This document shows positions 1-64,000 of a stretch of DNA of 64,000 bases, piece after piece; within the stretch, counting starts at the first letter, position 1, and the number at the start of each line of letters is the position of its first letter. The position numbers and the translations under genes were made by a program. The notes below the pieces were generated by a model. The model was not told where the DNA came from. It made no database searches and saw only the letters and a program-made list of their open reading frames with translations. Location of the stretch: assembly GCA_965237835.1 (NCBI GenBank), contig OZ250160.1, positions 128,503-192,502 on the forward strand, written 5' to 3'. The DNA is from Candidatus Poribacteria bacterium (GTDB taxonomy: Bacteria; Poribacteria; WGA-4E; WGA-3G).

Positions 1-530
1 CTGTAACGTTCAATTGCTTCTACTGTTTCTGAAGGATAGGCACCATTTGTAATCCGGAAGGTGCTAAATGGCACTTTCTCCGGAAATTCCTTCCAAGGTT
101 GAGAGACTATCCAGCGTTCAAACGCAGCAATTTCATCAGAGGTCAAGCCTCTTTGCAATAAAAGTCGTGTTTGGATAATTTTCTGTCCAATAGGCAGCAA
201 TTCAATCCCGTCAGCGTGAATATCTTGCTCACTTGCGGCAAAGAGTGTTGTACCTATACCTGCGAATGGGTCAAGCACTGTTCCCTGCATTCCACCTTCA
301 TACCCCCCCAGAAAATAGGCAACAAGTCCTGCCGAAAACGCTTCCTTATATTTATACCAATTATATGCTGGTTTATCTTTGTTTCCTTGAAAACTTACAA
401 TTTTCCGAGATAAAAATGGGGCTATTGACAATTGTGGTTTGAAATCCTCGGTGAGTTCAGTATCAAGCGCAGTGATTTCATCAAGCAGCTCAGAGGCTTG
501 TGGTTGAATTTCGTTTTTTTGCAAAGTCAT
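1..530 (-). CDS. DNA methyltransferase, N-terminal part (3' end lies beyond the left window edge)
   Basis: Absent from the ORF track because it runs off the window. Reverse-strand ATG at 528-530 is preceded by GAGGTG. Translation MTLQKNEIQPQASELLDEI...GTVLDPFAGIGTTLFAASEQDIHADGIELLPIGQKI carries the DPFxGxGTT SAM-binding motif of N4/N6 DNA methylases. The plus-strand ORFs 171-413 and 233-442 overlap it and look spurious. Confidence 0.65.
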   Translation of the reverse strand, partial: MTLQKNEIQPQASELLDEITALDTELTEDFKPQLSIAPFLSRKIVSFQGNKDKPAYNWYKYKEAFSAGLVAYFLGGYEGGMQGTVLDPFAGIGTTLFAASEQDIHADGIELLPIGQKIIQTRLLLQRGLTSDEIAAFERWIVSQPWKEFPEKVPFSTFRITNGAYPSETVEAIERY

Positions 531-553
531 AAACACCTCTATTATTGACATCT

Positions 554-957
554 CCCACACCTAAAGGAGTGGGATTCTTAGGTCTTATATCAGTCCTTAA
601 TGTTTCTGAATGCCTTGTTCCTGCTTCTGCATCCACTGCTCCGTAGTTGAGTCTAACACGGACTCCACAGGCGTTTAGACTCTCCCAGTGTCCCCAGGCG
701 AGTTATTAGTGAATGTGGTAGGGATGTTGTAGTAACAACATATATTAGGTGTTCTCTACCACATTCTAATGTTTTGAGTGATTTCGCACCAGCACCACAC
801 ACCTTATCACGGATGGGGACAGGACTCAACACAGGTAAGTGTTGAGGTGATAACCCTGTCCAACGATGCTACATATAGTATATACTATTTCGGTGCAAAT
901 GTCAAGCGTTTTTTGACCCACAGCTAAAGCAGTGGGATTGTTAGTTAATTCCCTTCA
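554..957 (-). repeat. Hairpin-bounded non-coding element, copy X (same family as 53415-53893 and 55176-55657)
   Basis: Hairpins CCCACAC-CTAAAG-GAGTGGG (554-573) and CCCACAG-CTAAAG-CAGTGGG (917-936) lie in direct orientation, each followed by ATT(C/G)TTAG. The right end TTAGTTAATTCCCTTCA and the internal blocks AAACGCCTGTGGA and AGAAGCAGGAA are shared with the Y copies. Confidence 0.55.
877..905 (-). promoter_or_regulatory. Sigma-70-like promoter inside element X, reading toward the methyltransferase gene
   Basis: On the minus strand: TTGACA (905-900), 17-nt spacer, TATACT (882-877). It would give a leader of roughly 340 nt before the ATG at 530. Confidence 0.4.
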
Positions 958-1724
958 CTTTCCGGAATTTCTTCCCAATTGTGTTCAGGTGAATATCCCA
1001 AATCCTCTTTCGCCTGCTTCCAGTCATAACTCGAATCTGCCCGACCAGCTACTGCGTTATATGCACCGTAATCTATCTGTTCCGTTTCAATAGCACGTTC
1101 CACACATTGTGCTACGTCCCTCGGATCAACATAAACAAACCACGGATTAGTTGGATGCTCAGGAGCAGAAGGTCCGGGATTATGTCCATCACCTGCAATC
1201 ACACCTGGACGGATATGGAATACTTTCAAGCCGTGTGCCTGATGGTAGGCTAAACCTATCTCCTCACCAAGGTGTTTTGCCAACGCATAATAGAGGTCGC
1301 CTCCACCAAACCTAAATGCGTCACCAACTTGATAGGGTAATTGAGCTTCTGGAGCAGGAGGACACGCTGCTATACTGGATATGTTAACTAACTTTTGCAC
1401 CTTTTGCTGCACACACGCCTCAGCAACATTCCATGTCCCCTTTACCATCACCTCGGCAAATAAAGAGTTAGGTTTACCGTGGCGTTCTCTGACCAGCGCG
1501 ACGAGGTGAACAACGGCATCTTGATCCGCACACGCTGCTTCAATTTCAGACGCTTTTGTCACATCCGCTTTTATAAAATGTGTGTTTGAAAATGTCTTTG
1601 CATGTTCAATGACAGGTTCAATGATATCAGTGAGTGTTAACTCGTAATTGATGCATAGACGTTTAATGACAAATTGCGCGAGGTATCCAGATGCACCGGT
1701 GATCAGAATCTTTTTAATAGACAT
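945..1724 (-). CDS. NAD-dependent epimerase/dehydratase (extended SDR) family protein
   Basis: 259-aa ORF with an N-terminal Rossmann motif ILITGASGYLAQ and YxxxK (YALAK). The last codons and stop (EGN*) are encoded by the terminus of repeat X. Confidence 0.8.
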   Translation of the reverse strand: MSIKKILITGASGYLAQFVIKRLCINYELTLTDIIEPVIEHAKTFSNTHFIKADVTKASEIEAACADQDAVVHLVALVRERHGKPNSLFAEVMVKGTWNVAEACVQQKVQKLVNISSIAACPPAPEAQLPYQVGDAFRFGGGDLYYALAKHLGEEIGLAYHQAHGLKVFHIRPGVIAGDGHNPGPSAPEHPTNPWFVYVDPRDVAQCVERAIETEQIDYGAYNAVAGRADSSYDWKQAKEDLGYSPEHNWEEIPESEGN

Positions 1725-1735
1725 GATGTTTCACG

Positions 1736-2080
1736 TTATCCGTTTACGAAAGGTGCTTCAGTATAGAGTCCATCATTGTAACCGACATAAAAGACCTTTC
1801 CAATTTGCACAGTTGGAGCACGCAAACTGCCACTACGCCCAAGAACAACTTTCAGAATGGATTCACGCACATCTTCGTTAGGTACAAAGGTTTCCACTTT
1901 CTTACCCTTCGCGACGACTATCTGCTCAGCGGATCCCATTAAATCCCATACAGCGTCTGCTTCCAACTTTTCTTTTCGCGCATCTGATCGGTTTTCTGCT
2001 TGTAAGTTGTTTGTGTCAAGAACCTCTTGCACTTTTTTGCATGAGTTTCAGCTATTTCGAAAATATATCCAGTCTATCAT
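1736..2080 (-). CDS. ArsC/Spx-family thioredoxin-fold selenoprotein (in-frame UGA at 2048-2050)
   Basis: The track ORF 1736-2032 starts at an internal GTG. Extending upstream in frame gives ATG at 2078-2080 behind GGAGGA, then MIDWIYFRNS-U-NSCKKVQEVLD. This is a UxxC redox motif where ArsC/Spx proteins have CxxC. The ATG overlaps the upstream gene's stop (TAATG). Confidence 0.65.
2013..2032 (-). promoter_or_regulatory. Candidate bacterial SECIS hairpin
   Basis: 15 nt after the UGA lies GUG-CAAGA-GGU-UCUUG-A-CAC. This is a stem with a G-rich apical loop at the distance expected for SelB-dependent recoding. Confidence 0.45.
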
Positions 2081-3117
2081 TATAATTCCTCCACTTTAAT
2101 AAATTTTCCAGTATTGCGACTTTTTATTGCAGCATCAATCAATTCAAACGTGTGAAGTGCGTCTCTGAAAGTGGAACGGATCAGAGTTCTGTCCCCTGTT
2201 TCAATAGCACGCAACCACGCTCCTGTTTTGTCTAATCCTAAACTGTTTTGCGAAACAGTAGACTGATTAACTTTTTCACCATTAAGATATCCTCGAATCG
2301 TATTCTCCGCCATATTCGCCTGCAGGCGCAAATTCGGTCCTACCACCTCAACTTCAAAACAGAACCCTTCGGTCCCGCAGTGATTCATGTGCGTACCGAA
2401 AACACCATTGTCCAATTCATAAGTCATTTGGATAGCATTTTCTGCGTCAAATTCTGTTCGATCTAATGCCATATTTTTGACAGCTAATGCGTGTGCTTGA
2501 ACGGGTTTCGGATTTCCCAAAACAAATCGCGCACAATCCAACACATGCACCGCTTGTTCGGCTAAAGGTCCCCCACTTATTTCAGACTGCAAAAACCAGT
2601 GTGGCATTGTGTAATTGAGATAATAGTCAATTGTGCAGACCGTTCGGACCAGATGAACAGTCTCTGAAGCAATCAATTCTTTCAGGCGTTCGTAAAGATG
2701 ATGGTATCGCAGTTGAAATCCGATAGCTGCGATCACATCTGCATTCTCAATACATTCAAGACATTTTCGCCCTTCAGTTATATTCAATGCTGGTGGTTTC
2801 TCAACCATCAATGCAATACCATGCTCACATGCCATCTTGATAGGTTCTAAACGAACAGGGGGTGGTGTTGTAATCACCACCCCGTCCAATTCTACATGAA
2901 AAAAGTCATTCAGCACATCGGTGGCAAGTTCAGCATTGGCAAGCGTTGCCAGTTCTTGTGCTGCCGCAAGTCGAACATCGTGAACAGCAACCACACGTCC
3001 ACCGTAGTTAGTTACTGCATTGAAATGATGCCTGCCCATCCTTCCAGCACCGATGATGCCTATGGCTAAAGAATCACTTCCGCTATTTGCGTTCGTAGAA
3101 GCTTTTTGCTGTATCAC
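2080..3117 (-). CDS. Gfo/Idh/MocA family oxidoreductase
   Basis: 345 aa with the N-terminal Rossmann motif IGIIGAGRMGRHH and the EKP motif (MVEKPPAL). Confidence 0.85.
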   Translation of the reverse strand: MIQQKASTNANSGSDSLAIGIIGAGRMGRHHFNAVTNYGGRVVAVHDVRLAAAQELATLANAELATDVLNDFFHVELDGVVITTPPPVRLEPIKMACEHGIALMVEKPPALNITEGRKCLECIENADVIAAIGFQLRYHHLYERLKELIASETVHLVRTVCTIDYYLNYTMPHWFLQSEISGGPLAEQAVHVLDCARFVLGNPKPVQAHALAVKNMALDRTEFDAENAIQMTYELDNGVFGTHMNHCGTEGFCFEVEVVGPNLRLQANMAENTIRGYLNGEKVNQSTVSQNSLGLDKTGAWLRAIETGDRTLIRSTFRDALHTFELIDAAIKSRNTGKFIKVEEL

Positions 3118-3824
3118 TTACGTTTCAGGTCTCCCCACGTGACAGCAATTTTACCTTTCGGCTCAATAGGTGTAGGGTTAAAGTCCGGTGGTCCGACAAA
3201 TATATTATCGTACTGGGCATGTTCACTACCACTCATTCGGAACCCAATTTTTCCAGACGAGAACGCACCTTGCGAATCAGTCCATTCACTGACGAGAGAT
3301 AAGTCTTCAACGCTGGCACCCACCGAACCAAGGTAAGCCTTAAAATTATGACCTGCACGAACCTCAAATTTCACTCGGTACCACACATTCTGTTCGCGAT
3401 CAACACCATCAACAAATGCCCCTGGTTCTGCAGCCCAACCGCCATTGACTCTTCGGTGCCACCGGATGTGTTGTGGTGTGTGTCCTGATGCTGCAGTTGA
3501 AATTTGGTGCATGTAGATATTGTTAGCGTCCTGTCCGTGAAAAACAAATCCAGCTAACCCATTTTGCGTCGCTTTAAAATCCGCGTAATAATCGTATTCT
3601 GCGGGAAAATCATCAATGCTAAGCCCAACGTCACCACCTGGAACGTAAAGTACGTTTTTAGCGAGTACATCATGACCATCGGCATTTTCTTCAATCACCC
3701 ATGTAGCTTTTGGTACCCATTTAGATTCGTCAATGTCCCCACTTTCAAAATCGTCATGAAACAGAATTTCGGCAGAAACGGTGCCGACACACAAAATCAT
3801 TACTAAACAAATTACGTATCGCAT
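3114..3824 (-). CDS. Secreted DUF1080 / LamG-like (3-keto-disaccharide hydrolase-like) protein, paralogue 1
   Basis: 236 aa with signal peptide MRYVICLVMILCVGTVSA. The EILFHDDFESG...W start is typical of DUF1080. Roughly two-thirds identical by eye to 4226-4936. Confidence 0.65.
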   Translation of the reverse strand: MRYVICLVMILCVGTVSAEILFHDDFESGDIDESKWVPKATWVIEENADGHDVLAKNVLYVPGGDVGLSIDDFPAEYDYYADFKATQNGLAGFVFHGQDANNIYMHQISTAASGHTPQHIRWHRRVNGGWAAEPGAFVDGVDREQNVWYRVKFEVRAGHNFKAYLGSVGASVEDLSLVSEWTDSQGAFSSGKIGFRMSGSEHAQYDNIFVGPPDFNPTPIEPKGKIAVTWGDLKRK

Positions 3825-3841
3825 TTTATTTTATCTCCTTG

Positions 3842-3939
3842 TAATATCAAATTAACGCGATTTGTAGTGCAAGGTCTCTGGGTCCTCCTCACAATGCTGA
3901 CTTTATCAGAAAACTTCAAATCAAGTTAATTTGGTATAA
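3842..3939. mobile_element. MITE family A copy (TIR TATA(C/T)CAAATTAAC ... GTTAATTTGGTATA)
   Basis: Terminal inverted repeats enclose a REP-like core GTAGTGCAAGGTCTCTGGGTCCTCCTCACAATGC. It lies directly 5' of the start of gene 3114-3824. Confidence 0.7.
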
Positions 3940-4087
3940 TATATAAAATATATAATGGGCAAAACGGATAGCTCAGCCGCCGAAATCCGATTTCCCAAGT
4001 CAGATTAATATTTAGTTGAAAGCCAATTCAATTATCATGCATTGTCAAGTATATCACAAATTTCGTTGATCAAATAATTAAATTCTC

Positions 4088-4209
4088 AGAGCCATTCAAT
4101 TGTCCGGTAGTTCTGTTTTGCTGCTCAAGATATCTCCTCTGTCCGAGCGACCTCCCGGTCGCGACTTCCTGACTGAAACCGTGAGAAAACTTGAAAACTG
4201 AATGGCTCT
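4088..4209. repeat. Short inverted-repeat-bounded element related to family A
   Basis: 11-bp perfect inverted repeat AGAGCCATTCA / TGAATGGCTCT. It encloses the hairpin GCGACC-tccc-GGTCGC and a CTGAC...GAAAACTTGAAAA block like the right half of family A. Confidence 0.45.
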
Positions 4210-4225
4210 AATTAAATCCTATGTA

Positions 4226-4936
4226 TTATTTGCGTTTCAGGTTTCCCCACGTCACCGCGAGTTTGCCTCTGGGTTCAACAGAAAATATGTCAAATTCCGG
4301 TGTAGCAACTACAATGTTATCGTATTGTGCGCGCTCTCCGCCACTCATTCGTATACCAATTTTACCCTTCTCGAATGCTTTTTGACTATCCGTCCATTCG
4401 CTTGCAAGCGTAAAATCTTTATCTTCCGCGCCGACATCGCCGATATATGCTTTAAATTTGTAGTCTTTACGCACCTCAAACTTCACCCGATACCAAACAT
4501 TTTGGTCGAGATTCCCTGTATCTACGAAGGGGGCAGGTTCGGCAGTATACCCGCCGCCTACTTTTCTGTGCCATCGGATGTGTTGCGGAGTATGCGCGGA
4601 AGCACTGGTTGAAACCTGATGCATATAGACGTTATTGCTGTCTTGTGCGTGAAAAACAAAACCTGCTAAGCCATTCGCTACAGTTTTAAAATCTGCGTAA
4701 TAATCAAACTCTTCGGGAAACTCATCTACACTGAGACCAATTTCACTGCTCAGGACATCAAGGACCTTATTGCCGAGGACATCATGTTTATCATCATTAT
4801 TCTCAATTACCCAAGTACCTTGCGGTGTCCACTTTGACGTATCAATTTTCCCATTCTCAAAGTCGTCTTGAAACAGAATTTCAGCGGAAACAGTACTGAC
4901 ACACAGAATCAGTGTCAAATAGATTACATATCTCAT
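4226..4936 (-). CDS. Secreted DUF1080 / LamG-like protein, paralogue 2
   Basis: 236 aa with signal peptide MRYVIYLTLILCVSTVSA. Collinear with 3114-3824 along its whole length. Confidence 0.65.
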   Translation of the reverse strand: MRYVIYLTLILCVSTVSAEILFQDDFENGKIDTSKWTPQGTWVIENNDDKHDVLGNKVLDVLSSEIGLSVDEFPEEFDYYADFKTVANGLAGFVFHAQDSNNVYMHQVSTSASAHTPQHIRWHRKVGGGYTAEPAPFVDTGNLDQNVWYRVKFEVRKDYKFKAYIGDVGAEDKDFTLASEWTDSQKAFEKGKIGIRMSGGERAQYDNIVVATPEFDIFSVEPRGKLAVTWGNLKRK

Positions 4937-4947
4937 ATCAATCTCCT

Positions 4948-5043
4948 TATACCAAATTAACGGGATTTATCTCATTTTTCTTGGTATTCGGTGCGGTTAG
5001 AAACCGCACCTACCGAGTGGGATCAAGTTAATTTGGTATTATA
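4948..5043. mobile_element. MITE family A copy with a family-B palindrome core
   Basis: Carries the family A inverted repeats, but the core is GGTGCGGTTAGAAACCGCACC (4990-5010). It lies directly 5' of the start of gene 4226-4936. Confidence 0.65.
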
Positions 5044-5048
5044 CACTG

Positions 5049-5765
5049 TTAGAATTTATCGGTTTTAACTTCTGCCCAGATTGTTGTTAGTTTAGCAGTT
5101 GGTTCAACTGCCATTGGATCGTTGCCACCATAAATCTCAATTTCATCAATACGCGCACCATCATTAGCACGAATATGGATGCGCAGCCATCGTGCATCTA
5201 TATCATCAAAGATAATCTCTGTAGTTTTGCTAATGGGAGCACCATCATGGGTATAAACCTTTTTCCATGTATTTGCAGTGGAGTCCGCATCCGCGATAGT
5301 CGTTGCGACGAGGATATCAAAATCGACGGTTATGCGGTCGACGAAACCTTGTGAGTGATCACTCGCAAAATAGATACGGTTCACATTGGCGACAGCACCG
5401 ATGTCAATTTGTGCCCACCCGGGTATCGCGCCAATGATCCAACTACGGCAGTTGTTATAGAAGCCATCGTTAAGATATTCCGTGCAGTGCCGCTGCGGAC
5501 ACCAACCTGCTAATAGAGAAGAAGATTCCGCTTTAGCATCTTTCAGTAGATCTAAATTCGGCTGATTATCCAGAACCGTTGGAACAAATTCAGGACCCGG
5601 TTTTCCGCCAGCATCACATGCTGTAGTTGCTGCATTGATGTCCTGCTCTTTGAATTCGTGGCGTCCGAGTTTTTCCGGTCCCTTGTCCTCATCATGGAGT
5701 GCGAAAGACATGGAGACATTTAACATTATCGCAACCACAAGCAAACAGAAAATTATACGTCTCAT
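5049..5765 (-). CDS. Secreted protein with a discoidin / F5-8 type C-like (galactose-binding-like) domain
   Basis: The track ORF starts at 5876. I prefer the ATG at 5763-5765, which follows AAGGAGG and gives the signal peptide MRRIIFCLLVVAIMLNVSMSFA. The C-terminal RWLRIHIRANDGARIDEIEIYG is discoidin-like. Confidence 0.55.
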   Translation of the reverse strand: MRRIIFCLLVVAIMLNVSMSFALHDEDKGPEKLGRHEFKEQDINAATTACDAGGKPGPEFVPTVLDNQPNLDLLKDAKAESSSLLAGWCPQRHCTEYLNDGFYNNCRSWIIGAIPGWAQIDIGAVANVNRIYFASDHSQGFVDRITVDFDILVATTIADADSTANTWKKVYTHDGAPISKTTEIIFDDIDARWLRIHIRANDGARIDEIEIYGGNDPMAVEPTAKLTTIWAEVKTDKF

Positions 5766-5974
5766 CAAAACTACCTCCTTAAGCAACAGAGGCGTTGTGA
5801 TTAGAATTAGTAGATTTTTGCCATATAAATGATATTGCGATAGTTGTGAAAAAACCTTCCATTTCTTAGTCAACAACCCTAAGTACTACTTGAGTCTTTG
5901 TCGTTTGTCATAGAATTCTTGTAAACGGGTTTTGAAATTATCACGATTATTTAATACTCGCAATGACACAAGGT

Positions 5975-6970
5975 TTATAAAGAATCTGAAAAATATTTCT
6001 TAGCCACTTCATTCACAAAATTCTTTCCCATCACACGATAACCCTCTGCATCAGGATGCAAGTTATCAGGAAGCAGGTCTACATAGTCAGGACCGAACAC
6101 ATCTAAACCGCTGACATAATGGATGTTTTCATCACCATAAGTTTGAAGTGCATCAGCGGCAGCTTGCACCTCTTCACGCATTTTCTGCAGATTGAAACCG
6201 ACTGCGTTTGGGTTTTCCTCTCGGTTTGGACAATAGACAGGTGACATTAGGACGATAGGAATATCTGAATGTTTCTCGCGAATAATCTGGACTGCACCGA
6301 TAATCGCAGGACGAAACGCTCGAGGACCTAAACTTGATGCCCCTTGGATATTAATACCAAGACACATAGAGATAAAGTTAGCTGGTAGGTCACGGATCAT
6401 CCGTGCTACCATAGAATCAAGATGACACTGTCCACCATAACCCAGACAGGTTAAGTTGAAATTCTGATCTCGTGCAACAACCCCTGGCCAAGTCTGTATA
6501 GGTGATGCTGCGGAACGACACTGGGTGATAGAACTTCCGTAAGTGATCCACCGAGGACGTTTGTCTATGAACGGTTCTAATGTTGCACCATCGTCTATTT
6601 TTAAATTACGCAGTTGAAATCTACCAAATTGTGGCAACCATAATTCAATCAATTTTTCCTTATCTGACAGGTTTTCAAAGATGAAACTGTTCTTCCCTTT
6701 CAGATCAAACGAGCCAATGAACTCTCCATTACAACAGAGGTCAAGCATACCAGATTCGCGTTGTTCAACAATACTACCAGAGATGCGGGTTGTATTACTT
6801 TGAAAACTAACACGAACACCAGCGGGCATTGCTGAACGTTCTAACAACGGTTCTGGAAATAACACATGCTTTTCATGGGGAGTTCTCCACGGCATAATTG
6901 AATCATTTGTCTTCTCTATAGACACAACACCTTGCCAATTCAAATGGGGAGCATCAGGTTTCAATTGCAT
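5975..6970 (-). CDS. SGNH/GDSL-type hydrolase
   Basis: 331 aa with block I GSSITQ and block V DNLHPDAEGY. Confidence 0.65.
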   Translation of the reverse strand: MQLKPDAPHLNWQGVVSIEKTNDSIMPWRTPHEKHVLFPEPLLERSAMPAGVRVSFQSNTTRISGSIVEQRESGMLDLCCNGEFIGSFDLKGKNSFIFENLSDKEKLIELWLPQFGRFQLRNLKIDDGATLEPFIDKRPRWITYGSSITQCRSAASPIQTWPGVVARDQNFNLTCLGYGGQCHLDSMVARMIRDLPANFISMCLGINIQGASSLGPRAFRPAIIGAVQIIREKHSDIPIVLMSPVYCPNREENPNAVGFNLQKMREEVQAAADALQTYGDENIHYVSGLDVFGPDYVDLLPDNLHPDAEGYRVMGKNFVNEVAKKYFSDSL

Positions 6971-7005
6971 AATAATATACCCTTCTTACGTTTTTTGTGT
7001 AGAAG

Positions 7006-7818
7006 TTACATTGCGTCAACAACAGCGCGAAGTTGGCGGATACCATCTAACATCTGTTGCGGGTTTCCCCAATGTTCAATGCTCGCAGCACCCGTAAATC
7101 CATCATCAACAAGTGTCTGTAACAACTGTTCATACCGTAAGTCTGTCCCTCTAATTGGATCCAGATTTTTCTCTCGATTCGGTTTGACATGCACATGTCG
7201 CACAAGCCCTTTAATATGAGAATATCCATCCGGCAAAGGGAGTTCGCCACAGTGTAAACCGTTATTAACATCCCAACATGAAGCAAGTGCCGGACTATTT
7301 CCAAGTGCATCAATGACTGCACGTGTTTCTTCGCAACTGCCAACGAGTGTAGCATCTTCATTTTCAAAAGCCAGTATCACGTTCGCACCCTCAGCAATTG
7401 GAACAACAGGAGCAAGTTTTTCGGCTATTTGTTCCAGATAGTCGTTTATATCCGGACGGGACGACTCTTTAAGTCTCCGATTTGGATTCCAAAATGCAAA
7501 TCCACGAATTATCTGTGTTTCAAAAGCGTGTGCAAGTTCAACCATTCGGTCAAAGTGTCGTAAGTGACGTTCATACTCCTGTGGATTGTCAATTGGACAT
7601 TTCCCAAAAGGTGAGCCGATGCTTGCAACCTTGACATCATAAGTACTCAGCACATCTTGTGCGCGTTTTACATCGTCGTCATCTATTTCGGTAACGTGTT
7701 TGCCCCAAACACCACTGCGAACTTCCACAGTAGTGGCACCGGCTTCCACACCAAGTTTTATAGCTTCCTCAAAATCTTCTCTGGAAACTTCGTCAGCAAA
7801 AAAACAAACATCTATCAT
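7006..7818 (-). CDS. Sugar phosphate isomerase/epimerase (xylose isomerase-like TIM barrel)
   Basis: 270 aa with the typical layout, including ILAFENE and HVHVKP metal-ligand regions. Confidence 0.75.
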   Translation of the reverse strand: MIDVCFFADEVSREDFEEAIKLGVEAGATTVEVRSGVWGKHVTEIDDDDVKRAQDVLSTYDVKVASIGSPFGKCPIDNPQEYERHLRHFDRMVELAHAFETQIIRGFAFWNPNRRLKESSRPDINDYLEQIAEKLAPVVPIAEGANVILAFENEDATLVGSCEETRAVIDALGNSPALASCWDVNNGLHCGELPLPDGYSHIKGLVRHVHVKPNREKNLDPIRGTDLRYEQLLQTLVDDGFTGAASIEHWGNPQQMLDGIRQLRAVVDAM

Positions 7819-7950
7819 TTATTATTTCCCGCATGTTTTCCCGATGATACACTATTTTAGTCGTGTGATAACATGCATAGTGATACGCATGCTTCAGCCT
7901 AATATAATTGGGAAATGCAGACTCCTTTTTTGAATTTACTGGCAGACCTT

Positions 7951-8035
7951 TATACCCAATTAACCCGATTTGTAGTGCGAGATCTCTGGGTCCTCCTCGC
8001 AATCCTGACTTCATCAGAAAACGTCTAATGAGATT
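7951..8035. mobile_element. MITE family A copy, right end degenerate
   Basis: TATACCCAATTAACCCGATTTGTAGTGCGAGATCTCTGGGTCCTCCTCGCAATCCTGAC... The right inverted repeat has decayed. Confidence 0.5.
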
Positions 8036-8333
8036 ATGCGATCCAATAGAGAACAACAGCAGTGACTACCAATATTATCTCTACTACATTTGTTATTATT
8101 TTACCATTCCCATTTAGATAACGTGATAACCATTCAGTGACACTAATAAAACACCAAAGCGAACCAGATATTAGAAGTATTATACCTGTCCGGTGTCCTG
8201 GATGATCTTGCAGAAATGTATAACCCTTTGCAATAATTGATATCCCAAGAAACGGATATACGAAAAGACTTGCCCATTTCAACCATTTTGCATTTCGTAA
8301 GTAGGTACTAATCGAGACAAACATAACTCTCAA
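8034..8333 (-). CDS. Small integral membrane protein, hypothetical
   Basis: 99 aa with three hydrophobic segments and no recognisable motif. Confidence 0.4.
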   Translation of the reverse strand: MRVMFVSISTYLRNAKWLKWASLFVYPFLGISIIAKGYTFLQDHPGHRTGIILLISGSLWCFISVTEWLSRYLNGNGKIITNVVEIILVVTAVVLYWIA

Positions 8334-8338
8334 TCCTC

Positions 8339-10027
8339 TTAATTCTTCAGGTGAGAAGCGATAAACGGTGCAAATTTCCCTAATACCTCAAGCGGTGACT
8401 CTTTATCTGAAAGTGATATTTCTAACATTGCCTCATTTTTCTTGACTGTAATCCAAGCAAGTAGCGGAGAAATTTCATCTGACATGACAACATCATTTTC
8501 TATCTGCATTGAACTATCAATCAATTCCAACAACTTTACAATGTTTAGTTTAACAACTGCAAGCGGGGTTTTGGGTAACTGTTTTAAATATGACAACTTC
8601 TTTTTATTTTCAAATCCATCAACCATAGAATACATCTGGTCTTCAGAAAAACTTAATAGAGATAGACCATCTCTTTCGGCATAGTAAATATTTGATGTGA
8701 ACATAGATATATTTGTACCTTTATAATCCATCTTAGAAACAGAGGTATTCTGTAGGTTGGAAAGACTATTCTCTATCTGATCCCATTTTGATGGGGCTGA
8801 AGAATTGAATATCAAACCGCCGTGTGTGTGTACGTTTGATGCATCTATACTAAAGGTATTATCTAATTCAATATCAAGATTTTCCAAACCATTCGGATCA
8901 AATTGGGTTAAATCACCTACAGACAGTGCGATTTCACCTGTCAATCCAGCGATAACATCCTCCTCAAAATTGAGATTTGATAGTCCTTCAAGATATGAAA
9001 TAAACGTATATGCTTCATCCGTATCGGAATTTTGAATTGCTTCACGGGCAAGTTCCCACATAGTTTCTGAAATACCTGGTGCAAAAGCGATAAACAATTC
9101 TTCCTCACCAGATATTCCTCTTAGTGTTGCCAGTTCTTTCCCCTCTTTCAGGTGGCGACTAACTTGACTCTCAGGAAAATTCGGATCAAATTTTGTGAAA
9201 AGCTGAAACATCGGACCTGTTTCTAATAAATTGAGTCCAGCACCAACCTTCGAAAAAGCTTCAAGTTGTATCCGAACATCTGCGTCCATATCTTCAACAA
9301 AAGGAATGATCCTTCGGAGATCAAGATATAGTGACACTTGTGCTGAACCAATATTTTTTGAAACTGCCGTATATGATTCGTTCTTAAGGATTGATTCGGA
9401 TTTCTTCCGATAAGTATCAATCAACTTCTCAAAACTGTTTTTTCCAATGCCAACGACCAGAAAATCGCCGACAAAACCATAAGTTAAAAGGACATCTGGC
9501 ATTTGGAGCGTGTTGTATTTTACCTTCCTATGTTCACCCGCATCAAGTGTTAATCTACCTCCTGACATTCCCATGAAACCTGTAAGGATTTTAATTAATC
9601 GTTGCATCTCAGCGAGATTGCCCCCGGAATGCACAACAAAGCCTCCATGTGGGTCACCTACTTCTCTTTGCCACATTGCCAACCCAGTTTGGTATCCCAC
9701 TGTGTCAATTACACTGAATAGGTCAGTTCCGATTATATTTTGTACAGCCATTATTCCTTGCTGCATTTCCTCCAATTCTGATCCATCAATTAGTAACTCA
9801 AAGGCTTTCTCCCAATCTTTTGATATATTAATTTCATTATAAATTTCGTCAATATCATTAAGTTGGGCATAGAGGATACTTTCCTTCGGAATAAAGTTAG
9901 TCACCTTTGCTGCGTGTACGGAAATAGGTATCCCGACAATTAATAGAGTGAAAAAGATTATCTTAGGTATGTTAGACCAAGTCAGTGATGAGGAACTGTG
10001 GTTTTGAACAAAGGACTTGAATTTCAT
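8339..10027 (-). CDS. Secreted/anchored hypothetical protein (possibly DUF3352-like)
   Basis: 562 aa with an N-terminal hydrophobic anchor IIFFTLLIVGIPISVHA and no catalytic motif recognised. Confidence 0.45.
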   Translation of the reverse strand: MKFKSFVQNHSSSSLTWSNIPKIIFFTLLIVGIPISVHAAKVTNFIPKESILYAQLNDIDEIYNEINISKDWEKAFELLIDGSELEEMQQGIMAVQNIIGTDLFSVIDTVGYQTGLAMWQREVGDPHGGFVVHSGGNLAEMQRLIKILTGFMGMSGGRLTLDAGEHRKVKYNTLQMPDVLLTYGFVGDFLVVGIGKNSFEKLIDTYRKKSESILKNESYTAVSKNIGSAQVSLYLDLRRIIPFVEDMDADVRIQLEAFSKVGAGLNLLETGPMFQLFTKFDPNFPESQVSRHLKEGKELATLRGISGEEELFIAFAPGISETMWELAREAIQNSDTDEAYTFISYLEGLSNLNFEEDVIAGLTGEIALSVGDLTQFDPNGLENLDIELDNTFSIDASNVHTHGGLIFNSSAPSKWDQIENSLSNLQNTSVSKMDYKGTNISMFTSNIYYAERDGLSLLSFSEDQMYSMVDGFENKKKLSYLKQLPKTPLAVVKLNIVKLLELIDSSMQIENDVVMSDEISPLLAWITVKKNEAMLEISLSDKESPLEVLGKFAPFIASHLKN

Positions 10028-10041
10028 CAGAAACCTCCAAT

Positions 10042-11739
10042 TTAGGGAACTCGAATTTCTTCTACCATTGCCTGCACCTCTTCAGGTGGCGGTGGCGTGA
10101 AAATAGACACGACTATAGCGACAACAAAATTTAGCACCATGCCAACGGTCCCGATTCCTTCGGGGGAAATACCTAAAAACCAATGCTCCGGTATGTTAAG
10201 GGCTGGTTTGATAAATTTGAAAAAGATAATATACGATGCTGTAAACGTGATGCCGACTATCATTCCTGTTACAGCACCAGCTTTGTTCATACGTTTAGAG
10301 AAAATCCCCATGACAATTGCTGGGAAAAATGAACTTGCAGCGAGGCCGAAAGCAAAAGCAACAACTTGACCAACAAATCCGGGTGGATTAATTCCGAAGT
10401 AACCAGCGATACAAACTGCAAAACCTGCGGCGATCCTCGCAGCACCTAATTCCTGCTTCTCTGTCATATTCGGTACAAAGCAACCCTTAAGTAAGTCATG
10501 GGCAATAGCAGTTGAGATTACCAACAGGAGCCCCGCGGCAGTTGATAAAGCTGCTGCTAAGCCTCCTGCAGCAACTAATCCAATAATCCAATTCGGAAGT
10601 TTTGCGATTTCAGGGTTGGCTAACACCATGATGTCTGGATCAATTTTCAGTTCATTCTTAACCTTGGATTTTGAACCACGATACTGAATTGCACCATCTT
10701 CGTTAAGATCTTTAAACTTAATCAGTCCAGTCATTTCCCAATTCTTAAACCACTCAGGCACGTCTTCATATTGGACATCTATTAATTCGCCATCCTGTTC
10801 AGAAGTTACAGTATTGAGCAGGTTTGTTCTTGCAAATATGGCAACCGCAGGTGCAGTAGTATAGAGAAGAGCGATAAATAGTAACGCCCATCCTGCAGAA
10901 ATCCTTGCTTCGGATGCTTTTCGTACTGTGTAGAACCGAATAATCACATGCGGAAGTCCTGCTGTTCCTAACATCAACGCTGCTGTGATGAAAAAGACAT
11001 CGATAGTAGATTTACTCCCATCGGTGTATCGGTCAAAGCCGAGTGCCTCGTTTAAACCGTTGAGTCGATCCAAGAGGTAAAGTCCCGAACCATCAGCGAT
11101 TTTTCCCATGAACCCTAGCTGCGGGATAGCATTCCCAGTAATCAAGATTGAGATGAAAATAGCAGGCACGAGATATGCAAACATGAGAACACAATATTGT
11201 GCAACCTGCGTGTAGGTAATGCCCTTCATGCCACCGAGCACAGCATAAAAGAACACAATCCCCATGCCTATTAGCACACCCATTGTGATATCAACATTCA
11301 GAAACCTGGAAAAAACAATACCGACACCGCGCATCTGTCCTGCAACGTAAGTAAACGAGACAAAAACAGCACATATAACAGCAACAATCCGAGCCAATTG
11401 TGAATAATACCTGTCACCAACGAAATCGGGAACAGTATACTTTCCGAATTTGCGGAGGTAAGGTGCTAATAGCAAGGCAAGTAAAACGTATCCGCCAGTC
11501 CAACCGAGCAGGTAGACTGAACCGTCGCGCCCCATAAACGAGATGAGTCCTGCCATAGAGATGAAGGAGGCAGCACTCATCCAATCTGCCGCTGTTGCCA
11601 TTCCGTTTACAACTGGATGTACATTGCTACCAGCAACATAGAAGTCTTCTGTTGAACGCGCTCTTGACCAGATCGCAAGTCCGATATACAATGCGAAGGA
11701 GAGCCCAACCATCACGAAAGTCCATGCTTGTACATCCAT
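10042..11739 (-). CDS. Sodium:solute symporter family transporter (ActP-like)
   Basis: 565 aa, polytopic, with SSF-type architecture. It is preceded by its usual DUF4212 partner. Confidence 0.8.
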   Translation of the reverse strand: MDVQAWTFVMVGLSFALYIGLAIWSRARSTEDFYVAGSNVHPVVNGMATAADWMSAASFISMAGLISFMGRDGSVYLLGWTGGYVLLALLLAPYLRKFGKYTVPDFVGDRYYSQLARIVAVICAVFVSFTYVAGQMRGVGIVFSRFLNVDITMGVLIGMGIVFFYAVLGGMKGITYTQVAQYCVLMFAYLVPAIFISILITGNAIPQLGFMGKIADGSGLYLLDRLNGLNEALGFDRYTDGSKSTIDVFFITAALMLGTAGLPHVIIRFYTVRKASEARISAGWALLFIALLYTTAPAVAIFARTNLLNTVTSEQDGELIDVQYEDVPEWFKNWEMTGLIKFKDLNEDGAIQYRGSKSKVKNELKIDPDIMVLANPEIAKLPNWIIGLVAAGGLAAALSTAAGLLLVISTAIAHDLLKGCFVPNMTEKQELGAARIAAGFAVCIAGYFGINPPGFVGQVVAFAFGLAASSFFPAIVMGIFSKRMNKAGAVTGMIVGITFTASYIIFFKFIKPALNIPEHWFLGISPEGIGTVGMVLNFVVAIVVSIFTPPPPEEVQAMVEEIRVP

Positions 11740-11741
11740 GA

Positions 11742-12017
11742 TTATTCAGATTCCTCCGCTTCATCGGATGCCATGTATTTCTTATCCAAACGATTCATCA
11801 ACCATGTATAGACAAAAATCAACTCTACAAAAATCCATATTGATGCTTGTTGCGCAAAATAGAAGCCGAGACGAAACCCACCAAATCGTATTTTATCAAG
11901 TTCGTCAACAAAAACTATTGAACAGAGATACGAAGTGACAAACCAAATTCCGAGAAGGATAGCGAGATATTGTAAATTTTTACGCCAGTACAATCTACTA
12001 TTATCAGATGGTTTCAC
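11742..12017 (-). CDS. DUF4212 small membrane subunit of the solute symporter
   Basis: 91 aa with two TM segments. It ends 3 nt before the symporter start, a conserved pairing. Confidence 0.65.
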   Translation of the reverse strand: MKPSDNSRLYWRKNLQYLAILLGIWFVTSYLCSIVFVDELDKIRFGGFRLGFYFAQQASIWIFVELIFVYTWLMNRLDKKYMASDEAEESE

Positions 12018-12094
12018 AAACTGCCCTCCGTTAGTAAACGATTAAATATAGAGTTCCCAAAACATTTTTATAGTATCAAATAAGCGTTATTTTG

Positions 12095-12685
12095 TCAATA
12101 ATTATCAGGAAACATCAGCCTCTCCACATGTTCTATCAATATATGTATAACTTTGATATGGATCTCTTGAATCCTATCAGCGGTATCTCCCGGAGCAATG
12201 ATATAACTATCACAGTGTTGTTTGAGCATTCCACCATCTCTTCCGATCAATCCGAATACATGCATTTGCCTTGATTTTGCTGCCGCTGCTGCGCGTACAA
12301 CATTTTCAGAATTACCACTTGTTGAGAGTGCAACTAACATATCACCGGGATGTCCAAGTGCCAGCAATGGTCGCGCGAATACTTCGGTAAACCCAAAATC
12401 GTTCGCTGTGCATGTGATATGTCCTGCATCGCTCAGCGCAATAACAGGGAGTGGTTTGCGATTGTCTCGAAACTTTCCGGTGCATTCTTCTGCAAAGTGG
12501 ATGGCATCACACATACTCCCGCCATTACCACACGTAAATATCCGTCCCTGTTGTTCAAATATATCTTGCATCGTGGCTGCCGTTTCAGCAACGACTGTGA
12601 TATTATCAGGATTTTGGATAAACTGATTGAGTGTGTTCTGCGCTTCCAACAGCGCGTTACGAACACTATCCAAGATGTCCATCAA
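12095..12685 (-). CDS. gmhA: D-sedoheptulose-7-phosphate isomerase (SIS domain)
   Basis: 196 aa with FTCGNGGSMCDAIHFAEE and LSTSGNSENV SIS motifs. Confidence 0.75.
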   Translation of the reverse strand: MMDILDSVRNALLEAQNTLNQFIQNPDNITVVAETAATMQDIFEQQGRIFTCGNGGSMCDAIHFAEECTGKFRDNRKPLPVIALSDAGHITCTANDFGFTEVFARPLLALGHPGDMLVALSTSGNSENVVRAAAAAKSRQMHVFGLIGRDGGMLKQHCDSYIIAPGDTADRIQEIHIKVIHILIEHVERLMFPDNY

Positions 12686-13455
12686 CTTTTTCTCCTACCG
12701 GTAATTGTTAGAAAGGTCATTAAAACTGTGATTGATTCAATTGGATCAGAAACCATTAAAATTAGCATAATCTCAATTAACAAGGGCACCCGATTTTTCG
12801 GGCACCCTGTTTGAATTAATTGGTACACACTCTGTGTAATTCAACCTAATGCCAACCTTAGGCTATTTAGAGAATTGATAAAGGGGTTAGTAACTGCACA
12901 AAATTTTCTATGATAATCTATCATTATGTGTTGTTTTTTGTCAGATTTTCTGTTGGACTAATGATAGAAAAATCTGTCATAATCTGTTGGGTTGAAGTCT
13001 TCCTGCTTCTGTTTTTTGCTAAAGTCCTCATTCCGAGCAATCCTCGTTCAATCAGGTGGAAATGAGATAGCTGCGGAGAACCCCAAGGAAACTTTAGAAT
13101 AAGAGGACACCTCAACCAGTCCTCTGCTTCTACACCAGTTGGAGATTTCATCAGCGGTGTGAAAGGGAGTCACCCGACATGTTTCGCATCTAAAACTTGT
13201 TGTCCATCTAAATCAGCCAGTCGTAAAACCTGATCTGATATTTCTCACAATTGTCTGGTCCCTATTGGTTTGTTCGTTTCAAGAATGAGTATACGGATCT
13301 TATTAAGGTCTTGCTGTGAAAGTTCACCGAGTGCTGGCAACGCGATGGCACAGAATAGGACTGAGAATAGCAAAGCGGTTTCATTGTGTGTCTCCTTAGC
13401 GTATAGTAAACCACATTTGCGCTCGGTTGTCAATAAAAATGTGAAACAGGAATTA

Positions 13456-13602
13456 TTGTCTGAACCAGGATTTCCAGGATTGAAGATTTGTGAATGGCAA
13501 TGTGTCTTTGTAGCGCAAACTAAAAGTTTGTGCTACAGCAGATACGCTTGATGAGAAACAATCCTGAAAATCTCATAATCCTGAAAATCCTGGTTCAGAC
13601 AA
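13456..13602. repeat. Large imperfect palindrome: inverted family-D arms around a REP-like hairpin
   Basis: TTGTCTGAACCAGGATTTCCAGGATT... (13456-) and ...AATCCTGAAAATCCTGGTTCAGACAA (-13602) flank GTAGCGCAAACT-aaa-AGTTTGTGCTAC (13510-13536). Confidence 0.6.
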
Positions 13603-13924
13603 AATAATCCGAGATTCAGACATTAAATCGGGTGCTGCTTCGCTTTACCCACCTACGATACCGTCAAATACCAACAACTTTACACACCCCGGAATAAAGA
13701 AGTACTTGAAAAAATCTAGTTGATTTGATAAGCTGATGTTGTATGAGATGTCCTCCTAATTCTCAATACAAGGAAACTGAAAATTAACCGATTAAATCCC
13801 TAATCTGCAACTCACCTTATTTCGGGCACCAAACTCACGTTATTATACCAAAAGATTCTCCTTCTCTCACACAATACTATTTCTTTCATCAAACTCACGT
13901 CACGCTATAAATAGAGGTTCCTAC

Positions 13925-15775
13925 ATGTCAGATAACAACTCATTCCTAAAATCCGGTATCCGAGACAACCTTCTTCGTGGCACAGTTCGCGATTTTTTAG
14001 AACAGGAAATTAAGAGCGGTTCCGCGCTTTCTGTTGTATCTGCTTACTTCACCATTTATGCTTATGAAAAGATGCAACATTCCCTCAACAAAATAGAGGA
14101 ACTCCGATTCCTATTCGGTGACCCCGATTTTGTCAAACGTATGGATCCGAATAATACAGATAAAAAAGCGTTTGACATAACGGATACAGGCTTAGAACTT
14201 AACCAGCAACTCCGACAGAAACCGATAGCCAAAGCATGTGCCGAATGGATAAAAGAGAAGGTAGAAATCCGCACTACCCGCCAATCAAATCTACTTCACG
14301 GGAAGATGTATCACATCGCCAATAACGGTGTTGATAAAGCTATTCTGGGCAGCTCCAATTTTACCGTGCGCGGACTCGGACTGAGTTCAAATAGCAGCAA
14401 CATTGAACTCAACCTAGAGGTGGATAGCGACCGCGACCGCACTGACCTAAAGACGTGGTTTGACGAAATCTGGAATAACGATAAACTGGTTGAAGATGTC
14501 AAAGAAAAAGTACTGGCAAAACTGAAGCAGATAGGGCAAGATCACCCACCAGAACTCATCTATTACAAAACCCTATACGAACTTTTCCGTGAAGAAATTG
14601 AGACCCGAAAAACAAACGATCAGACCCTTGAGGATATACATCTATACGACATGAAAATTTGGAAGAAACTGTATGAATTCCAAAAAGAGGGTGCGAAAAG
14701 CGTAATCGCTCGGTTATTACGCCATAACGGCTGCATCTTGGCAGACAGTGTTGGATTGGGAAAAACCTACACCGCACTTGCTGTTATCAAGTTCTTTGAA
14801 TTGCGAAACGAACGCGTCCTTGTGCTATGTCCCAAAAAACTCCGCGAAAATTGGGCACTCTATCCCGCACATAATATGCAAGCAGCCAATGATTTCCTTG
14901 ATGATAAATTCGGTTATTCTTTATTATCGCATACCGATCTATCCCGTTATACAGGCGATGCCGATGGTATCAATCTGGAAGGTTTCAAGTGGCAGAATTT
15001 TGACCTGATAGTGATTGATGAATCTCATAACTTCCGAAACGATACCAAGCCCGGTGAGGATAAAGATGGCAATTTTCGACACAGTCGCTATTCACGACTA
15101 TTAGAAGAGGTTATCAAGGAAGGCACTAAAACCAAAGTGCTGATGCTTTCCGCAACACCAGTGAATACTTCACTTACTGACCTCCGCAATCAAATATATC
15201 TCATGACAGAAAAACGCGAGGATGTCTTTAGAAAAAGTTTGGGAGTCAGCAATATCCGCAATTTAATACAACAGGCACAAAAAGCATTCAAGACGTGGGA
15301 AGAAAATGTACCCAAAGATGGCGCAAGAGATAAGACAGAATTATTTAATACTTTAGGCGCAGACTTTTTCCAACTGCTCGGCGGCGTTTCTATTGCCCGT
15401 TCCCGAAGGCATATCATAAAATACTACGCGGAAGAAATTGAACGTATCGGTGAATTCCCCAAAAAACTGAAACCAGAAAATTGCCACCCACGCACCGACC
15501 TGTCCGGTGCACTCTCATACAAAGCACTGGCAGATCAGATAGGCGATTTCGCCCTATCCATCTATAGACCGTCTAGTTATGTGGTGAGTGAAACAGCAAA
15601 ACAACGATTGGCAAATGAGAAACAGAGACTCCGTTTTAATCAGGAGGACCGCGAGAAATTTCTTATCGGCATGATGCAAACCAACTTCCTCAAACGACTG
15701 GAAAGTTCTGCTCACTCCCTCTCCGAAACACTTGAACGCACTATCAACAAACATGATGAAATGCTGGAGAAGATT
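13925..15775 (+). pseudogene. PLD-nuclease/SNF2-helicase restriction-type subunit, 5' fragment (617 codons), interrupted by an IS
   Basis: HKD motif LHGKMYHIANNGVDKAILGSSNFT. SNF2 motifs LADSVGLGKTYTALA, DLIVIDESHNFRN and LMLSATPVNT. The frame is broken after ...HDEMLEKI by the IS end at 15776. Confidence 0.85.
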
Positions 15776-17244
15776 GGGTGTGTAAAGTTTTTGTACAAAT
15801 AATTATGCAGCTTTTGTGTTTGGATACCAATATCTGTCCCAATCTTTATTCTTCAATAAACACCGCCAACCAAGCACAGCATTGATGCCCGGTTTCTCCC
15901 ATCTCATAGAAGCTTGTTTACATCTTTGCCCGACGACATGTTTACAGGCACTCTCAATCACACCACTTCCGATCTGATACCCCTTTTCTCTAAACGCTTT
16001 ATACTGCATACGCGGCGCATGTTTTTCAAAATAACCTGCTTCTCTTTCTAAACTTTCCCTGACTTCCGGATTTTGTGTGCATAAGGCATAGATGCGGGCG
16101 ACCACTTCTGTGATGTTGCCAGCGTAGAGGTGCGGTTCCATCTCATTTATCCACGCACCGATAACTTCTGTTTCAGTCTCTCCGAAGGCGTGTTTGGCAA
16201 CACCATAGAGATGAGATTTGGCGTGCATGTAATCCACAATCTCAACAGCATTAGGGAAGTATTCATCGGCTAATTTCCAAATCCACGCCGCACCATCCCC
16301 GATAAAGACAACTTCCTGCGTCGCTATATCCTCTTGATAGATACCACTGTGCGTTGCTAACGCAAATAACTCCTTACCAAAATGTTCCGCATTATTACCG
16401 CTCGCAACATACCGGATACTTGGCACTCTGGCACTCGGTGTCGTCTCAGAACCACATTGTGGATAATCTCTGTAAACACACCCAACTTTCACTTCAGTCC
16501 ACCCGTTTGGTGAGTTCGTATAACACCCATCACAACTCACATACCACCGCTGATTTTCCTCAAGATTTTGGGTTTCTACTTGTTCTGGCACGCTCAAATC
16601 TTCTGACCACTCACGCACTTTTTGATGGAGCGTCGTGTGGCTTACTTCTATCCCCTGACGAGACAACTCCTCAGCCGCTTCCCTAAAGTCAAGACACGCT
16701 GCCAGACGACACATCGCTTCTGCGACACGATGTGTGTATTGATCCCGCAACTTTTGTCCGGTTTCCCACGGCACATGGTTATGACCCGATGCACAACGAT
16801 ACACCCAACGCTCTACACAGATCACACCACATACCGTCGTAATACGCCGCGCCCTTTTACACCACGGACGGCACACTTGTTCACACTCAGGACATTCAAC
16901 AGGTTCACAAGCAGACTTACCTGCCATTTGAGAGATAAACATCTCTAAAAACTTTTGACCCCACGAACGAGATGTCTCAAATACACGAAACTCGGCTTCT
17001 TCTAACGGTATACACGGATCGGAAAACATCTCTCTCGCAAAATCGTTGAATTCTTCTACAAACTTCTTAAATACTTCTTCAAACTCTTTGACTTCACAAC
17101 TTGCTAATGATATACTAAACATCGGTATCCTCTCCTATTTTGTTCATAGTTTATGTTCATAGTTTATTAGGAAAGGATACCATTTTTTGGTAAAACTATA
17201 AACATCTTTCCAATTCATAACTTGTACAAAAACTTTACACACCC
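15776..17244 (-). mobile_element. Intact IS element, 1469 bp (ISKra4/ISLre2-like)
   Basis: Perfect 23-bp terminal inverted repeats GGGTGTGTAAAGTTTTTGTACAA (15776-15798) and TTGTACAAAAACTTTACACACCC (17222-17244). Perfect 9-bp direct repeat GAGAAGATT at 15767-15775 and 17245-17253. Confidence 0.9.
15803..17122 (-). CDS. DDE transposase with an N-terminal zinc ribbon
   Basis: 439 aa with CPECEQVCRPW...C, YVSCDGCY, FIGDGAAWIWKL and DYMHAKSHL blocks. Family assignment is tentative. Confidence 0.75.
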   Translation of the reverse strand: MFSISLASCEVKEFEEVFKKFVEEFNDFAREMFSDPCIPLEEAEFRVFETSRSWGQKFLEMFISQMAGKSACEPVECPECEQVCRPWCKRARRITTVCGVICVERWVYRCASGHNHVPWETGQKLRDQYTHRVAEAMCRLAACLDFREAAEELSRQGIEVSHTTLHQKVREWSEDLSVPEQVETQNLEENQRWYVSCDGCYTNSPNGWTEVKVGCVYRDYPQCGSETTPSARVPSIRYVASGNNAEHFGKELFALATHSGIYQEDIATQEVVFIGDGAAWIWKLADEYFPNAVEIVDYMHAKSHLYGVAKHAFGETETEVIGAWINEMEPHLYAGNITEVVARIYALCTQNPEVRESLEREAGYFEKHAPRMQYKAFREKGYQIGSGVIESACKHVVGQRCKQASMRWEKPGINAVLGWRCLLKNKDWDRYWYPNTKAA

Positions 17245-17253
17245 GAGAAGATT

Positions 17254-18690
17254 GAGCGGTTTGAGAAAAACATCAATATATTGGACGTAGAAGCAAATGT
17301 CCTCCCCGATGACGATGAAGACGATGAGGAATTTTTGGTCAATCGTGCCAAAAATCCGTATCATCTGAAGGAATTAGATTGCACCCGTTGGAAGCAAGAC
17401 CTCATCAAAGATAAACAAACCCTAACGGCAGCGTGGGAAAAAGTCAAATCCATCACCCCTGAGAAAGATGGAAAACTCAAAGAGATCAAGAAGCATATTC
17501 GGGACAAGGTGCAAAATTCCACCGCCGATAAAGATGGAAAACCTAACCGCAAACTGTTAGTCTTCACTACCTTCAAAGATACGGCAGTTTACCTTTATGA
17601 TAACTTGTCTGAACTTGCATCGGAATTAGAGTTGAACATGGCGTTGGTTTCTGGAGAGATAACCCGAACAACCTGCGGACAAAATAACTTCAACGCTATA
17701 CTAACGAACTTTGCACCGCGCGCAAGAGGTCGAACTGATGAAACAAGCGACAACATTGATCTAATCATTGCTACCGATTGCATCTCTGAAGGACAAAATC
17801 TGCAGGATTGTGACACAGTCCTCAATTATGATATACACTGGAATCCCGTGCGTATCATTCAACGTTTTGGGCGCATAGACAGGATCGGTAGCAAGAATAA
17901 AGAAGTGAAAATGATAAACTATTGGCCCACTGAAGATATGGAAGTGTATCTGCGTCTACAAACTCGGGTCGCATCGCGCATGGCACTTGCAGATGCAACC
18001 GCAAGCGGTGATGACGACCCGCTAAACGATTTCACTTATGAACAGGCGGAGATGGAACTCAATTTCCGTGACGCACAGTTGGAGCAGCTACGTAAGGAAG
18101 TGCTTGATCTCGACGATCTCTCTGAGGGTGTTGTGTTGAGTGATTTTACGCTCGATTACTTCTTTACACAACTACTGAAATATCTTGAAAAAAATCGTGC
18201 GGAATTGGATGCAACACCTGATGGTGCCTACGCTGTCACGGATTACGAAAATAATCCGAAGGAAAACGGTGTCATCTTCTTCCTACAACAACGTAACGCC
18301 AGCACAGATAAACAGCAGAAATCTGCCAGTCCCATCTATCCATATTATATCGTCTACATCCGCAATAATGGTGACATCCGATACGGGTGTGCAAACGCTA
18401 AACAGGTGTTAGATCTGTTTGAGGCATCGGCTGTCGGAAAGACCGAACCTATTCAGAACTTGTGCCTACAGTTTGACAGAGAAACCGAACACGGTGATAA
18501 TATGGCACATTATAACAAACTATTGGACACGGTGATTACGCATATCACACGGTCGCATACGAAAACACAGAGCCAAATTCTGAGGAGAGGTAGTCCACGC
18601 GATTCTAAACTTACCCCAGCATCCAAAGTACCTAAAGATACTGGTGATTTTAAATTGGTGACGTGGTTGATTATTACGTCTGATGCCTAA
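17254..18690 (+). pseudogene. PLD-SNF2 helicase, 3' fragment (helicase C-terminal domain plus tail)
   Basis: In frame with 13925-15775 once the IS and one target-duplication copy are removed (...LEKI|ERFEKNINILDVEANV...). Motifs LLVFTTFKDTA and ATDCISEGQNLQDCDTVLNYDIHWNPVRIIQRFGRIDRIGS. The reconstructed ORF is 1095 aa. Confidence 0.85.
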
Positions 18691-18697
18691 AAAACAG

Positions 18698-18734
18698 GTT
18701 CGTAGTCGCGCAATTCATTGCGCCTCTTACATTC
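18698..18734. repeat. Solo arm of the long hairpin found at 51187-51261
   Basis: GTTCGTAGTCGCGCAATTCATTGCGCCTCTTACATTC matches the reverse complement of the right arm and loop edge of the 51.2-kb hairpin. Confidence 0.6.
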
Positions 18735-18818
18735 ATAGGACTTTTCAAACTCAATGGAGCCCTATCTTTATTGTAGGGGCAGGTCTCTGGGCCCGCCCGT
18801 GCTTAGGTGAGATGATGC

Positions 18819-18862
18819 CAATCCTGAAAATCCGCAAATCCTGTGAATCCTGGTTCAGACAG
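18819..18862. repeat. Family-D repeat copy (AATCCTGAAAATCC...GGTTCAGACA)
   Basis: CAATCCTGAAAATCCGCAAATCCTGTGAATCCTGGTTCAGACAG lies between the helicase and methyltransferase genes. Confidence 0.6.
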
Positions 18863-18876
18863 AAAGAGGATCAATA

Positions 18877-21800
18877 ATGAACAAAGACACAATCAAATCC
18901 GCATTAACAGCAATTCCCACCAGCGACTTTTTAGAGAAGTCAAAAGAACTCCTCGCAACGATAGGTTACCACAGCGAACGGACCCTTGATCTTTCTGGCA
19001 CCGTCCACGACTTTTTTGAGGAATTTCCACCATTAAACCCGAACACCAAAACCGAACAGGAATTCCGTAATCACGTTGAATCTGTACAACTCATTTTCCA
19101 ATTTACAAAGGACGAAATTGACGATGACCCACAGCAGCTGACTTTGCTTGAGTCTAATTCGTTCGATAAAGGCAACATTAGCAGTTTCCTGTTTTGTGCA
19201 GTGGAATTAAAAGATAGCGACTACTCCCGCACAAAATACGCTGAGTTTACACGAGAAATCAATAAAAGATTGTTTGCCCCAACTGTGATTCTATTTCGCA
19301 CCGCAGACCATCTGACTGTGGCATTTGCAGATCGCTGTCCAGACAAAACTGACGATGCACGTGATGTGCTTGGACAGGTCACCTTCATCAAAGACATCCA
19401 TCTGAACAATCCACATCGCGCACATCTGGATATCCTCTCCGAACTCTCACTTGCAGAATGCGTCAAGTGGATTGATAACAAGAAAAAACCGAAAAACTTC
19501 GACGGGTTGCTGGCAGCATGGCTCGCCAAATTGGATACGGAAGAGCTCAACAAGCAGTTCTATCGGAAACTGTTCGCGTGGTTTGAATGGGCAATTGACG
19601 AAGCAAAGTTCCCAACAGATGAGAAGCGCGTCATAAAACCGGAGGAGCATGTTATCCGACTCATCACACGTCTGCTTTTTATCTGGTTTATCAAAGAAAA
19701 AGGGCTTGTTGCTGAGGAACTATTTAACAAAGCACAAATCCAAAACCTATTGAAAGCGGATGACTTTGATAACGGCGACTCCTACTATCGCGCCGTACTA
19801 CAAAACCTCTTTTTCGCCACGTTAAACACAGAGATAGACAAACGTGAGTTTAGCAGGGAAAACTATTCTGGTAATCGTGATTTCTCACGGTATCGCTACA
19901 AAACACAGATACGCGATCCTGATAAACTGCTGTCATTCTTTGCTAAAACCCCCTTCATCAACGGAGGCTTATTTGATTGTCTGGATAGTTTCAAAGCACC
20001 AACAAGTGGAGGTTACCGAATAGACTGTTTCTCTGATGTTGATTACAAAAAACTGAGCATCCCCAACCGCCTCTTTTTTGACGAAAGCCAAGGACTACTC
20101 CCTACTATACTTGAACACTACAAATTCACCGTTGAGGAGAACACACCGATAGAGCAGGAAGTCGCGCTTGACCCAGAACTACTCGGCAGAGTGTTTGAAC
20201 ACCTACTCGCCGCTATCAACCCAGAAACCGGTGCAACGGTGCGAAAACAGACCGGCTCCTACTACACCCCACGCGCCATCGTTGACTATATGGTAGAGGA
20301 GGCATTAGTCGCGACGCTCTCCCAAAAGTGCAATCCAACCGATGGCAAAGCCGATTTTTGGAACGAACGGTTACACTATCTTTTTGACTATGCAAAGATA
20401 TTCGATGATGCAAGCGAATGGTTTGACGACACCGAAACTGACGCGATCGTGAAAACAATTTCTGAACTCAAAATACTGGATCCCGCGGTCGGTTCTGGCG
20501 CGTTTCCGATGGGAGTGCTGCACAAGTTAACGCTGGCACTGCGGCGACTTGATCCAGACAACAACCGATGGAAAAATTTACAGAAGGAGCTTGCAGGAAA
20601 ACGCGCTGCTGATGCATTTGATACACAGGATGACCAAGAACGTCGTGAAGAACTGCACGAAATTGACGACACATTCAAACGTTACCGTGATTCGGACTTC
20701 GGACGGAAGTTATACCTGATACAAAACAGCATCTTCGGCGTAGATATTCAACCGATCGCCTGTCAAATCGCCAAACTCCGCTTTTTCATCTCACTTGCAA
20801 TTGAGCAGCAGCCAAACGATAATCCTGATAAGAACTTCGGTATCAAACCCTTGCCCAATTTGGAAACGCGCTTTGTTGCAGCGAATACGCTAATCGGTTT
20901 CAAAGCACAAAGGTCGTTCCTAACCGAAAAAGCAGTGAAGTTAGAGCACGAACTGCAAGACAATCGTGAACAGCATTTCCACGCTACTACTCGCCAACGC
21001 AAACGCGCCTGCCAGACAAAAGATGAAATATTGCGCGGAGAATTGGCAACCGAATTAAAAAGCCTGGGGATGCTTGCAGATGATGCTGAAAAGGTTGCCA
21101 AATGGGATTTGTATGACCAGAACGCCACTGCTGATTGGTTCGATTCGGAATGGATGTTTGGGATTACGCATGGATATGATGTGGTGATTGGCAACCCGCC
21201 TTATATCCAATTGCAAAAGGATGGCGGGAGACTTGGAAATCTTTATCAAAATGCGGGTTTTGATAACTTCGCTCGCACAGGCGATATTTACTGTCTATTT
21301 TATGAACGCGGAATCAAACTGCTAACACGAAACGGGCATCTTTGTTATATTACCAGCAATAAATGGATGCGCGCAGGTTATGGCAAAAAGTTGAGAGATT
21401 ATTTTGTAACTTATACCCAACCCGTTCAACTACTGGATATGGGACCCGATGTGTTTGATGCCACCGTAGACACAAACATTCTGCTGCTACAAAACACCGT
21501 GCTAGATGATCCAATTGACTTCAAAGCCGTAACCATTGGGGCAGATTTTGACAAACAAACCGGTAGCATCGGACAATACTTGAGCGATAACGGTGGGACT
21601 ATGGAAAAACCTGCTAAAGGTGAACCGTGGGCAATACTCTCATCTGCCGAACTCGCCTTAAAACGCAAAATAGAAAATGTCGGCAAACCGCTCAAAGACT
21701 GGAACATCTCTATTCATTACGGAATTAAAACAGGTTATAACACTGCCTTTCTCATTGATAATCAAACGAAAGAGGCACTGATAGAAGCAGATCCCAAATC

Positions 21801-22458
21801 GGATGAAATTATCAAGCCCGTTTTGAAAGGTCGGGACATCAAGCGATATCAAGTTGATTGGGCAGGATTATGGTTGATAGATACACATAACGGATATGAA
21901 AATGTTCCAGCAATTGATGTAAACAATTACCCAATCGTTAAAAGACACTTAGATGGCTTTCACACCCAACTTGAAAAGCGCAGCGACAAGGGACACACAC
22001 CCTATAATCTCCGGCATTGTGCTTACCATTCAGCATTTGAAAAAGCGAAAATTATTTATCCTGAAACAACCCACACCGCTAACTTTTTCTACGATGACGG
22101 GCAATATTTTATAGAGAAAACCTGTTTTATGATAACGGGTAGTGATTTAAAATTGTTAGTTGGACTACTGAGTTCCATTCTAATGACATTTGCTTACAAG
22201 CAATATTGTAGCGGTACTGTACTTGGTAAAAAGGGATACCAATACAACCAACATGCCTTAGAGAAATTGCCCATCGTTAAGATTCCCGCAGCGCAACAAG
22301 CATCTTTCATTGCTTTAGTTGATAAAATCCTTTCCATGAAAGCCGCAGACCCAGATGCAGACACCACAGACTTGGAAAATGAGATTGACCAATTGGTATA
22401 CGCCTTATACGACTTAACCCCCGAAGAAATTGCGATTGTAGAGGGTGCTGCGGGATAA
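18877..22458 (+). CDS. Eco57I/PglX-like gamma-class N6-adenine DNA methyltransferase with a TaqI-like C-terminal specificity domain
   Basis: 1193 aa with GSYYTPRAIVDYMV, ILDPAVGSGAFPMGVL (motif I), VVIGNPPYIQLQ (motif IV) and a C-terminal GIKTGYNTAFLID region. The tail is LENEIDQLVYALYDLTPEEIAIVEG. Confidence 0.85.
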   Translation: MNKDTIKSALTAIPTSDFLEKSKELLATIGYHSERTLDLSGTVHDFFEEFPPLNPNTKTEQEFRNHVESVQLIFQFTKDEIDDDPQQLTLLESNSFDKGNISSFLFCAVELKDSDYSRTKYAEFTREINKRLFAPTVILFRTADHLTVAFADRCPDKTDDARDVLGQVTFIKDIHLNNPHRAHLDILSELSLAECVKWIDNKKKPKNFDGLLAAWLAKLDTEELNKQFYRKLFAWFEWAIDEAKFPTDEKRVIKPEEHVIRLITRLLFIWFIKEKGLVAEELFNKAQIQNLLKADDFDNGDSYYRAVLQNLFFATLNTEIDKREFSRENYSGNRDFSRYRYKTQIRDPDKLLSFFAKTPFINGGLFDCLDSFKAPTSGGYRIDCFSDVDYKKLSIPNRLFFDESQGLLPTILEHYKFTVEENTPIEQEVALDPELLGRVFEHLLAAINPETGATVRKQTGSYYTPRAIVDYMVEEALVATLSQKCNPTDGKADFWNERLHYLFDYAKIFDDASEWFDDTETDAIVKTISELKILDPAVGSGAFPMGVLHKLTLALRRLDPDNNRWKNLQKELAGKRAADAFDTQDDQERREELHEIDDTFKRYRDSDFGRKLYLIQNSIFGVDIQPIACQIAKLRFFISLAIEQQPNDNPDKNFGIKPLPNLETRFVAANTLIGFKAQRSFLTEKAVKLEHELQDNREQHFHATTRQRKRACQTKDEILRGELATELKSLGMLADDAEKVAKWDLYDQNATADWFDSEWMFGITHGYDVVIGNPPYIQLQKDGGRLGNLYQNAGFDNFARTGDIYCLFYERGIKLLTRNGHLCYITSNKWMRAGYGKKLRDYFVTYTQPVQLLDMGPDVFDATVDTNILLLQNTVLDDPIDFKAVTIGADFDKQTGSIGQYLSDNGGTMEKPAKGEPWAILSSAELALKRKIENVGKPLKDWNISIHYGIKTGYNTAFLIDNQTKEALIEADPKSDEIIKPVLKGRDIKRYQVDWAGLWLIDTHNGYENVPAIDVNNYPIVKRHLDGFHTQLEKRSDKGHTPYNLRHCAYHSAFEKAKIIYPETTHTANFFYDDGQYFIEKTCFMITGSDLKLLVGLLSSILMTFAYKQYCSGTVLGKKGYQYNQHALEKLPIVKIPAAQQASFIALVDKILSMKAADPDADTTDLENEIDQLVYALYDLTPEEIAIVEGAAG

Positions 22459-22460
22459 GT

Positions 22461-22491
22461 TGTCAATTTGACAGAGCGTGTCAAATTGGCA
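22461..22491. promoter_or_regulatory. Twin palindromic sites, possibly an operator or terminator
   Basis: TGTCAATTTGACA (22461-22473) and TGTCAAATTGGCA (22479-22491) lie 3 nt after the methyltransferase stop and upstream of the Pycsar pair. Confidence 0.3.
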
Positions 22492-22608
22492 GAGGAAAAA
22501 GTTAAGAAAACCCCATAAATTCTGTTTTTAGGCAGTTTATCATTGGCACGAAAATTGCTCGTTAGGTAACCTATATGTTCTTCTAAAATCTGACCGGGAA
22601 GTTGGTAA

Positions 22609-23526
22609 GTGATGGAAATGATTAACAGATTTCGTGGAGAAGCAGGTCGTAATCGCCTTATTTGGGCGTTACGCAAACAGGCTATTCTGCATGACGACGA
22701 AACATTATCCAATGAACTAGCTGACCAAGCCGAACTTCTTCAGTTTGAGTCCGGGGATGAACTAATCATACAGCATGATGCTGACAATGACATCTATTTT
22801 ATTTTAGCTGGGCAACTTTCTATCGTTGTTAATGGACGAGAAGTAGCTATCAGGAAACCTGGAGAACATGTCGGTGAAATGGTGTTAATTGATCCATCTG
22901 CAAGACGTTCAGCGTCGGTTATTGCTATTGAGCAAACGGTTGTTGTCAAAATTTGTGAAACCTCTTTCCGTTTGTTAGCAGAAAAATATCCAAGAATCTG
23001 GCAGCTAATTGCAGTAGAACTTGCCGATAGGTTGCGGCAAAGAAATAGGTTAGTTGCTGCTACAAACCCACGTCCTGTTGTGTTCATAGGTTCCTCAAAG
23101 GAATCACTTCCTATTGCAGAGACGATTAAATCTAATTTAGATGGTAAAGATATCATCGTTCACTTATGGACAGAAGGTGTTTTTGGTGCTTCGCAATTTA
23201 CATTAACCGAACTTGAGAAACAGGTTCAAGAAGCTGACTTTGCAGTACTTGTTCTGGGACCTGACGATGAAGTGATAAGTCGTGACGAAAAATCGGATGC
23301 GCCTCGTGATAATGTAATCTTTGAGTTAGGTCTATTTATGGGAGCATTATCACATGAACGAACCTTTATGGTTATTCCTCACGGGTGTGATATTAAGATT
23401 CCCACTGATTTGCTTGGCCTTATTCCCTTGAAGTATAAATCAGGTGATTCTAACGACTATGCCGATTTGCTGATACCAGTTTGTGATCAACTTCGGCATA
23501 ACATTAAAAAGGTCAACGTTAAATAA
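22609..23526 (+). CDS. pycTIR: Pycsar-type effector: cyclic-nucleotide-binding domain fused to a TIR-like (Cap12/PF10137-type) domain
   Basis: cNMP-binding signature GEHVGEMVLID...RRSASVIA. The TIR-like part is VVFIGSSKESLPIAE...ADFAVLVLGPDDEV...PRDNVIFELGLFMGAL...IPTDLLGL. The start is GTG 22609 or ATG 22612. Confidence 0.75.
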   Translation: MMEMINRFRGEAGRNRLIWALRKQAILHDDETLSNELADQAELLQFESGDELIIQHDADNDIYFILAGQLSIVVNGREVAIRKPGEHVGEMVLIDPSARRSASVIAIEQTVVVKICETSFRLLAEKYPRIWQLIAVELADRLRQRNRLVAATNPRPVVFIGSSKESLPIAETIKSNLDGKDIIVHLWTEGVFGASQFTLTELEKQVQEADFAVLVLGPDDEVISRDEKSDAPRDNVIFELGLFMGALSHERTFMVIPHGCDIKIPTDLLGLIPLKYKSGDSNDYADLLIPVCDQLRHNIKKVNVK

Positions 23527-23550
23527 TTTCATATTAGGAGGATTATTCCA

Positions 23551-24243
23551 ATGAGTTTAGGTGAAGATTTTGCAAAAGAAGTTCGAAAAATATTTCAGGA
23601 AACATGGGCTACCCGGAAAGGCAGAAAAGTCCCAGAACCGGGAGATATAGCATTAGGTAATGATGCTGTGGAGTTAGACGGGACGGTGCTATATGCAGAC
23701 CTTGATGATTCTACAAATCTTGTAGATTCTCATCAACCAAAATTTGCGGCTAAAATATATAAAGCATATCTCAGCTGCGCTGCTAAGGTGATACGGTCTG
23801 AGGGTGGTGTTATCACCTCTTACGATGGCGATCGTATCATGGCGGTATTCATCGGAGACTTAAAAAACACCTCCGCCGCTCGTTCAGCATTAAAAATAAA
23901 CTATACAGTTACCAAAATTATAAATCCTGTTCTAAAAAAGTATTCTCCCAAAACGAATTACAAAGTCAAGCAAGTTGTGGGTATTGACACCAGCAAATTA
24001 TTTGTCGCACGCACTGGAATACGAAATTCGAACGACCTCGTTTGGGTTGGACGTGCTGCGAACTACGCAGCGAAATTGTGTTCTCTTTCACCCAATTACC
24101 CTTCACGACTGACCAAAGGCGTGTACGATAAATTGGATGACTCAGTTAAGTATGCGAATAATGATAAAAGAACGCCTATGTGGAATAAGGCCACATGGAA
24201 TGATATGACGATTTATAGATCAACTTGGCGATGGCCAATATAG
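23551..24243 (+). CDS. pycC: Small class III nucleotidyl cyclase (Pycsar PycC-like)
   Basis: 230 aa with metal-binding VLYADLDDST, GDRIMAVF and VWVGRAANYAAKL. It has a TAGGAGG RBS and starts 24 nt after the effector gene. Confidence 0.7.
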   Translation: MSLGEDFAKEVRKIFQETWATRKGRKVPEPGDIALGNDAVELDGTVLYADLDDSTNLVDSHQPKFAAKIYKAYLSCAAKVIRSEGGVITSYDGDRIMAVFIGDLKNTSAARSALKINYTVTKIINPVLKKYSPKTNYKVKQVVGIDTSKLFVARTGIRNSNDLVWVGRAANYAAKLCSLSPNYPSRLTKGVYDKLDDSVKYANNDKRTPMWNKATWNDMTIYRSTWRWPI

Positions 24244-24443
24244 GAGCGCATAAAATATCATTGACTTATTGGAATGATTGAAAATGGTCTGAATAGCAAA
24301 TAATAGGTAATGTAGATTTTCAATTGAGAAGTCTATGTAATCCCCGATTCAGATAATAAAGAGATTGCGAATATGATGTATCTTATCAGTTTGATACAGA
24401 GCGAGCCATAATGTGAATGCCGTGCTTTTGATATTGCCGTTCC

Positions 24444-24502
24444 TAATCCTGAAAATCCGATAATCCTGAAAATCCTGGTTCAGACAATCCGCGATTCAGA
24501 CA
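24444..24502. repeat. Family-D repeat copy (junction 1)
   Basis: CCTAATCCTGAAAATCCGATAATCCTGAAAATCCTGGTTCAGACAATCCGCGATTCAGACA. Confidence 0.6.
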
Positions 24503-24522
24503 AAAGAAACCGTCATTATAGA

Positions 24523-24660
24523 GAACAAATCCTGAACACACAAACGCAACCCCTTGCCCAAAATGCGTAAACCGATGCAAAGGTTTTTCCTTGAAAATCA
24601 GATTGATAGTATGGTATACTGCTGATACAAATTAACCTTGAAGAAATTCAAGTGTGGGGA
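24523..24660 (+). pseudogene. Degenerate remnant of a methyltransferase 3' end (ghost 1)
   Basis: 24590-24654 reads LENQIDSMVYC*YKLTLKKF, against LENEIDQLVYALYDLTPEEI at the end of 18877-22458. That is 10 of 21 positions by eye, with an in-frame stop. Confidence 0.45.
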
Positions 24661-24745
24661 AAGCACAGAATAAATTTCTGAATCGTGGATTAGATAAAGT
24701 GCTCAGATTTTTGGATTGTGTCATCCGTGAAAAGGAGTGCCAAAA

Positions 24746-25951
24746 ATGCAAAAATACGACGTTGCGTTGTCATTTGCTGCGGAAGACCGTCAGTATGCCA
24801 AAACGTTAGCAAATCTTCTCAAAGCAGATGGATATGAACCCTTTTACGATGAAAATGAGTTAGCAAATCTATGGGGGAAGAATCTATATGACTACTTGTC
24901 GTCGGTTTATAAAGATCAAGCTCGCTATTGTGTGATGTTCCTTTCTAAACACTACGAACGAAAACTATGGACGACCCATGAACGCCAACTTGCGCAAGCA
25001 AGGGCATTTCAGGAAAACCGTGAGTATATTCTCCCAGTTCGTCTCGACGATACAGAAATTCCGGGTATTCCTCCCACGGTCGGATATCTTGATTTACGTT
25101 CAATGACTATTGAAGAAGTCTATGAGGCTTTAGTAAAGAAGTTATCGGGCACCACATTGCAAACAAACACTGATTTCACGAACGCCGCCGTAGTTGAGGA
25201 AGATTCTACCGAGTATGTGCTATTAAATTCTGAAGATGGGAAACTGTATTTCTTTCCGGTTCAAAACGCGCGTTGGGATTCAACAGAAATTTCACTTGAG
25301 CTGCTGCCAGAATCGCCAGAAGATACAGCTTTTCTTCGTTCATTAAGAAGTCATATCAGTGAGGTATTTGCAAGAGATATCTTCATTGCACTTGCGCTTG
25401 GAGAAGATGCTGCGTGGGTAACCCCAAAGGAAGTCGTTCAAACGGCGTCCGGTTCACAAATCGTTTGGAAAGTCGTTCTGAACGTAGAAAGACACAGAAA
25501 AAATGGAAACCCCCTTGGCGAAATAACGTTTGGTAGTTTTTCACCGGATAAGATTGCTGAAATGCGGGCAAAGCGGATCCTACTTAATGAGAAATTAGGC
25601 GAACTTCCACAGGATTTCCAGAACCAAACAGGGCCCGCGGGTTTGTTCAACGAAGTTTCATTGGAAGTGTTTGTTCGTGGCAGCAACGGATTTCAAATCT
25701 CTGCATCAACCATCCCGTTCCTATACCGCTCTATTGGACGAACAGTTGGACGTTTTGAGAAATTCGCACGTTTAATCTCGGTACTTCACCTTAAACTCTC
25801 AAATACAGTTGAAGAGATACTCAAATTAGATTTGAAACTTCTGAATCCTGAACAGGTAGAGATCAAATTCAAAGGGCGTAGGTCCAAGCGGTACGTTAAC
25901 GTTGAACCGTCTATTATTGAATTTGATGGAATCTGCCCACTAACTGAGTGA
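24746..25951 (+). CDS. TIR-domain protein with an uncharacterised C-terminal domain of about 260 aa
   Basis: MQKYDVALSFAAEDRQYAKTLANLLKADGYEPFYDENE...YCVMFLSKHYERKLWTTHERQ...ILPVRLDD is a bacterial TIR. I prefer ATG 24746 (AAGGAG 7 nt upstream) over the track's GTG at 24737. Confidence 0.75.
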   Translation: MQKYDVALSFAAEDRQYAKTLANLLKADGYEPFYDENELANLWGKNLYDYLSSVYKDQARYCVMFLSKHYERKLWTTHERQLAQARAFQENREYILPVRLDDTEIPGIPPTVGYLDLRSMTIEEVYEALVKKLSGTTLQTNTDFTNAAVVEEDSTEYVLLNSEDGKLYFFPVQNARWDSTEISLELLPESPEDTAFLRSLRSHISEVFARDIFIALALGEDAAWVTPKEVVQTASGSQIVWKVVLNVERHRKNGNPLGEITFGSFSPDKIAEMRAKRILLNEKLGELPQDFQNQTGPAGLFNEVSLEVFVRGSNGFQISASTIPFLYRSIGRTVGRFEKFARLISVLHLKLSNTVEEILKLDLKLLNPEQVEIKFKGRRSKRYVNVEPSIIEFDGICPLTE

Positions 25952-26091
25952 TTATATCCTTCATACATAGCAACAGAAAGCGACGTTGTTTTAGAGAGAC
26001 TTCTATCTAACCAACGTAATCAGTTTTATCCTTAATTGAAACAACACCCACTTCACTTGGATTAATTATCATTTTGGAAAATAAAGCAGTC

Positions 26092-27327
26092 ATGAGTGTT
26101 GAGACCCTAAGCGAGTTTATAGAATGGGCGGCAAAATTTAGCGATGGACAATACCTATTTCGTGGGGTTTCAACAGAAAGTTACAAAATAGAGGCATCTG
26201 CTTACCGTCGCTTGCCTGAAACCGACACAAATAATACGAGTAAGCTGCTTAAAATCAATCAAGAGTTGATAGAAAAAGCAAGAGGACTTGGACACGATCA
26301 GAAAGACGGTCAACAGTTATCCGATCTGGAACTACTTGCAGAACTTCAGCATTTTGGTGCAGCCACCTGCCTAATAGATTTTTCACGGAGTGCGTTGGTA
26401 GCATTGTGGTTTGCTTGCCAGCAAGGCTCCAAAGTAGAAGCAAACGGCAAAGTTTTCGCTGTCCGTCATGACGATATGGTCCGCCTAAAGACAGTTAATC
26501 CAAAATTGATCAAAAAAGAGATTGATTATTTTTTCAAACCGGATGAAAATGGTAGATTTCCGCTATATCAATGGCAACCGAAACTTCAGAACAACCGTAT
26601 CATAGCTCAACAATCTGTTTTCGTATTCAGTGGTGCCTCAATTGAAGCAGAGGATGAATGTGTCATTAAGAGAAACAGCAAGCAAGACATCCTAATATCT
26701 CTGGATAATATATCAGGTATCAACGAAGCTAATATTTATCCTGATTTTGACGGGTTTGCTCGATTACATGCCTACAACAAAACATACGTTGAACCGGATG
26801 CTCAAGACTATCTGCAACGTGGAATTGAAGCTCAACAAAATGGCAACCTTGATGATGCTATTGAGTACTACACTGAAGTCATACGGTTGGATCCGGCAGA
26901 CACTTCCACAATTTCAGTGGCTCGTTACAGTCGTGGCGTCGCTTACATCGAAAAGGGAGAGGCAGACCTCGCCATTGAGGATTATAACATCGTAATTCAA
27001 TACGATCCAAATTATGCTCATGCATATAACAGTCGAGGTTATGCGTACAGGAGAAAAGGAGATAATGAGCATGCTGTTAAAGACTATGACGAAGCAATAC
27101 AGATTAATCCGAATAATGTTCTGTTTTATAACAATCGCAGCATAGCACTATTACAGCAGCAAGAGTGGGAAAGGGCAAAATCAGACTTGACAACTGCCAA
27201 GAACATGGGAGTAGATATCATAACGTTATTTCGTAACTCATATTCAAGCATTGCCGACTTTGAGCAGAAACATAATGTGAAACTACCACCAGACATCACC
27301 GCAATGCTAACACCCCCACGGGCATAG
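26092..27327 (+). CDS. FRG-domain / TPR-repeat fusion protein
   Basis: FRG-domain motifs: YLFRGVS, LAELQHFGAATCLIDFSRSALVALWFAC and NRIIAQQSVFVF. The C-terminal half has about 4 TPR units (AIEYYTEVIRLDP, AIEDYNIVIQYDPNYAHAYNSRG...). The start is either ATG 26092 or TTG 26074. Confidence 0.7.
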   Translation: MSVETLSEFIEWAAKFSDGQYLFRGVSTESYKIEASAYRRLPETDTNNTSKLLKINQELIEKARGLGHDQKDGQQLSDLELLAELQHFGAATCLIDFSRSALVALWFACQQGSKVEANGKVFAVRHDDMVRLKTVNPKLIKKEIDYFFKPDENGRFPLYQWQPKLQNNRIIAQQSVFVFSGASIEAEDECVIKRNSKQDILISLDNISGINEANIYPDFDGFARLHAYNKTYVEPDAQDYLQRGIEAQQNGNLDDAIEYYTEVIRLDPADTSTISVARYSRGVAYIEKGEADLAIEDYNIVIQYDPNYAHAYNSRGYAYRRKGDNEHAVKDYDEAIQINPNNVLFYNNRSIALLQQQEWERAKSDLTTAKNMGVDIITLFRNSYSSIADFEQKHNVKLPPDITAMLTPPRA

Positions 27328-27378
27328 CAGTTGAACAGAAAACCCTCCGCTTAGCTGATGACGCTGAGGTGCGATTTC

Positions 27379-27424
27379 CAATCCGCGTCATCTAAGTAAT
27401 CCGTGCAAATCCGAGATTCAGACA
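27379..27424. repeat. Family-D repeat copy (junction 2)
   Basis: CAATCCGCGTCATCTAAGTAATCCGTGCAAATCCGAGATTCAGACA. Confidence 0.55.
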
Positions 27425-27569
27425 ACAAATTCTGAACACACAACACAAACCTTTGTCCTAAACATACAGCCAGATACCGAAGTTTTCACTTGAAAATGAA
27501 ATTGATCGTTTGGTATACTCATTGTACAACATAAACCCCGAAAAAATTGCAATTATGGAAACGGAATGA
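27425..27569 (+). pseudogene. Remnant of a methyltransferase 3' end (ghost 2, best preserved)
   Basis: 27489-27569 is an open 26-codon frame plus stop, LENEIDRLVYSLYNINPEKIAIMETE*. It matches 17 of 25 positions of LENEIDQLVYALYDLTPEEIAIVEG. Its TGA overlaps the ATG of the next gene (ATGA at 27566-27569). Confidence 0.7.
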
Positions 27570-28309
27570 ATACACCAAACGACTCGGAGGCTCAAAAGAG
27601 TCTAAGCGAGGTATTTGAAAAAATCCAAGAAATAGCGGCAAACTCAGCGTATGGCGACTTCATTTATCGCGGTGAGCCTGAACATTTTGAAGGAGAACCA
27701 TACTATGGAAAGGTTTCTTCAAGTCTTTGGCGTAAGTGTCGGAAAGAAATTGGATCGGAGGAATTTGAGGTAGAAGTCATCCAAGATCAGATATTGAAAA
27801 TAGCTAAAGACTATACTCACGAAGAAGACGAGTTTGAGATTTTGACAGAACTTCAACATTACGAGGGGCATACCAATCTTATAGATTTTACAACTGATTG
27901 CCACATAGCCCTGTTTTTCGCATGTGACGGTTCCCTTGGAAAACCCGGCAGGATTATCTTATTAGAAGGAACTGAAGAGATAAAAGATTATATCAAACCA
28001 CCTCGGAATCCTCAAAATCGCATCATAGCGCAAAAAAGTATATTCGTTCGGCCTCCGAAAGGCTTTATCGAACCAGAACAGTTCGCAGAAGTCAACATTC
28101 CCGAATTGCTCAAGGGACCGATGTTGGATCATCTGCAAAAACAGCACGGTATCTCAACTCAAACAGTCTACAACGATCTCCATGGGTATATTAGAAACCA
28201 GGACACCCACCTGAAGGAAGGCATAGAAGTTTACAATGACGAAATGCAGCAGGGGGAAGATGACTTTCAGCTTGAATCGTCTCAACTCAGTAAGGAAAAG
28301 GAGACATAA
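27566..28309 (+). CDS. FRG-domain protein (stand-alone)
   Basis: 247 aa with FIYRGEP, LTELQHYEGHTNLIDFTTDCHIALFFAC and NRIIAQKSIFV. Confidence 0.7.
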   Translation: MNTPNDSEAQKSLSEVFEKIQEIAANSAYGDFIYRGEPEHFEGEPYYGKVSSSLWRKCRKEIGSEEFEVEVIQDQILKIAKDYTHEEDEFEILTELQHYEGHTNLIDFTTDCHIALFFACDGSLGKPGRIILLEGTEEIKDYIKPPRNPQNRIIAQKSIFVRPPKGFIEPEQFAEVNIPELLKGPMLDHLQKQHGISTQTVYNDLHGYIRNQDTHLKEGIEVYNDEMQQGEDDFQLESSQLSKEKET

Positions 28310-28312
28310 AAC

Positions 28313-29116
28313 ATGCAGACACAACCAGAACAGACACCTTACGATATCACCATTGAACGCTTTACCAAAGCAATTGATCGGAGACCCACTTTTGCCCAAG
28401 GTTATAACTATCGAGGTCTCGCTTATGGTAATAAAGGCGAAATTGACCGTGCAATAGAAGACTTTAACACGGCAATTAGACGTAAGGAAAACTATGCCGA
28501 AGCATACAGTAATCGCGGGGCAGCTTACCGCATAAAAGGTGACTATGATCGCGCATTTGAAGATTGTAACATCGCGATAAGACTTGACCCAAATTTGCCA
28601 GAAGCATATAACAATCGAGGGATAGTTTATAAACTCAAAGGTGAGATAGAATTGGCTATTCAAAACTATGACACAGCAATAAAACTTGATCCAAGTTTTG
28701 CTTATGCCTATAATAATCGTGGTATTATTTACTATGAAAGAGAAGATTATGATCTCGCAATCATAGATTATACCAAAGCAATAGAACTGAGACCGGACCT
28801 TGTCCGTCCCTATAACAATCGTGGTAATGTTTACAGTAAAAAAGGCGAGTATGAACGTGCCATCAGAGACTATGACGCGGCGATAGAACGTAACACCGAT
28901 TTAGCAGAGCCATACTACAATCGCGGTATGGCATTTATACGCTTGCAAAAATGGGAAAAAGCCAAAGAAGATTTGACAACTGCCAAAGACAAGCAGGAAA
29001 ATATCATCATTGAACAGTTTCGCAAAGACTATGAAAACATTGCCGACTTTGAACAGAAACATAGTGTTAAACTGCCAGAAGACATCGCCGCAATGCTAAC
29101 TCCCTTGCAGGCATAG
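28313..29116 (+). CDS. TPR-repeat protein (stand-alone partner of 27566-28309)
   Basis: 267 aa with about 6 tandem TPR units (AIEDFNTAIRRKENYAEAYSNRG...). It starts 3 nt after the FRG gene. The last ~45 aa are nearly the same as the C-terminus of 26092-27327. Confidence 0.75.
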   Translation: MQTQPEQTPYDITIERFTKAIDRRPTFAQGYNYRGLAYGNKGEIDRAIEDFNTAIRRKENYAEAYSNRGAAYRIKGDYDRAFEDCNIAIRLDPNLPEAYNNRGIVYKLKGEIELAIQNYDTAIKLDPSFAYAYNNRGIIYYEREDYDLAIIDYTKAIELRPDLVRPYNNRGNVYSKKGEYERAIRDYDAAIERNTDLAEPYYNRGMAFIRLQKWEKAKEDLTTAKDKQENIIIEQFRKDYENIADFEQKHSVKLPEDIAAMLTPLQA

Positions 29117-29167
29117 CAGTAAAACAAGAAACTGTCTTCTCATCAGATTACCTGATACTATAGATTT

Positions 29168-29205
29168 TCAATCCGCGTCATCCGCAATAATCCGCGATTC
29201 AGACA
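29168..29205. repeat. Family-D repeat copy (junction 3)
   Basis: TCAATCCGCGTCATCCGCAATAATCCGCGATTCAGACA. The following AAAGAAACCGCCATTGTAGAACACAAATCCTGA is nearly identical to junction 1. Confidence 0.55.
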
Positions 29206-29226
29206 AAAGAAACCGCCATTGTAGAA

Positions 29227-29375
29227 CACAAATCCTGAGCATACAAATCCAGTGTGCCAAACGCGTACCCCCATACCAACGTTCCAACGCCCCTAAAAAT
29301 GATATTGACAAATTCACCTATAAAGTGTACAGTTTAACAAGCGAACATTCAGAATTGCAAAACGTGGTGAAGGAG
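29227..29375 (+). pseudogene. Degenerate remnant of a methyltransferase 3' end (ghost 3)
   Basis: 29293-29375 reads LKNDIDKFTYKVYSLTSEHSELQNVVKE, against LENEIDQLVYALYDLTPEEIAIVE. That is 9 of 19 positions by eye, collinear and ungapped. Confidence 0.45.
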
Positions 29376-29384
29376 GACATATCC

Positions 29385-29786
29385 ATGAATGGCACCGAAA
29401 AAGTAATAAAGCACTTGGAAATGACACAAAATGTTATTAACCGTTTGGGGCGAAACAGTTTCTTGCTAAAAAGTTGGAGCATGACAATTCTTGTTGCAGC
29501 AATGGTTTTAATCGCCAAAGAAGATTTGCAAAATTCATATTTTGTCTTAGTCCTTTTCCTTCCTATTGCAGGATTTTGGATTTTGGATGGTTACTTTCTC
29601 TGGCAGGAACGGTTGTTCCGAAAGGTCTATGATGAGATCAGAGAGCAAACCGACACCAATTTCAAGATGGATCTCGGTAAGCACAAACCGAAATGTAGTT
29701 GGATATCTGCTATTTTTTCGATCACGCTAAATATTTTTTATTTTATAGAGGTACTGTTTGTGTTCGCAATTGGTTATTTTTCTTAG
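29385..29786 (+). CDS. Small 3-TM membrane protein, hypothetical
   Basis: ATG 29385 follows GAAGGAGGA. 133 aa with three hydrophobic helices. The track ORF from 29325 is an in-frame extension through ghost 3. Confidence 0.5.
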   Translation: MNGTEKVIKHLEMTQNVINRLGRNSFLLKSWSMTILVAAMVLIAKEDLQNSYFVLVLFLPIAGFWILDGYFLWQERLFRKVYDEIREQTDTNFKMDLGKHKPKCSWISAIFSITLNIFYFIEVLFVFAIGYFS

Positions 29787-29813
29787 ATAATTTTGAATAA
29801 ATAGAGGATAAAA

Positions 29814-31172
29814 ATGCCAACAATTTTGGAGCGGTATCAAAAAACCTTTGCAAAAGACAAAGAATTGGCACAAGCAGCAAATCAACTCTTTCCTGACGGT
29901 GTAACGCATGATGGCCGTTATATGTCACCGTTCCCGATTTATATTACGCGTGCTGATGGTGCGAAAAAGTGGGGACTCGAAGACAAGACGTTTATTGACT
30001 ATTGGGCAGGACACGGCGCATTGCTACTGGGTCATAATCCACCTGATGTTGTGGAAGCAGTGACTACACAGATGCATCGCGGTACACATTACGGTGCATG
30101 CCACCCGCTTGAGTTGGAATGGGGAAATCTTGTAACCCAACTCATTCCTTCGGCGGAACGCGTCAGATTTGTCAGTTCAGGGACCGAGGCAACACTCATG
30201 GCGATTCGGCTAGCGCGCACATACACGCGCAAGAATAAGGTGTTGAAGTTTGTCGGGCATTTTCACGGTTGGCACGATAGCCTTATCATAGGGGCATATC
30301 CACCCTTTGATGCGTCTGTGCCGGGCATTCCACAAGAGGTGCGGGATACAACCCTTCTCTGTCCACCGAACGATATTGATTCTGTTGAAAAACTTTTGAA
30401 AACAGACAAAGACATTGCTTGTATTATTCTTGAACCGACAGGTGCGTCCTTCGGAATTGTCCCAACAGATGGCGTGTTTTTACAGCAGCTTCGTGAACTT
30501 ACAGATGCACATGGGGTGCTACTGATTTTCGACGAAGTCATTACAGGATTTCGAGTCGCCCCGGGTGGTGCACAAGCACACTACAACGTTACACCCGATT
30601 TGACAACACTCGCGAAGATTTTAGCGGGTGGACTCCCCGGTGGCGCGCTCGTAGGCAAAAAAGAGATTCTTGAGTTAATTTCAATGAAAGCCGAGGAAGA
30701 AGGATTGAAAATGCCACATCCCGGTACATTTAATGCCAATCCGCTCTCCGCATCTGCAGGAATAGCGACGCTAAACATTGTCAAGACCGGTAAACCGCAC
30801 GAACAGGCAAACCGCATCGCACAAAAACTCCGTGATGAACTCAATACCATAATTGATGCTTATGGATTAGACTGGGTGATTTACGGAGAATTTTCAGGTA
30901 TCAGACTCCTTATTGGGCACGGTGAGAAGGATATGCGTGCCACCGATTTTGACCCTTACGCATGGCATTACCGAAAACTCAAGGGTGGCAACGATGAGCA
31001 ATTGCTGACACATCTCCGATGTGGTTTGTTGCTCAATGGTGTTGACCTCGCAACCAACGGTGGTATGACAACCGCCGCACATACAGAAGCGGACATCACA
31101 GAAACGGTGCGTGCCTTTGAACAGACAATTGAGTGGATGAAGGCGGATGGGTTAATCCTGAAGTCAAAATAG
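29814..31172 (+). CDS. Class III (PLP) aminotransferase, glutamate-1-semialdehyde aminomutase-like
   Basis: 452 aa with SGTEATLMAIRLAR and LLIFDEVITGFR motifs. Confidence 0.8.
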   Translation: MPTILERYQKTFAKDKELAQAANQLFPDGVTHDGRYMSPFPIYITRADGAKKWGLEDKTFIDYWAGHGALLLGHNPPDVVEAVTTQMHRGTHYGACHPLELEWGNLVTQLIPSAERVRFVSSGTEATLMAIRLARTYTRKNKVLKFVGHFHGWHDSLIIGAYPPFDASVPGIPQEVRDTTLLCPPNDIDSVEKLLKTDKDIACIILEPTGASFGIVPTDGVFLQQLRELTDAHGVLLIFDEVITGFRVAPGGAQAHYNVTPDLTTLAKILAGGLPGGALVGKKEILELISMKAEEEGLKMPHPGTFNANPLSASAGIATLNIVKTGKPHEQANRIAQKLRDELNTIIDAYGLDWVIYGEFSGIRLLIGHGEKDMRATDFDPYAWHYRKLKGGNDEQLLTHLRCGLLLNGVDLATNGGMTTAAHTEADITETVRAFEQTIEWMKADGLILKSK

Positions 31173-31203
31173 GTCAAGTGAAGATGTTCCTTACGTTTTA
31201 TCT

Positions 31204-32478
31204 ATGGCAATGGATTATTATATCAGTCTATTTGGTGACGATTCAAACTCAGGTATTTCCCAAAAGCAACCGTGGCAAAGTATTGACAGCGTAAATGCTA
31301 TCCGATTACAACCTGGAGATTCCGTGTGGTTTCACGCAAATCAAACCTTCAAGGGAAATCTCACGCTTTCTGATACAGATACAGATGCCTCAGACAAACC
31401 GATAACGTTCAGTTCATACGGAGATGGTAGAGCAACGATTGATGCTAGCATCGGTCATGGTTTCTTCATCCAAAATCGTGGAGGTGTGCAGATAACTAAT
31501 CTCAACTTCGTTGGCACAGGAGCAGATCAGAATACCAGTTCAGGGATATGGTTCGTCAATACACTGCCGGAACACAAAAAACTGACGCATATACGCATTG
31601 ATAAGGTTAACGTTAGCGGTTTTAAACATGCTGGAATTTGCATCGCCGCGCAGCCAATTGATGGTGGATGGTGTGGGTTCAGCGATGTGAAAATAACACA
31701 CGCCAACGTCCATGATAACGGAGATGCAGGAATAAATTGTTTTGGCGCGTGGAATCCAGAGGACGAGGAATATGCACATGCTAACATCTATGTCGGCAAC
31801 TGCCGTGCATATAGAAACGCAGGCATTCCCGGCAAAGAAAGCCATTCGGGGAACGGTATTATCCTTGCACAAGTAGATGGTGCCACAATTGAGCATTGTG
31901 AGACTTATGAAAACGGGAGGTTGAACGATCACGAAGGCGGTGGTCCCGTTGGTATCTGGACGTGGGATTCAAATCGTGTTGTCATTCAGTTCAATGAATC
32001 ACATCACAACCGAACAGGAAGCAGTAAAGATGGTGGAGGGTTTGATTTAGATGGCGGTGTACGGAACGCAATTGTGCAGTATAATTATTCGCACGATAAC
32101 GATGGAGCAGGTTATCTGTTAGCGCAATTTGAAGGCGCAAAAGCATTTCATGGTAACGTTATCCGCTATAATCTCAGTGAGAATGATGGACGAAGAAACA
32201 GTTTTGGTGGTATTCACCTCTGGTCTACTGGTGCGAATGGCGGTATCAGAAACACAACTATCTATCAGAATACAGTCTTAACGTCCAAATCTGCCACTGG
32301 TAATCCTGCTGCAGTTGACTGTCCGAGTGATGGAATTAGCAACATCCGCTTCTACAATAATACCTTTAAAACCGATGGCGACGCAGTGCTAATTCGGGGA
32401 GAAGATAATCCAGAGGTCATTTTTGAAGGCAACGTTTGCTTGATTGATGACGAGGATTTTGATAAGGAGAAAAAATGA
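31204..32478 (+). CDS. Right-handed parallel beta-helix repeat protein
   Basis: 424 aa with repetitive N/G-rich turns (HDNGDAGIN, ENGRLNDHEGGGP, HDNDGAGY) typical of pectate-lyase-fold proteins. Confidence 0.6.
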   Translation: MAMDYYISLFGDDSNSGISQKQPWQSIDSVNAIRLQPGDSVWFHANQTFKGNLTLSDTDTDASDKPITFSSYGDGRATIDASIGHGFFIQNRGGVQITNLNFVGTGADQNTSSGIWFVNTLPEHKKLTHIRIDKVNVSGFKHAGICIAAQPIDGGWCGFSDVKITHANVHDNGDAGINCFGAWNPEDEEYAHANIYVGNCRAYRNAGIPGKESHSGNGIILAQVDGATIEHCETYENGRLNDHEGGGPVGIWTWDSNRVVIQFNESHHNRTGSSKDGGGFDLDGGVRNAIVQYNYSHDNDGAGYLLAQFEGAKAFHGNVIRYNLSENDGRRNSFGGIHLWSTGANGGIRNTTIYQNTVLTSKSATGNPAAVDCPSDGISNIRFYNNTFKTDGDAVLIRGEDNPEVIFEGNVCLIDDEDFDKEKK

Positions 32479-34079
32479 GGCGTTTTGGAACTCAAGGTCG
32501 CGTGTATCCTGACCGACACTATGTTGTACCACGCACCGAAGAAATTGCTGACTTCATCACCCGTGTCAAAGACGGTCGCTATATCGTACTCTTTGCACCG
32601 CGCCAAACCGGCAAGACCACCTTCTTCCGATTGGCACTTGATACCCTTGCCGCCGAAGATCCAACCTATTTCCCTATTCAATTGAATTTTGAGGAATATG
32701 AAGACTGTACTCTTTCGGAATTTTATGACTCCCTTAAGAAAGAAATTTGCAAAGAAATTGAACGCGTGTTCCTAAAACACGGAGAAGTCCTCTCTGATAC
32801 GCTTAACGACTTCTTAGAAACTGCAGAGATTACCAACCATCTGTCAATGAGGGAATTTTTTGAGCAACTGATGAGTTTTCTGTGCTTTCCGATGAATTGT
32901 CAGAAGATTGTCCTAATTATTGACGAGTTTGACGCTATTCCTCAGGCAGCCGTTCGTGGTTTTCTGCATTCGCTTCGTTATATCTATCTCTCTGACGCAT
33001 TGCGATGCCCACATAGTGTTGGCATCGTCGGCGTAAAAAGCATCGCCCAACTCAACTATGATCGTTCTATTTCGCCATTTAATATCCAAGATGAGTTTCG
33101 GTTGCCTAACTTTACGTTAAAACAAGTGCAGGAACTACTATCGCAATATACAGACGAAGTAGGTCAAGACTTCGCACCAGAGGTGATCGCATCTATCCAT
33201 AAGCAGACTGCAGGTCAACCTGTGCTTGTGAACCGTTTCGCGCAAATTCTGACTGAGGAGATGGATATTCCCAAAACCGAAACCATTACCCCTATACATT
33301 TTTCAACGGCACATACGCAGCTCCTTCGAGGACGAAACACTAATATCCAGCATCTAACAACTAATATCCGTAGAGACCCGCGCTTTGAAAGTATGTTGAT
33401 GAGAATCATGGCGCGTGAGGAAGGCGTGGACTTCAATCTGGATGATGAAGTCATCAGTGAACTCGCTACGTACGGTGTTATCCGAGAAGCCCCTGACGGT
33501 ATGTGTGAGATTGTTAATCCAATTTATCTCTACCGTATCATGAGGACTTTCAAACCGACAATAAATGGATTAGAAGACGATTATTTCTCTGAAGATGCCG
33601 ATACATGTTTTTTGGATTACCTCACATCTACAGGACAGATTGATATGGTCCCCATACTTGATAACTTTCGTGACTTTATCGCTCGCGTCGGTTTCCGTAT
33701 CTTGCAAGTTACAGATACACCGCAGGAGTATATTGGACAGCATCTACTATATGCCTATCTTGAGCAGTTTGTCCGCAGCGTGGGTGGGAATATTTACCTT
33801 GAAGTGCAAACGGGGCGAGGCAGAATGGATCTCCTCCTCATCCACAACCAGCGAAAATACATCGTTGAAACCAAGATTTGGGAAGGAAACAGTCGCTATG
33901 TAGCGGGAAAAAAGCAGCTTGCAGTGTATATGGAATTGGAAGGAACTGTGGAAGGCTACTATGTTGTATTTGATCATCGCCACAGTCCAGAACCGCGAGT
34001 AGAGACTGAGACAGTGGATGGTGTGACAATTCGGAGTTATGTTATTCCTGTGATGCAAGCACGGCCTTCATCAGTTTAG
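32475..34079 (+). CDS. AAA-ATPase-like protein with a C-terminal PD-(D/E)XK nuclease domain
   Basis: Walker A FAPRQTGKTT and Walker B LIIDEFD. The C-terminal GRMDLLLIHNQRKYIVETKIW gives D...E-x-K. It overlaps the upstream gene in ATGA. Confidence 0.65.
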   Translation: MRRFGTQGRVYPDRHYVVPRTEEIADFITRVKDGRYIVLFAPRQTGKTTFFRLALDTLAAEDPTYFPIQLNFEEYEDCTLSEFYDSLKKEICKEIERVFLKHGEVLSDTLNDFLETAEITNHLSMREFFEQLMSFLCFPMNCQKIVLIIDEFDAIPQAAVRGFLHSLRYIYLSDALRCPHSVGIVGVKSIAQLNYDRSISPFNIQDEFRLPNFTLKQVQELLSQYTDEVGQDFAPEVIASIHKQTAGQPVLVNRFAQILTEEMDIPKTETITPIHFSTAHTQLLRGRNTNIQHLTTNIRRDPRFESMLMRIMAREEGVDFNLDDEVISELATYGVIREAPDGMCEIVNPIYLYRIMRTFKPTINGLEDDYFSEDADTCFLDYLTSTGQIDMVPILDNFRDFIARVGFRILQVTDTPQEYIGQHLLYAYLEQFVRSVGGNIYLEVQTGRGRMDLLLIHNQRKYIVETKIWEGNSRYVAGKKQLAVYMELEGTVEGYYVVFDHRHSPEPRVETETVDGVTIRSYVIPVMQARPSSV

Positions 34080-34155
34080 ACGAAAGAGTGAGGCAACATG
34101 AAGCACTTGCAACCGTAAGAATACCGAAAACGAAATTTGAAAGGAACAACAAAAA

Positions 34156-35139
34156 ATGAAAACTATTACCTATCGTGATGCGCTGAAAGAGGCACTGATA
34201 GAGGAGATGGAGCGCGACGATGCGGTCTTTCTCATGGGGGAAGATATTGCTGAATATGGCGGTGCATACAAGGTAACGGATGGGCTTTTCAAGCAATTTG
34301 GAAAGGAGCGTATCCGAAACACGCCCATTTCTGAAGCCGCTATCATCGGCACAGCACTCGGTGCCGCTGTTACTGGCATGCGTCCTGTCGCAGAACTCAT
34401 GTATATTGACTTCACAGCAGTCGGTATGGATCAGATTGTCAATCAAGTGGCAAAAATCCGATACATGGTAGGTGGACAGTTAGATGTGCCGCTTGTCATT
34501 CGTACGCAAGGAGGTGCAGGACGTTCCTCCGCTGCACAGCACGCACAAAGCCTTGAGGCATGGTTTGTTCATATTCCTGGACTCCTTGTTGTGATGCCCG
34601 CTACTCCTTATGACGCAAAAGGATTACTAAAAACCGCTATCCGAAACGACAACCCGATAATGTTTATTGAACACAAACTGCTCTATACTGAGGAGGGTGA
34701 GATTCCCGATGAAGAGTATACGATTCCACTCGGTGAAGCGGATGTTAAACGTGAAGGTGAAGATATAACGATTTTAGCAACATCGCGTATGGTATTGAAA
34801 GCACTTGATGCTGCAGATAAACTCGCTGATGAGGGTATTTCCGCAGAAATCGTTGATCCAAGAACATTAATGCCTCTTGACAAAGAGACCATTTTTGATT
34901 CTGTTAAGAAAACCAATCGTCTGTTAATTGCGCATGAGGCAGTAGGCAGAGCTGGATTCGGTGCCGAGATAGCTGCGCTCGCTGTTCGCGAAGTGTTTGA
35001 CTATCTTGACGCACCAATTGAACGTGTAACCGCTGCTCCGGTGCCTGTCCCGTTTGCCCCGGTGATGGAAAACTTTGTTATTCCAGATACAGAACAGATT
35101 GTTGATGCTGCTCGGAAGTTAGTCAGATATGAAATTTGA
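34156..35139 (+). CDS. 2-oxoacid (pyruvate/acetoin) dehydrogenase E1 component, beta subunit
   Basis: 327 aa with the transketolase-like pyrimidine-binding and C-terminal domains (FLMGEDIAEYGGAYKVT). No alpha subunit is present in the window. Confidence 0.8.
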   Translation: MKTITYRDALKEALIEEMERDDAVFLMGEDIAEYGGAYKVTDGLFKQFGKERIRNTPISEAAIIGTALGAAVTGMRPVAELMYIDFTAVGMDQIVNQVAKIRYMVGGQLDVPLVIRTQGGAGRSSAAQHAQSLEAWFVHIPGLLVVMPATPYDAKGLLKTAIRNDNPIMFIEHKLLYTEEGEIPDEEYTIPLGEADVKREGEDITILATSRMVLKALDAADKLADEGISAEIVDPRTLMPLDKETIFDSVKKTNRLLIAHEAVGRAGFGAEIAALAVREVFDYLDAPIERVTAAPVPVPFAPVMENFVIPDTEQIVDAARKLVRYEI

Positions 35140-35196
35140 AATGTTTAATCTTAGGCAATCGCCTAAAAGTAATAGTCAAAATAAAGGAGAAATAAC

Positions 35197-36144
35197 GTGG
35201 AACTTAACCCATACTTACATCTTATCACCCCAAAACGAATTTTGTTTATAATTCTGGGTATAGCAGTCTTGGTGGGCTTAGCATCCAGTTTTTATACTGT
35301 TGAAGCAGACGAAATCGCTGTTGTCCTGATGTTCGGAAAATCTGTCCGACAAGCCGAACCCGGACTCCACTTCAAGTTACCATTTGGCATAGAAAAAGCC
35401 GAAAAGGTTCAGGTGCGAAAGGTTTTCAAAGAAGAATTCGGTTTTCGAACACTCAAACCAGGTGTCCGCACTCAATATGATACCGGAGATTTCGGTGATG
35501 AATCTCTGATGCTAACGGGAGACCTTAACATTGCCGACGTTGAATGGGCGGTTCAGTACAAGATTAATAATCCTCACAAATATCTATTTTCTATTAGGGA
35601 CCCGGAGCAAGCTTTGCGAGACCTGTCAGAATCAGTGACCAGTCGAATAATTGGAGACCGTACTGTAACCGAAGTTCTAACCGTTGGACGTATAGAAATT
35701 GCAGCGGAAGTTGAAAAACATCTGCAGGCACTTCTTGATTTGTATGAAACTGGTTTGGATGTAGCTAACGTGACTCTGCAGGATGTGAATCCGCCAGAAA
35801 AGGTGAAATCTGCCTTTAACGCGGTTAACGAGGCAAAGCAGGAAAAAGAACGTCTCATCAACGAAGCGTGGCGTGATTACAACCAATCTGTCCCAAAATC
35901 CAAAGGGTTGGCACAACAACAGATTTCAGAAGCACAAGGTTATGCCCTGAAACGTGTTAACCAAGCAAAAGGGGACGCGGATAGATTCAATTCAATACGA
36001 TCGGAGTATCAAAAAGCGAAAGAGGTGACTCGCCAACGGCTTTACCTAGAAACAATGCAGGAAGTTTTGCCTCTGGTTAAGGAAATTTATATCATTGACG
36101 ATAAAGCCACCGCCCCCATTCCGATTCTGCAGCTGAAAGAGTAA
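35197..36144 (+). CDS. hflK: FtsH protease modulator HflK (SPFH/band 7)
   Basis: 315 aa with an N-terminal TM and an SPFH domain, followed by hflC. Confidence 0.75.
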   Translation: MELNPYLHLITPKRILFIILGIAVLVGLASSFYTVEADEIAVVLMFGKSVRQAEPGLHFKLPFGIEKAEKVQVRKVFKEEFGFRTLKPGVRTQYDTGDFGDESLMLTGDLNIADVEWAVQYKINNPHKYLFSIRDPEQALRDLSESVTSRIIGDRTVTEVLTVGRIEIAAEVEKHLQALLDLYETGLDVANVTLQDVNPPEKVKSAFNAVNEAKQEKERLINEAWRDYNQSVPKSKGLAQQQISEAQGYALKRVNQAKGDADRFNSIRSEYQKAKEVTRQRLYLETMQEVLPLVKEIYIIDDKATAPIPILQLKE

Positions 36145-36167
36145 TTTACAACAAAAGGAGTTTTCCG

Positions 36168-37127
36168 ATGAAATCCAAAATACTGATACCCTTGATTATC
36201 GTTGTCATTCTGGGGGTTATATTTGCCTCAGGTACGTTCTACATTGTGAAAGAAGGCGAACAAGTTGTCCTTACTGAATTCGGTCGTCCTATTGGACAAC
36301 CTATTGTTGATGCGGGATTAAAAATAAAGACACCATTTATTCAGGATGTCCATAGCTTTGAGAAGCGCATCCTTGAATGGGATGGTTCTCCAAACCAGAT
36401 TCCCACTAAGGACAAGAAATTTATCTGGCTTGATACAACAGCGCGTTGGCGCATTAAAGATGCACTCCAATTCTATCAGGCACTCGGAACAGAAGAGCTT
36501 GCACACTCACGTTTAGATGATATTATTGACTCTGCAGCGCGTGATTTAGTAACAGCGCAGCTGCTGATTGAAGTTGTCAGAAATTCAAACCGGGTGTTAG
36601 ATCCTAATAGAGAAGTCCTTGAAGATGAGGAAGGACAGTCAGACGAGCCGTTGGAAGAAATCCAGATTGGCAGAGAAAAGATTACACAACTGATTCGTGA
36701 AAAGGCACAAGAAGCACTTCCAAGATTTGGTATTGAGCTCATTGATGTTCAAATAAAACGAATTAACTATGTTGAAGAAGTTCGACAGAAAGTCTTTGAC
36801 CGCATGATTTCGGAACGGCAGCGCATCTCCGAAAAGTACAAATCGGAAGGCGCAGGTGAAGCGGCGAATATCATGGGGCAAAAACAGAAAGAGTTAGAAC
36901 GTATCCAATCGGAGGCATACAAGGAAGCTGAACAGCTTAAAGGGGATGCTGATGCACAAGCCATCCAGATTTACGCGGAAGCGCACGGCAAAGACCCAGA
37001 GTTCTTCGCCTTCCTCCAAACCCTTGAAACCTATCGCAAAACAAGCACTGCAAGCACTAAGCTTATTTTGACAACCGATAGCGAACTCTATAAATACCTC
37101 AAAGGCAGTCAATCATCTAAACGTTGA
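36168..37127 (+). CDS. hflC: FtsH protease modulator HflC (SPFH/band 7)
   Basis: 319 aa with an N-terminal TM and an SPFH domain, immediately after hflK. Confidence 0.75.
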   Translation: MKSKILIPLIIVVILGVIFASGTFYIVKEGEQVVLTEFGRPIGQPIVDAGLKIKTPFIQDVHSFEKRILEWDGSPNQIPTKDKKFIWLDTTARWRIKDALQFYQALGTEELAHSRLDDIIDSAARDLVTAQLLIEVVRNSNRVLDPNREVLEDEEGQSDEPLEEIQIGREKITQLIREKAQEALPRFGIELIDVQIKRINYVEEVRQKVFDRMISERQRISEKYKSEGAGEAANIMGQKQKELERIQSEAYKEAEQLKGDADAQAIQIYAEAHGKDPEFFAFLQTLETYRKTSTASTKLILTTDSELYKYLKGSQSSKR

Positions 37128-37146
37128 CGACTGCAGAATAGGATTT

Positions 37147-37240
37147 TTATACCGAATTAACTTGATTTGTAGTGTGAGGTCCCCGTGCCTTGCAATGCTG
37201 ACTTTATCTGAAGACGTCAAATCAAGTTAATTGGGTATAA
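37147..37240. mobile_element. MITE family A copy
   Basis: TTATACCGAATTAACTTGATTTGTAGTGTGAGGTCCCCGTGCCTTGCAATGCTGAC...CAAATCAAGTTAATTGGGTATAA. Confidence 0.7.
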
Positions 37241-37363
37241 GAAATCAAATTGTGAACATTTTAACTTGAGGTTTTAGTCTTTTTTGTGATACAGTAATAC
37301 GTGAATGAAAACTATGAGATCCACCACTTGGTTGCAACCGTTAGAAAGTAAACACATAAGCAA

Positions 37364-37945
37364 ATGGACAAAGAAGAGAGGGTAAACGCGAGAGAAATCA
37401 TAAGGAAGTGGATGCCCATAGCAATATGGATTGTAGCACTAATGATTCTCCCATACGTGCTATTGATAGACCCTAAGAAATCATTACAATCCATCTTGCT
37501 CAACGTGAGTTCTTTACTTCCACTGTTTTTATTACTTGCGACACTTTTAATTGAATTAGGAGGTTATACAATGCACGGATTTATGTTAGGTCAACAAGCA
37601 TTGAGAGAAAGAAAAGAGAGAATACGTAAGGAGAAAATAGCAGCCACTTTGTCACCGCTTGCGTGGCGTGTCGCAGCACGCTTTATGGATGAGTATGATA
37701 CTGAGCTTGTAGACAAATCAGATTCAGATTTGTTAGAAATGGTAAAAGCGTTTGGTGCTAACAAAGCACTTGATATTGCAGCAGAACAAGCTGGCGAAAA
37801 CATTTTGGAATTTGTCAACAGTATTAATCATGAAAGACGTGCTAACCAAATAGCCGTTAAAATTTCTGACTTGATGGTTCGTGATGATTTTGCAAATCAA
37901 GTTGTGTATCTCGTAAAAGAAAACCAATATCTGCATATTGAGTGA
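37364..37945 (+). CDS. Hypothetical protein with 2 N-terminal TM segments
   Basis: 193-aa ORF with no recognisable motif and no clear RBS. Confidence 0.4.
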   Translation: MDKEERVNAREIIRKWMPIAIWIVALMILPYVLLIDPKKSLQSILLNVSSLLPLFLLLATLLIELGGYTMHGFMLGQQALRERKERIRKEKIAATLSPLAWRVAARFMDEYDTELVDKSDSDLLEMVKAFGANKALDIAAEQAGENILEFVNSINHERRANQIAVKISDLMVRDDFANQVVYLVKENQYLHIE

Positions 37946-37984
37946 AAACGCTGAGATCCGCGTCCTGCGGAGAGACGTTAATTC

Positions 37985-38013
37985 CGCGCACTAATGAATT
38001 GTTTGGTTTCGCT
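37985..38013 (+). repeat. 29-nt core of a repeated upstream module (copy 1)
   Basis: CGCGCACTAATGAATTGTTTGGTTTCGCT is identical to 38419-38447. It is followed by a CT(A/C)C(T/C)CAACCTA block, an RBS and the ORF start. Confidence 0.6.
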
Positions 38014-38053
38014 ACTGTTTACTCAACCTATACACCAATAAAGGAGGTGCATC

Positions 38054-38296
38054 ATGAAAAATAATAGAAATCAATCATCTAAACATTTAATTAATTCTTC
38101 AATGGAATATACAAATATTTTGACGCTTGAATGTGCCGAATCTCCAAAGGGAATAGCCAAAGCATATGCGAAGATAATACTTGATTATTTAAAAAAAGTC
38201 TTAGGCGAAGAGGCAGATGTGGATACGATTTATTTCCAATTGGGCGATGACGATGACTGTCCTACTTGTATAGACTTCTATGCCAAACTATCTTAG
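38054..38296 (+). CDS. Small hypothetical protein (80 aa)
   Basis: AAGGAGG RBS 7 nt upstream of the ATG. No recognisable motif. Confidence 0.45.
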   Translation: MKNNRNQSSKHLINSSMEYTNILTLECAESPKGIAKAYAKIILDYLKKVLGEEADVDTIYFQLGDDDDCPTCIDFYAKLS

Positions 38297-38418
38297 TGAT
38301 GAACCAATCAAGTTCGAAGATAATGACACAGGACATCGCTAACACACTCTACGAGATGGACATAGGCAGATATCCTGCGGGGTATCTGTCTAACAATCCT
38401 ACGCGGAGGCGATAAACC

Positions 38419-38447
38419 CGCGCACTAATGAATTGTTTGGTTTCGCT
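38419..38447 (+). repeat. 29-nt core of a repeated upstream module (copy 2)
   Basis: Identical to 37985-38013. A related block, TTCGCTTTACCCACCTACGA, occurs at about 13640. Confidence 0.6.
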
Positions 38448-38482
38448 TTGCTCTACCCAACCTACGAATAGGAGAATGGCCG

Positions 38483-38992
38483 ATGAGAGGAATTGTGGTA
38501 AAGATGTTTTTGATCGTATGCATTTTATCTGCATTAGGATGCGGGCCAAACATGCAATTTGTTGTCTTACGTGATGTGCCTGAAAACCCGTCTTTTGTAG
38601 TTGTTCCTCCAAATAGTTATTTGCATGAAGTTACTTATGCCAATAAGATTGAACAGATACTAATAAGTTCAGGCGTAAAAGTAGTAATGAAGCCAAGCAT
38701 AAAAGAAGTAACAACAGAAGAATCTGCCCAGCAAACGGAGGATAGGACAGCCTCTGGCACATCAATAAAGGAAAGGTATTTCGCTTTTGATGAGATCAAT
38801 GCGGACTATATTGTTCAAACGTATGCAAGTTCAAAACAGGTAAAGATATCTCGAAGCGATACACGAGAAGTTTTAACAGTTTTGGTTATATATGATTATA
38901 GCAGTATGTCCCCTTATGACAACGAATTAAATCGGAGGGAGATTATCTTTAATGCACTACAGAACTTAGGGGTCCTAAACAATCCAAAATGA
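38483..38992 (+). CDS. Hypothetical exported protein (possible lipoprotein)
   Basis: 169 aa. MFLIVCILSALGCG looks like a signal peptide with a non-canonical lipobox. Confidence 0.45.
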   Translation: MRGIVVKMFLIVCILSALGCGPNMQFVVLRDVPENPSFVVVPPNSYLHEVTYANKIEQILISSGVKVVMKPSIKEVTTEESAQQTEDRTASGTSIKERYFAFDEINADYIVQTYASSKQVKISRSDTREVLTVLVIYDYSSMSPYDNELNRREIIFNALQNLGVLNNPK

Positions 38993-39030
38993 ACAAACTC
39001 TACTTCGGTGACAACTAAAGGAGAGTAACC

Positions 39031-39540
39031 GTGTATGCAATAATTGAATCCAAAGGAATCATAAATCTCAATTTATATCCGAGAATTGATGTTGTAGAAC
39101 ATAACGATAATTACCGCCTTGTTGCTTTTTGTAAACATCAAGTTGATAATGAAATTAGTCAAAACAATTACAGTGAAGCGCATTCTATAATGATAGCAGA
39201 ATTTAAAAAAGAAGTGGACGCTGAGTATTGTTTCTGGCACTTATTGAAATCAATTAATAATGATACAAAAATATGGAATCCTGAGGTTGTATATCTTCCA
39301 TCAAACGCATGGAGAACAGCAATTGAAAGGTTTTGCAAAGGCAAACATAGCATTGTCGCTGCAAGATTGTTGGATGAAACCGACCTAAAATATGGGGGTT
39401 CACATATAATAACAATTGTCCATAATAGAATAGAAAATATCTATTGGGCAGAAATACAACCACATATTAAGGATATAAACAATAGCTTTAAAGAAGCATT
39501 AGAAGTTAAAATTAGAGTTGAATGGAAACGTAATTATTAG
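39031..39540 (+). CDS. Hypothetical protein (169 aa)
   Basis: GTG start behind AAGGAGAG. No recognisable motif. Confidence 0.4.
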   Translation: MYAIIESKGIINLNLYPRIDVVEHNDNYRLVAFCKHQVDNEISQNNYSEAHSIMIAEFKKEVDAEYCFWHLLKSINNDTKIWNPEVVYLPSNAWRTAIERFCKGKHSIVAARLLDETDLKYGGSHIITIVHNRIENIYWAEIQPHIKDINNSFKEALEVKIRVEWKRNY

Positions 39541-39679
39541 GTTGGATTGAGCATCTTGAAACCCAATATGCTGACAACCACCCAATGAACGCTCAAAACC
39601 ACACTATCTTTGAAGATATTTTGAGAAAAGAGAACGAAACACTTAACCTCAATAAGGCACGAGTCCAAAACCATTAATT

Positions 39680-41191
39680 ATGAAGAAACTTATAAATTCA
39701 TTCCGCGCCCTCATTGGCACTAACCTCCGAATCAATTGCCAACTTCTTATCTGTACTTGTATGCTCGCGCTAATTCCAAACGCATTTGCAGCAGGGACGC
39801 CATCTGTTCCCGCATTTCCGGGTGCGGAAGGTTATGGCGCAATGACGCGCGGCGGTAGAGGCGGAAAAGTAATTTTGGTGACAAATCTTAACGACTCCGG
39901 ACCAGGCAGCCTACGCGCAGCATGCGAAACTGAAGGACCGAGGATAGTCGTGTTCAAGGTTTCGGGCACTATCACCCTTGAAAAAGCGTTGAGAATTTCC
40001 AAACCCTATATCACTATCGCCGGGCAGACAGCCCCAGGAGATGGTATCTGCATTAAGAAACATCCGCTCTCAATTATTGCCAGCGAGGTTATTATCAGGT
40101 ATATAAGGGTGCGAGTAGGAGATGTGGCAGGTGATGATAAAGATACCATAGAGGGCAGGTATCAGAAAAACATTATCCTTGACCATGTGTCAGCAAGTTG
40201 GAGTGTTGATGAAACAGTGTCTATTTACCATTGCGAAAATGTCACCATTCAATGGTGTCTGATATCCGAAAGTATGTATTATGCTGGTCACGTCAAAGGT
40301 GTGCATGGGTATGGCGGAATATGGGGATCAAACCGTAGCACGTACCATCATAACCTGCTGGCGCATCACAGCAGTCGCAATCCTCGTTTTGCTTCAGGTT
40401 GCGGATATAACGACTTCAGAAATAACGTGATATATAACTGGGGTTATAACAGTGCTTACGGTGGTGAAAAAGAGCAACCAGGCAATGAGAAATTAAACTT
40501 TACCGTTGTCAACATGGTAGCCAATTACTATAAGCCGGGACCCGCAACCCGTCCGGGCAATGTGACGTACCGTATTATTAATCCTTCATCGCGTAATGAG
40601 GCAGATGGTTTTGGCAAATGGTATGTGGCAGAAAATATTGTTCATGGCAACCCTGCGGTTACTGCCGACAACTGGGACGGAGGCGTGCAGCCTCAAGATG
40701 GCAGTTCATATATTGCCGGATTAAAACTTCAGCAACCTTTTGACGCTATGCCTATCAACCAGCAAACTGCTGAAGAGGCTTATAATGCCGTGCTTGACAG
40801 TGTAGGGGCATCATTGCCCAAGCGCGATTCAATAGATGCACGCATTGTTGACGAAACCCGTAATGGCTATGCAACTTATGAAGGGAAAACATACAAAAAG
40901 AATTTGCGCGTGCCCGATAAATCAAAAAAATGCGGTATTATTGACTCACAAGAAGACGTTGGCGGGTGGCCCGAACTCAAGAGTCTGCCTGCACCTCTTG
41001 ATAGCGATGGTGATGGTATGCCCGACGAATGGGAAAAGCAGTACGGGTTCGATTCTCGTGACGCTTCCAATGCATCACAAGACAAGGATCGTGATGGATA
41101 CACTAACATTGAGGAATACCTCAACGGAACCGATCCGACAGCGTTTGTGGACTATACCAAGTCCGAGAACAACGTAAACACGTTGAAGTAA
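39680..41191 (+). CDS. Secreted pectate lyase-like polysaccharide lyase with C-terminal thrombospondin-type-3-like Ca-binding repeats
   Basis: Signal peptide, then AFPGAEGYGAMTRGGRGGKVILVTNLNDSGPGSLRAA and a beta-helix core. The C-terminal part has DSDGDGMPDEWE and DKDRDGYTNIEEY. Confidence 0.7.
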   Translation: MKKLINSFRALIGTNLRINCQLLICTCMLALIPNAFAAGTPSVPAFPGAEGYGAMTRGGRGGKVILVTNLNDSGPGSLRAACETEGPRIVVFKVSGTITLEKALRISKPYITIAGQTAPGDGICIKKHPLSIIASEVIIRYIRVRVGDVAGDDKDTIEGRYQKNIILDHVSASWSVDETVSIYHCENVTIQWCLISESMYYAGHVKGVHGYGGIWGSNRSTYHHNLLAHHSSRNPRFASGCGYNDFRNNVIYNWGYNSAYGGEKEQPGNEKLNFTVVNMVANYYKPGPATRPGNVTYRIINPSSRNEADGFGKWYVAENIVHGNPAVTADNWDGGVQPQDGSSYIAGLKLQQPFDAMPINQQTAEEAYNAVLDSVGASLPKRDSIDARIVDETRNGYATYEGKTYKKNLRVPDKSKKCGIIDSQEDVGGWPELKSLPAPLDSDGDGMPDEWEKQYGFDSRDASNASQDKDRDGYTNIEEYLNGTDPTAFVDYTKSENNVNTLK

Positions 41192-41328
41192 CATTTGACT
41201 GTGAATAACTGAAATCGTAGGGGTGGGTCCCTGTACCCGCCGTTGTTTCTTCCAAAAAATGGCGAGGCACGGGGACCTCACACTACAGATAATTTATGAG
41301 ATGGATTATAGATGATGTTTGCGTAGGT

Positions 41329-41967
41329 CTAAAACTCCCACTGCAACAATGTTACGCGGTTATTCCAGACAATCACTCCCATCGCAGTACCTATCGCTGC
41401 CCCAGTTAACACATCTGAAGTATAGTGCCGCCCAAGATAGATACGCGAAAAACCCACCAATCCTGCCCCAATATACAGTGGAATTCGCCATTTCGGATAC
41501 CGATAGCCTAAAATTGTTGCCGCACTAAATGCAATAGTCGCATGTCCTGATGGTAGTGACGGATTCCCAAGGGTTTCATCAAGTGGTCGTTTCCTGCGCG
41601 TCAACCGTTTTATCCCGTAAGTCATCACGCCGGCACCAATGTATGCAGAGGACAACAACCGTCCTGTCCTCTGATGGTCCTCATCTCCGTACGCCATGAG
41701 TAAGATAGATAACCCCATAATTGAACGGTAATGTCCAACCTCTGAGATACCTTCCATAACAGTCCACATCGGCTCGTTACGCGGAGGCGCATCGTAGAAA
41801 CGATCAAAGAGTTGTTGATCCCATTGCGACAAAATATTATCAGCATTCGCATCTAAACCAACTGCAAACCAGCAAAAAAACAGCACATAGATTAACAATG
41901 CCTGTTTTAACGGTAGCCGAATGAATTTTGACGCGCCAAATTTCAGTATCAGATTATCAGACTTCAA
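41329..41967 (-). CDS. PAP2-family phosphatase
   Basis: KRLTRRKRP, PSGH and SRIYLGRHYTSDV are the three PAP2 signature blocks. Confidence 0.8.
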   Translation of the reverse strand: MKSDNLILKFGASKFIRLPLKQALLIYVLFFCWFAVGLDANADNILSQWDQQLFDRFYDAPPRNEPMWTVMEGISEVGHYRSIMGLSILLMAYGDEDHQRTGRLLSSAYIGAGVMTYGIKRLTRRKRPLDETLGNPSLPSGHATIAFSAATILGYRYPKWRIPLYIGAGLVGFSRIYLGRHYTSDVLTGAAIGTAMGVIVWNNRVTLLQWEF

Positions 41968-41987
41968 TTTTAATACTTACCCTTCTT

Positions 41988-42148
41988 TTATACCAAATTA
42001 ACGGGATTTGTCTTATTTTCCGGCCGGTAGGTGCGGTTTCTAACCGCACCGGAGATGGTTATGGAATTACCTAATTTATTTTTTAATCTTCATGAAACCG
42101 CACCTACCGGGTGGGATCTCGCTCTACAAATCAGGTTAATTGGTATAA
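41988..42148. mobile_element. Composite MITE family A copy carrying family-B palindromes
   Basis: The family A inverted repeats enclose GGTGCGGTTTCTAACCGCACC and a second half-site, AAACCGCACCTACCGG. Confidence 0.6.
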
Positions 42149-42164
42149 GTTTTCTTGCCTTCCA

Positions 42165-45100
42165 CTATTTTACAACCTGAATTGTTCCGGTTGATGCGAC
42201 TGCTGATTTCGATGGGTCGTACATCGCTTCTGCTGAAACAGGCGGCACTGTAAATGTGCCCTGCGTTACCGCGCGGAGTGCGTAATAAAACCTTTCCTCC
42301 CGCTGATATTGAAATGTCCCATAGAAGAGGAGACGGTCATCGCGTATGTCTATGTAATTAGGCGTAAATGCTTGTTTGTCTTTAGACCAAGATGCACTGT
42401 CACGGGTTATTAATCGAGGATTTTCAATTTCAAAGCCAGCTGGTAACATATCAATAACTACCACGTTCTCAAGATTGCTTGTCAGAGCTTTGACGGTAAT
42501 CTCAGCTATTACTAACTCACCCTGCTGAAAAACGTTTTTGACTCGGGATCCGTCAGGTGTAAGATAGCGGCGGTTTATCTGCAATTCTCGCCCATATTCC
42601 TCAATATAGGAATCCCTACTAATGCCGAATGCCTCCCAATAATAGTAGCATGTGCCTTTTCCGTTGATCGTAAGTTTCATGTGCGCGCCATCCCAGTCAG
42701 ATCCAATGTGTTGTGTTCCCGTTGAATCAAAGTTTGCGAGATGTGCATCATTTCGCGTAATTGTTCCAGTGAATTTCTGATGTGGTTGTTTATTCAGGAA
42801 CTTACCGAGAGCCAGCAAAGCAAAGGCGTTCTCCTGTGTAGTACCCCACCGTTGCCCTTTTGACGCTGCATTGGTTAGGTTTTCAACGAGTTTAGGAATT
42901 GCCGGGTGGTTTTCCTTGACTTCTATGAGCACATCTAGCATGATGGCTTGCGCGCGAATAGGTGAGTCAAAATTCCGTCCTGTGTCTCGTCGTCCCATGT
43001 TTTCAAACTCTATTGAATCTGGAAGCATTGAGAGTGCAGTCTTGATATCACCACTAAGTGCGAACGCACCTGCAAGTTGGAATAGGCTGTAATCGTTAAG
43101 CTCGCTTAGTCGATTATTTTTCAGATAATGCATCACAGGTTTTTCAGGTTGATCGGCTGCAGCCAACACATAACAGGCATAAACCGCTTGTGCGAGGCTA
43201 TATCTATCTGTTTTTGCGTTTGGCTTATTGATGCTCCCACCATTTCTTGCTTGATGTCTCAACCCTTCCAACATTCTGTTGTAAACAAGTGGGGAAACCT
43301 CGTGCCCTGCTTTTTGTGCTTCAACCAAAAAGTGTGAGGCATAGATACTACTCCAATTGTTGACGTTGGACCTTCCGGGCCAGTAGGCAAAATGATGCTC
43401 TGGCGTGAGCATATCTTCCAATTTTGTGATACCCGCCTCAATGTATTCGTCAATTTTCCCTTCCTCTGCCAGTGCTGGTTCAATGATCCGCGCGAGATCG
43501 CTAAGATAGAGTAAGGGAAAAACTCGGCTGGTTGTTTGTTCAAGACATCCATGCGGATACTGTACCAGATAGCGAAGTCCATTGGCAAACCTAACAGCAG
43601 GTAGAGGAGACAGCGTCACCATAAACTCTGAGGTGTCTGCTCTCAGATTTGAGGGGAAAATAAAATCTGCGGGTTCATCCTCTCGGACAACACCTTGTCC
43701 TGTCTTTGTGACTGGTGGTGCCGCTGACCGAAGCGGGAGACGAACAGGCGCATATTGTATCTCTTCGCCATTACCAGATGCTGATAGATTAAACGTCGCT
43801 ATGCCAACTGCATCGTGTGCAATAACGTCAAAAAAGAGTTGTCCCTCCTTACCCGCTGCAATCTCCATCTGTTTTTGGATAGAATCTCCTTTGATGAGAA
43901 CCGAGTGGTTAATAGAACCGTTTTCTGTAAGCAGTTGGACAGGACCGGTTGCTTTTAATTTAACAGAAAAGTCGCCTTTATTAGCAGTGCCATTAAAAAC
44001 GGAAACAGGGACGCGAATTTGATCGCCTCCGGAGAGAAAACGTGGAAAAGTCGGTGTTAGCACTACCGGATCACGCACCTGAATTTTTTCCGTGGCTGAA
44101 CCGTAATCCGCACCGGAAAAGGCAACTGCCATCACTCGCAATGTGCCGTTGAATTGGGGTATCTTAAAACGGACGCTGCCATGTCCATTTGCATCGGTTG
44201 TCATTAAACCTGACCAGAGCGACACCGATGTACCCCGAACTACAGTATCGGTGTTAACCCGACTTGACATTCTTGCAGTCTGAGACACACCACGGCTCAA
44301 TCTGTCAAGACTAACTCCACCACCTGCATAACTAAAACCTACTGTGTCAGCATGACTTTCTACTAAGATTTGCGATAACGCGAATTGACTCCGCATCATC
44401 TGTGCCTTTGTAGCTTCTGAAATTGCCAATTTCATCAAATCGTCAAGCGATTCAATCGGCTTGATAGGAAATTGGTTGTCCTTCGTAATTGCAGTATAGA
44501 ACTCATAAGAAATGGATTCAAGCCTTCTCTGTTGATAAAAATAAGCGTGTGGTTTAGGTGTTTGCGTTCCTGTCAACTGGAGAATACCTTCATCAACGGC
44601 GGCGATGGCAACTCGGTAAGATTTCCCTTTGCGTTCACCTTGCACCCTAAACTTTATGTCCACCTCACGGTTCGGTCGAATCTGTTCAGGTGCGTCAATT
44701 TCAACCTTTAGCTGGTGCGATTCCGCATCAAGTTTCAACGGAATGATGCCAAATGCTCGCGCGGGTGCGTCCTTCTCCAACGATGTTGTGGAACGTATTA
44801 GCGTTGCAGACAGATATACGTTGGGAGCATAAATATCCTGAACAGGAATTGTCAAAGTTGCCGTGTTTTCTTTTACTATGATTGTCTGGTAACTCAGCAC
44901 TTTCTCTTGCTCAATTGTTAGCAACACCTTGCCGGGAAAGGGCGGTTTAATATGCAATTTCGCCTTTTCCCCAGGACGATATGAGTCTTTATCAAGTGTC
45001 ATTTCGAGCGTATCAGGCTTCTCCATTGACCATGGCACACCACCCCATTCTGAGACATAAAATTGTGTTGACGTTTTCGCGCCACTATCAACATCCTCAA

Positions 45101-47693
45101 TTTCTACGTGATGTACACCGTACGCAGCGGGTGTGAAACTGAAATCTGCTTCGTCCTTAGCCGATGTTAAAGTGCGAGTCTCTAATTGCGTAACTGTAGG
45201 GGTGGTTTGTGTTCTCCAGCGATGTGAGTTGTCAATTGCTGAAATTGTCACCTTCAAAGTTCGTCCGGCGGCAGTATTTCCTTCCGTATCAATTGCTATA
45301 TAGTTGAATGTGACCTTTTCATTTCGCTTAACTGTTCCCGCCTCTGGACGTTTGATTCCGACATAATGGGAGTATGGATGTATAGAAATCCTTTTTGAAG
45401 CAGAGACAGCGCGCCCGCCAAGTTCCTGAACCGATGTTTGTATATAGCCGCTTAGCGCAGATGGTGGTTTCAGACCTTCAGGAAGCGTAAACTGATATGT
45501 AGCATTTCCATCTATGTTGGTTATAGTTTCGTCAAGTTGAACTTGATCGTGATTGAAAGTGCGTGTTGAATCGAAAAAATTGAACGAACGCCACTTCTCA
45601 GGTGGCACGTAAGACACTGAATGAAGAACATAAAAGGAATTAACTTTTCTGCCTACTGCTGGTGTGCCAAAGAGATTCACTGCATTTACTTCCAAATTGA
45701 CCTCGTCCCCCAGCATATAGGAGTCTTTATCTGCTTCTACTGAGACTTTCATCCGATCAGGCATAAATTCTTCAACTTGAAACGAAACATATCCTATCTG
45801 TTTTTTGGCAGACCACATTCTGGCGGCATACCAACCTGTTGGAACGTATGCGGGAAGGGGAATTTGGACTTCGCAAGCACCCTCTTTATCTGTCTGCTTC
45901 TGAAATTCTTGCAGTGTAGTTTGATGTGGGGTTAAAATGTCAATCCGTATCGGAAGCGACTCGGGTGTTTCGTTATTTTTACCGCGTACGATTCCGACAA
46001 GATTAACTGTTTCTCCAGGACGATACACACCGCGCTCCGTGTAGAGAAACGCTTCATGTCCATCCGCTAAATAAGGTGATCCGCCGACATTGAATCCGTG
46101 CGTTGGAATTTGGTGCCGCTGTAATTGCAGGAGGGAAAAGTCATCCCCTTTCGTGACAGTGAGCAGGAATTGAGGATTCTTTTCAAGCAGTTCAGGAGTT
46201 AAGGCGAATTTGACAAAACCCGCGACGTCAGTTTTTCCCGTGAGCAGTGTATCCTTACCACGATTATCAATCAGATGAACTGTCGCCTGTGAAATAGAAT
46301 CTAAAGAGTCAAGCGAATTGACCCAAACCCATAATTCTTCATCAATTCTTTTGGCAACTATGCCGAGGTCTGTAACTACAATTAATCGTTCTGCGTAGCC
46401 TGTCCTACCTTTATCAGAATGAACTACTACCTTGAAAATACCCGCCTGTTTATCTGTCAGGAAATCCTTTAGCGGTAGTGGTGTGATTACCTCTTGGTTT
46501 AAGCGTGACTCAATTTTAAGTTCGCCTTGATGAATCAGTGTTGGCAAACTGGAAAGATAGACCTTCGCAATTCCGTACCCAACTTGTTCTATGTTGGTCG
46601 TTGCAAGATTGAACTTCAGAGAACCTTTTCTCGGAAGGAAAAATGACTTATCAGTAAAACGGATTCTCGGATGAAGATAGGGAACTGTTAGTCTTTTTAC
46701 AAAAGTGTTTCTTAAGATAGACCCATCTGCCGATGCTATACCGCGTTTGATGTTCACCGTATAGTCGGAACGAAAGTTGAAATCACCGTGAATTTCTAAT
46801 CCACGATGACGCGCGACTAACTGAAACGGGAGTGATGGTTCAACACTCGTAAGTCCTTGAAACATCTCAAGTGTGATTGGTGAACTGAAACTGAGCCAGA
46901 TAAATGGTTTGCCTTCTCTCTGTTGAAACTCTGTCCGATTGATCTGAAGTGCTTTTATATTACCAAGTTGTATTGGTGCGACGTTTGCCTCTTTAAGTCC
47001 GGTTTCTGTCCCTGTACATTTAAATCCTTTCCCAATTTGCACCTGCTGGTATCGTCCTTCAAGTAGTGGTAAAATGTCTTCAATTTCTATGAGAACAGTT
47101 CTCGTAACAGAGTTTTGTGTTTGGAAGATATAAGGGATTTCAGCACCACTCCCCGTTAAAATTGATAGGAACTCCTCTAAACCTGCAATGTTGACAGCGT
47201 AATTAAAGTTTACTGTCCCAACAGCTTTTGCTTTCTTGAGGTCTTTATCATATTGGAAGCCGATCTCAGCGCGTTCCACCTTAAATGGTTCTGTTGAATA
47301 GGTAAACTTTTGCTTCCCCGTGAGAACAAAATCAGCAGTTGGATTCAGTTTTGTTGAAAGTTCAAAAGTGTAATTAACAGATGGTGCCAAAGCACTTTCT
47401 AAATAGAAACCGATTTTATTACGTGCCACCCATCTTGCTTTTCCTTGAAGTTCCGGTGTGATCTGAATTGCATTACTCGGCAATTCAGTGAAAAGTAGAT
47501 TTTCATCAATTATGGGTTCAGAGAACGTTATTAAAAAATCGGCTGCTTCATCAGTTTCAGACCCATGTGCGAACGACTTTACACTGAATTCGGATTTTTC
47601 TGTCTCTTCGGCACTAATGATCTGCACTGAGAGGCAAAAAGCCATGAACGCAATAAAACCGAATATGAATTTTTGGACTACGTTAAATTTCAT
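42165..47693 (-). CDS. Bacterial alpha-2-macroglobulin family protein with an intact thioester motif
   Basis: 1842 aa with a signal peptide and MG-domain repeats. YPHGCLEQTTSRVFPL has CLEQ encoded at 43536-43547. Confidence 0.85.
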   Translation of the reverse strand: MKFNVVQKFIFGFIAFMAFCLSVQIISAEETEKSEFSVKSFAHGSETDEAADFLITFSEPIIDENLLFTELPSNAIQITPELQGKARWVARNKIGFYLESALAPSVNYTFELSTKLNPTADFVLTGKQKFTYSTEPFKVERAEIGFQYDKDLKKAKAVGTVNFNYAVNIAGLEEFLSILTGSGAEIPYIFQTQNSVTRTVLIEIEDILPLLEGRYQQVQIGKGFKCTGTETGLKEANVAPIQLGNIKALQINRTEFQQREGKPFIWLSFSSPITLEMFQGLTSVEPSLPFQLVARHRGLEIHGDFNFRSDYTVNIKRGIASADGSILRNTFVKRLTVPYLHPRIRFTDKSFFLPRKGSLKFNLATTNIEQVGYGIAKVYLSSLPTLIHQGELKIESRLNQEVITPLPLKDFLTDKQAGIFKVVVHSDKGRTGYAERLIVVTDLGIVAKRIDEELWVWVNSLDSLDSISQATVHLIDNRGKDTLLTGKTDVAGFVKFALTPELLEKNPQFLLTVTKGDDFSLLQLQRHQIPTHGFNVGGSPYLADGHEAFLYTERGVYRPGETVNLVGIVRGKNNETPESLPIRIDILTPHQTTLQEFQKQTDKEGACEVQIPLPAYVPTGWYAARMWSAKKQIGYVSFQVEEFMPDRMKVSVEADKDSYMLGDEVNLEVNAVNLFGTPAVGRKVNSFYVLHSVSYVPPEKWRSFNFFDSTRTFNHDQVQLDETITNIDGNATYQFTLPEGLKPPSALSGYIQTSVQELGGRAVSASKRISIHPYSHYVGIKRPEAGTVKRNEKVTFNYIAIDTEGNTAAGRTLKVTISAIDNSHRWRTQTTPTVTQLETRTLTSAKDEADFSFTPAAYGVHHVEIEDVDSGAKTSTQFYVSEWGGVPWSMEKPDTLEMTLDKDSYRPGEKAKLHIKPPFPGKVLLTIEQEKVLSYQTIIVKENTATLTIPVQDIYAPNVYLSATLIRSTTSLEKDAPARAFGIIPLKLDAESHQLKVEIDAPEQIRPNREVDIKFRVQGERKGKSYRVAIAAVDEGILQLTGTQTPKPHAYFYQQRRLESISYEFYTAITKDNQFPIKPIESLDDLMKLAISEATKAQMMRSQFALSQILVESHADTVGFSYAGGGVSLDRLSRGVSQTARMSSRVNTDTVVRGTSVSLWSGLMTTDANGHGSVRFKIPQFNGTLRVMAVAFSGADYGSATEKIQVRDPVVLTPTFPRFLSGGDQIRVPVSVFNGTANKGDFSVKLKATGPVQLLTENGSINHSVLIKGDSIQKQMEIAAGKEGQLFFDVIAHDAVGIATFNLSASGNGEEIQYAPVRLPLRSAAPPVTKTGQGVVREDEPADFIFPSNLRADTSEFMVTLSPLPAVRFANGLRYLVQYPHGCLEQTTSRVFPLLYLSDLARIIEPALAEEGKIDEYIEAGITKLEDMLTPEHHFAYWPGRSNVNNWSSIYASHFLVEAQKAGHEVSPLVYNRMLEGLRHQARNGGSINKPNAKTDRYSLAQAVYACYVLAAADQPEKPVMHYLKNNRLSELNDYSLFQLAGAFALSGDIKTALSMLPDSIEFENMGRRDTGRNFDSPIRAQAIMLDVLIEVKENHPAIPKLVENLTNAASKGQRWGTTQENAFALLALGKFLNKQPHQKFTGTITRNDAHLANFDSTGTQHIGSDWDGAHMKLTINGKGTCYYYWEAFGISRDSYIEEYGRELQINRRYLTPDGSRVKNVFQQGELVIAEITVKALTSNLENVVVIDMLPAGFEIENPRLITRDSASWSKDKQAFTPNYIDIRDDRLLFYGTFQYQREERFYYALRAVTQGTFTVPPVSAEAMYDPSKSAVASTGTIQVVK

Positions 47694-47710
47694 GGGAATG
47701 TCTCCTATGT

Positions 47711-48640
47711 TTAGGTGTCAACCTTCAAACTCCCTACCAATTCCTTTATTGATCTCATGTTATTCTTCTTAAGGTAGGCGTGGATACCTTTTGCTACTTC
47801 CATTGACGCTTGTGGATTGACAAAATTCGCTGTTCCTATTGCAACAGCAGATGCGCCAGCGATGAAAAATTCCACTGCATCTGTCGCATCCATAATACCA
47901 CCCATCCCAACAATCGGGATAGAGACGGTTTGGTAAACCTCCCAAACCAATCGCAAAGCGACAGGTTTTATCGCAGGACCTGAGAGACCGCCTGTGACGT
48001 TTGCGAGTTCTGGTCTGCGTGTCTCAGCGTTGATTGCCATACCGATCAGCGTGTTAATCGCAGAAAGCGCGTTTGCTCCAGCATCTTCAACAGCGCGTGC
48101 AATCACGGTAATATCTGTGACGTTCGGTGACAATTTCACCAATAACGGTAAATGCGTCTTTGCTCTCACCTCTTTCACAAGTTGATGTGCTAAAGTTGCA
48201 TCAACGCCGAAACTCATTCCACCGCAATCCAAGTTTGGACAGGAGATGTTAAGTTCTACGCCAGCAACGCCTTCAGCATCGTTTAACTTCTCAACGACTA
48301 TTAAGTATTCTTCAACCGTTTTGCCACACACATTGACAATCACTGGCACATCAAAATCTCGAAGGTAGGGTAACTTCTGAGAGATAAAACCATCTACGCC
48401 GACATTCTGCAGTCCAATGGCGTTGAGCATGCCTGATGGGGTTTCCATAATACGCTGCATCGGATTGCCGGGCCACGGAACGCTTGTAACGCCTTTCACG
48501 ACAACCGCCCCGAGTCGGTTCAAGTCTACGAAATCCGCGTATTCACTGCCATATCCGAATGTTCCCGATGCAGTCATCACAGGGTTCCGCATCCGAATCC
48601 CGCCAATATTCACGTTGAGTGCGAAGTTTTCTTTATCCAT
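47711..48640 (-). CDS. pyrD: Dihydroorotate dehydrogenase, class 1B catalytic subunit
   Basis: 309 aa with NPVMTASGTFGYG, ELNISCPN and GGIMDATDAVEF. Confidence 0.85.
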   Translation of the reverse strand: MDKENFALNVNIGGIRMRNPVMTASGTFGYGSEYADFVDLNRLGAVVVKGVTSVPWPGNPMQRIMETPSGMLNAIGLQNVGVDGFISQKLPYLRDFDVPVIVNVCGKTVEEYLIVVEKLNDAEGVAGVELNISCPNLDCGGMSFGVDATLAHQLVKEVRAKTHLPLLVKLSPNVTDITVIARAVEDAGANALSAINTLIGMAINAETRRPELANVTGGLSGPAIKPVALRLVWEVYQTVSIPIVGMGGIMDATDAVEFFIAGASAVAIGTANFVNPQASMEVAKGIHAYLKKNNMRSIKELVGSLKVDT

Positions 48641-48744
48641 TATGAGTCATAATAGCAGGTCTATTTGAAAATTTCAAGACAAGATTTTCTAAATCTTGCG
48701 GAAGAGATTTGAATCCAATTACTGCGACTAAATCCTGTGCAACA

Positions 48745-50655
48745 TTACCAACTGAGATAGACGACTCGGAAATCAAAGAACAACCCTAAAATGCTAATCA
48801 CAGATGCAACAATAACGTCCCCGATAACCAAACCGATGAAAAACGGAATGGCACGTCGATATAAGTGAACACCACCCGTTGAAAGCAGAATCCGTTTAAC
48901 CATCCAGCTGATTAGAAGCGGAAACCAGAGACCTGTAAATGTCCACCAACTTGAAACAACATATCCAACAGGGTGTAGGGGCCACTGAATAAATCGCCAC
49001 CGTAACATTAGTAGACTACCAGCGAAAATAAAACCACCGACAGTATACAACAAGCCACTGACATTCGTGTCACTAGGATTGTAAAGCCATCCAGCGAGTC
49101 TATTGAAAGCTGCACGGGCATACCATGAACGTGCATTCTCTAAACCAACCTGATAAGAGAGGTGTAGATGTCCCCACGCAGCGGAAAGTGCACCGACAAA
49201 AATCGCAATTGCTAATACCCACAACAGTTGAGTAGAATTAAAGCGGGTTTGATGCGCGAGTTTTAAAGCCTCCAATTGGTGCGGCATTGGATGCGCGCGG
49301 TAGGAAAGATGGTTCAGCCAGAAGAAAAGCGACATGACAGATAGATTGCGATTGCCGATACGTCTTGTGCCGAATGCGTCTGTCAAGAGTAGATCCGGTC
49401 CCGCGTTATATAGATCGTGGGCAGGCGGTCCCAATTCTGCGCGAATGCGCGTAATAGTAATTGACATTGCAAAATATAGCACAAAGAACAGAACAGCAAA
49501 CCAGAGAGACATTCCCGCTTTCAGACAAAACGCTATAATCAAGATGAATCCAATAAGTGCACCCACCACCGCCGTTTTGTAGCGTAACGCCTCACCTTCA
49601 TCGCTATCAGTCATTGCACGACTGCTAAACAAAGTCCTCAACACAACCTTAACATGTGAACGTCCCATCCACAACGTCCAGAGAAATAGGGCTATCCATA
49701 CCCCTCGAATTTGTGCCATTTCTCTCGGAAATCCGATCGCACTGCGCCAGCCGAAACTTTCACCGACAATCCGTTGAAAATGCCAAAACAGATGGAAAAA
49801 CCAGCAGGAAAAACCCAAATCAAGCGGAATCAGGAAGCCAATACCAATTGCAAAAGGAAAGAAACTAATACGGAATCCGGGGTTATTCATCGCGCTCCAC
49901 GGCTTTTCGGTGAGACTGAAACTATGGTAAAGCGGAATTGTAGGAAAAACAGGATTGATTTGATGTAAACTATAGAGCAGGTTCAACAAGGCAGCGATAC
50001 ACAAACCCACAGTCATCATCCGCCGATTGAAAAATCGGTTTTTTCCTTGCGTGATTTCAAGGGGGAGTTGGGCAATCGGATAGGTAAGCCGTTCATGTTC
50101 CTGCCACTGTTTGCGTAAAAGCACATTAAGGCAGAGCATTGTTATCCCGATGACAAGGCAAAAGCCTACCCATATCAGCGTTGGCAGCAACCACGCCTGT
50201 AGATGTGCTTGAAGATAGAATGTGGATTCGCCTTCATAGAATCTTCGTAATATATCATGCTTACTAACTACAAGCCATTCAGGAAGATGTTGATGAAAGA
50301 GTTGTGCCCATTCGTTTTCAGGTGTTGCATACCAGAAGCCGTTACCCATCAACGGAACCAACACTTGGAGCATATCGCGTCCAGCGAAGACGGAAGCTTG
50401 GCAGAGCATCGCGTAGATAGTTAGCAGTTCGCTTTGTGTAAACGCGAGTGTTGGTCGTAACCGTCGCAGTAACGTATTGAGCGCAATCAGAACAAGCAAC
50501 GTAAACAGCACATTGAAGAGTAACGCCAAACTTGTGGGACGATTGGAATCCCAAATGTAACTGAGATGTAGAATCCAATAGCTGTTAAGCGGGATAAGAG
50601 CAATCCCGATTAACGTTGCACGTAATGTGATAGGACTTTTCGTTAGAGGCTTCAT
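48745..50655 (-). CDS. Large polytopic membrane protein, function unknown
   Basis: 636 aa with more than 12 hydrophobic segments and no motif recognised. Confidence 0.5.
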   Translation of the reverse strand: MKPLTKSPITLRATLIGIALIPLNSYWILHLSYIWDSNRPTSLALLFNVLFTLLVLIALNTLLRRLRPTLAFTQSELLTIYAMLCQASVFAGRDMLQVLVPLMGNGFWYATPENEWAQLFHQHLPEWLVVSKHDILRRFYEGESTFYLQAHLQAWLLPTLIWVGFCLVIGITMLCLNVLLRKQWQEHERLTYPIAQLPLEITQGKNRFFNRRMMTVGLCIAALLNLLYSLHQINPVFPTIPLYHSFSLTEKPWSAMNNPGFRISFFPFAIGIGFLIPLDLGFSCWFFHLFWHFQRIVGESFGWRSAIGFPREMAQIRGVWIALFLWTLWMGRSHVKVVLRTLFSSRAMTDSDEGEALRYKTAVVGALIGFILIIAFCLKAGMSLWFAVLFFVLYFAMSITITRIRAELGPPAHDLYNAGPDLLLTDAFGTRRIGNRNLSVMSLFFWLNHLSYRAHPMPHQLEALKLAHQTRFNSTQLLWVLAIAIFVGALSAAWGHLHLSYQVGLENARSWYARAAFNRLAGWLYNPSDTNVSGLLYTVGGFIFAGSLLMLRWRFIQWPLHPVGYVVSSWWTFTGLWFPLLISWMVKRILLSTGGVHLYRRAIPFFIGLVIGDVIVASVISILGLFFDFRVVYLSW

Positions 50656-50670
50656 AGAGAGGAAAGAAAA

Positions 50671-50883
50671 ATGGTGATGGTGGTATTCGGTCTTGTTGTT
50701 CTTATTATAATAGGTGGTGGGGTGTTGATAGCACGACTGGCAACAGCAGCAAAATCAAAGGGTTCTTGGCTATGGGGTGTCTTTATTCTCATTCTGCTCA
50801 TCTGTATTCCGCTTTTCCTGTTAGGTATCTGCGTGTGGTTGCTAAACTACTACAATATAGACTTCGGTCCACTGAAAAATTAA
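50671..50883 (+). CDS. Small membrane protein (70 aa), hypothetical
   Basis: Two hydrophobic helices. Its last codons lie in the direct repeat that flanks the nested MITE. Confidence 0.3.
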   Translation: MVMVVFGLVVLIIIGGGVLIARLATAAKSKGSWLWGVFILILLICIPLFLLGICVWLLNYYNIDFGPLKN

Positions 50884-50887
50884 CCCA

Positions 50888-51358
50888 TAGGTGTCAATTT
50901 ATCTGGACTCCAACCCCGGTAGGTGCGGTTTTGCGGTGTACTCACCCAAATGCGATCTGCATTCCTAACCGAACAGGAATTATGCGAGTCCTGTTAGCCG
51001 TAGTTCCTGTTTTTTCCAACTCTGTTTGGAAGATACTGGGATAAGAAGTTATTGGGAATGATCCGGTGCGGTTAGAAACCGCACCATAGGCGTCAATTTA
51101 GCGGTTTCCAACTACGGTAAATGCGGTTTCCTAACTGCACCTTTTTGTATCAACATCTCAAATAACGCAAAGGACGAGAATATCAGCGTTCGTAGTCGCG
51201 CAATTCATTGCGCCTCTTTTCTTCGAATGTAAGAGGCGCAATGAATTGCGCGACTACAAACGAGTTCTTTCCTTAAATTGACGCCTATGGTGCGGTTAGA
51301 AACAGCGCCTACCGGTCCTGGATATCAGTGTTGTATGATTTTCTTAAATTGACACCTA
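50888..51358. mobile_element. Outer non-autonomous element (TIR TAGGTGTCAATTTA / TAAATTGACACCTA)
   Basis: 14-bp perfect inverted repeats at 50888-50901 and 51345-51358. The flanks are 20-bp direct repeats TCCACTGAAAAA(T/C)TAACCCA at 50868-50887 and 51362-51381. Confidence 0.6.
51086..51288. mobile_element. Inner element nested in the outer one (TIR ATAGGCGTCAATTTA / TAAATTGACGCCTAT)
   Basis: 15-bp perfect inverted repeats. The flanks are 21-bp direct repeats GGTGCGGTTAGAAAC(C/A)GC(A/G)CC at 51065-51085 and 51289-51309. It contains the 30-bp-stem hairpin at 51187-51261. Confidence 0.6.
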
Positions 51359-51373
51359 TGATCCACTGAAAAA

Positions 51374-52075
51374 CTAACCCATATTCATAGAAGGAGAGTC
51401 TGTGCTGTCCGCATCAGTAGAATCAGGATATTTTCCGGCTATGTAGAGAAAACAAAAGGTTAACCCGATGGCAATGACAATCCACAATATACCCCAAAAC
51501 ATTGTCGGAAGATTTGTCTCTTCCGCAAGCATCCGAGCATCGGAACGCAAATGTGAGCGATCCAAGACATCACTCTTGATGTCAAGGATAGCATAAAGAC
51601 AACTTGTTACGCCGATAATGCGCAACATCCAATCATTAACCACTTCTGGGAGAAACAATCCTGCTGCAATAAGTGCTACCCCAAAACCGATCCCGAAAAG
51701 GCGGGTGAACGTATCGGAACCAAAACCGATAGTGATAGCTACCATGCCGACACCGATCAGCACACTAATCGCTTTCTCAAAGTGCGTTCTTGCTGCTAAT
51801 AATAGGATAATACCACCCCATAGCAAACTACCAAGATAACCTGCGTTGAGCGTCCAAAACCGAGATCCTCCTCTTGTGAGCGCATGTCCTCCCTGTTGAG
51901 AATTAATTTCAATTTCGACGATGCTTCCACCCGTGGCATACGCTGCAAGCCCGTGGCTTACTTCGTGCATAAAAACAACGAAAACCTTGAGCGGAAACAT
52001 CACCACTGTATTCCACAGCAGTGCAATCCCGATAAAAATTAAAAGCAGGGCAATATACCGTTTAAATAGAATCAA
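51374..52075 (-). CDS. M50B-like membrane metallopeptidase
   Basis: 233 aa, polytopic, with HExxH (MHEVSHGLAAY) in the first TM region. Confidence 0.6.
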   Translation of the reverse strand: MILFKRYIALLLIFIGIALLWNTVVMFPLKVFVVFMHEVSHGLAAYATGGSIVEIEINSQQGGHALTRGGSRFWTLNAGYLGSLLWGGIILLLAARTHFEKAISVLIGVGMVAITIGFGSDTFTRLFGIGFGVALIAAGLFLPEVVNDWMLRIIGVTSCLYAILDIKSDVLDRSHLRSDARMLAEETNLPTMFWGILWIVIAIGLTFCFLYIAGKYPDSTDADSTDSPSMNMG

Positions 52076-52292
52076 AATCTGTCCTCATATATTGTAAATT
52101 TCGAAATGCAGACATTTCCTTGTAGATATGCGTTGTGAACATACCAACCAAAAGGCATCTGTAGTTATGAACACCACCATAAATTATTTGCATGTAGATT
52201 GACGATCTGTTATAGTATATCATAAGGAATGTAAAAAATACACTCTAAAAGTGAAGGCGCGCACCATAAACGTCGTTACCGGAATGAAATAA

Positions 52293-53366
52293 ATGAATAC
52301 TTTTGGATACCTTTTTCGAATTACAACTTGGGGAGAATCGCATGGTGCTGCTGTTGGCGTTGTCGTTGATGGATGCCCACCGCAGATTGACCTTGATATA
52401 TCCGCTATACAATATGAACTCAATCGTCGGAGGCCGGGGCAAAGTCATCTCACGACACCGCGTCAGGAGGAAGATGCTGTTGAAATACTTTCCGGCGTGT
52501 TTGAAGGCAAAACAACCGGTACGCCTATCTCCATGCTGGTGCGGAACAAGAACGCGCGTCCGGCGGACTACGAACATCTGAAAGACCTCTATCGTCCGTC
52601 ACACGCAGATTTTACGTATCGGCAGAAGTTTGGCATTCGAGACTGGTTAGGAGGTGGTAGAGCAAGTGCACGGGAAACCATTGGCAGAGTTGCTGCGGGG
52701 GCAATTGCGAAGCAGATCTTGCGTGAGCGATGTGAAACTGAAGCACTCGCGTATGTCAAACAGATTCATACGTTGGAAGCCGAAGTGGACACAGACAAGG
52801 TAACACTTGAAGAGATAGAAGCGAGTCCGGTGCGGTGTCCCGACCAGATTATTAGTCCGAAAATGGCGGAACGTATTGATCAAGCGCGACGAGATAGGGA
52901 TTCCCTCGGTGGTATAATCGAATCTGTTTGCCGCAATGTGCCTGTTGGCCTCGGTGAACCTGTCTTTGACAAACTCAAGGCGGACTTAGCGAAAGCGATG
53001 ATGTCTCTACCCGCAACGATGGGATTTCAAATCGGTTCAGGTTTTGATGGTATTACTATGACAGGTTCTGAGCATAACGATGAATTCTACAATGAAGATG
53101 GACGAATTCGCACCCGAACGAACAATTCCGGTGGCACACAAGGTGGTATTTCAAACGGTGAAAACATCGTGTTCCAAATCGCTTTCAAACCGACAGCGAC
53201 GATCGGCAAACCACAAAAGACTGTGGATGTGGATGGAAACGAAGTGACTTTAGAGGCAAGTGGACGGCACGACCCATGCGTGTTAGTGCGTGCCCCTGCT
53301 ATTGTAGAGGCGATGGCAGCACTCGTTCTCATTGACCATCTGCTCCGTCAGCAGGCGAAATTTTAA
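52293..53366 (+). CDS. aroC: Chorismate synthase
   Basis: 357 aa with [23 protein letters not shown]-like ([14 protein letters not shown]) and RHDPCV. Confidence 0.9.
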
Positions 53367-53414
53367 GAGATACTTGCATGGAAGGTCAAACAATCATAAC
53401 AACACAAGATGTTG

Positions 53415-53893
53415 ATGAAGGGAATTAACTAACAATCCCAAGTCTTTAGACTTCGGGTCCAATCACGTCAACTCGTGCGGAAGTATTTTAGATTATTTGA
53501 GACAAGCAAGGCTCTGTAGCGTAATGCGAAATAACGTAATGCAAACCGAAGTCCACACTGCGAAAAAGAAGGCAGTCCACTGGCACCGTAGCTATGGGAA
53601 GTGTGCAGATAGTAAAACTTGGCGGATCCCCAGAGGGACAAGTTGCGGTAAACAGTCATCGCCCGAGACGCTATCTTATCAAAAAGATTTAAGATGCGAA
53701 GTGCGAATTAATCTTTAACCTCGCGGTAGGATATACCGAGAGAATAAACGCCTGTGGAACAGATGTAAGACCACATATAAGTCAGTGACTTCGGTTAGCA
53801 TGACGGGGTGGCAAACTGTGTAGAAGCAGGAATCACATAGGAGGGGTTGTGTGTTTCAAAGAAGCACACGGCTTTAGCCGTAGTGAGTATCAC
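53415..53893 (+). repeat. Hairpin-bounded non-coding element, copy Y1
   Basis: 479 nt. It differs from 55176-55657 by 2 substitutions and a 3-nt indel. The 5' hairpin is CCCAAGTC-TTTAG-ACTTCGGG and the 3' hairpin is CGG-CTTTAG-CCG. Confidence 0.7.
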
Positions 53894-54194
53894 CTGTTTA
53901 TCTCTACCGTTGTTCGGTTAATTCAACGGCGTGCCTTCCCGAACCTATGCAACATCATTGCCAAAACACATTCAGCAGACATCGCAAGGTGGTTTCCGCA
54001 CCTCCGTCCCGAAGCGAAAAGCAGCCTCTTTACTCTTTTATACGGTAGGAACAATCATTCCGATGTTTTTCAAACGTATTCGCATTGATCCTGCTGTTGC
54101 TACGGGACCGTTTGTTACAACTGCGATTGATGTAATTGGTATTTTTACTTATTTTTTATTGGCAAAAATTTTTCTCTTTGGAGAATTGGTGTAG
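53894..54194 (+). pseudogene. mgtE: mgtE (magnesium transporter) remnant with a large internal deletion and frameshift
   Basis: An N-terminal-like piece, ...NIIAKTHSADIARWFPHLRPEAKSSLFTLL, joins out of frame to the C-terminal TM piece GTIIPMFFKRIRIDPAVATGPFVTTAIDVIGIFTYFLLAKIFL. About 300 central codons are missing. Confidence 0.6.
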
Positions 54195-54227
54195 GCATCA
54201 GGAAATAGTGATCCCTCGCCGTCGTTA

Positions 54228-54719
54228 ATGAGGGTATCAGAAATGACTACGGCAACCGAAATCAAAGGAGTCGCACCCGATAAGACTTTGGAAGTTTGTG
54301 CCCGACAGATTGTCGTGGGTTATTTCCGCGAAATGATGTCTCACAAAACTGGTGCAAGTGATGGCACTAATATTGAATTTGTCCACGATATGCGTGTTGC
54401 CTCTCGACGACTGCGTGCTGCAATGGACAATTTCGCTGAATGTTTTGACAAAGAGTCGTTCAAAAAATACTATAAACAGATAAAAACTATCACACGGACA
54501 ATGGGAGCAGTGCGTGATCTTGATGTCCTTATCGTGCGTTTTCAAAAGGAGTTGTCTCCCCTAACTGAAACTGAGCAAAGAGATATACAAGGACTGATTG
54601 AACACCTACAGCAGAAACGAGAAGAAGCGCGAAAACCGATGTTAGTGCTATTTACAGAATTTGATGAAACCGATTTTGAGACACAATTTCTGACATTTTT
54701 TGAGGCGGAGACATGTTAA
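54228..54719 (+). CDS. CHAD-domain protein, first half-domain
   Basis: VHDMRVASRRLRAAMDNF and GAVRDLDVLI blocks. The stop lies 1 nt before the next ATG. Confidence 0.6.
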   Translation: MRVSEMTTATEIKGVAPDKTLEVCARQIVVGYFREMMSHKTGASDGTNIEFVHDMRVASRRLRAAMDNFAECFDKESFKKYYKQIKTITRTMGAVRDLDVLIVRFQKELSPLTETEQRDIQGLIEHLQQKREEARKPMLVLFTEFDETDFETQFLTFFEAETC

Positions 54720-54720
54720 A

Positions 54721-55179
54721 ATGGCAAAGCCACGGAAGATTATAGGACTCAACCCGAATAAAAGTTATCGCGAGAACGCACGGATAGTCCTACCACAAAA
54801 GGTTGAAGAAGTTTATAGTTGGGAGCAGTTTATTCGAGACCCAGAGCGACGTGAAGAACTCCACAACATGCGGATTTCGATCAAAAGGCTTCGGTATACG
54901 ATGGAGTTTTTTGCCGTAAACTACGATAAACATTTTACTGATTTTCTTGAAACTATTATTGAATTGCAAGATATACTCGGTGATATTCACGATAGTGATG
55001 TCGTCTTGGAGGTCTTAACAAATTACAAAAAAAGTCGTCAACCTGCTATGATGTCTGGGGTTGACACACTTATCACACGCGAAACTCGCAATGCCGACTA
55101 TGAAACGTTTCTAAAAAAATGGGAACATCTATCAACAACAAACTTCAAACAGAAACTGCTTGCTATTTTTACATCATGA
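54721..55179 (+). CDS. CHAD-domain protein, second half-domain
   Basis: LHNMRISIKRLRYTMEFF and LGDIHDSDVVLE blocks. The TGA stop is contributed by the first 3 nt of repeat Y2. Confidence 0.6.
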   Translation: MAKPRKIIGLNPNKSYRENARIVLPQKVEEVYSWEQFIRDPERREELHNMRISIKRLRYTMEFFAVNYDKHFTDFLETIIELQDILGDIHDSDVVLEVLTNYKKSRQPAMMSGVDTLITRETRNADYETFLKKWEHLSTTNFKQKLLAIFTS

Positions 55180-55657
55180 AGGGAATTAACTAACAATCCC
55201 AAGTCTTTAGACTTCGGGTCCAATCACGTCAACTCGTGCGGAAGTATTTTAGATTATTTGAGACAAGCAAGGCTCTGTAGCGTAATGCGAAATAACGTAA
55301 TGCGAACCGAAGTCCACACTGCGAAAAAGAAGGCAGTCCACTGGCACCGTAGTTATGGGAAGTGTGCAGATAGTAAAACTTGGCGGATCCCCAGAGGGAC
55401 AAGTTGCGGTAAACAGTCATCGCCCGAGACGCTATCTTATCAAAAAGATTTAAGATGCGAAGTGCGAATTAATCTTTAACCTCGCGGTAGGATATACCGA
55501 GAGAATAAACGCCTGTGGAACAGATGTAAGACCACATATAAGTCAGTGACTTCGGTTAGCATGACGGGGTGGCAAACTGTGTAGAAGCAGGAATCACATA
55601 GGAGGGGTTGTGTGTTTCAAAGAAGCACACGGCTTTAGTTTCCGTAGTGAGTATCAC
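55176..55657 (+). repeat. Hairpin-bounded non-coding element, copy Y2
   Basis: Located 1761 bp downstream of Y1 and near-identical to it. Confidence 0.7.
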
Positions 55658-55667
55658 AACTAATACT

Positions 55668-55859
55668 AATACCCAATTAACGGGATTAGAAGTTTTCTAC
55701 GTAGCAGTTAGCATTGCGAGGCACGGGGACCTCGCACTACAGATCAAGTTAATTTGGTATAATACCCAATTAACGGGATTAGAAGTTTTCTACGTAGCAG
55801 TTAGCATTGTGAGGAGGACCCAGAGACCTCGCACTACAGATCAAGTTAATTTGGTATAA
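55668..55859. mobile_element. Two tandem MITE family A copies (inverted relative to 3842-3939)
   Basis: 55668-55762 and 55762-55859 share the junction GGTATAATACCC. The cores are GCGAGGCACGGGGACCTCGC and GTGAGGAGGACCCAGAGACCTCGC. Confidence 0.7.
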
Positions 55860-55915
55860 GATAACATTGATAATGGTCGGAAACTAATGGTGCGTGCCAA
55901 CTACTATAAAAGGAG

Positions 55916-56896
55916 ATGAAAATGCACACGAGTGTTGTTGGAGTAGATATGGGCGGCACCAAAATCCTCGCCGCTGTTGTTGATACAACAGGTAATATCT
56001 TAGGTACTGCCAAAATTCCAACTGAAGCAAAAAAGAAAACATCTATTGTGATTGATCGGATTGCAGACTGCATCCAGAAGGCAATTCAAAAATCAACTGT
56101 TGCCACCGACTCTATTCAGGCTGTTGGCATTGGCGCACCGGGAGCACTTGATCCAGAAACAGGAGTCGTGATTTTTGCCCCGAATCTCGGATGGAAGAAT
56201 GTGCCACTCAAATCGGAACTTGAAACCAGAGTTGACATTCCCATTTTCGTTGATAATGATGTAAACGTGGGAACACTTGGCGAACATACGTATGGTGCCG
56301 GGCAAAACGTTCAGAATTTGGTTGGTATTTTTGTTGGCACAGGGATTGGAGGTGGCATTATTCTGAACGGTGAACTTTTCCACGGTGCAAGTAAAACCGC
56401 AGGAGAGATCGGACATATCATTGTCAAAGCGGGCGGTCCCAAGTGTGGGTGTGGCAACCGTGGTTGCTTAGAAGCACTGGCAAGCCGAACTGCGATGACG
56501 AAAACGTTTCAAAATGCTATTCTGAAAAAGGGGAAAAAAAGTATCCTCACAAAACTCACCGATGGTGATCTCGGATTAATTCGGAGTGGCACCTTAGCCA
56601 AGGCACTACGTAGAAAAGATAAATTGACACTGAAAATCTTCAAAAAGACGACGAAATACCTCGGTGTTGGCATCGGTTCTATTGTGAATTTCTTAAATCC
56701 GGATATGATTGTCCTTGGCGGCGGTGTTGTTGAAGCACTTGACGATAAATTCATAAACGATATCCGTGCAGCTGCAAATAAGTACGCACTCCCCGATACG
56801 TTAAAGGGAGTCCAGATTGTAAGAGCACAACTGGGAGATGATGCCGGTGTACTAGGTGCAGCCGCATTGGCAAGACAACGACTAAAAGCCGGATAG
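55916..56896 (+). CDS. ROK-family sugar kinase (glucokinase-like)
   Basis: 326 aa with VGVDMGGTK and the ROK signature including CGCGNRGCLEALAS. Confidence 0.8.
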   Translation: MKMHTSVVGVDMGGTKILAAVVDTTGNILGTAKIPTEAKKKTSIVIDRIADCIQKAIQKSTVATDSIQAVGIGAPGALDPETGVVIFAPNLGWKNVPLKSELETRVDIPIFVDNDVNVGTLGEHTYGAGQNVQNLVGIFVGTGIGGGIILNGELFHGASKTAGEIGHIIVKAGGPKCGCGNRGCLEALASRTAMTKTFQNAILKKGKKSILTKLTDGDLGLIRSGTLAKALRRKDKLTLKIFKKTTKYLGVGIGSIVNFLNPDMIVLGGGVVEALDDKFINDIRAAANKYALPDTLKGVQIVRAQLGDDAGVLGAAALARQRLKAG

Positions 56897-56942
56897 ATCT
56901 CAAGTCCGGATACGGAGGTCAATAATACGGGAGGATGGGTTC

Positions 56943-58622
56943 ATGTTAGTAGATGATAATAGAGAAGAACATCGGATGATGATTTTTGGGAACGATAGCC
57001 GTCTCGTTCAAGAGCGGTTAATCGTGGATAATAAGAAAAATAATCGAGGCATTCTGACACAGAAGGTGCATGAGGATTCCTATACCGTGACTCTGTATGC
57101 GTTGCTAAAGGATTACGGACTCACGCCTATCTTTCGGATCAAGCCGCGCATCCGGTTCCATCGCTCTAATTACGACAATCTCTCATCAAGTGCGCCGCTG
57201 CAGTATAGCCACAATGACATCATCCATTTCGCTGAACTCAAACGCGGTACTGTTTTAATGGAGAAGATTGACGATGCCAAATTAGCTGAGATTCTCGGTG
57301 ATGCACCGATCCTTGCAAATATGACTGATGATCCTGCTTTGCAACTTGTTTCGCAACGCGACGTATCGCTTTGCAATCCACCTTTCAAAACCAAAACAAA
57401 GGTTTTTGGCAAAAGCGAAGATGAAGGTGTAGAGGAGGCAGGTATCCCTATCGGATCGTTCCTTGATGCGCTCAATCAACCGCAACGTACTGAGCAGATT
57501 TTCAGAAAGTTTTCCCGTGGAAGTGAGTTCGCACGCGATCTACGCAAGGCTTTAGAAGACTATGAAACTTATGAATTTCAATTGGGTCTCTATTCCCGAT
57601 ATGAACGCCGAGATTGCGTTTTGGCAGGGGGAGATGCTGAAACCAGCGGATATTACCGCGCAACCTTCGACCCGTGGACAGCACTCGGCTATATCCGGAC
57701 GAGCGGTGATAAACAGCATTTCCAAATCCTTGCACACGAACGCGGCACCCGATGGGAACACAAAGTTATGTTAGATAAACTTGATGCCGCTACGCTTGAA
57801 AAACTCTCTACAGAAATTCCGGCACTCCGCAGCAAGTATCTGATCGGACGCATTTTGTCCAAAAGCCAGACAGCATTAACACGACTGGCAAAACTTCGTA
57901 AATCACAACTGAATCTGACAACCGATTTGGACACAGGATACACGCTACAATTAGAGATACCTATTCCTGAAAAGCGGTTCTCTGTGATAGACCATCGTCG
58001 AAAACTACGAGCATTGTTTAATGGTAATGGAAATTACCAACTGCACCCGCTCAACAAGGAATTTGTGGAAACACATCTTAACTTGGCAAAAGGAACGCGA
58101 GATGGTGTTATCTGGACACTTGATACTGTTGATCTGCTATCAGGTCATCCACCACTTAAGGAGCAGGATGAGGAATTTCTTATCACAAAAACGCTGCGTC
58201 AAAACAGATTCGTGGTGCGTTCTGCGGAAGAACTTCGAGAACGTCTCCCTAAAAACGGGTTTGAAAAGTGTTGGAATGAATCTATTGACAAGGGAGGCTA
58301 TACCCTCCTTAACCAAACGAGTGGCAGGGTCTATGCCGTGAATTACGGGCGTAAGAATACCGGCAGCATCCATTCAGGGAACATAACGAAAGATGAAGTG
58401 GCGCACTATCTTTCAATTGAATACCTTGGGATAGAACTAGCACATGCAGAAACATCGCGGTTTGAAGTCCCGATGGAAGCACAACGCAGTTTCTTTGATA
58501 GACTTTTTAGAAGAGAGCCTGTACCAGCTTTCTATAGTCAACTAATTCAAACCGAGGCGCAGGTCATTGATGAGATGAAGACATTGGCGCGCTATTGTAA
58601 AGAGAAATTGGCAATTCCATAG
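56943..58622 (+). CDS. Hypothetical 559-aa protein, no recognisable domain
   Basis: Long ORF on the same strand, ending 56 nt upstream of the ABC-ATPase/DUF4435 pair. Confidence 0.5.
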   Translation: MLVDDNREEHRMMIFGNDSRLVQERLIVDNKKNNRGILTQKVHEDSYTVTLYALLKDYGLTPIFRIKPRIRFHRSNYDNLSSSAPLQYSHNDIIHFAELKRGTVLMEKIDDAKLAEILGDAPILANMTDDPALQLVSQRDVSLCNPPFKTKTKVFGKSEDEGVEEAGIPIGSFLDALNQPQRTEQIFRKFSRGSEFARDLRKALEDYETYEFQLGLYSRYERRDCVLAGGDAETSGYYRATFDPWTALGYIRTSGDKQHFQILAHERGTRWEHKVMLDKLDAATLEKLSTEIPALRSKYLIGRILSKSQTALTRLAKLRKSQLNLTTDLDTGYTLQLEIPIPEKRFSVIDHRRKLRALFNGNGNYQLHPLNKEFVETHLNLAKGTRDGVIWTLDTVDLLSGHPPLKEQDEEFLITKTLRQNRFVVRSAEELRERLPKNGFEKCWNESIDKGGYTLLNQTSGRVYAVNYGRKNTGSIHSGNITKDEVAHYLSIEYLGIELAHAETSRFEVPMEAQRSFFDRLFRREPVPAFYSQLIQTEAQVIDEMKTLARYCKEKLAIP

Positions 58623-58678
58623 GTATTCTGAAGTTGGTCGTACTGGGAATTTGAAATCAAAGAAGGAGGTGAAGATAC

Positions 58679-59875
58679 ATGATACAAAGTCTTGAAGTAA
58701 AAGGCCTGAATAACCGAGATGATGGTAATTTCAACTTGCATTTCCATGAAGACTTGAACATTTTTACTGGAGCAAACGGCTCAGGCAAGACGACATTATT
58801 GAAGTTGATATGGTGCCTTATCAGTGGACATCTTGAGCAAATCTTTCCCGAAATTCCGTTTCATCACTTGTTGATTGAAACCGATTCGTTTTCTTTAACT
58901 TTGTCCCGATCTAAACCTGATAAAGTTGAATTTAGTTGGGAGTTTCCTGAAGAGAAAAAACAGCAACAAACTATGACTATAGACTCAGAAACTGGAACGA
59001 TTGATCGGAAGGATGTGGATAAGATAAATGAACTCGAAAAGCGAATCGCACGCACAATGAAGAGTAGTCTATTCTTTCCAACATTTAGAAGAATTGAAAT
59101 TGAAGGTGGTTTTTCCGAAATTCCGAGAAATACTAACGATTCAGCGGTGAGGTTTCTAGGTTCGGCAGCGGAAATGCTTCAAGTTTCAATGTCACGATTT
59201 TCATCTGAAGTATCAACTAACGGACACAAGTTCATCGCTTCAATTTCAACGGATGATATAGGCGATTTACTAACGCAGAAATACGCAGATATTTACGAAA
59301 AAATTAGTGCATTACAGTCGCATCTATTGGATGATATTTCAAGAAAAATTCAAGACGCTTCGGATAGCGGAAATGTCCCTGAAACTCCTCAAGATGCTCC
59401 TGCCGTACTAGATGATATTAAGCAGGTTAATGAAAAACGGGATTTATTGCGTAAACCTTTTTCTGTGTTATCTGAACTGACTCAGAACATTCTGCAGTAT
59501 CGGGCAATTCATGTCACTGGCAGGCTTGCACTTGGAGAAGAAACAGATAGCGTTACTCTCGGAGAAAAGGCGAACGGGGGTACGCTTGAGGAAGCAAAGG
59601 AGGCAATCTCTTCTGATAAACTCTCTGCAGGTGAGAAGCAGATGCTCAGTTTCCTATGTTACAACGCTTTTAGCGATAATATGCCAATTTTCATTGATGA
59701 ACCGGAATTAAGCCTGCATGTAGATTGGCAACGGCTCTTGCTACCGACTTTGCTTGATCAGGGTACTGGGAATCAGTTTTTTATTGCAACACATTCACCT
59801 TTCATCTTTTCGGGGTATCAGCACAAAGAGATTCTAATTGGAGATGATCGAAGGGGTAAAGGAGGAGAAATGTAG
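58679..59875 (+). CDS. ABC-type (AAA_15/21-like) ATPase, PARIS AriA-like
   Basis: Walker A FTGANGSGKTTLLK, signature LSAGEKQML, Walker B IFIDEPELSLH and H-loop IATHSP. Confidence 0.65.
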   Translation: MIQSLEVKGLNNRDDGNFNLHFHEDLNIFTGANGSGKTTLLKLIWCLISGHLEQIFPEIPFHHLLIETDSFSLTLSRSKPDKVEFSWEFPEEKKQQQTMTIDSETGTIDRKDVDKINELEKRIARTMKSSLFFPTFRRIEIEGGFSEIPRNTNDSAVRFLGSAAEMLQVSMSRFSSEVSTNGHKFIASISTDDIGDLLTQKYADIYEKISALQSHLLDDISRKIQDASDSGNVPETPQDAPAVLDDIKQVNEKRDLLRKPFSVLSELTQNILQYRAIHVTGRLALGEETDSVTLGEKANGGTLEEAKEAISSDKLSAGEKQMLSFLCYNAFSDNMPIFIDEPELSLHVDWQRLLLPTLLDQGTGNQFFIATHSPFIFSGYQHKEILIGDDRRGKGGEM

Positions 59876-60642
59876 TGCCATTACCCAATCCATCGGTAGA
59901 AGAATTAGTTGTTACTCTACGTCTTTCTAAGAAATCAAACATTGTTGTTGAAGGAGACGACGATGTAATCATCTATCAGGAATTAGCCAAGCAAATTGAA
60001 ATACTTGAAGTAGTTTTACTATCTTGCGGTGGAAGGGATAAATTACTCCAGGTTTATGAACGCAGAGGTGAATTTGCTCAAATGCCTGTGGCTTTTATTG
60101 CAGATCGGGATATGTGGTTATTTTCGGGGATTGAGCCAGGTTACGAAGATGTGATTTGGACTAACGGTTATAGTATTGAAAATGACTTGTATTCGGATGC
60201 CAAATTGGAACGTATGTTAAGTGAAAGCGAAACAACAGAGCATCAACAAATTCTGGACTCTATTAGCACATGGTTCGCATTTGCTGTTGAAGAGTATTTA
60301 GCAGGAAATGCCCCAAATCTTGATCTGCACTGTGACGAAATGGTTCCTCCGGGTAAAACTGAATTGGACTCGGGTTTTTGTGCACGTCAAGGCTTTCGCA
60401 CTCCAAACGCGGAACGGGTTCAACAAATCAGATCTTCATATCAACTTTTACTTAGAGGAAAACAGCTTTTTCAGTTGCTAGTTCGTTTTTTGAGCAAACC
60501 TGCCCATGGTTTCAAGAAGGCTAGCCTTAACGATTATGCACTGTACAACATTGCACTTAGGATGTCTGAAGCACACCCTTTGCTGGGCAGATTAATGGAA
60601 GAAGTAAAGCGCAAAATTATATCACATAAATCAACTTACTAA
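59875..60642 (+). CDS. DUF4435 (TOPRIM/OLD-like) protein, PARIS AriB-like
   Basis: IVVEGDDDVIIYQEL...LSCGGRDKL...FIADRDMW. The GTG start overlaps the ATPase stop (TAGTG). Confidence 0.6.
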   Translation: MPLPNPSVEELVVTLRLSKKSNIVVEGDDDVIIYQELAKQIEILEVVLLSCGGRDKLLQVYERRGEFAQMPVAFIADRDMWLFSGIEPGYEDVIWTNGYSIENDLYSDAKLERMLSESETTEHQQILDSISTWFAFAVEEYLAGNAPNLDLHCDEMVPPGKTELDSGFCARQGFRTPNAERVQQIRSSYQLLLRGKQLFQLLVRFLSKPAHGFKKASLNDYALYNIALRMSEAHPLLGRLMEEVKRKIISHKSTY

Positions 60643-60757
60643 AAACCTTATTATATCTTACAGAAAGAACCTCCAAAGACAATGTAATACCACAGAAAAG
60701 CCTTTATTACTGATGCTAATGGTTATATTACCGGATGAATGCTCCTGATTTATGGCT

Positions 60758-60849
60758 TATACTAAATTAACCCGATTCGTGGCGCGAGGTCCCCGCGCCT
60801 CACAATGCTGACTTTATCAGAAAACTTCAAATCAAGTTAATTGGGTATT
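60758..60849. mobile_element. MITE family A copy
   Basis: TTATACTAAATTAACCCGATTCGTGGCGCGAGGTCCCCGCGCCTCACAATGCTGAC...CAAATCAAGTTAATTGGGTATTA. Confidence 0.7.
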
Positions 60850-60912
60850 ACTCATATCCGTCGTAAAGTCGCAAGTTAAAGTTTGCTCCCACCTGTCCAC
60901 TCAACAAATCTA

Positions 60913-60942
60913 TTGACACTATTCCGTTAAATAGGATAAACT
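60913..60942 (+). promoter_or_regulatory. Possible sigma-70 promoter for 60948-62009
   Basis: TTGACA (60913-60918), 18-nt spacer, TAAACT (60937-60942). The start codon lies only about 6-9 nt downstream with no RBS, which would mean a near-leaderless mRNA. Confidence 0.3.
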
Positions 60943-60947
60943 TATGA

Positions 60948-62009
60948 GTGATGAATGTAAAAGCAATTTCAACACTCATTAAAAATAACATTACCGAAAA
61001 GATATTCCCCGGTGCTGTTGTCGCGATCCTCAAAAAAGACAAAGTTTTTTATCACGCTGCGTTCGGAAATCGCATCGTAAAGCCGAAACGTGCACTGATG
61101 CTCCACGATACGTTGTTTGACCTTGCCTCTTTAACAAAACCGATTGTCATCGGAACACTTATCATGCAGTTGGTTGCCTCTGGAAAGTTGTCGTTAGACA
61201 CACCAGCGCAGACATACCTACCCGCATTCAAACAACCACACATTACGTGTCGCCACCTCCTCACACATACCTCCGGTTTACCTGCTTGGAAACCACTCTA
61301 TATTGAAACAGAATCCCCTGAAGATGTGATAGAACACTTGGGTAGCATGCAGATGGAATCTGCCCCCGGTGAGAAGGTGACCTACAGTTGTTTAGGATAT
61401 ATCCTGATGGGGAAACTTATTTCTGCCATTACGGGAGAGTCTTTAGACAGATTAGCGCATAACGCTATCTTCAAACCGCTCAGCATGAACCGCACCCAAT
61501 ATAACCCACCACTAACGTTGCACGATAACTGTGCTGCGACAGAAGACTCAAACAGTTTCGAACGACGGATGGTAAAATCGGGGCAGCACGGTCGCTATTA
61601 CCGTGGTCATAACTGGCGTGAAGGTGTTATCATCGGAGAGGTACACGATGAAAATGCCAACTTTCTGGGTGGTGTCTCTGGCAATGCGGGTCTTTTTTCT
61701 AATGCAAGGGATCTCATCACCTTTTGTCAGATGCTACTCCAAGATGGTGGTACGTTTTTATCTACTGACAGCGTAAAGGCGTTGGCAACACCACAGACAC
61801 CTCAAAATGCTTCCGAACAACGCAGTATCGGTTGGCATATCCTTGCTGACGGGGCGATGTATCACACCGGTTTCACAGGCACCTCAATACGGATTGACCG
61901 CAAAAACGGAATGGCTGCGATCCTATTGACAAATCGGGTTCATCCGGATGCGCAACGCATAGGCATTATTGAATGCCGAAATCAATTCCATAGGATAGTC
62001 TTCGGATGA
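60948..62009 (+). CDS. Serine hydrolase of the beta-lactamase / PBP4* family
   Basis: 353 aa with the SxxK motif in FDLASLTKPIV and YSCLGY (YxN-like). Confidence 0.75.
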   Translation: MMNVKAISTLIKNNITEKIFPGAVVAILKKDKVFYHAAFGNRIVKPKRALMLHDTLFDLASLTKPIVIGTLIMQLVASGKLSLDTPAQTYLPAFKQPHITCRHLLTHTSGLPAWKPLYIETESPEDVIEHLGSMQMESAPGEKVTYSCLGYILMGKLISAITGESLDRLAHNAIFKPLSMNRTQYNPPLTLHDNCAATEDSNSFERRMVKSGQHGRYYRGHNWREGVIIGEVHDENANFLGGVSGNAGLFSNARDLITFCQMLLQDGGTFLSTDSVKALATPQTPQNASEQRSIGWHILADGAMYHTGFTGTSIRIDRKNGMAAILLTNRVHPDAQRIGIIECRNQFHRIVFG

Positions 62010-63169
62010 TAAAACTCGGTATAACACGACTGCTGACAGAAAATACGGAATGGATTGATGGCAAATCTGTCGGTTTAATAACAAATCACACCGGTGTTGA
62101 TGAAACCTTGAGGCACACGATTGAATTGTTAACGGAATTCAATCTGATCGCGCTTTTTTCACCGGAGCATGGGTTATGGGGTGCGGCGCAAGATGGGGTG
62201 AAAATAGCAGATTCAAGACATCATCAAAATCAAGAAGGGACAGAAACGCAGACGCTACAGGTCTATAGTTTATATGGCACAACACCGCTTGAATGGTCAG
62301 AAATTCTAAACAACTTGGACGTGATAATCTATGATATACAGGATGTGGGCGCGCGATATTATACCTATCTTGGCACGTTGCTGGCGGCGATGAAAGCACT
62401 TGAATGTGCGATGGAGACAGGTAAATGTGTTGCGTGTATTGTTGCGGATCGTCCAAATCCTATCGGAGGCATCAGCATAGAGGGACCGATGTTAGAACCT
62501 GACTACACATCTTTGGTTGGACCCTATCCGATTCCTGTGCGCTACGGCATGACAATCGGTGAGATTGCCAGGCTTTTTCATGCGGAACAGGGATTTAACT
62601 TCCCACTCAAGATTGCTCGGATGGCAGGATGGTGTCGGGAGATGTGGTATAACGAAACAGGTCTGCCGTGGGTGCCTCCTTCACCTAACATGCCAACGTT
62701 TGAGACTGCAACGTTATATCCGGGGACATGTCTATTTGAAGGCACTAATGTGAGCGAAGGGAGAGGCACAACAAAGCCTTTTGAATATATCGGTGCGCCG
62801 TGGATAGATAAAGAGATATTGGCAACTCGCTTAAACGAACGTCGGTTTCCCGGTGTCCTTTTCCGTCCAATTGTTTTTACACCACAGTTTTCCAAATACA
62901 GTAGTGAGGCATGTCACGGTGTGGCAATACATATCACTAATCAGAAAGTAGTGACACCGGTGGAAGTTGCGGTATGGATGTTAGGGATTTTAATTGATGA
63001 ACACCCCAATGAATTTGAATTTAAAGAGACACATTTTGATAGATTGGCGGGCAGTGCAACGCTGCGTGATGCGCTATTGGCGGGAACATCCTGTGAGGAG
63101 ATTATTTCAGCGTGGTCTGCAGATGTGGAGAAATTCCGAGAGCGACGAGAACCGTATCTATTGTATTAG
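62006..63169 (+). CDS. DUF1343 family protein (exo-beta-N-acetylmuramidase NamZ-like)
   Basis: 387 aa with a DUF1343 layout (GLITNHTGV, LFSPEHG, YDIQDVGARYYTY). It overlaps the upstream gene by 4 nt. Confidence 0.7.
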   Translation: MIKLGITRLLTENTEWIDGKSVGLITNHTGVDETLRHTIELLTEFNLIALFSPEHGLWGAAQDGVKIADSRHHQNQEGTETQTLQVYSLYGTTPLEWSEILNNLDVIIYDIQDVGARYYTYLGTLLAAMKALECAMETGKCVACIVADRPNPIGGISIEGPMLEPDYTSLVGPYPIPVRYGMTIGEIARLFHAEQGFNFPLKIARMAGWCREMWYNETGLPWVPPSPNMPTFETATLYPGTCLFEGTNVSEGRGTTKPFEYIGAPWIDKEILATRLNERRFPGVLFRPIVFTPQFSKYSSEACHGVAIHITNQKVVTPVEVAVWMLGILIDEHPNEFEFKETHFDRLAGSATLRDALLAGTSCEEIISAWSADVEKFRERREPYLLY

Positions 63170-63205
63170 TTAATGGCTATCGGCTATTAGTAATCGGCTA
63201 ATTGC

Positions 63206-63342
63206 TAACGTGAGTTTGATAAAAACAAGATGTCGGGCTTCTTGTAGGGGCGAGGTCTTCTCGCCCGTAGGGGTTAGGTTACCTAACCCCTATGAAAATG
63301 TCCATTTATGTTTAGAATTTGCTATATATCAAACTCACGTTA
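63206..63342. mobile_element. MITE-like element, family E (TIR TAACGTGAGTTTGATA)
   Basis: Perfect 16-bp inverted repeats at 63206-63221 and 63327-63342. They enclose the REP-like GTAGGGGCGAG-gtcttc-CTCGCCC and the palindrome TAGGGGTTAGGT/ACCTAACCCCTA. Confidence 0.65.
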
Positions 63343-63364
63343 ATTGCCACTAAAATTTGAAACC

Positions 63365-64000
63365 ATGAAACCTTTTTTTGATATGCTACAGAAAGAGAAA
63401 AAACATATTATCGGCTTAATGAGCGGAACATCTGCGGATGGCGTGGATGTTGCGCTTGTTGAAATTACGGGGTCAGGACTGACTACGAAAATTGAACTGA
63501 TAGCGTTTGAAACTATTTCATATTCACCTGAGATTCGCGCGAGAATCTTTGACCTTTTTAGCGTCGAAACGGCGCGGGTTGATGAAATCTGCACAATGAA
63601 TTTTGTGTTGGGAAAACTATTCGCGGAAAGCACTTTGGCGGTTTTGGAAAAGATCGGCGTAACACCAGAAGAGGTTGATCTCATCGGATCACATGGGCAA
63701 ACGATTCATCACATGCCTTCAGCGGCAGTCCCCGCTACACTACAGATTGGCGAACCTGCTGTGATAGCACATGAGACAGGCATTCCAACAATCGCTGATT
63801 TCCGTGTAGCAGATGTTGCAGCCGGTGGTGAAGGCGCACCACTGATCGCATACCCCGATTATTTGCTATTCCACCATTCCACCCAAACAATTGGACTTTT
63901 GAACATAGGGGGCATTGCTAACCTCACAGTGTTGCCCGCAGGAAAGGGTATTGAAGCAGTCCAAGCGTCAGATACAGGTCCTGGCAATATGATTCTGGAC
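63365..64000 (+). CDS. anmK: Anhydro-N-acetylmuramic acid kinase, N-terminal part (continues beyond the right window edge)
   Basis: Absent from the ORF track because there is no stop in the window. ATG 63365, then MKPFFDMLQKEKKHIIGLMSGTSADGVDVALVEI...DFRVADVAAGGEGAPL. Confidence 0.8.
   Translation, partial: MKPFFDMLQKEKKHIIGLMSGTSADGVDVALVEITGSGLTTKIELIAFETISYSPEIRARIFDLFSVETARVDEICTMNFVLGKLFAESTLAVLEKIGVTPEEVDLIGSHGQTIHHMPSAAVPATLQIGEPAVIAHETGIPTIADFRVADVAAGGEGAPLIAYPDYLLFHHSTQTIGLLNIGGIANLTVLPAGKGIEAVQASDTGPGNMILD

Follow-up and report, generated by a model that had tools for sequence, protein, structure and literature searches.

An ORF-less IS200/IS605 derivative with a TnpB omega RNA in sponge-symbiont Candidatus Poribacteria

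Results

The window analyzed here is a 64,000-nt stretch of a Candidatus Poribacteria genome (GenBank assembly GCA_965237835.1, contig OZ250160.1, positions 128,503 to 192,502 of the forward strand). Near its beginning, the region 531-944 is flanked by two genes on the minus strand. The upstream neighbor is an NAD-dependent epimerase (945-1724; Pfam Epimerase, 5e-22), and the downstream neighbor is an ORF with its start at 530 that is truncated at the window edge. This ORF had been called a DNA methyltransferase in a preliminary description of the locus. Its match to Pfam N6_N4_Mtase reaches 23.5 bits, which is under the 26.7-bit cut-off, and its NCBIfam match is weak, so it is treated here as a probable methyltransferase.

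The element studied, X, is 409 bp long and has the minus strand as its functional strand. No protein gene was found in X, only chance ORFs of 48-59 aa. Its ends were set by comparing 29 copies with unrelated flanks, and contigs in which 544 is joined to 954 bore them out. Repeat comparison alone had predicted the same limits, 545-953, with the target motif TGAA at 954-957. The preliminary description had placed the element at 554-957; the element itself is real, but those limits were not, and the last four positions are the target motif. The parts of X and of its two sister copies are listed in Table 1.

Table 1. Features of element X and of the sister copies Y1 and Y2 in the window
Feature	Position	Strand	Remarks
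Whole mini-element X	545-953	-	409 bp, without ORF
Target/transposon-adjacent motif (TAM) TGAA	954-957	-	outside the element; stays in the empty site
Left-end linker GGGAATTAACTAACAAT	937-953	-	17 nt; invariant in X, Y, and tnpB-carrying elements
Left-end subterminal hairpin CCCACTG-CTTTAG-CTGTGGG	917-936	-	other stem, same loop in Y and full-length elements
Sigma-70-type promoter TTGACA-17-TATACT	877-905	-	tnpB/omega-RNA promoter; 11/12
Leader hairpin GGACAGG…CUCAACAC-UUACCU-GUGUUGAG…CCUGUCC	817-861	-	counterpart of the tnpB 5'-UTR hairpin
Long hairpin GAAUGUGGUAG…CUACCACAUUC	711-767	-	at the place of the tnpB 3' coding end; upstream part of the omega-RNA scaffold
Omega-RNA core	614-724	-	covariance model 70.1 bits, E about 1e-18
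Core helix P1	679-703	-	
Core segment AAACGCCUGUGGA	664-676	-	
Core helices P3/P4		-	
Core segment GAAGCAGGAA	618-627	-	forms helix P2 with CCUGU
Right-end DNA guide GAAT (presumed)	574-577	-	covaries with the terminal motif
Right-end subterminal hairpin CCCACTC-CTTTAG-GTGTGGG	554-573	-	shared loop; many tnpB-linked metagenome right ends alike
Transposon-encoded motif (TEM) TCAA	545-548	-	final bases of the element; X-type flanks diverge directly after
Predicted guide segment UAAUAGAGGUGUUUAUGACU of a read-through omega RNA	525-544	-	inferred from the TnpB omega-RNA layout
Y1, sister mini-element	53420-53893	+	474 bp; TGAA at 53416-53419; right end …GAGTATCAC
Y2, sister mini-element	55181-55657	+	477 bp; 99% identical to Y1; TTT insertion in the right-end hairpin loop

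Several of the structures reported for X earlier were recovered. Read on the plus strand, the two CTAAAG-loop hairpins are CCCACAC-CTAAAG-GAGTGGG at the right end and CCCACAG-CTAAAG-CAGTGGG at the left end, and their 20-nt pattern occurs only at these two places (0.01 expected by chance). One hairpin has C:G as its loop-closing pair and the other G:C, which agrees with the compensatory swap of the preliminary description. Both hairpins are in direct orientation on one strand, and each stem has one internal mismatch. The promoter, which runs from 905 to 877, faces the ORF at 530, again as described. The long stems GGACAGG…CCTGTCC (817-861) and GAATGTGGTAG…CTACCACATTC (711-767) are real, and the region folds better than shuffled sequence (z = -3.5). 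A third stem, GAGTCTAA…TTAGACTC (650-683), is present too, but it is specific to X and competes with the covarying helices P2 and P3 described below.

Two stretches, 53405-53900 and 55166-55665, align with the reverse complement of X; Y1 and Y2 are found there, and the plus strand of Y is equivalent to X read on the minus strand. Common to X, Y1, and Y2 are the invariant start TGAAGGGAATTAACTAACAATCCCA followed by a CTTTAG-loop hairpin, the internal core GAGAGnnTAAACGCCTGTGGA and GAAGCAGGAA, and a terminal hairpin with the same loop. The Y copies had been put forward as carrying the shared hexaloop on different stems, one of them CGG/CCG. They are real homologs, but the right-end hairpin is longer than that, being CACACGG-CTTTAG-CCGT(A)GTG. 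The plus strand of Y folds at -140 kcal/mol (z = -3.4), compared to -116 kcal/mol (z = -1.3) for the other strand. A plus-strand RNA of X, as first drawn, is disfavored by the folding of Y, by the promoter, and by the orientation of tnpB. Y still includes a recognizable remnant of the tnpB 3' end. No recognizable promoter was found in Y and, thus, promoter retention is not universal among the mini-elements.

The 20-nt left-end motif was found at 26 loci in the genome collection, all of them in Candidatus Poribacteria MAGs, and 17 of the 26 are in a single 6.07-Mb chromosome, OZ244616.1. This chromosome holds ten X-type copies (408-410 nt, 94.9-99.5% identical to the X of the window) and five Y-type copies, compared to zero intact tnpB genes with the exact left-end motif. 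TGAA precedes the left end in every copy for which the upstream flank is present (27/27), and the sequence beyond it is unrelated. At the other end, X-type copies finish with …GATGTCAA, also given as …CCCACTCCTTTAGGTGTGGGAGATGTCAA, and Y-type copies with …GTATCAC, also given as …CACACGGCTTTAGCCGTAGTGAGTATCAC, and the flanks of both diverge at once. In viral contigs the motif was not matched, and hence nothing points to a phage origin.

The occupancy of the insertion site was examined in public sponge metagenome and metatranscriptome assemblies, which consist of contigs only. Contigs of runs X1, X8, X13, and X30 join 544 to 954 and skip 409 nt, with two bases ambiguous at the junction. On the minus strand, this empty site reads …GGAAAGTGAA|TAATAGAGGTGTTTATG, which can also be written …GTGAA|TAATAGAGG…, i.e. 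…GTGAA|TAATAG…; it consists of TGAA followed by UAAUAGAGGUGUUUAUGACU. Run X2 contains both filled junctions (contigs 400-571 and 928-1100; flank depth about 65) and no empty joint. Run X13 contains the empty form only, in one 370-nt contig, and the empty site is the only form seen in the DNA-type runs X8 and X13. These runs carry a "DNA" label that was assigned by guess; their depth profiles do resemble DNA, with the left end at 4-16x the depth of the body. Insertion of X 3' of TGAA is precise and without target duplication. The X insertion is therefore discrete and polymorphic at the DNA level, and such a precise filled/empty polymorphism excludes splicing.

The empty form also gives the arrangement that existed prior to insertion. 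The ATG of the probable methyltransferase was 14 nt past the stop codon (TAA) of the epimerase, and a 1990-nt contig from an RNA run covers both genes in the empty form. In the window, this ATG is 15 nt beyond the right end of X. The flanking segment UAAUAGAGGUGUUUAUGACU includes the ATG (528-530) and the Shine-Dalgarno sequence of the probable methyltransferase.

Full-length relatives of X were found that encode TnpB. In loci L006, L017, L019, L021, and L026, the left end, hairpin, and promoter of X are followed by a leader hairpin and then by an ORF starting M-P/S-Y/F-K-T-H-K-I. The leader hairpin of the full-length elements, GGACUGACUCC…GGGAGUCAG, lies between the promoter and the tnpB ATG. 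Three of the loci (L006, L021, and L026) combine the identical 20-nt left-end motif with a 358-aa TnpB ORF, the core, and the right end, and each is 1378-1379 bp long. The L021 promoter, TTGACA-18-TATAAT, matches at 12/12 positions, has a TG extension, and is in the same place as the promoter of X. The 358-aa ORF of L006 was identified by Pfam OrfB_IS605 (8.4e-30) and Cas12f1-like_TNB (1e-16), and by NCBIfam guided_TnpB (268.7 bits; cut-off 100) and IS200_TnpB (294 bits). Its stop codon is inside the helix CUCGCUGUCGGAUAGACAGAGAG (P1), beyond which come AAAACGCCTGTGGAG…GAAGCAGGAA and a Y-type right end. These loci bear out the earlier suggestion that X has IS200/IS605 ends and is a non-autonomous derivative, since the ends are common to X and the tnpB elements.

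Shortened elements were found as well. L022 fuses TnpB residues 1-23 to residues 303-358 and, as read from its sequence, is a direct deletion intermediate, while L009 keeps only residues 1-43. The RNA core and both ends are retained in each of the deletion derivatives X, Y, and L022. The long 711-767 hairpin of X is homologous to the tnpB coding region by position only, and the X segment 578-617, from GAAGCAGGAA to the right-end hairpin, differs from the tnpB-linked Poribacteria elements. No TnpB homolog was found in the 64-kb window by tblastn with TnpB. Among the 25 families listed by a Pfam scan of 46 window ORFs there was no transposase and no Y1_Tnp, ten small window ORFs scanned again singly had no transposase match, and none of the copies examined was found to have a linked tnpA. 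The statement that TnpA and TnpB are missing holds for X; for the window, TnpB is excluded by tblastn and TnpA was not found. The statement overlooked the tnpB-carrying sisters with the identical left end. In summary, X is a discrete insertion with ends, promoter, and RNA core in common with TnpB-encoding elements.

A search pattern made of two core blocks of X and Y (23 specified bases) was found in at least 120 contigs of soil, sediment, bioreactor, and other metagenomes. At a minimum of 91 sites, nearly all on those contigs, the core motif follows the C-terminus of a TnpB homolog by 15-93 nt, and these homologs are 23-48% identical to the Poribacteria protein. The right-end layout GGAAT-hairpin-AGGAyGTCAA is common to X and many of the tnpB-linked metagenome sites.

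An alignment of 118 distinct sequences gave an RNAalifold consensus of 18 pairs, with compensatory changes in 13; at column pair 107-189, for instance, 40 sequences have CG, 37 AU, 18 GC, and 10 UA. In this alignment 93.4% of cells were paired, compared to 68.3% after shuffling and 39-52% when the 3' partners were slid by 1-3 columns. The covariation score was 0.568, compared to 0.14 for shuffled alignments, and none of 500 shuffles reached the observed pairing or covariation values. P2 is invariant by design, since the search pattern specified both of its strands. In X all pairs of P1-P3 are formed, several being G-U, which argues that the structure is kept as RNA and not as DNA.

A covariance model trained only on 36 tnpB-adjacent metagenome sequences recognized X (614-724, minus strand; 70.1 bits), Y1 (73.7 bits), and Y2 (73.7 bits) and had no other match in the window, a test that is partly circular since the training set was collected with the 23-nt X/Y motif. 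With Rfam 15 at gathering thresholds, no family matched anywhere in the window, including Intron_gpI, group II intron, HEARO, 6S, RNase P, and tmRNA, and at E <= 10 the region 400-1100 gave only chance-level miRNA and snoRNA matches. ARAGORN found no tRNA or tmRNA. A group II intron was considered on account of a GTGCG near the 5' end, but this occurs in Y and not in X, and no Rfam match was obtained. The omega-RNA core AAACGCCUGUGGA…GAAGCAGGAA is thus tnpB-linked and widespread and has no Rfam model.

The ends also carry short segments expected of DNA guides. At the right end, the guide and the terminal motif occur as GAAT with TCAA 47 times and as GAAG with TCAC 12 times, with one exception. 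The GAAG/TCAC pairing is found in the Poribacteria Y type and in two independent metagenome lineages, and the covariation of guide and TEM spans at least three independent lineages. Matches of the right-end pattern near window position 54980 and on the minus strand of L026 were set aside as chance. At the left end, CAAT (937-940, the last four bases of the linker) is presumed to be the DNA guide for the TAM, by analogy with the guides described by PMC10055086. A relation between DNA guide and TEM is known for IS608 and ISGst elements (PMC10055086).

X is present in many sponge metatranscriptome assemblies, and in at least five of them its body is abundant and the left-end region under-represented. 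Depth ratios were taken from assembled contigs, which give neither strand nor transcript ends, and they mix several strains and family members. The depth of the X body is 20-113x that of the flanking genes in RNA runs compared to 4-10x in DNA-type runs, and the paired sample S7 has a ratio of about 17x in its RNA and about 4x in its DNA. The segment with the left end and promoter, which is common to all family members, has 1-3x the depth of the X body in RNA runs compared to 4-16x in DNA-type runs. Upstream of about 880, the depth drops in RNA runs and rises in DNA-type runs. This pattern is consistent with a strong promoter and a transcription start downstream of it.

In RNA runs X7, X25, and X30 only, a joint from 684/685 to 910 was observed at a depth of 145-366, in which the left-end hairpin and TCAAAAA are fused to GAGAGTCTAAACGCC. 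Neither the DNA-type runs nor the 146 loci examined contain the joint, which could represent a shorter DNA variant in those hosts or an event at the RNA or cDNA level.

Discussion

The shared ends, the tnpB-linked covarying core, and the abundance in RNA runs identify X, Y1, and Y2 as ORF-less IS200/IS605 derivatives. The parent is a tnpB-only IS200/IS605 insertion sequence that is abundant in Candidatus Poribacteria. X keeps the left end, the tnpB promoter and leader, the omega RNA, and the right end, and it is very probably a non-autonomous, PATE-like derivative of a tnpB-only (IS1341-type) element of these sponge symbionts. The "unclassified ncRNA" of the preliminary description turns out to be a TnpB omega RNA together with the tnpB leader, and the conserved hairpins are no evidence of a new RNA class, being subterminal DNA hairpins at the ends of a transposon that are transcribed as well. 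No Rfam family was matched, in agreement with what was proposed, but the ends match an IS end that has already been described and, therefore, the claim of novelty fails.

PATEs were first named in Haloquadratum walsbyi (PMC3119063), and PATE-like IS605 elements of Geobacillus stearothermophilus often encode omega RNAs on which TnpB acts in trans (PMC10055086). Like X, PATE-like elements have no protein gene, share their ends with tnpB-carrying insertion sequences of the same genome group, are multicopy, keep the omega RNA, and are presumed to use TnpA and TnpB in trans. X differs in its host phylum, Poribacteria, in its TAM (TGAA) and TEM (TCAA, or TCAC in the Y type), and in keeping a near-consensus tnpB promoter and leader hairpin, which gives its RNA a strong promoter of its own. 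These differences leave the kind of element unchanged. Judged on sequence features, X has all of those by which an ORF-less IS200/IS605 (PATE) element is recognized, and the kind has been described before; X is real but ordinary. A literature search for Poribacteria and TnpB returned no papers.

The likeness extends to the better studied members of the family. In the TnpB omega RNA (reRNA) of ISDra2, the scaffold overlaps the tnpB 3' end and the right end on the tnpB strand, as it does here, and the guide is taken from the flank 3' of the right end, with TAM plus flank as the target, which would be expected here also (PMC8612924). In contrast to ISDra2, the tnpB ORF is gone from X, and the core belongs to a sequence family that has no Rfam model. 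Peel-and-paste elements such as IS608 and ISDra2 have imperfect subterminal hairpins on one strand, insert 3' of a 4-5-nt motif without duplication, and excise without a scar, and X is alike in these respects. The short DNA guides 5' of their hairpins covary with the cleavage motifs (PMC10055086), as in X. In contrast to IS608 and ISDra2, a linked tnpA was not found for any copy examined. REP and BIME sequences, mobilized by RAYT, a relative of Y1, are likewise hairpin-bearing, multicopy, and intergenic. However, REPs are 20-40 nt long and have no promoter or structured RNA, and X shares its ends with tnpB elements and not with a RAYT locus.

The following history and activity can be proposed for X, with the steps of excision and guide RNA use taken from the biology of the family (PMC8612924; PMC10055086). 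An internal deletion took out nearly all of tnpB. The element would move as single-stranded DNA by peel-and-paste, with a Y1 TnpA provided in trans. Transcription would start about 7 nt past TATACT, near 870, then traverse the scaffold and cross the right end. TnpB from a full-length element would then load the RNA of X, and the first 16-20 nt of the flank would serve as the guide, such that TnpB would cut TGAA plus flank, i.e. the donor joint left after excision. Recombination with a sister copy would restore the element. Transcripts that escape processing would run on into the probable methyltransferase and, because UAAUAGAGGUGUUUAUGACU includes a Shine-Dalgarno sequence and an ATG, they would be mRNAs with a long leader.

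The preliminary description had raised the possibility of a mobile promoter directed at the methyltransferase. In its strongest form, X would be a mobile promoter and leader, with the 340-nt structured RNA acting as a 5' leader of the probable methyltransferase instead of a guide RNA. The 11/12 promoter does face an ATG only 15 nt beyond the right end, and the right end abuts a start codon in L022 and L016 too. The insertion also split an epimerase-methyltransferase pair that was once 14 nt apart and is spanned by one RNA contig, so downstream expression now needs either read-through or the X promoter. However, this promoter belongs to tnpB and has the same place in full-length elements, where it would serve tnpB and the omega RNA, and other X copies are in unrelated contexts; that it faces the methyltransferase is due solely to the insertion site of this copy. 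The depth of the flank beside the element is not raised in RNA runs, although most such strains carry the empty site. We consider this form of the proposal unlikely. An effect on the methyltransferase is at most layered on the transposon explanation, and the read-through is a positional side effect and not the purpose of the element. It is also doubtful that X is an inert decay product, perhaps still movable by TnpA, with an RNA that TnpB does not use and a structure that is inherited and not selected. The absence of tnpB from the window, the 3' scaffold segment of X unlike that of tnpB-linked Poribacteria elements, the lost promoter of Y, and the insertion in the right-end hairpin of Y2 would all fit decay. 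Against this, ten X copies that are 95-99.5% identical in one chromosome indicate recent spread; X, Y, and L022, which are independent deletions, all keep the RNA core and both ends; every conserved helix is kept in X, partly by G-U pairs; and the RNA is highly abundant.

Two further readings concern the RNA itself. IStrons, which combine a group I intron with IS605 ends, are known in the IS200/IS605 family, and the empty-site joint occurs in metatranscriptome assemblies as well, so X might be a self-splicing element of this sort and the empty-site contigs spliced RNA. We find this highly improbable: no intron matched in Rfam even at E = 10, the DNA-type runs X8 and X13 have only the empty form while run X2 has only the filled form, which is a DNA polymorphism, X has an internal promoter, and it ends in …TCAA and not in a terminal G. 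It is scarcely credible that X is a stand-alone gene for a structured, unclassified ncRNA with no relation to transposition. The strong predicted structure and the lack of an Rfam family would suit such a gene, but the ends are common to TnpB elements, the core is linked to tnpB, and the element is multicopy with unrelated flanks and a precise empty site. With X taken as an ORF-less IS200/IS605 derivative, a more ambitious possibility is that the mini-elements are a selected class of "guide-RNA-only" parasites, which would strongly express a guide of their own, hijack the TnpB of full-length elements for donor-site retention, outnumber them, and bring along, as a by-product, a strong portable promoter for genes downstream, the methyltransferase among them. 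Repeated independent deletions (X and the intermediate L022) do keep the tnpB promoter, the leader, the omega RNA, and the ends, but we regard this idea as improbable.

These findings caution against annotating X as a new class of ncRNA or as a regulatory leader. They supply the anatomy of a Poribacteria IS605-type family, including its TAM, TEM, DNA guides, promoter, and leader. They also add a widespread tnpB-linked omega-RNA core that covaries strongly and is not modeled in Rfam. In practical terms the gain is modest: a compact pair of TnpB and guide RNA with a defined TAM, and improved repeat annotation of sponge-symbiont MAGs. For the biology of the organism, a structured, repeated, and highly transcribed intergenic element of Poribacteria is explained as a known type of selfish DNA, and its natural filled/empty polymorphism documents recent transposition in an uncultivated sponge symbiont.

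Variant and recombinant copies

An element at 6556-7568 of L016, a fetched locus on chromosome OZ244616.1, encodes a TnpB that shares just 32% identity with the main TnpB of Poribacteria. It ends in an X-type right end (AAGAATCCCCCTCGCTTTAGCTGGGGGAGTATGTCAA), yet its RNA scaffold differs. The same locus also holds a recombinant mini-element, with a 5' half of the X type and a 3' half of the Y type. A 34-nt insertion, CAAATCAACGGTATGAATGCCATTAAGGCATTCCCT, lies within the left-end hairpin of some copies (L022, 20-60; also L020 and L004), and palindromes of a related kind, GGCATTC…GAATGCC, occur repeatedly in L004. At 3879-3890 of L012, an X-type right end (…GTCAA) is followed at once by TGAAGGGAAG, made up of the TAM and the opening bases of a left end. 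This may be what is left of a tandem or abutting insertion.

The sister mini-elements Y1 and Y2 are direct repeats, 99% identical and 1761 bp apart (window 53420-55657). Between them lie two CHAD-domain ORFs (54228-55179) and a broken mgtE, in which the N-terminal (53849-54088) and C-terminal (53931-54194) pieces stand in different reading frames. The loop of the Y2 right-end hairpin carries an inserted TTT. The Y1 left end and the Y2 right end could in principle act together as a 2.2-kb composite.

A possible shortened form of X in RNA runs

Some contigs lack 224-225 nt of element X (window 685-909), and in these the left-end hairpin and TCAAAAA are fused straight to GAGAGTCTAAACGCC. This joint, from 684/685 to 910, was covered at a depth of 145-366 and occurred only in the metatranscriptome runs X7, X25, and X30; it was not found in DNA-type runs or in the fetched loci. 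It may represent a shorter, promoter-less variant of the element or, alternatively, an event at the RNA level.

The tnpB leader

In the full-length elements L017, L019, and L021, GGGAGUCAG is one possible pairing partner of the leader arm GGACUGACUCC. An alternative partner is the Shine-Dalgarno region GGAGUCAGAU, which is nearly identical to GGGAGUCAG and stands immediately 5' of the tnpB ATG in full-length elements. The alternative pairings could form a translational switch for TnpB.

Other repeats and the variable junction

A second repeat family in the window consists of MITE/REP-like units, each roughly 95 nt long, that have the inverted ends TTATACCAAATTAAC…GTTAATTTGGTATAA. A tandem pair of them directly follows Y2, and such units also adjoin element copies in L003 and L008. 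The window further contains duplicated gene pairs with long TPR arrays and FRG domains (26074-29113), within which five tandem TPR units of 102 nt each were located at 28403-28885.

Locations of repeats, leader arms, and empty sites
Feature	Sequence	Positions
MITE/REP-like units, ~95 nt	window	3844-3939, 4947-5041, 7952-8036, 37147-37240, 41988-42149, 55667-55860, 60755-60850
GGTGCGGTTAGAAACCGCACC hairpins, short repeat family	window	4986-5010, 42026-42050, 51061-51085, 51285-51309
AATCCTGAAAATCC…GGTTCAGACA units, short intergenic repeat family	window	13560-13602, 18820-18862, 24445-24487
Leader arm GGACUGACUCC region	full-length elements	L017 5150-5230, L019 3310-3385, L021 130-215
Empty site, different spacer	runs X5, X7, X25, X34	window 541-964
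Empty site, different spacer	run X18	window 546-954

In other strains, the site that X occupies between the epimerase and probable methyltransferase genes is empty and has another short spacer (CGAATCGCTATCT or CACTTATTA). The population thus varies at the junction of these two genes, even when the insertion is set aside.

Follow-up and report, generated by a model that had tools for sequence, protein, structure and literature searches.

Decayed copies of a methyltransferase gene terminus head successive anti-phage cassettes in a Poribacteria defence island and may act as portable promoter leaders

The 64,000-nt stretch of DNA analyzed here (the window) derives from a Candidatus Poribacteria MAG, a sponge symbiont. 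It contains an island encoding an IS-split HKD-SNF2 helicase, a type IIG-like methyltransferase (MTase), a Pycsar system, a TIR protein, two FRG/TPR sets, and a PDC-M50A-like protein. The helicase gene lies in two parts (13925-15802 and 17281-18690) separated by an IS whose minus-strand gene (15803-17122) encodes a UPF0236-family transposase, and it is uninterrupted in the relative L009 (1001 aa). The PDC-M50A-like gene forms the final cassette, after which an aminotransferase gene follows.

13457-13623, no strand assigned: MITE-like palindromic element with inverted terminal repeats TGTCTGAACCAGGATT...AATCCTGGTTCAGACA, 5' of the helicase gene
13925-18690, plus strand: HKD(PLD)-SNF2 helicase gene (Pfam and PADLOC matches)
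18820-18862, plus strand: right-end repeat copy of the AATCCTG subfamily, ending TTCAGACA, 14 nt 5' of the MTase start
18877-22458, plus strand: type IIG-like N6-adenine MTase with Eco57I and TaqI_C domains
22544-22558, plus strand: sigma-54-type promoter-like site TGGCAC-N5-TTGC, 50 nt 5' of the Pycsar effector gene
22609-24243, plus strand: Pycsar cassette (E-values 1e-95 to 1e-118)
22612-23526, plus strand: Pycsar cNMP-binding/TIR effector
23551-24243, plus strand: Pycsar cyclase PycC
24746-27327, plus strand: two-gene cassette, TIR-domain protein and FRG-TPR fusion
24746-25951, plus strand: TIR-domain protein gene
26092-27327, plus strand: FRG-TPR fusion gene
27566-29116, plus strand: FRG and TPR cassette (FRG 27566-28309, TPR 28313-29116)
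29385-29786, plus strand: PDC-M50A-like membrane protein (E = 3.5e-36)

The sigma-54-like site falls in the 123 nt conserved with L009 that follow the MTase stop; it is the single match in the window, yet at least one match arose in 15 of 100 shuffles.

Three decayed copies of the MTase tail, roughly its final 100 nt (ghosts J1, J2, and J3), each head one successive anti-phage cassette, and their source family is the conserved terminal block of the MTase (about 22326-22458). The junctions are built from the following parts.

24339-24503, plus strand: J1 3' element, comprising one degenerate right-end repeat (24339-24356), an array of AATCCTG repeats, and right-end cores at 24471-24487 and 24486-24503
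24503-24535, plus strand: J1 mini-ghost, directly 3' of the repeat end, reading KETVIIENKS and then a stop
24547-24660, plus strand: ghost J1, with TTGAAA-N18-TGGTATACT at 24591-24620
24674-24691, minus strand: inverted (left-end) repeat copy, 3' of ghost J1
27328-27425, plus strand: J2 3' element, about 100 nt 3' of the TPR stop, with right-end core 27408-27425 at its end
27446-27569, plus strand: ghost J2, with TTGAAA-N18-TGGTATACT at 27490-27519
29117-29205, plus strand: J3 3' element, terminating in right-end core 29189-29205
29206-29238, plus strand: J3 mini-ghost, reading KETAIVEHKS and then a stop
29246-29377, plus strand: ghost J3, the most decayed, with TTGACA-N17-TACAGT at 29305-29333

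True homology links the ghosts to the MTase 3' end, as the original prediction had proposed. A profile built from 32 real MTase 3' ends from other genomes, excluding those of the window and of L009, its closest relative, was run over the entire window on both strands. It recovered the MTase end itself (22327-22454, E = 3e-29), J2 (27458-27567, E = 1e-13), J1 (24557-24690, E = 4e-11), and J3 (29254-29379, E = 1e-4), the last being the weakest of the three ghosts and still significant; the best further match in the 128 kb of strand searched had E = 0.15. Local alignment of the junctions against dinucleotide shuffles, a check that had been advised at the outset, gave z = 11, 23, and 4 for the MTase end with J1, J2, and J3, respectively, and z about 30 for the J1-J2 and J1-J3 pairs. 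The window ghosts are 57-79% identical to the live MTase tail. The homologous spacer said to carry a family-D repeat was also recovered (J1 24486-24544 and J3 29189-29247 are 90% identical), and homology extends leftward past it into the preceding TPR genes, the 3' ends of the two TPR genes before J2 and J3 being related (27229-27362 versus 29018-29151, 76%). The spacer repeat belongs to a MITE-like palindromic element, of which it forms the inverted terminus, an identity absent from the original prediction. The element at 13457-13623, followed by an additional right-end copy at 13606-13623, folds into a single long hairpin (-71 kcal/mol, z = -12.6), and AATCCGCGATTCAGACAA with <=3 mismatches occurs six times versus 0.05 expected, always within the island. 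A weaker fourth ghost suggested at 13705-13760 is not supported, as nhmmer found no match at E<=100 with filters off in the 311-nt region around it taken alone, and its similarity to J1 consists of the repeat only.

The last 130-200 nt of the MTase form a conserved block behind a hypervariable specificity domain, such that MTase pairs have a common 5' part and terminus and a differing middle. This block is therefore a natural recombination anchor. It also carries promoter-like signals, and the original prediction had missed those in the ghosts. Codons for EIDKLVYxLYNLT spell TTGAYA-N17-TATAAT (TTGAAA-N18-TATACT in another clade), and those for IVEG spell GGAGG, which we read as a ribosome site; the MTase stop codon frequently overlaps the following start codon. 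Scored against the sigma-70 consensus, which may not be the promoter rule of Poribacteria themselves, 23 of 34 real MTase tails match at 10/12 or better and 12 at 11/12, compared with 0.5% of random 90-nt windows from the same MTase genes. The 10/12 level is reached by 14 of 21 ghosts, including J1, J2, and J3 at 10/12 each, whereas the window's own MTase tail scores only 6/12. Ghosts retain the hexamers although the coding frame is lost: alignment A2 has invariant ATTGAcA and TAtgAT/TTAA columns around a scrambled 17-nt spacer, and its reading frame is scrambled too. These patterns suggest that the tail and ghosts contain a functional promoter. In young ghosts, the hexamers are inherited and do not prove selection, because they are dictated by conserved codons.

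Ghosts recur in related islands as MTase-tail homologues at cassette boundaries, invariably in the same orientation and 3' of the MTase. Across about 15 loci of Poribacteria or Chloroflexota, about 21 orphan ghosts lie 3' of homologous MTases; every one shares the strand of the MTase, and no ghost falls within a long ORF. Further ghosts were found in loci without the Poribacteria repeat, from Bdellovibrio (L070), Desulfuromonadales (L054), and Leptospiria (L038). The canonical neighbour, found immediately 3' of the MTase in 18 loci, is an FRG-TPR gene (TIR-TPR in some loci); such effector-TPR genes are often translationally coupled to the MTase, just as the relic stop TGA of ghost J2 overlaps the FRG start codon (ATGA). 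Whole modules are conserved as well. The order ghost, TIR, FRG-TPR occurs in the window, L011, L018, and L030, the order ghost, FRG, TPR occurs in the window, L009, L003, L028, and L105, and L004 has a ghost with the TIR gene only. Window-type modules with ghosts occur beside MTases just 60-75% identical.

These modules bear on how the island grew. Serial displacement in situ, one mechanism put forward originally, does not fit, since J1 with TIR and FRG-TPR and J2 with FRG and TPR exist elsewhere as pre-formed modules and the ghosts are not nearest to the cis tail. Their closeness to the cis MTase tail ranks 19, 6, and 3 of 34. The other mechanism, recombination anchored on the MTase 3' end, agrees with the conserved tail and with direct tail copies, as in the young cases L008 (96%) and L026 (90%), where the cis MTase tail is directly repeated on both sides of a cassette, and L014, with a tandem tail-effector unit (83%), but not with the breakpoints. 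Relative to the closest relatives, these map to the repeat end TTCAGACA, outside the ghosts, both for gains and losses between the window and L009 and between L004 and L016. The L009 junction joins J1-left to J2-right at TTCAGACAA, L009 carries a MazE/PIN pair within the J3 repeat, and L004 exceeds L016 by one unit of ghost, TIR, and 3' element bounded by ~110-nt 3' elements. The MTase-adjoining slot is the most variable (Pycsar in the window, a ThsB-like TIR protein in L009), whereas the distal cassettes of these two loci are 94-97% identical; this combination fits entry near the MTase. The idea of a readable history of serial integration finds partial support.

On balance, we think it somewhat more probable than otherwise that effector cassettes have exapted the ghosts as promoter leaders and are shuffled via recombination at repeated junction modules. 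Under this proposal, the terminal block of the MTase (last ~90-175 nt) would double as the expression leader of whichever effector gene comes next, and the ghosts are its pseudogenised copies. An effector cassette once directly behind an MTase would retain the block as its 5' leader when restacked behind another MTase, whereupon the coding frame would decay and the promoter hexamers stay. Most likely, ghosts persist because the MTase tail holds a promoter and ribosome site for the next gene. Each cassette closes with a ~100-nt element whose last part is the right terminal repeat (..AATCCGCGATTCAGACA) from a palindromic MITE-like repeat of Poribacteria, and 3' element plus ghost together constitute a junction module offering ~250 nt of portable homology. 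Recombination between such modules may cause cassettes to be gained, lost, and reshuffled, with turnover peaking beside the MTase. We infer that ordinary homologous or short-homology recombination suffices, with no dedicated recombinase. Recombination between 9-110-nt repeats accounts for loss and reshuffling but not for the first tail-cassette-tail arrangement. The young ghosts that copy the cis MTase (L008) count against the leader reading, as they look like insertion with duplication rather than an imported foreign leader. The ghosts show defence-island assembly out of reusable modules.

A different possibility, which we consider unlikely, is site-specific accretion: a recombinase or transposase whose gene lies elsewhere would have inserted non-autonomous elements with TGTCTGAATCGCGGATT... 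terminal repeats into the MTase terminus, duplicating or replacing the gene tail each time. Ghosts would then be attR-like scars, and the repeat arrays would be protein-binding arms. Each repeat end has 3-4 subterminal ~10-nt repeats, as would be expected of protein-binding sites. The inverted repeat contains the MTase stop codon, at a constant position (...GTC TGA ATCGCGG), in about 18 of 32 homologues. Mini-ghosts of the 24 nt coding for EEIAIVEG, the extreme MTase terminus, follow right ends at 13 of 67 island sites versus 0 of 66 elsewhere, their distance from the repeat end being fixed at +2 nt; the J1 mini-ghost resembles this terminus with a borderline score, slightly over the 99th percentile of random windows, and the J3 mini-ghost scores 7.1 (99th percentile, -0.7). 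In L015 and L027, direct repeats of ~28-30 nt that match the MTase terminus lie on either side of MITE-like elements 88-316 nt long. This fixed spacing and the ~28-nt terminus duplicates hint at a precise, possibly enzyme-driven event. Modules of right end, ghost, and left end are present at J1, L007 (5979), L026, and L024 (15613), the left-end copy at J1 being placed as it is behind real MTase stop codons in other genomes, and duplications of 130-153 nt surround the young inserts in L008 and L026. Against such insertion, the called genes of about 72 kb include no recorded integrase or resolvase domain and no matching transposase, in keeping with the initial remark that none was visible, and no integrase, resolvase, or matching transposase was seen beside the repeats in 44 metagenome contigs. 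Moreover, where the repeat lies away from MTases, neither a long duplication nor a clear target-site duplication accompanies it, duplicate lengths range from 24 to about 175 nt, breakpoints versus close relatives run repeat-to-repeat, and Bdellovibrio and Desulfuromonadales have ghosts but not the repeat.

Still less probable is that ghosts are neutral, functionless debris of tandem helicase-MTase-effector systems in which deletions took the downstream helicase and most of the MTase. Tandem MTases do occur (L006, L038, L051, and L043), many Poribacteria genomes hold at least two paralogous loci, ghosts contain stop codons and frameshifts, and the window helicase is itself IS-broken. Random deletions should leave a spread of relic lengths, however, and none of about 21 ghosts was found to exceed about 175 nt despite a 441-nt profile, with the caveat that relics reaching 5' of the tail would lie in the hypervariable specificity domain, which is hard to detect. 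Debris also does not predict ghost-plus-cassette modules kept across genomes, invariant hexamers around a scrambled spacer, or young ghosts that copy the cis gene. Between the window and L009, ghost J2 is 94% identical, exceeding the neutral proxies (FRG third codon positions, 75%; flanking intergenic DNA, 67-80%); J3 is also conserved at 94%, which is not above its adjoining coding sequence. Finally, chance, convergence of hexamer-rich sequence, and a diversity-generating retroelement that targets the MTase C-terminus, whose template repeat/variable repeat layout a near-identical downstream 3'-end copy would match, are effectively refuted by the independent-profile E-values and by mismatches in L008, the youngest pair, that are not adenine-specific in the required direction. 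Homology reaching past the hexamers and the lack of any recorded reverse transcriptase within about 72 kb also count against them.

Integrative elements accrete in tandem at gene 3' ends, as in tRNA/tmRNA islands and in ICESt1/ICESt3 and cis-mobilisable elements at fda. There too, direct repeats of the target-gene 3' end mark junctions, arrays are unidirectional, and new material lies beside the intact gene. The window differs in having no integrase, in units that are 0.5-3 kb defence cassettes, in repeats 57-79% identical to the live gene instead of identical cores, in ghosts that move between genomes together with the downstream cassette, and in breakpoints within a separate MITE-like repeat.

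Integrons with anti-phage cassettes are on record (for example bioRxiv 10.1101/2024.07.02.601719, PMC12614218). Like them, the island is a one-way stack of small defence cassettes, each closed by related repeats, with the highest turnover at the platform-proximal end. Unlike them, it has no IntI, attI, or Pc, a transposon-like terminal repeat with the end TTCAGACA takes the place of the attC hairpin, and its cassettes appear to carry their own putative promoter, the ghost.

Type I HsdS and Type IIG enzymes shuffle specificity domains through conserved flanks, and the ghost is likewise a conserved block behind a hypervariable specificity domain, although here the block is duplicated outside the MTase and heads other genes, and is not used as a silent specificity cassette.

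Palindromic intergenic repeats of the REP/BIME, ERIC, and Correia types, and 'minimal mobile elements' swapped via flanking homology, offer a further parallel. The island repeat belongs to another sequence family, seen so far in sponge symbionts only, its ends have the 3-4 subterminal ~10-nt repeats, and its left end regularly provides the MTase stop codon. As in those families, short hairpin elements with terminal repeats lie at gene boundaries and are dispersed through the genome, provide portable homology for rearrangement, and may hold expression signals.

The defence island occupies 13.4 to 29.8 kb of the window, with all genes in one direction, and lies on a circular, metagenome-assembled chromosome of 5.93 Mb. 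The closest relatives of its type IIG-like methyltransferase (MTase) belong to Candidatus Poribacteria, which are sponge symbionts. The components of the island are listed here, wherein J1, J2, and J3 ("ghosts") are decayed copies of the MTase 3′ end that head cassettes.

Island: HKD-SNF2 helicase gene, split by an insertion sequence (IS) carrying a UPF0236-family transposase
15777–17244: the IS within the helicase gene, with its transposase ORF at 15803–17122, minus strand
18877–22458, plus strand: type IIG-like MTase, 1193 aa, with Eco57I and TaqI_C domains
Island: Pycsar, comprising a cNMP/TIR effector and a cyclase
24547–24660: ghost J1
Island: TIR protein
Island: FRG–TPR fusion
27446–27569: ghost J2
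Island: FRG and TPR proteins, encoded as a separate pair
29246–29377: ghost J3
29385–29786: PDC-M50A-like membrane protein, alone in the final cassette

The helicase gene is unbroken (1001 aa) in L009, the closest relative among the homologous loci of other genomes (L numbers) that we compared with the window. Because the gene is split by the IS in the window, the restriction-like arm of this system is probably dead; the MTase reading frame is intact. A perfect sigma-54-type site (TGGCAC-N5-TTGC, 22544–22558) is located 50 nt 5′ of the Pycsar effector gene and is the sole match in the window, and at least one match was also obtained in 15 of 100 shuffles. It falls within the 123 nt following the MTase stop that are kept in L009, where the next gene is ThsB-like and not Pycsar. 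Defence-like genes are also present outside the island, namely an AAA_15/AAA_21 ATPase and DUF4435 pair (58679–60642) and, at 32475–34079, an AAA_35 ATPase whose C terminus is NERD/PD-(D/E)XK-like; the latter gene adjoins the island in L009 as well.

The original prediction held that degenerate copies of the MTase 3′ end mark three cassette junctions, and this was borne out by two approaches. By using local alignment, we found that the junction modules exceed dinucleotide shuffles, both with the MTase tail (z = 11 for J1, 23 for J2, and 4 for J3) and among themselves (z of ~30), and a four-way alignment of the tail with J1 to J3 revealed co-linear homology over ~90 to 130 nt. Noncircular evidence was obtained with a profile of 32 real MTase tails taken from other genomes; the window and its nearest relative were excluded. 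When both strands of the window were searched, this profile matched the MTase end (E = 3e-29), J2 (1e-13), J1 (4e-11), and J3 (1e-4), and no further match was observed below E = 0.15. A fourth ghost proposed at 13705–13760 was dropped, as it yields no profile match even at E ≤ 100 and resembles J1 only in the repeat. No known RNA family was detected between 13 and 30 kb of the window at E ≤ 1.

Ghosts are not confined to this island. Approximately 21 orphan MTase-tail copies lie downstream of an intact gene among ~35 Poribacteria loci and one locus from a Caldilineaceae sponge symbiont; all are on the MTase strand and none resides inside a long ORF. Direct same-orientation repeats of the target 3′ end are present at each junction of the window and of related loci. 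Most orphan ghosts are preceded by a right-end copy, often degenerate, of the family-D repeat, and several are followed by its inverted left-end copy (e.g., 24674–24691 for J1), as are real MTase ends. Loci of Bdellovibrio, Desulfuromonadales, and Leptospiria also contain similar orphan tails and have no Poribacteria repeat, and therefore ghost formation is independent of that repeat. Orphan tails are found upstream of the next gene in L070 (15031–15284, Bdellovibrio), L054 (9606–9690, Desulfuromonadales), and L038 (15397–15471), and the relic stop of L054 overlaps the start codon that follows it, in the same manner as J2.

The gene that usually follows the MTase encodes an FRG–TPR protein, or TIR–TPR in some loci, with a conserved tail ending in ..LPEDIAAMLTPPQA (18 loci), and in many cases this gene overlaps the MTase stop codon or is tightly coupled to it. 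Derivation of the conserved tail from the MTase region just 5′ of the ghost was considered and rejected (hhalign probability of 0.5%). J2 keeps the MTase–effector arrangement, in that its relic TGA stop overlaps the FRG start codon. Whole modules recur as well. The order repeat end, ghost, degenerate left end, TIR, and FRG–TPR is shared by the window (J1), L011, L018, and L030, with only the ghost and TIR gene present in L004, whereas the order ghost, FRG, and TPR is shared by the window (J2), L009, L003, L028, and L105. Because the MTases of the genomes sharing these modules are only 60 to 75% identical to that of the window, the modules must be older than the present arrangement of the island. 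The proposal of cassette accretion anchored on the MTase tail is partly right, but the window ghosts are inherited cassette leaders and do not constitute a log of local integrations.

The conserved C-terminal codons of the MTase, GAG ATT GAY AAA CTG GTA TAT GAA TTG TAT AAT TTA, also spell TTGAYA-N17-TATAAT; the equivalent in a second MTase clade is TTGAAA-N18-TATACT, and the IVEG codons spell GGAGG. A match of at least 10/12 to the sigma-70 consensus is present in 23 of 34 real tails (11/12 in 12 of them) but in only 0.5% of 90-nt windows drawn at random from those genes. Among the ghosts, 14 of 21 reach 10/12, including J1, J2, and J3 (10/12 each). Hexamers of the −35 and −10 type, spaced by 16 to 18 nt, thus lie at a conserved position ahead of a gene. 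When orthologous ghosts of seven genomes were aligned, the ATTGAcA and TAtgAT/TTAA columns did not vary, but both the spacer and the reading frame were scrambled. A promoter would be expected to show this pattern, and a coding relic would not. The window and L009 copies of J2 are 94% identical, compared with 75% for FRG third codon positions and 67 to 80% for flanking intergenic DNA; J3 exhibits no such excess conservation over its surroundings. Judged from this sequence pattern, the ghosts most likely supply the effector gene that follows with a promoter and a ribosome site. If so, this role would account for the recurrence of one ~100-nt relic in different genomes and phyla, and it would provide a simple sequence tag for effector genes that partner the helicase–MTase family.

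The segment originally described as a spacer containing the family-D repeat is real, and the repeat forms the inverted termini of a palindromic, MITE-like element. The outer end reads TGTCTGAATCGCGGATT, and three or four subterminal repeats of ~10 nt come next. In the window and many related loci, we recovered 11 complete inverted pairs enclosing a short noncoding body (88–370 nt, including window positions 13457–13602), and complete pairs fold as long hairpins (z = −12.6 and −4.6). Within the 64-kb window the repeat is confined to the island. An exact 26-nt motif of the repeat is present in 44 metagenome contigs beside unrelated genes (IleRS, WD40, HsdS, HsdR-like, and phage portal and tail genes, among others), and therefore this is a dispersed repeat family; the motif has no match in viral contigs. 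The MTase stop lies inside an inverted repeat copy in ~18 of 32 homologous genes, whose proteins end in xV (GTC TGA ATCGCGG). Genes for HsdS, a second N6-MTase type, and a sensor kinase also end inside or against an inverted repeat (L113, 695–1978; L120, 3–2105; L114, 2–2584), and thus the supply of a stop codon is not unique to this MTase family. The L110 and L114 contigs carry the exact 26-nt repeat beside Y_Y_Y-type sensor genes that, judged by eye, resemble those of Bacteroidota. Sponge microbes of different phyla may therefore share this repeat family, which is also present in the Caldilineaceae locus L014.

No consistent short target-site duplication was seen at non-MTase repeat copies, and no transposase is bracketed by repeats in the metagenome contigs examined. 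ORFs beside the repeats in these contigs encode capsid, HsdS, TPR, ATPase, and MTase proteins, plus one IS1634-like transposase (assigned by eye and not bracketed). The papers located on Poribacteria defence repeats were all of a general kind and dealt with the enrichment of defence in sponge symbionts. A 67-nt unit between the helicase and MTase genes is single-copy in the window (18683–18749) and forms a tandem array of ~14 copies in L009 (8885–9807). The GCGCAATGAATTGCGC hairpin of this unit is also found, in inverted orientation, beside the repeat ends of L005, L021, and L022, and this points to a second family of dispersed repeats.

It is in the family-D repeat that rearrangements are actually seen. 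The MTase of L009 is 92% identical to that of the window, and the islands differ by three events. L009 lacks the segment that runs from the J1 ghost to the J2 repeat, and its J1-left is joined to J2-right exactly at TTCAGACAA; a MazE/PIN pair lies within the J3 repeat of L009; and the MTase-proximal slot holds a ThsB-like TIR protein in L009 versus Pycsar in the window, with the replaced segment ending at the start of a right-end repeat. Similarly, L004 has one extra unit (ghost, TIR, and 3′ element) relative to L016, bounded by cassette 3′ elements of ~110 nt that end in TTCAGACA. In both comparisons, no break is inside a ghost; the breaks are found either at the TTCAGACA terminus of the MITE-like repeat or in the ~110-nt 3′ element. 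Identity to L009 climbs with distance from the MTase, from an unrelated proximal slot to 84 to 94% for the J2 cassette and 94 to 97% for J3 and beyond.

Pairs of MTase genes share their 5′ part and last 130 to 200 nt but not the specificity domain between them, and therefore the ghost corresponds to a conserved recombination-prone block. In such mosaic pairs (L015/L031, L029/L040, L003/L041, and L004/L016), identity is as high as 98.8% over the 5′ ~2.2 kb, the sequences of the specificity-domain region are unrelated, and identity returns at 80 to 90% in the last 130 to 200 nt, which implies swapping of specificity domains. The L015 and L031 loci come from a single genome.

Nearest-neighbour assignment of ghost donors (ghosts vs. 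34 real tails) is informative only for young copies, the window ghosts being too diverged. The L008 ghost (153 nt, 96% identical to the MTase gene of the same locus) abuts a right repeat end, the L026 ghost (130 nt, 90%) takes in the left repeat start, and L014 carries a tandem tail-plus-effector unit of ~2 kb (83%) and a third tail. Young ghosts that copy the gene in cis are the signature of a cassette between direct tail repeats. They could have been generated by Campbell-type integration or unequal exchange via the MTase tail, or by a precise process, namely site-specific insertion with a long duplication. For the precise process speaks a 24-nt EEIAIVEG-coding copy located at a fixed +2 nt after 13 of 67 island right ends and after 0 of 66 non-MTase copies; the mini-ghosts at J1 and J3 have an offset of 0 from the repeat end. 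Likewise, the MTase terminus is duplicated (~28 nt) on both sides of small elements in L015 and L027. However, duplicate lengths are variable, long duplications are absent at non-MTase repeat copies, and a region of ~72 kb has no integrase, resolvase, or matching transposase on record.

We consider it unlikely that a new site-specific cassette-capture system is at work, in which a recombinase encoded elsewhere would read ATCCGCG arrays and the conserved MTase terminus and insert effector cassettes exactly at the MTase stop with an unusually long target duplication (~25 to 175 nt). The MTase tail would then be both attachment site and promoter, forming an "integron without IntI" for defence genes that is shared by sponge symbionts of different phyla. 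A dedicated recombinase, if real, would represent a new cassette-capture platform in uncultivated sponge symbionts. The idea that microhomology with the repeat end (GATTC) caps ghost length at the KIP codons is unsupported, as the L008 junction follows the full repeat end and is not in GATTC. A diversity-generating retroelement is dismissed, since no reverse transcriptase is on record (~72 kb) and L008 mismatches are mostly A in the gene versus G in the copy, not adenine-specific in the direction that such an element requires.

Defence islands are known to be modular, and the stacking and sustained expression of their systems are mostly unexplained outside integrons and satellite or prophage hotspots. 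An integron has an intI tyrosine recombinase beside the array, attI, and Pc. In contrast, and in agreement with the initial impression that no integrase is visible, neither Phage_integrase nor other recombinase families are on record for the called genes between record positions 5087414 and 5160061 (~72 kb), wherein the sole transposase is that of the UPF0236 IS in the helicase gene. The cassette 3′ ends also differ from attC sites, which are imperfect palindromes (R″-L″...L′-R′) with a GTTRRRY core: they end in ..AATCCGCGATTCAGACA after direct repeats of ~10 nt, most junctions are one-armed, and no GTTRRRY-type core was seen at breakpoints. Islands that integrate into a target 3′ end share with the window same-orientation 3′-end repeats at their junctions. 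However, such islands carry an integrase at one end, of which none is on record here (~72 kb), and their occupied and empty sites break inside the 3′-end core, whereas here the breaks are in the MITE-like repeat or 3′ element. The family-D repeat itself has the inverted ends, short noncoding body, and many dispersed copies of MITE-like palindromic intergenic repeats. We rate the architecture as a variant of known modular or accretion architectures, one whose junctions can be read as a gene fragment probably reused as a promoter leader at the cassette 5′ end and a MITE-derived element at the 3′ end.

Follow-up and report, generated by a model that had tools for sequence, protein, structure and literature searches.

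FRG and TPR genes of a Poribacteria sponge symbiont: a probable anti-phage module on a scaffold with interchangeable heads

Within a 64,000-nucleotide stretch of Candidatus Poribacteria DNA (hereafter the window), an FRG domain and a TPR array occur together twice in succession, once in a single polypeptide and once as two adjacent genes. This raises the question of whether these genes form a defence system of their own and, if so, which part would act and which would control it. The locus was found to be a probable anti-phage module of a Poribacteria sponge symbiont.

Gene order and surroundings of the locus

The ORFs lie exactly where the original prediction had placed them, and Pfam bore out the domains it had given to each, namely FRG and TPR for the ORF at 26092-27327 (gene A), FRG only for gene B and TPR only for gene C (Table 1). 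The FRG match of gene A (PF08867, residues 20-114, 3e-16) scored 60.6 bits and that of gene B (2e-11) 45.0 bits against a cutoff of 25, with TPR families following in gene A. The Pfam scan of gene C returned six TPR_1 repeats and no FRG, and this gene had no match among PADLOC models. Gene A probably begins at TTG 26074 (417 aa) rather than at the alternative ATG 26092 (411 aa), since its orthologues share an MEN(E)K N-terminus together with the TTG/GTG codon. The stop codon of B and the ATG of C are separated by 3 nt, with an AAGGAG ribosome-binding site inside the end of B, and gene C is probably translationally coupled to B.

Table 1. Features of the FRG/TPR locus (positions within the window)
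Feature	Position	Strand	Details	Basis
Repeated intergenic element	24440..24736	+	5' of TIR400; promoter-like site 24591-24620	
TIR400 (~400 aa)	24737..25951	+	N-terminal TIR_2 (residues 1-135) and ~270-aa C-terminal domain	Pfam
Gene A	26074..27327	+	FRG_A head, ~4 TPRs and conserved C-terminal tail	Pfam, PADLOC, orthologues
Gene A, FRG_A head	~26092-26796	+		
Gene A, TPRs	~26797-27150	+		
Gene A, tail	~27145-27327	+		
Same intergenic element	27328..27565	+	5' of B; promoter-like site 27490-27519	
Gene B	27566..28309	+	Stand-alone FRG_B head, 247 aa	Pfam FRG, PDC-S15, AF2
Gene C	28313..29116	+	Six TPRs and conserved tail, 267 aa	Pfam, RBS, gap
Same intergenic element	29117..29384	+	Between C and small membrane gene	
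Small membrane protein	29385..29786	+	PDC-M50A match	PADLOC 5e-36

Comparison with related loci showed that the A-type gene is immediately preceded by TIR400 in all ten independent contexts (one of which came from a search with TIR400 itself), with outer flanks that vary between contexts. The gap between the two genes is conserved at approximately 50-140 nt and contains no promoter-like site on the + strand. TIR400 is a fixed operon partner of the fused gene and not a separate member of the island, which is a new finding. The four-gene order of the locus was found again in other genomes. The intergenic element was recognised by ungapped repeats and a motif count, the gapped global identities of the flank DNA being not separable from shuffled controls.

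The defence-island setting originally described was confirmed with PADLOC models for an HKD-Snf2 helicase, a type IIG restriction-modification enzyme, PycTIR with PycC, and a TIR protein, and non-defence genes flank the island (HKD-Snf2, type IIG restriction-modification, Pycsar and PDC-M50A) on both sides. Both the cyclase (PycC, 4.4e-99) and the cNMP-binding effector (TIR-type Pycsar effector, 9.2e-118; PycTIR model, 4.7e-104) of Pycsar are present, this being a neighbouring system and not part of the FRG/TPR module. TIR400 was considered as a part of Pycsar and rejected, the TIR400-A pair occurring without Pycsar in most genomes. Ordinary metabolic genes, and not known defence genes, flank approximately half of the contexts, which was counted against an anti-phage reading. 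A search of IMG/VR returned only one related locus (L036), so the modules are not typically phage-borne. The window gave no matches in scans for Rfam families and tRNAs.

The FRG heads and their predicted fold

Between A and B, the FRG parts share 27% identity across 230 aa (E=2e-15), in agreement with the strong divergence first noted. The motifs xxRG, ELQH, LIDF and NRIIAQxS are invariant across 51-53 homologues, and Pfam FRG was matched by all 53 members of alignment A2. The original prediction had regarded FRG as lacking both an assigned function and a defence system built on it, and both statements need correction. Frg has been predicted by the Aravind group to be an antiviral effector of the ART superfamily, possibly a NADase, and has been grouped, along with RES, into an ART clade of prokaryotic immune systems, RES-type NAD-degrading toxins being its nearest characterised relatives under that prediction (PMC9503650). 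The same role has likewise been predicted elsewhere (PMC12522546), and a literature search found no experiment on any FRG protein.

PADLOC-DB, for its part, models FRG as the candidate PDC-S15, which was matched by gene A at 5.9e-34 (residues 3-224 on model positions 45-264 of 276) and by gene B at 5.3e-20. The two heads match 13-14 PDC-S15 models, with A covering 80% of PDLC04938, and they share with PDC-S15 its association with defence islands, as a candidate only. The difference is that PDC-S15 is defined as a single-gene system, whereas the heads described here always come with a TPR array and tail, fused or adjacent, and the A-type additionally with TIR400. FRG is at present known only as this candidate and from the computational ART-like prediction.

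The AF2 model of gene B (pLDDT 73, core 85-92) has a folded core, with the last ~45 residues disordered. In a Foldseek search with this model, ART folds (Arr, cholera toxin, pertussis toxin, pierisin, KptA and PARP13) made up seven of the top 11 PDB matches, all of them non-significant, as were all FRG structural matches (E of at least 0.13, TM ~0.2-0.33). ART/PARP matches were also seen when the B model was searched against BFVD. LT-A and DarT1 were among the Foldseek matches of the A-type head and carry little weight, its AF2 model being poor (pLDDT 61). At the sequence level, the FRG profile had no matches among PDB sequences, the A3 profile matched TPR proteins only, and Pfam at E<=10 gave no recurrent ART-family match among 53 FRG proteins.

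The invariant residues of B are R35, D107 and Q156-x-S158. In the model, strand 1 carries the arginine of 'FRG', the following core strand carries the aspartate of 'LIDF', and a later strand opens with 'Q-x-S'; we take these to be the positions of the ART triad. This set (R...D...Q-x-S) differs from the canonical R-S-E or H-Y-E triad of the ART superfamily, with serine in place of an invariant glutamate at the third position, and significant structural or sequence matches to that superfamily were absent from the above searches. The FRG proteins of the locus belong to the same Pfam family as the predicted NADase-like antiviral effectors of the Frg ART clade (PMC9503650), and the agreement of the top, non-significant Foldseek matches with this published class weakly suggests an ART-like fold.

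A TPR-tail scaffold with interchangeable heads

The TPR part of A is 46% identical to C over 173 aa (E=5e-44). One conserved tail ends both proteins, as had been observed initially; the description of the tails as almost the same was too strong, since identity between them is 62% across 61 aa and approximately 80% in the last 25. A profile of this tail identified 603 clusters in 1.84e9 representatives, nearly always at the extreme C-terminus. This census of architectures was obtained by exhaustive search of the representatives, a word-indexed search with the tail profile giving only fragments of up to 107 aa. The heads found on the TPR-tail scaffold in the census were FRG_A, FRG_B, at least three kinds of TIR_2 and a BrnT-like RNase-toxin, all of which are effector or toxin domains, and a third FRG type is present in related loci. 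Proteins with the shared tail form a large family found across Poribacteria, with TIR and BrnT heads in addition to FRG, which is new. The family hardly occurs outside this one symbiont lineage, known from sponge metagenomes, and is greatly expanded within it.

The TPR arrays consist of 4 to more than 14 repeats, and no NTPase domain, including a central STAND NTPase, was identified with Pfam in A, B or C. NCBIfam returned only generic TPR for A and C, a weak TIR for TIR400 and no match for B or the small membrane protein, while PHROGs yielded only uncharacterised families for the proteins of the locus.

Many genomes show fusion and fission of FRG and TPR, and do so for both FRG subtypes, which upholds the proposal that the two domains work together. 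Every locus examined has a TPR-tail, either joined to the FRG head in one polypeptide or encoded after it. A-type genes (>100 orthologues in Poribacteria, 55-95% identity) are fused, or split as in L011. Among B-type genes (1575 homologues of gene B), the TPR-tail protein is fused (L005, L036 and many representative proteins) or begins within a few nt downstream in every locus examined, an adjoining TPR-tail gene being found in the window and in L008, L009, L014, L016, L019, L020 and L037-L041.

An arrangement of FRG as effector and TPR as sensor had been suggested at the outset. A role of FRG as effector fits the exchange of heads on a constant TPR-tail scaffold, and the exchange of TIR for FRG fits the published prediction of a NAD-utilising ART superfamily (PMC9503650). 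The TPR half as a fast-evolving sensor fared less evenly: conservation among A-type orthologues is higher in the head (85%) than in the TPR part (71%), but in B/C pairs the TPR protein (71%) is as conserved as the head (65%) and of fixed length. The idea thus has half of the support it would need, and we do not propose the TPRs as diversifying sensors, the A-type pattern not being replicated in these pairs.

Possible roles of the two modules

The explanation that we favour, at somewhat better than even confidence, is that the locus holds two paralogous modules of an NTPase-free, Poribacteria-wide conflict family, whose role is most likely anti-phage, by abortive infection, with the FRG head as effector and the TPR-tail as regulator or sensor. 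Each module would consist of an effector head, a TPR array and a conserved C-terminal tail of ~45 residues. The FRG head, with its predicted ADP-ribosyltransferase-like fold, would degrade NAD+ or transfer ADP-ribose; the TPR-tail would keep the head inactive and/or sense the trigger, and on infection would release or assemble the head. Module 1 would be an operon of TIR400, a putative NAD-cleaving TIR, and the fused FRG_A-TPR-tail, and module 2 the same design in split form, as translationally coupled FRG_B and TPR-tail. The domains, the repeated fusion and fission, the linkage of TIR400 to A, the exchange of heads and the island setting are observations, and the enzymatic activity of FRG, the regulatory or sensor role of the TPR-tail and the anti-phage phenotype are inferred.

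DSR2 and DSR1 combine a SIR2 NADase head with a helical-repeat sensor in a single chain. The proteins described here would resemble them, as far as predictions go, in having a NAD-directed head followed by alpha-helical repeats and no NTPase, and they differ in their FRG or TIR heads and short canonical TPRs, as opposed to a SIR2 head and large HEAT-like arrays, as well as in the conserved tail, the split form and the TIR partner. Swappable effector heads, TIR included, on a repeat-containing scaffold are also a feature of Avs/STAND proteins, from which A, B and C differ in being without any NTPase domain. The new elements are TIR400 as a fixed neighbour, the scaffold of TPR and tail with interchangeable heads (~600 clusters) and the recurring four-gene order.

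A further-reaching version, held only tentatively and judged rather unlikely, is that TPR and tail define an undescribed NTPase-free immune family of sponge symbionts with interchangeable heads, in which the obligate operon of TIR400 and FRG_A-TPR would form a new two-enzyme, NAD-based defence pathway, the ART-fold domain acting downstream of, or together with, the TIR enzyme, and the tail would be a pseudo-ligand of the TPR groove or an assembly peptide.

Less probable again is a Thoeris-like pair, in which TIR400 would sense through its C-terminal domain (for which no Pfam or PHROG match was found) and make an ADP-ribose-derived signal from NAD+, with FRG_A-TPR, and possibly the PDC-M50A-like protein, as receiver or effector. 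The strict TIR400-A linkage, with its conserved and promoter-free gap, would fit such a pair, as would an ART-like pocket, which could bind a ligand of the ADPR type. TIR400 itself (Pfam TIR_2, 8e-19) resembles solved bacterial TIR proteins in the PDB (7uxr, 1.9e-5; the NAD(+) hydrolase AbTIR, 8g83, 1.6e-3), and we read its WTTHE as the W-x-x-x-E motif with the catalytic glutamate. As in Thoeris and PDC-M50, this TIR gene adjoins a putative effector, and PDC-M50A, whose partner PDC-M50B is a ThsB-like TIR, has a match in the window. However, TIR400 is only marginally ThsB-like (ThsB1, 1e-3; best PADLOC match PDC-S66, 6e-15), PDC-M50B is absent from the window, and ThsA (SIR2-SLOG or TM-Macro), with its SLOG or Macro sensor domain, was not found in A, B, C or the small membrane protein. 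Furthermore, TIR400 is missing beside the B/C modules and beside many fused FRG-TPR genes, so that FRG-TPR needs no TIR, and TIR heads occupy the effector position on the same scaffold. The PDC-M50A-like gene comes immediately after the A-type gene in L002-L004, and in L020 and L022 it has TPR-tail genes nearby, with a PDC-M50B gene next to PDC-M50A only in L020; it is an occasional neighbour of FRG/TPR modules, and its membership in the system is uncertain.

Sponge symbionts are known for TPR-rich 'eukaryote-like' proteins. Together with the expansion of the family in sponge-derived Poribacteria, and with a constant extreme C-terminal tail that resembles a sorting signal under different heads, this could point to host-directed symbiosis factors, whose TIR or ART-like heads would act on sponge cells (e.g. 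on NAD metabolism or TIR signalling) with the tail as an export or targeting signal. We consider this improbable: A, B and C have no N-terminal signal peptide, the head of the split form has no tail, and a BrnT toxin is among the heads. The genes moreover adjoin restriction-modification, Pycsar, PD-(D/E)XK and toxin-antitoxin genes in variable cassettes, and FRG is associated with defence islands in other phyla (as a PADLOC candidate).

Least probable is a toxin-antitoxin-like addiction module that would stabilise the island without specific anti-phage sensing. As in RES-Xre, FRG would then be a toxin directed at NAD, here neutralised by the TPR-tail. In its favour, B and C are small, tightly coupled genes whose identities co-vary, Frg is grouped with RES in the literature, and DUF433/DUF5615 toxin-antitoxin genes lie nearby in relatives. 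Against it, the common, stable one-polypeptide fusion does not suit a labile antitoxin, TPR arrays of 4 to more than 14 repeats are atypical of antitoxins, and a DNA-binding domain is lacking.

FRG is a widespread domain. Its obligatory TPR-tail partner, in natural fused and split forms, suits experiments on interaction and regulation, the natural exchange of FRG and TIR heads on one scaffold argues for an action of FRG on NAD+, and the A subtype offers a dedicated TIR partner as a handle. Should the favoured explanation be true, PDC-S15 would cease to be a candidate and become a system with a defined mechanism, an NTPase-free, repeat-regulated family would be added to the NAD-targeting defence proteins, and the family would inform on phage pressure in sponge microbiomes.

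Gene organization and recurrence of the FRG-TPR pair

The fused FRG-TPR gene A, the FRG-only gene B and the TPR gene C were found exactly where the original prediction had placed them (see table), and its domain calls were borne out by Pfam. The FRG parts of A and B (FRG_A and FRG_B) share 27% identity over 230 aa (E 2e-15), and C shares 46% identity over 173 aa with the TPR part of A. The C-terminal ends of A and C (the tail), described as almost the same, are approximately 80% identical in the last 25 residues, but 62% over the last 61. The gap between B and C is 3 nt, as predicted, and a ribosome-binding site lies within the 3' end of B. The true start of A is probably TTG 26074, judging from the N-termini of orthologues and a conserved TTG/GTG codon.

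ORFs of 41 related loci (L handles) were mapped against the window proteins. Every B-type FRG was found to have a TPR-tail gene a few nucleotides downstream (window, L008, L009, L014, L016, L019, L020, L037-L041) or fused to it (L005/L007, 725 aa; L036). A-type FRGs are fused as a rule, with one split in L011 (a Latescibacterota genome) and one frameshifted in L010. Tail-bearing proteins include approximately 25 representative clusters of FRG_B-TPR-tail fusions and approximately eight of FRG_A fusions. The order TIR400-A-B-C, where TIR400 is a TIR protein of approximately 400 aa, also occurs in L009 and L041, and with a third FRG+TPR pair in between in L039 and L040. Owing to this recurrence, the fused-plus-split picture is a conserved arrangement rather than a one-off, and FRG and TPR can be regarded as the linked pair that had been proposed.

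TPR-tail genes are often broken. The 673-aa TIR-TPR-tail gene of L002 appears as three ORFs in L003 and L004, an A-type gene is frameshifted in L010, and public databases hold more than 100 ORFs of 50-107 aa with little beyond the tail (proteins P0121-P0240), a pattern due either to genes decaying quickly or to misassembly of repeat DNA. IMG/VR yielded a single related locus, L036, on a 78.7-kb predicted viral contig (IMGVR_UViG_2740892559_000001), whose fused ORF runs approximately 150 aa past the tail.

The surrounding defence island

The window belongs to a 5.9-Mb contig of a sponge symbiont, Candidatus Poribacteria. PADLOC models delimited an island at approximately 13.6-29.8 kb, placing A-C among defence genes as anticipated, in the order HKD-Snf2 helicase, type IIG restriction-modification enzyme, PycTIR, PycC, TIR400, A, B, C and a PDC-M50A-like protein; genes flanking the island on either side had no PADLOC match. 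Both halves of the helicase match a single model (PDLC01075), at positions 27-535 and 596-922, and an uninterrupted 1087-aa helicase gene adjoins the type IIG enzyme in L005; this helicase/restriction-modification system is probably inactivated in the window. Just beyond the island edge, a 534-aa ATPase protein without a PADLOC match may be a further conflict-related gene. The Pycsar pair also lies directly upstream of TIR400-A in L040, another Poribacteria genome; most other TIR400-A contexts are without it, and the association is therefore facultative.

A shared element of approximately 200 nt precedes four cassettes (helicase, TIR400, FRG_B, small membrane gene). The motif AATCCGCGATTCAGACAA of this element has six copies in the 64-kb window, all inside the island, versus 0.05 expected, and in 13 related loci it turns up again near these cassettes (e.g. 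nine copies in L005); the element could be a common operator/promoter or a cassette-junction repeat. Near-identical promoter-like sites (TTGAAA-18-TATACT with TG) lie upstream of TIR400 and B, and none was found on the + strand between TIR400 and A. The DNA 3' of A is homologous to that 3' of C, which points to insertion of the B-C cassette between A and the membrane gene; in L002-L004 the latter directly follows A. In L020 PDC-M50A is paired with ThsB-like TIR genes (PDC-M50B, 3.6e-42), so that PDC-M50 resembles a Thoeris-like pair; no M50B partner accompanies PDC-M50A in the window.

Features of the window and of related loci
Feature	Position	Strand	Remarks
Shared intergenic element	13540-13930, 24300-24736, 27328-27565, 29117-29384
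HKD(PLD)-Snf2 helicase halves	13925-15802, 17281-18690		Interrupted by insertion sequence
Insertion sequence	15803-17122	-	UPF0236-family transposase
Pycsar pair to A	22609-27327		L040: 2023-6447
TIR400	24737-25951
A	26092-27327		FRG (PF08867) 60.6 bits (cutoff 25); TPR families in C-terminal half
B	27566-28309		FRG (PF08867) 45 bits (cutoff 25)
C	28313-29116		TPR families along entire protein
Small membrane protein	29385-29786		PADLOC PDC-M50A
534-aa protein	32475-34079		AAA_35/AAA_16 ATPase domain; weak C-terminal NERD / PD-(D/E)XK match
L003, L004, broken TIR-TPR-tail gene	6125-8423; 3722-8423
L010, A-type frameshift	7917-9234
L020, PDC-M50A with ThsB-like TIR genes	2335-5706
L036, fused FRG_B-TPR-tail ORF	5842-7839

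Exchangeable heads and the TIR400 partner

A profile built from the C-terminal 60 residues, searched against 1.84 billion representatives, retrieved 603 clusters (362 at E<=1e-10), almost always with the match at the extreme C-terminus. Heads on this TPR-tail scaffold comprise FRG_B, FRG_A, at least three sequence types of TIR_2 domain (that of TIR400 included), a BrnT RNase-toxin domain, and unknown heads or no head. Locus L002 carries in a row FRG+TPR, the TIR-TPR-tail fusion, TIR400, FRG_A-TPR and the small membrane gene. The identifiable heads all appear to be effector or toxin domains, two of the three kinds using NAD+, and this swapping supports FRG as an effector, as had been suggested, and as a predicted NAD-directed enzyme. 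The tail, unlike the heads, does not change, and it would therefore be expected to partner with something that all these proteins have in common (the TPR groove itself, for instance, or a shared factor) rather than with the head.

Among 62 A-type orthologues the head had the highest pairwise identity (85%), ahead of the TPRs (71%) and the tail (70%). In B/C pairs (n=7) the head was not more conserved (65% versus 71% for the TPR protein) and C had a fixed length of 267-279 aa. These values do not clearly mark the TPRs as fast-evolving sensors, and they could equally well be a regulator or scaffold.

In 10/10 independent contexts (window, L002-4, L005/7, L006, L008, L009, L010, L039, L040 and L041, the last retrieved with TIR400 itself as query) TIR400 precedes the A-type gene by approximately 50-140 nt, with outer flanks varying between metabolic genes, ion channels, restriction-modification genes and Pycsar. 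TIR400 is thus part of the module with A. Its TIR domain resembles bacterial TIR proteins of solved structure, including the NAD(+) hydrolase AbTIR, and retains W-x-x-x-E, which we take to be the catalytic-Glu motif; searches with its 270-aa C-terminal domain gave no match.

FRG fold and proposed mechanism

For B, the AF2 model (pLDDT 73, core 85-92) gave no significant structural match in the PDB; ART folds made up seven of its top 11, non-significant, hits (Arr, cholera toxin A, pertussis toxin S1, pierisin, KptA, PARP13), and a BFVD search added PARP and ART-PolyVal proteins. For the poor model of A, LT-A ranked first and DarT1 seventh. Invariant FRG residues (R of FRG; LQH; D of LIDF; R-x-I-x-Q-x-S) fall in the model on strand 1, on the core strand that follows and where a later strand begins; these are the positions of the ART triad, with Ser instead of Glu at the third. 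An ART assignment is consistent with these data, though not proven.

We lean towards modular, NTPase-free defence proteins, in which the TPR-tail part would control an NAD-directed head and TIR400 would serve the A-type as co-effector or signal generator. A Thoeris-like signalling pair is an unlikely account, and a role as symbiosis factors directed at the host, in which the tail would be a signal for export, is less likely again. A toxin-antitoxin-like addiction module is the least probable.

A and B match 13-14 PDC-S15 models, PADLOC's single-gene FRG candidate (A, 5.9e-34, covering 80% of the model), and Frg has been classed by prediction as an ART-superfamily, possibly NADase, antiviral effector (PMC9503650), as also in a Legionella ART survey (PMC12522546). 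No experimental work on FRG or PDC-S15 turned up in the literature searched. The view that FRG lacks a function or named system is hence outdated for prediction and true for experiment; overall, the original observation was confirmed and its interpretation partly supported. The locus is a variant of the already flagged PDC-S15 / predicted Frg-ART effector, whose FRG core domain others had noted, and it adds an obligatory TPR-tail partner, a TIR partner and a large head-swap family.

Follow-up and report, generated by a model that had tools for sequence, protein, structure and literature searches.

Defence islands cluster around restriction-modification genes. To our knowledge, the entry of new defence systems into such islands without an integrase, and their expression, are mostly unexplained. 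Poribacteria are sponge symbionts, and the DNA analysed here (the window; 64,000 nt) comes from a 5.9-Mb Candidatus Poribacteria contig. In its defence island, the 3' end of a gene for an Eco57I/TaqI_C-family DNA-methyltransferase (MT) recurs as short relics, which are referred to as ghosts. We consider it reasonably probable, on sequence comparisons, that ghost 2, which runs into a gene with an FRG domain, has been exapted as the promoter and leader of the FRG and TPR genes and marks the boundary of a defence cassette.

The locus combines variants of two known phenomena, internal promoters and the 3'-end duplications seen at insertion hotspots. A gene can carry, near its 3' end, an internal promoter whose -35 and -10 elements lie within coding sequence and which drives the next gene, an arrangement also predicted for intact MTs considered here; at the ghosts the host gene is gone, and the putative promoter stub has been copied to the heads of several cassettes and is conserved across genomes. 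Islands at the 3' ends of tRNA, tmRNA or protein genes (attL/attR) are comparable in that direct repeats of the 3' end flank the insert, and in that successive insertions, as in tandem arrays, leave a row of ghosts with a displaced copy beside the original downstream gene. They differ in that no integrase was found in this island (Pfam); moreover, the lengths of the duplicates vary from 70 to 300 nt, which makes a fixed att core unlikely. With integron arrays the island shares ordered small defence cassettes, a repeated junction element and a content that differs between close relatives. Unlike those of integrons, its cassettes appear to bring their own promoter instead of depending on Pc, and the junction is derived from a methylase gene. 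No recombinase, IntI included, was found by Pfam among the ORFs of at least 140 aa between 13.9 and 34 kb.

Gene pairs coupled through an ATGA sequence have a 4-nt stop/start overlap and a GGAG in the last codons of the upstream gene, both of which recur here, but the upstream partner at this locus is a 26-codon stub without a start, and the predicted transcript starts inside that stub. The MT resembles both the PglX enzymes of BREX and the Type IIG Eco57I-like enzymes, in that it contains the Eco57I and TaqI_C domains and the C-terminal tail LExEIDxxVYxLYxLTxxEIxIVE. Its best PADLOC models are, however, those of Type IIG (E value 1e-134), the PglX models being far weaker (E value 6e-20). PglZ-like and BrxC-like ORFs are absent among the annotated ORFs between 13.9 and 34 kb, where the MT neighbours an HKD-SNF2 helicase and defence cassettes. 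The locus is not BREX.

In the literature, the FRG domain is assigned to the ART superfamily ('Frg' clade) and predicted to be an NADase effector (PMC9503650). The FRG defence candidates already described (PDC-S15; PMC9503650) resemble the present gene in domain and in defence-island setting, whereas here the FRG gene carries an MT-derived leader and is almost always fused to a TPR gene or paired with one, which follows within 120 nt in 70 of the 78 related loci. The literature on the FRG domain in defence and the ART superfamily, and on Poribacteria and restriction-modification, was found to contain general statements; MT-derived promoters or the junction repeats described below were not found in it.

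Organization of the defence island

The island spans 13.9–29.8 kb of the window, and its genes and ghosts, apart from a transposase gene, lie on the plus strand. In order, it comprises an HKD(PLD)-SNF2 helicase gene split by an insertion sequence (IS), the MT, a Pycsar pair, ghost 1, a TIR_2 gene, an FRG-TPR fusion gene, ghost 2, the FRG gene (PDC-S15), the TPR gene, ghost 3, and a gene for a 133-aa PDC-M50A-like membrane protein. The first gene beyond the island without a defence annotation encodes an aminotransferase. The HKD(PLD)-SNF2 helicase/nuclease gene (13925–18690) is the partner of the MT. The IS within it is of the UPF0236/ISLre2 type (15777–17244; transposase at 15803–17122 on the minus strand) and divides the gene into 13925–15802 and 17281–18690; about 10 nt at the IS junction align to both flanks. 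The gene is uninterrupted in the closest relative of this locus, designated L001. The restriction arm is probably inactive in the present genome, while the MT (1193 aa; 18877–22458; Eco57I and TaqI_C domains, PADLOC REase_MTase_IIG) is intact. Between the two genes, a 66-nt unit with the palindrome GCGCAATTCATTGCGC is single-copy at 18683–18749. At the same place in L001 this unit forms a 14.9-copy tandem array (L001 2238–3226); its core recurs 8 kb further downstream in an array of period 82 (L001 15500–15828). The 64-aa ORF listed at 18683–18877 is probably spurious.

The first slot behind the MT holds the Pycsar pair (22609–24243), i.e., a 305-aa cNMP-binding TIR effector and a 230-aa cyclase (PADLOC E values 1e-117 and 4e-99, respectively). 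The same pair occurs in L028 with 73% aa identity, while in L001 the slot is occupied by a ThsB-like TIR gene. Ghost 1 (24587–24660) contains an in-frame stop and is followed by an inverted AATCC repeat (24675–24691), and then by the two-gene cassette (24746–27327) composed of TIR_2 (24746–25951) and the FRG-TPR fusion (417 aa; 26074–27327), which is missing from L001.

The FRG gene (27566–28309; 247 aa), for which the public gene call uses the same start, 27566, matches both PF08867 (Pfam, E value 2e-11) and PADLOC PDC-S15 (E value 5e-20). Its AlphaFold model, made from a 30-sequence alignment, has a pLDDT of 38, and a sequence search for PDB relatives gave none below an E value of 0.18. The TPR gene (28313–29116; 267 aa) begins 3 nt after the FRG stop. 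The FRG-TPR fusion is a diverged paralogue of this split pair (27566–29116). Both have the C-terminal peptide ...DFEQKH.VKLP.DI.AMLTP..., and they also share about 35–70 nt past the stop codon with 76% nt identity; thus, the 3' ends of the cassettes are repeated as well.

Ghost 3 (about 29290–29345; degenerate NDIDKFTYKVYSLTSE) is located upstream of the PDC-M50A-like membrane protein gene (29385–29786; 133 aa; PADLOC PDC-M50A). The start of this gene is the ATG at 29385, behind an AAGGAGG Shine-Dalgarno sequence, and not the GTG at 29325. The mechanically listed ORF 29325–29786 takes this GTG, which lies within ghost 3, as its start and opens with relic-derived codons (VYSLTSE). In many relatives a PDC-M50A-like gene lies about 25 nt after the TPR gene, an arrangement that suggests a trio of FRG, TPR and membrane protein. 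FRG with TPR, often directly followed by such a membrane protein gene, is a very common cassette of the Poribacteria. Just outside the island, 32475–34079 encodes a 534-aa AAA_35/AAA_16 ATPase with a weak NERD-like match at its C-terminus.

Ghost 2 is a relic of a methyltransferase gene

Ghost 2 (27489–27569, plus strand) is the relic of the last 26 or so MT codons together with the stop, and its TGA overlaps the ATG of the FRG gene. Direct reading of this segment confirmed the uninterrupted frame of 26 codons and TGA that a sequence-only reading of the DNA had reported, with the translation LENEIDRLVYSLYNINPEKIAIMETE followed by the stop. The frame stays open back to 27462, and there is no start codon at its head. 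The resident MT ends in LENEIDQLVYALYDLTPEEIAIVEGAAG, and the part of it that is homologous to the ghosts is its 3' end, 22372–22445. In a search of the whole window in six frames, ghost 2 has 71% identity with the MT C-terminus over 24 aa (tblastn, E value 2e-5); at the nucleotide level the identity is 81% over 68 nt (blastn). Ghost 2 was also recovered with a protein HMM built from MT C-termini (E value 1.9e-12) and with a nucleotide HMM (E value 2.6e-16), and its tail, LENEIDRLVYSLYNINPEKIAIME, conforms to the tail motif of the MTs given above. The N6-MTase core and the TaqI_C specificity domain are lacking, about 26–35 codons being left. Upstream there is repeat DNA, and then the stop of the FRG-TPR fusion gene. 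Orthologous copies are present in at least 12 genomes. Ghost 2 is a relic of an MT gene and not itself a gene, and its MT origin, as already proposed from the sequence alone for an Eco57I-family 3' end, is close to certain.

The VYSLYN variant of ghost 2 is slightly nearer to the MTs of L067, L055 and L058 than to the resident MT, at 72% versus 71% aa identity, a gap that is too small for the assignment of a donor. Independent truncations of MT genes were considered for the three ghosts of the window and rejected, since the ghosts are arranged alike and have some 110 nt of junction sequence upstream of them in common.

Promoter-like sites in the ghosts and in intact methyltransferases

A consensus scan places a predicted sigma-70-type promoter at 27490–27519 of the plus strand, 46–47 nt upstream of the FRG ATG. 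It includes a -35 hexamer TTGAAA (27490–27495), an 18-nt spacer with TG at 27511–27512, and a -10 hexamer TATACT (27514–27519). The whole site, TTGAAA-N18-TGgTATACT, has 10 of 12 consensus positions and an extended -10; this scoring assumes the sigma-70 consensus, and the promoter rules of Poribacteria may differ. Equivalent sites are found in ghost 1 (24591–24620) and ghost 3 (29305–29333; TTGACA-N17-TACAGT). Ghost 2 therefore has what is expected of a sigma-70 site, namely the hexamers, a spacing within 16–18 nt, and a position conserved relative to the gene.

Conservation within ghost 2 is confined to these elements. In 12 orthologues, which are related sequences from one ghost lineage, all 14 promoter positions are invariant, as compared with 9 of the remaining 70 columns of the ghost (Fisher P 2.6e-10). 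Averaged over all pairs, identity amounts to 1.00 in the promoter columns, 0.61 in the rest of the ghost, and 0.42 in the 18 columns upstream. The ghost core starts at the same position in orthologous loci, although the FRG proteins are only 60–80% identical. Across independently derived ghosts, some conservation of the hexamers could be inherited from the MT, because the promoter positions coincide with its most conserved residues (LEN, VY); the comparison of the 12 orthologues, being made within one lineage, addresses this objection.

Sites with at least 10 of 12 consensus positions occur within 160 nt upstream of the start in 30 of 79 FRG loci; shuffles give 2 on average and never more than 7. 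Their distance to the start codon is fixed, 42–47 nt in class 1, to which the window belongs, and 36–38 nt in class 2. The class 2 site, TTGACA-N17-TATGAT/TATAAT, which is a perfect 12/12 match in three cases, corresponds to another register of the same relic, in which EID(K) gives rise to TTGACA and LY(N/D)L to TATGAT or TATAAT. Each register has drifted toward the consensus while the other register decays, which is hard to explain except by selection of the hexamers for promoter activity.

Intact MTs contain such sites too. Of 19 full-length MTs, which are related to one another, 13 reach a score of 10/12 or better within their final 33 codons, versus 3.1 predicted when synonymous codons are resampled with each gene's own usage, and only 7 such sites occur in the remaining 66 kb or so of the 19 genes. 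The resident MT and that of L001 are without a good site in the 3' end. In L061 (Binatia) and L068 (Latescibacterota), the ghosts are GC-rich and keep the stop/start overlap, with no obvious hexamers. The IVEG codons (ATTGTGGAGG) place a GGAG about 8–10 nt before the overlapped start; the Shine-Dalgarno sequence of ghost 2 itself is weak (GGAAACGGA).

The overall number of promoter-like sites between 22.3 and 29.4 kb is not significantly enriched (24 versus 17 ± 4), so that the argument stands on position and conservation rather than on counts. In the window, these sites are about 4-fold denser in intergenic than in coding DNA, a difference confounded by A+T richness. A structured RNA leader was considered and rejected: RNAalifold found 0 conserved pairs in the 12 orthologous ghosts, the single-sequence fold has a z of -1.9, and Rfam gave no match anywhere in the window.

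The stop/start overlap

The ATGA at 27566–27569, in which the TGA of ghost 2 is joined to the FRG ATG, was likewise confirmed by direct reading. Alone it is weak evidence, as it is largely a consequence of the second FRG codon. As the second codon of FRG is one for Asn or Ser, 64 of the 78 FRG starts read NTGA. In the aligned 3' ends, intact MTs read ...ATTGTGGAGGGGAGTGTC TGA ATC... and a ghost with its FRG gene reads ...ATTGTGGAGAACAGTGTT TGA ACA..., and in both promoter classes the stop codon of the ghost aligns with that of intact MTs. The FRG start that overlaps this MT-derived stop is ATG in the class of the window and TTG in the class of the aligned example. The exact 4-nt overlap between ghost frame and FRG start is found in the window and 10 further loci from three phyla (L001, L004, L015, L021, L023, L025, L034, L036, L061 of the Binatia, and L068 of the Latescibacterota). 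Since the ghost stop is the MT stop and is overlapped by the FRG start, we infer that an MT was ancestrally joined to FRG by overlapping stop and start codons, a view that we regard as credible and soundly based. An intact MT overlapping FRG by 4 nt was found in none of 94 loci (80 from genomes and 14 from the metagenome scan). The sequence-only reading had placed an MT directly before FRG in the donor; the alignment of the stops and the linkage described below speak for this, and the missing intact counterpart speaks against it.

Only 3 of the 12 orthologous ghosts are free of stops in this frame. The other 9 contain stops or indels that are not multiples of three, and the ghost of the closest relative, L001, has a 1-nt insertion. 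Judging from these orthologues, the open frame is not under selection. Nor is the overlap a working coupling signal today, since a credible start is missing from the ghost frame and transcription is predicted to begin within the ghost; any coupling was ancestral at best. The view of the ATGA as a signature of translational coupling could therefore not be upheld, as the overlap geometry is present but a translated upstream ORF, with a start, a ribosome-binding site and a conserved frame, is not.

Linkage of methyltransferase and FRG genes

The comparison employed 80 genome loci encoding FRG relatives (50–81% identity) and the 14 loci from the metagenome scan. Linkage was counted in the 74 FRG loci whose upstream sequence covers 3 kb or more, as an MT on the same strand within 8 kb. 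A full MT is found upstream of FRG in 23 of the 74 and a partial MT in 7. A further 20 have an MT relic without an MT, with the ghost next to FRG in 16 and further upstream in 4. The remaining 24 have no MT trace by HMM or tblastn, and several of these keep the class 2 promoter-like site. The linkage spans Poribacteria, Binatia, Latescibacterota, Nitrospirales, and Chloroflexota (sponge metagenomes). The recurrent MT-FRG adjacency that the sequence-only reading had proposed to look for is thus present, as an MT in 30 of 74 loci and as a relic in 20. The loci can be arranged as a decay series. In L052 and L069 an MT, intact in the former, is followed by FRG after 178 nt and about 150 nt, respectively; L047 keeps a 345-aa MT remnant just upstream of FRG; and the ghosts of L017 and L062 lie in open segments of 84 and 61 aa, of which about 45–60 aa are MT-like. 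In L073 (Caldilineaceae) a displaced duplicate of the 3' end of its own MT lies 27 nt before FRG.

The overlap had been taken as fossil evidence for an MT-FRG-TPR unit with FRG/TPR as the non-methylase partner. No support for such a partnership was found: the MT has its own HKD-SNF2 partner, FRG matches the single-gene candidate PDC-S15, copies of the relic also stand before the TIR and PDC-M50A cassettes, and the content of the slot between MT and FRG varies even between close relatives. Island growth and a shared expression platform explain the adjacency better than a methylase-effector unit does, and the relic is no evidence that FRG/TPR needs the MT.

Cassette boundaries and junction repeats

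A common junction module, made up of AATCC-type repeats (AATCCGNGATTCAGACA, AAATCCTGAACACACAA), stands before every ghost, and the three modules of the window are paralogous over about 170 nt. Upstream of ghost 2 they are located at 27396–27446 on the plus strand (AATCCGAGATTCAGACA, AAATTCTGAACACACAA), where they coincide with breakpoints of intergenome homology. Within the window these repeats are confined to the defence island (13449–13622, 18820–18861, 24339–24544, 24675–24691, 27396–27446, and 29158–29247). In most of the 80 related loci, members of the family (AATCCNNNNTTCAGACA, AATCCTGAAAATCC, AAATCCTGAACACACAA) mark the junctions between cassettes, and in many intact MTs the stop codon is overlapped by a copy on the minus strand (GTC TGA ATC GCG GATT). 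Their possible roles include that of an operator or a recombination site, and they might also be remnants of a MITE.

L001 shares the island, with 91% aa identity for the MT, 93% for TPR and 97% for the aminotransferase. Homology with the window extends through the MT and 123 nt beyond, after which the Pycsar segment (22582–24338) is replaced by the ThsB-like TIR gene. The segment 24459–27396, with ghost 1, TIR and the FRG-TPR fusion, is absent from L001, the breakpoints being in AATCC repeats, and homology restarts just before ghost 2. Other homology blocks begin at the 5' edges of ghosts, at window positions 27483 and 29297 for L012 and at 24584 for L028, while those of L021 and L084 stop at the junction repeat, at 27424. 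Within single genomes, inserted cassettes lie between young copies of the MT 3' end. In L073, a duplicate of 173 nt (93.6% identity) surrounds a 1.5-kb DUF2188+TIR insert, and similar duplicates are found in L062 (130 nt at 90%) and L036 (150 nt at 85%). From these cases we infer that cassettes probably enter behind the MT and duplicate its 3' end as they do so.

Proposed origin of ghost 2

In the proposed history, ghost 2 would be what survives of the 3' end of an Eco57I-family MT gene, which was formerly joined to FRG directly, its stop codon overlapping the FRG start. In these sponge-symbiont genomes, the last 80 nt or so of the MT gene would double as an expression platform for the gene downstream. 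The codons for LEN...VY(S/L), or for EID(K)...LY(N/D)L in another MT subfamily, would spell a sigma-70-type -35/-10 pair that may fire as a promoter in Poribacteria, and the IVEG codons a Shine-Dalgarno sequence. Such a platform would account for the length of the minimal ghosts, which are all about 80 nt long, and for the onset of conservation just upstream of the -35. Insertion of a cassette behind the MT would duplicate the MT 3' end, possibly by single-crossover insertion of a circle with an MT segment or by homology-facilitated illegitimate recombination, or the MT might be lost in some other way. The displaced copy would stay with the gene that it formerly served. Selection would then keep the piece needed for transcription and translation of FRG-TPR while the reading frame decays. 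Today, ghost 2 would thus serve the FRG-TPR operon as its promoter and 5' leader, and would mark the 5' boundary of a modular cassette.

The strongest competitor is that ghosts persist mainly as recombination substrates, i.e., as portable MT 3' ends kept similar by gene conversion. The duplicates that flank inserted cassettes within genomes, the block boundaries at ghosts and AATCC repeats in L001 and elsewhere, and the paralogous junction modules are all in keeping with this. However, outside the hexamers old ghosts have no more than about 61% identity with one another, they are 79–81% identical to the resident MT over 68 nt, and being so short and diverged they are unfit for efficient homologous recombination. 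Conservation is, moreover, limited to the two hexamers and the TG and is not spread along the repeat. Recombination may well explain the origin of ghosts, but not the persistence of minimal ones, and as a full account we judge it unlikely. Somewhat less probable again is the model with which the analysis began, a neutral fossil of an MT-FRG-TPR unit with FRG/TPR as a coupled effector partner. It would account for the recurrent linkage, for the overlap homologous to the MT stop in the window and 10 loci, and for the stepwise decay seen in L052, L047, L017, L062 and L073, from an intact MT down to a minimal ghost. Under neutrality, 14 of 14 invariant promoter positions would be unexpected in a relic that is otherwise at 61% identity with broken frames. 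The existing HKD-SNF2 partner of the MT, the stand-alone status of FRG as candidate PDC-S15, the 24 of 74 loci without MT trace, several of which carry a class 2 site, the TIR and PDC-M50A cassettes headed by the same relic, the interchangeable cassettes between MT and FRG, and the lack of any intact overlapping MT among the 94 loci weigh against it as well.

Two further readings fare much worse. A short ORF within ghost 2 (ATG GAA ACG GAA TGA, 27555–27569) might be translated and couple ribosomes onto FRG. The window and L001 do have this in-frame ATG four codons ahead of the overlap, but most orthologues read GTGAAAAAGAATGA and have neither the mini-ORF nor an in-frame start, which leaves it very improbable. 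A chance or convergent likeness between the MT and an unrelated leader would be favoured by the shortness and A+T richness of the match. It is opposed by the E values of both profiles, by longer remnants, graded up to 345 aa, in the same position, and by the 94%-identical MT 3'-end duplicate of L073; such a coincidence would be extraordinary, and this reading is effectively refuted already. The sequence-only reading had allowed that the 81-nt frame might belong to an unrelated conserved leader. A conserved leader it is, but one that is MT-derived and hence not unrelated.

Starting from exaptation of the MT 3' end as promoter and leader, a wider proposal can be made, which we put forward as speculative and rather doubtful. 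In sponge-symbiont genomes, the last 80–300 nt or so of Eco57I-family MT genes might be a selected portable module of promoter and Shine-Dalgarno sequence that is duplicated with each cassette insertion, so that islands are built in an integron-like manner without a recombinase. Were this true, each cassette would inherit its own promoter and a patch of homology, and together with the AATCC repeats this would provide for shuffling of islands beside restriction-modification genes in at least four phyla of one habitat. The picture would be one in which every further cassette obtains its promoter, its ribosome-binding site and possibly a stretch of homology from the MT 3' end, and in which the order of insertion can be read from the remaining stubs.

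Consequences for annotation

A short open frame that looks protein-coding and ends in an ATGA overlap need not be a signal of coding or coupling, as it can also be the fossil of a promoter. Automated gene calling may join such a relic to the downstream gene. In L001 (7896–8720), the 1-nt insertion in the ghost fuses it in frame to FRG and gives a 274-aa ORF starting MYSQIPKFSLENELDRLVY, which is likely an annotation artefact with a spurious N-terminal extension derived from the relic.
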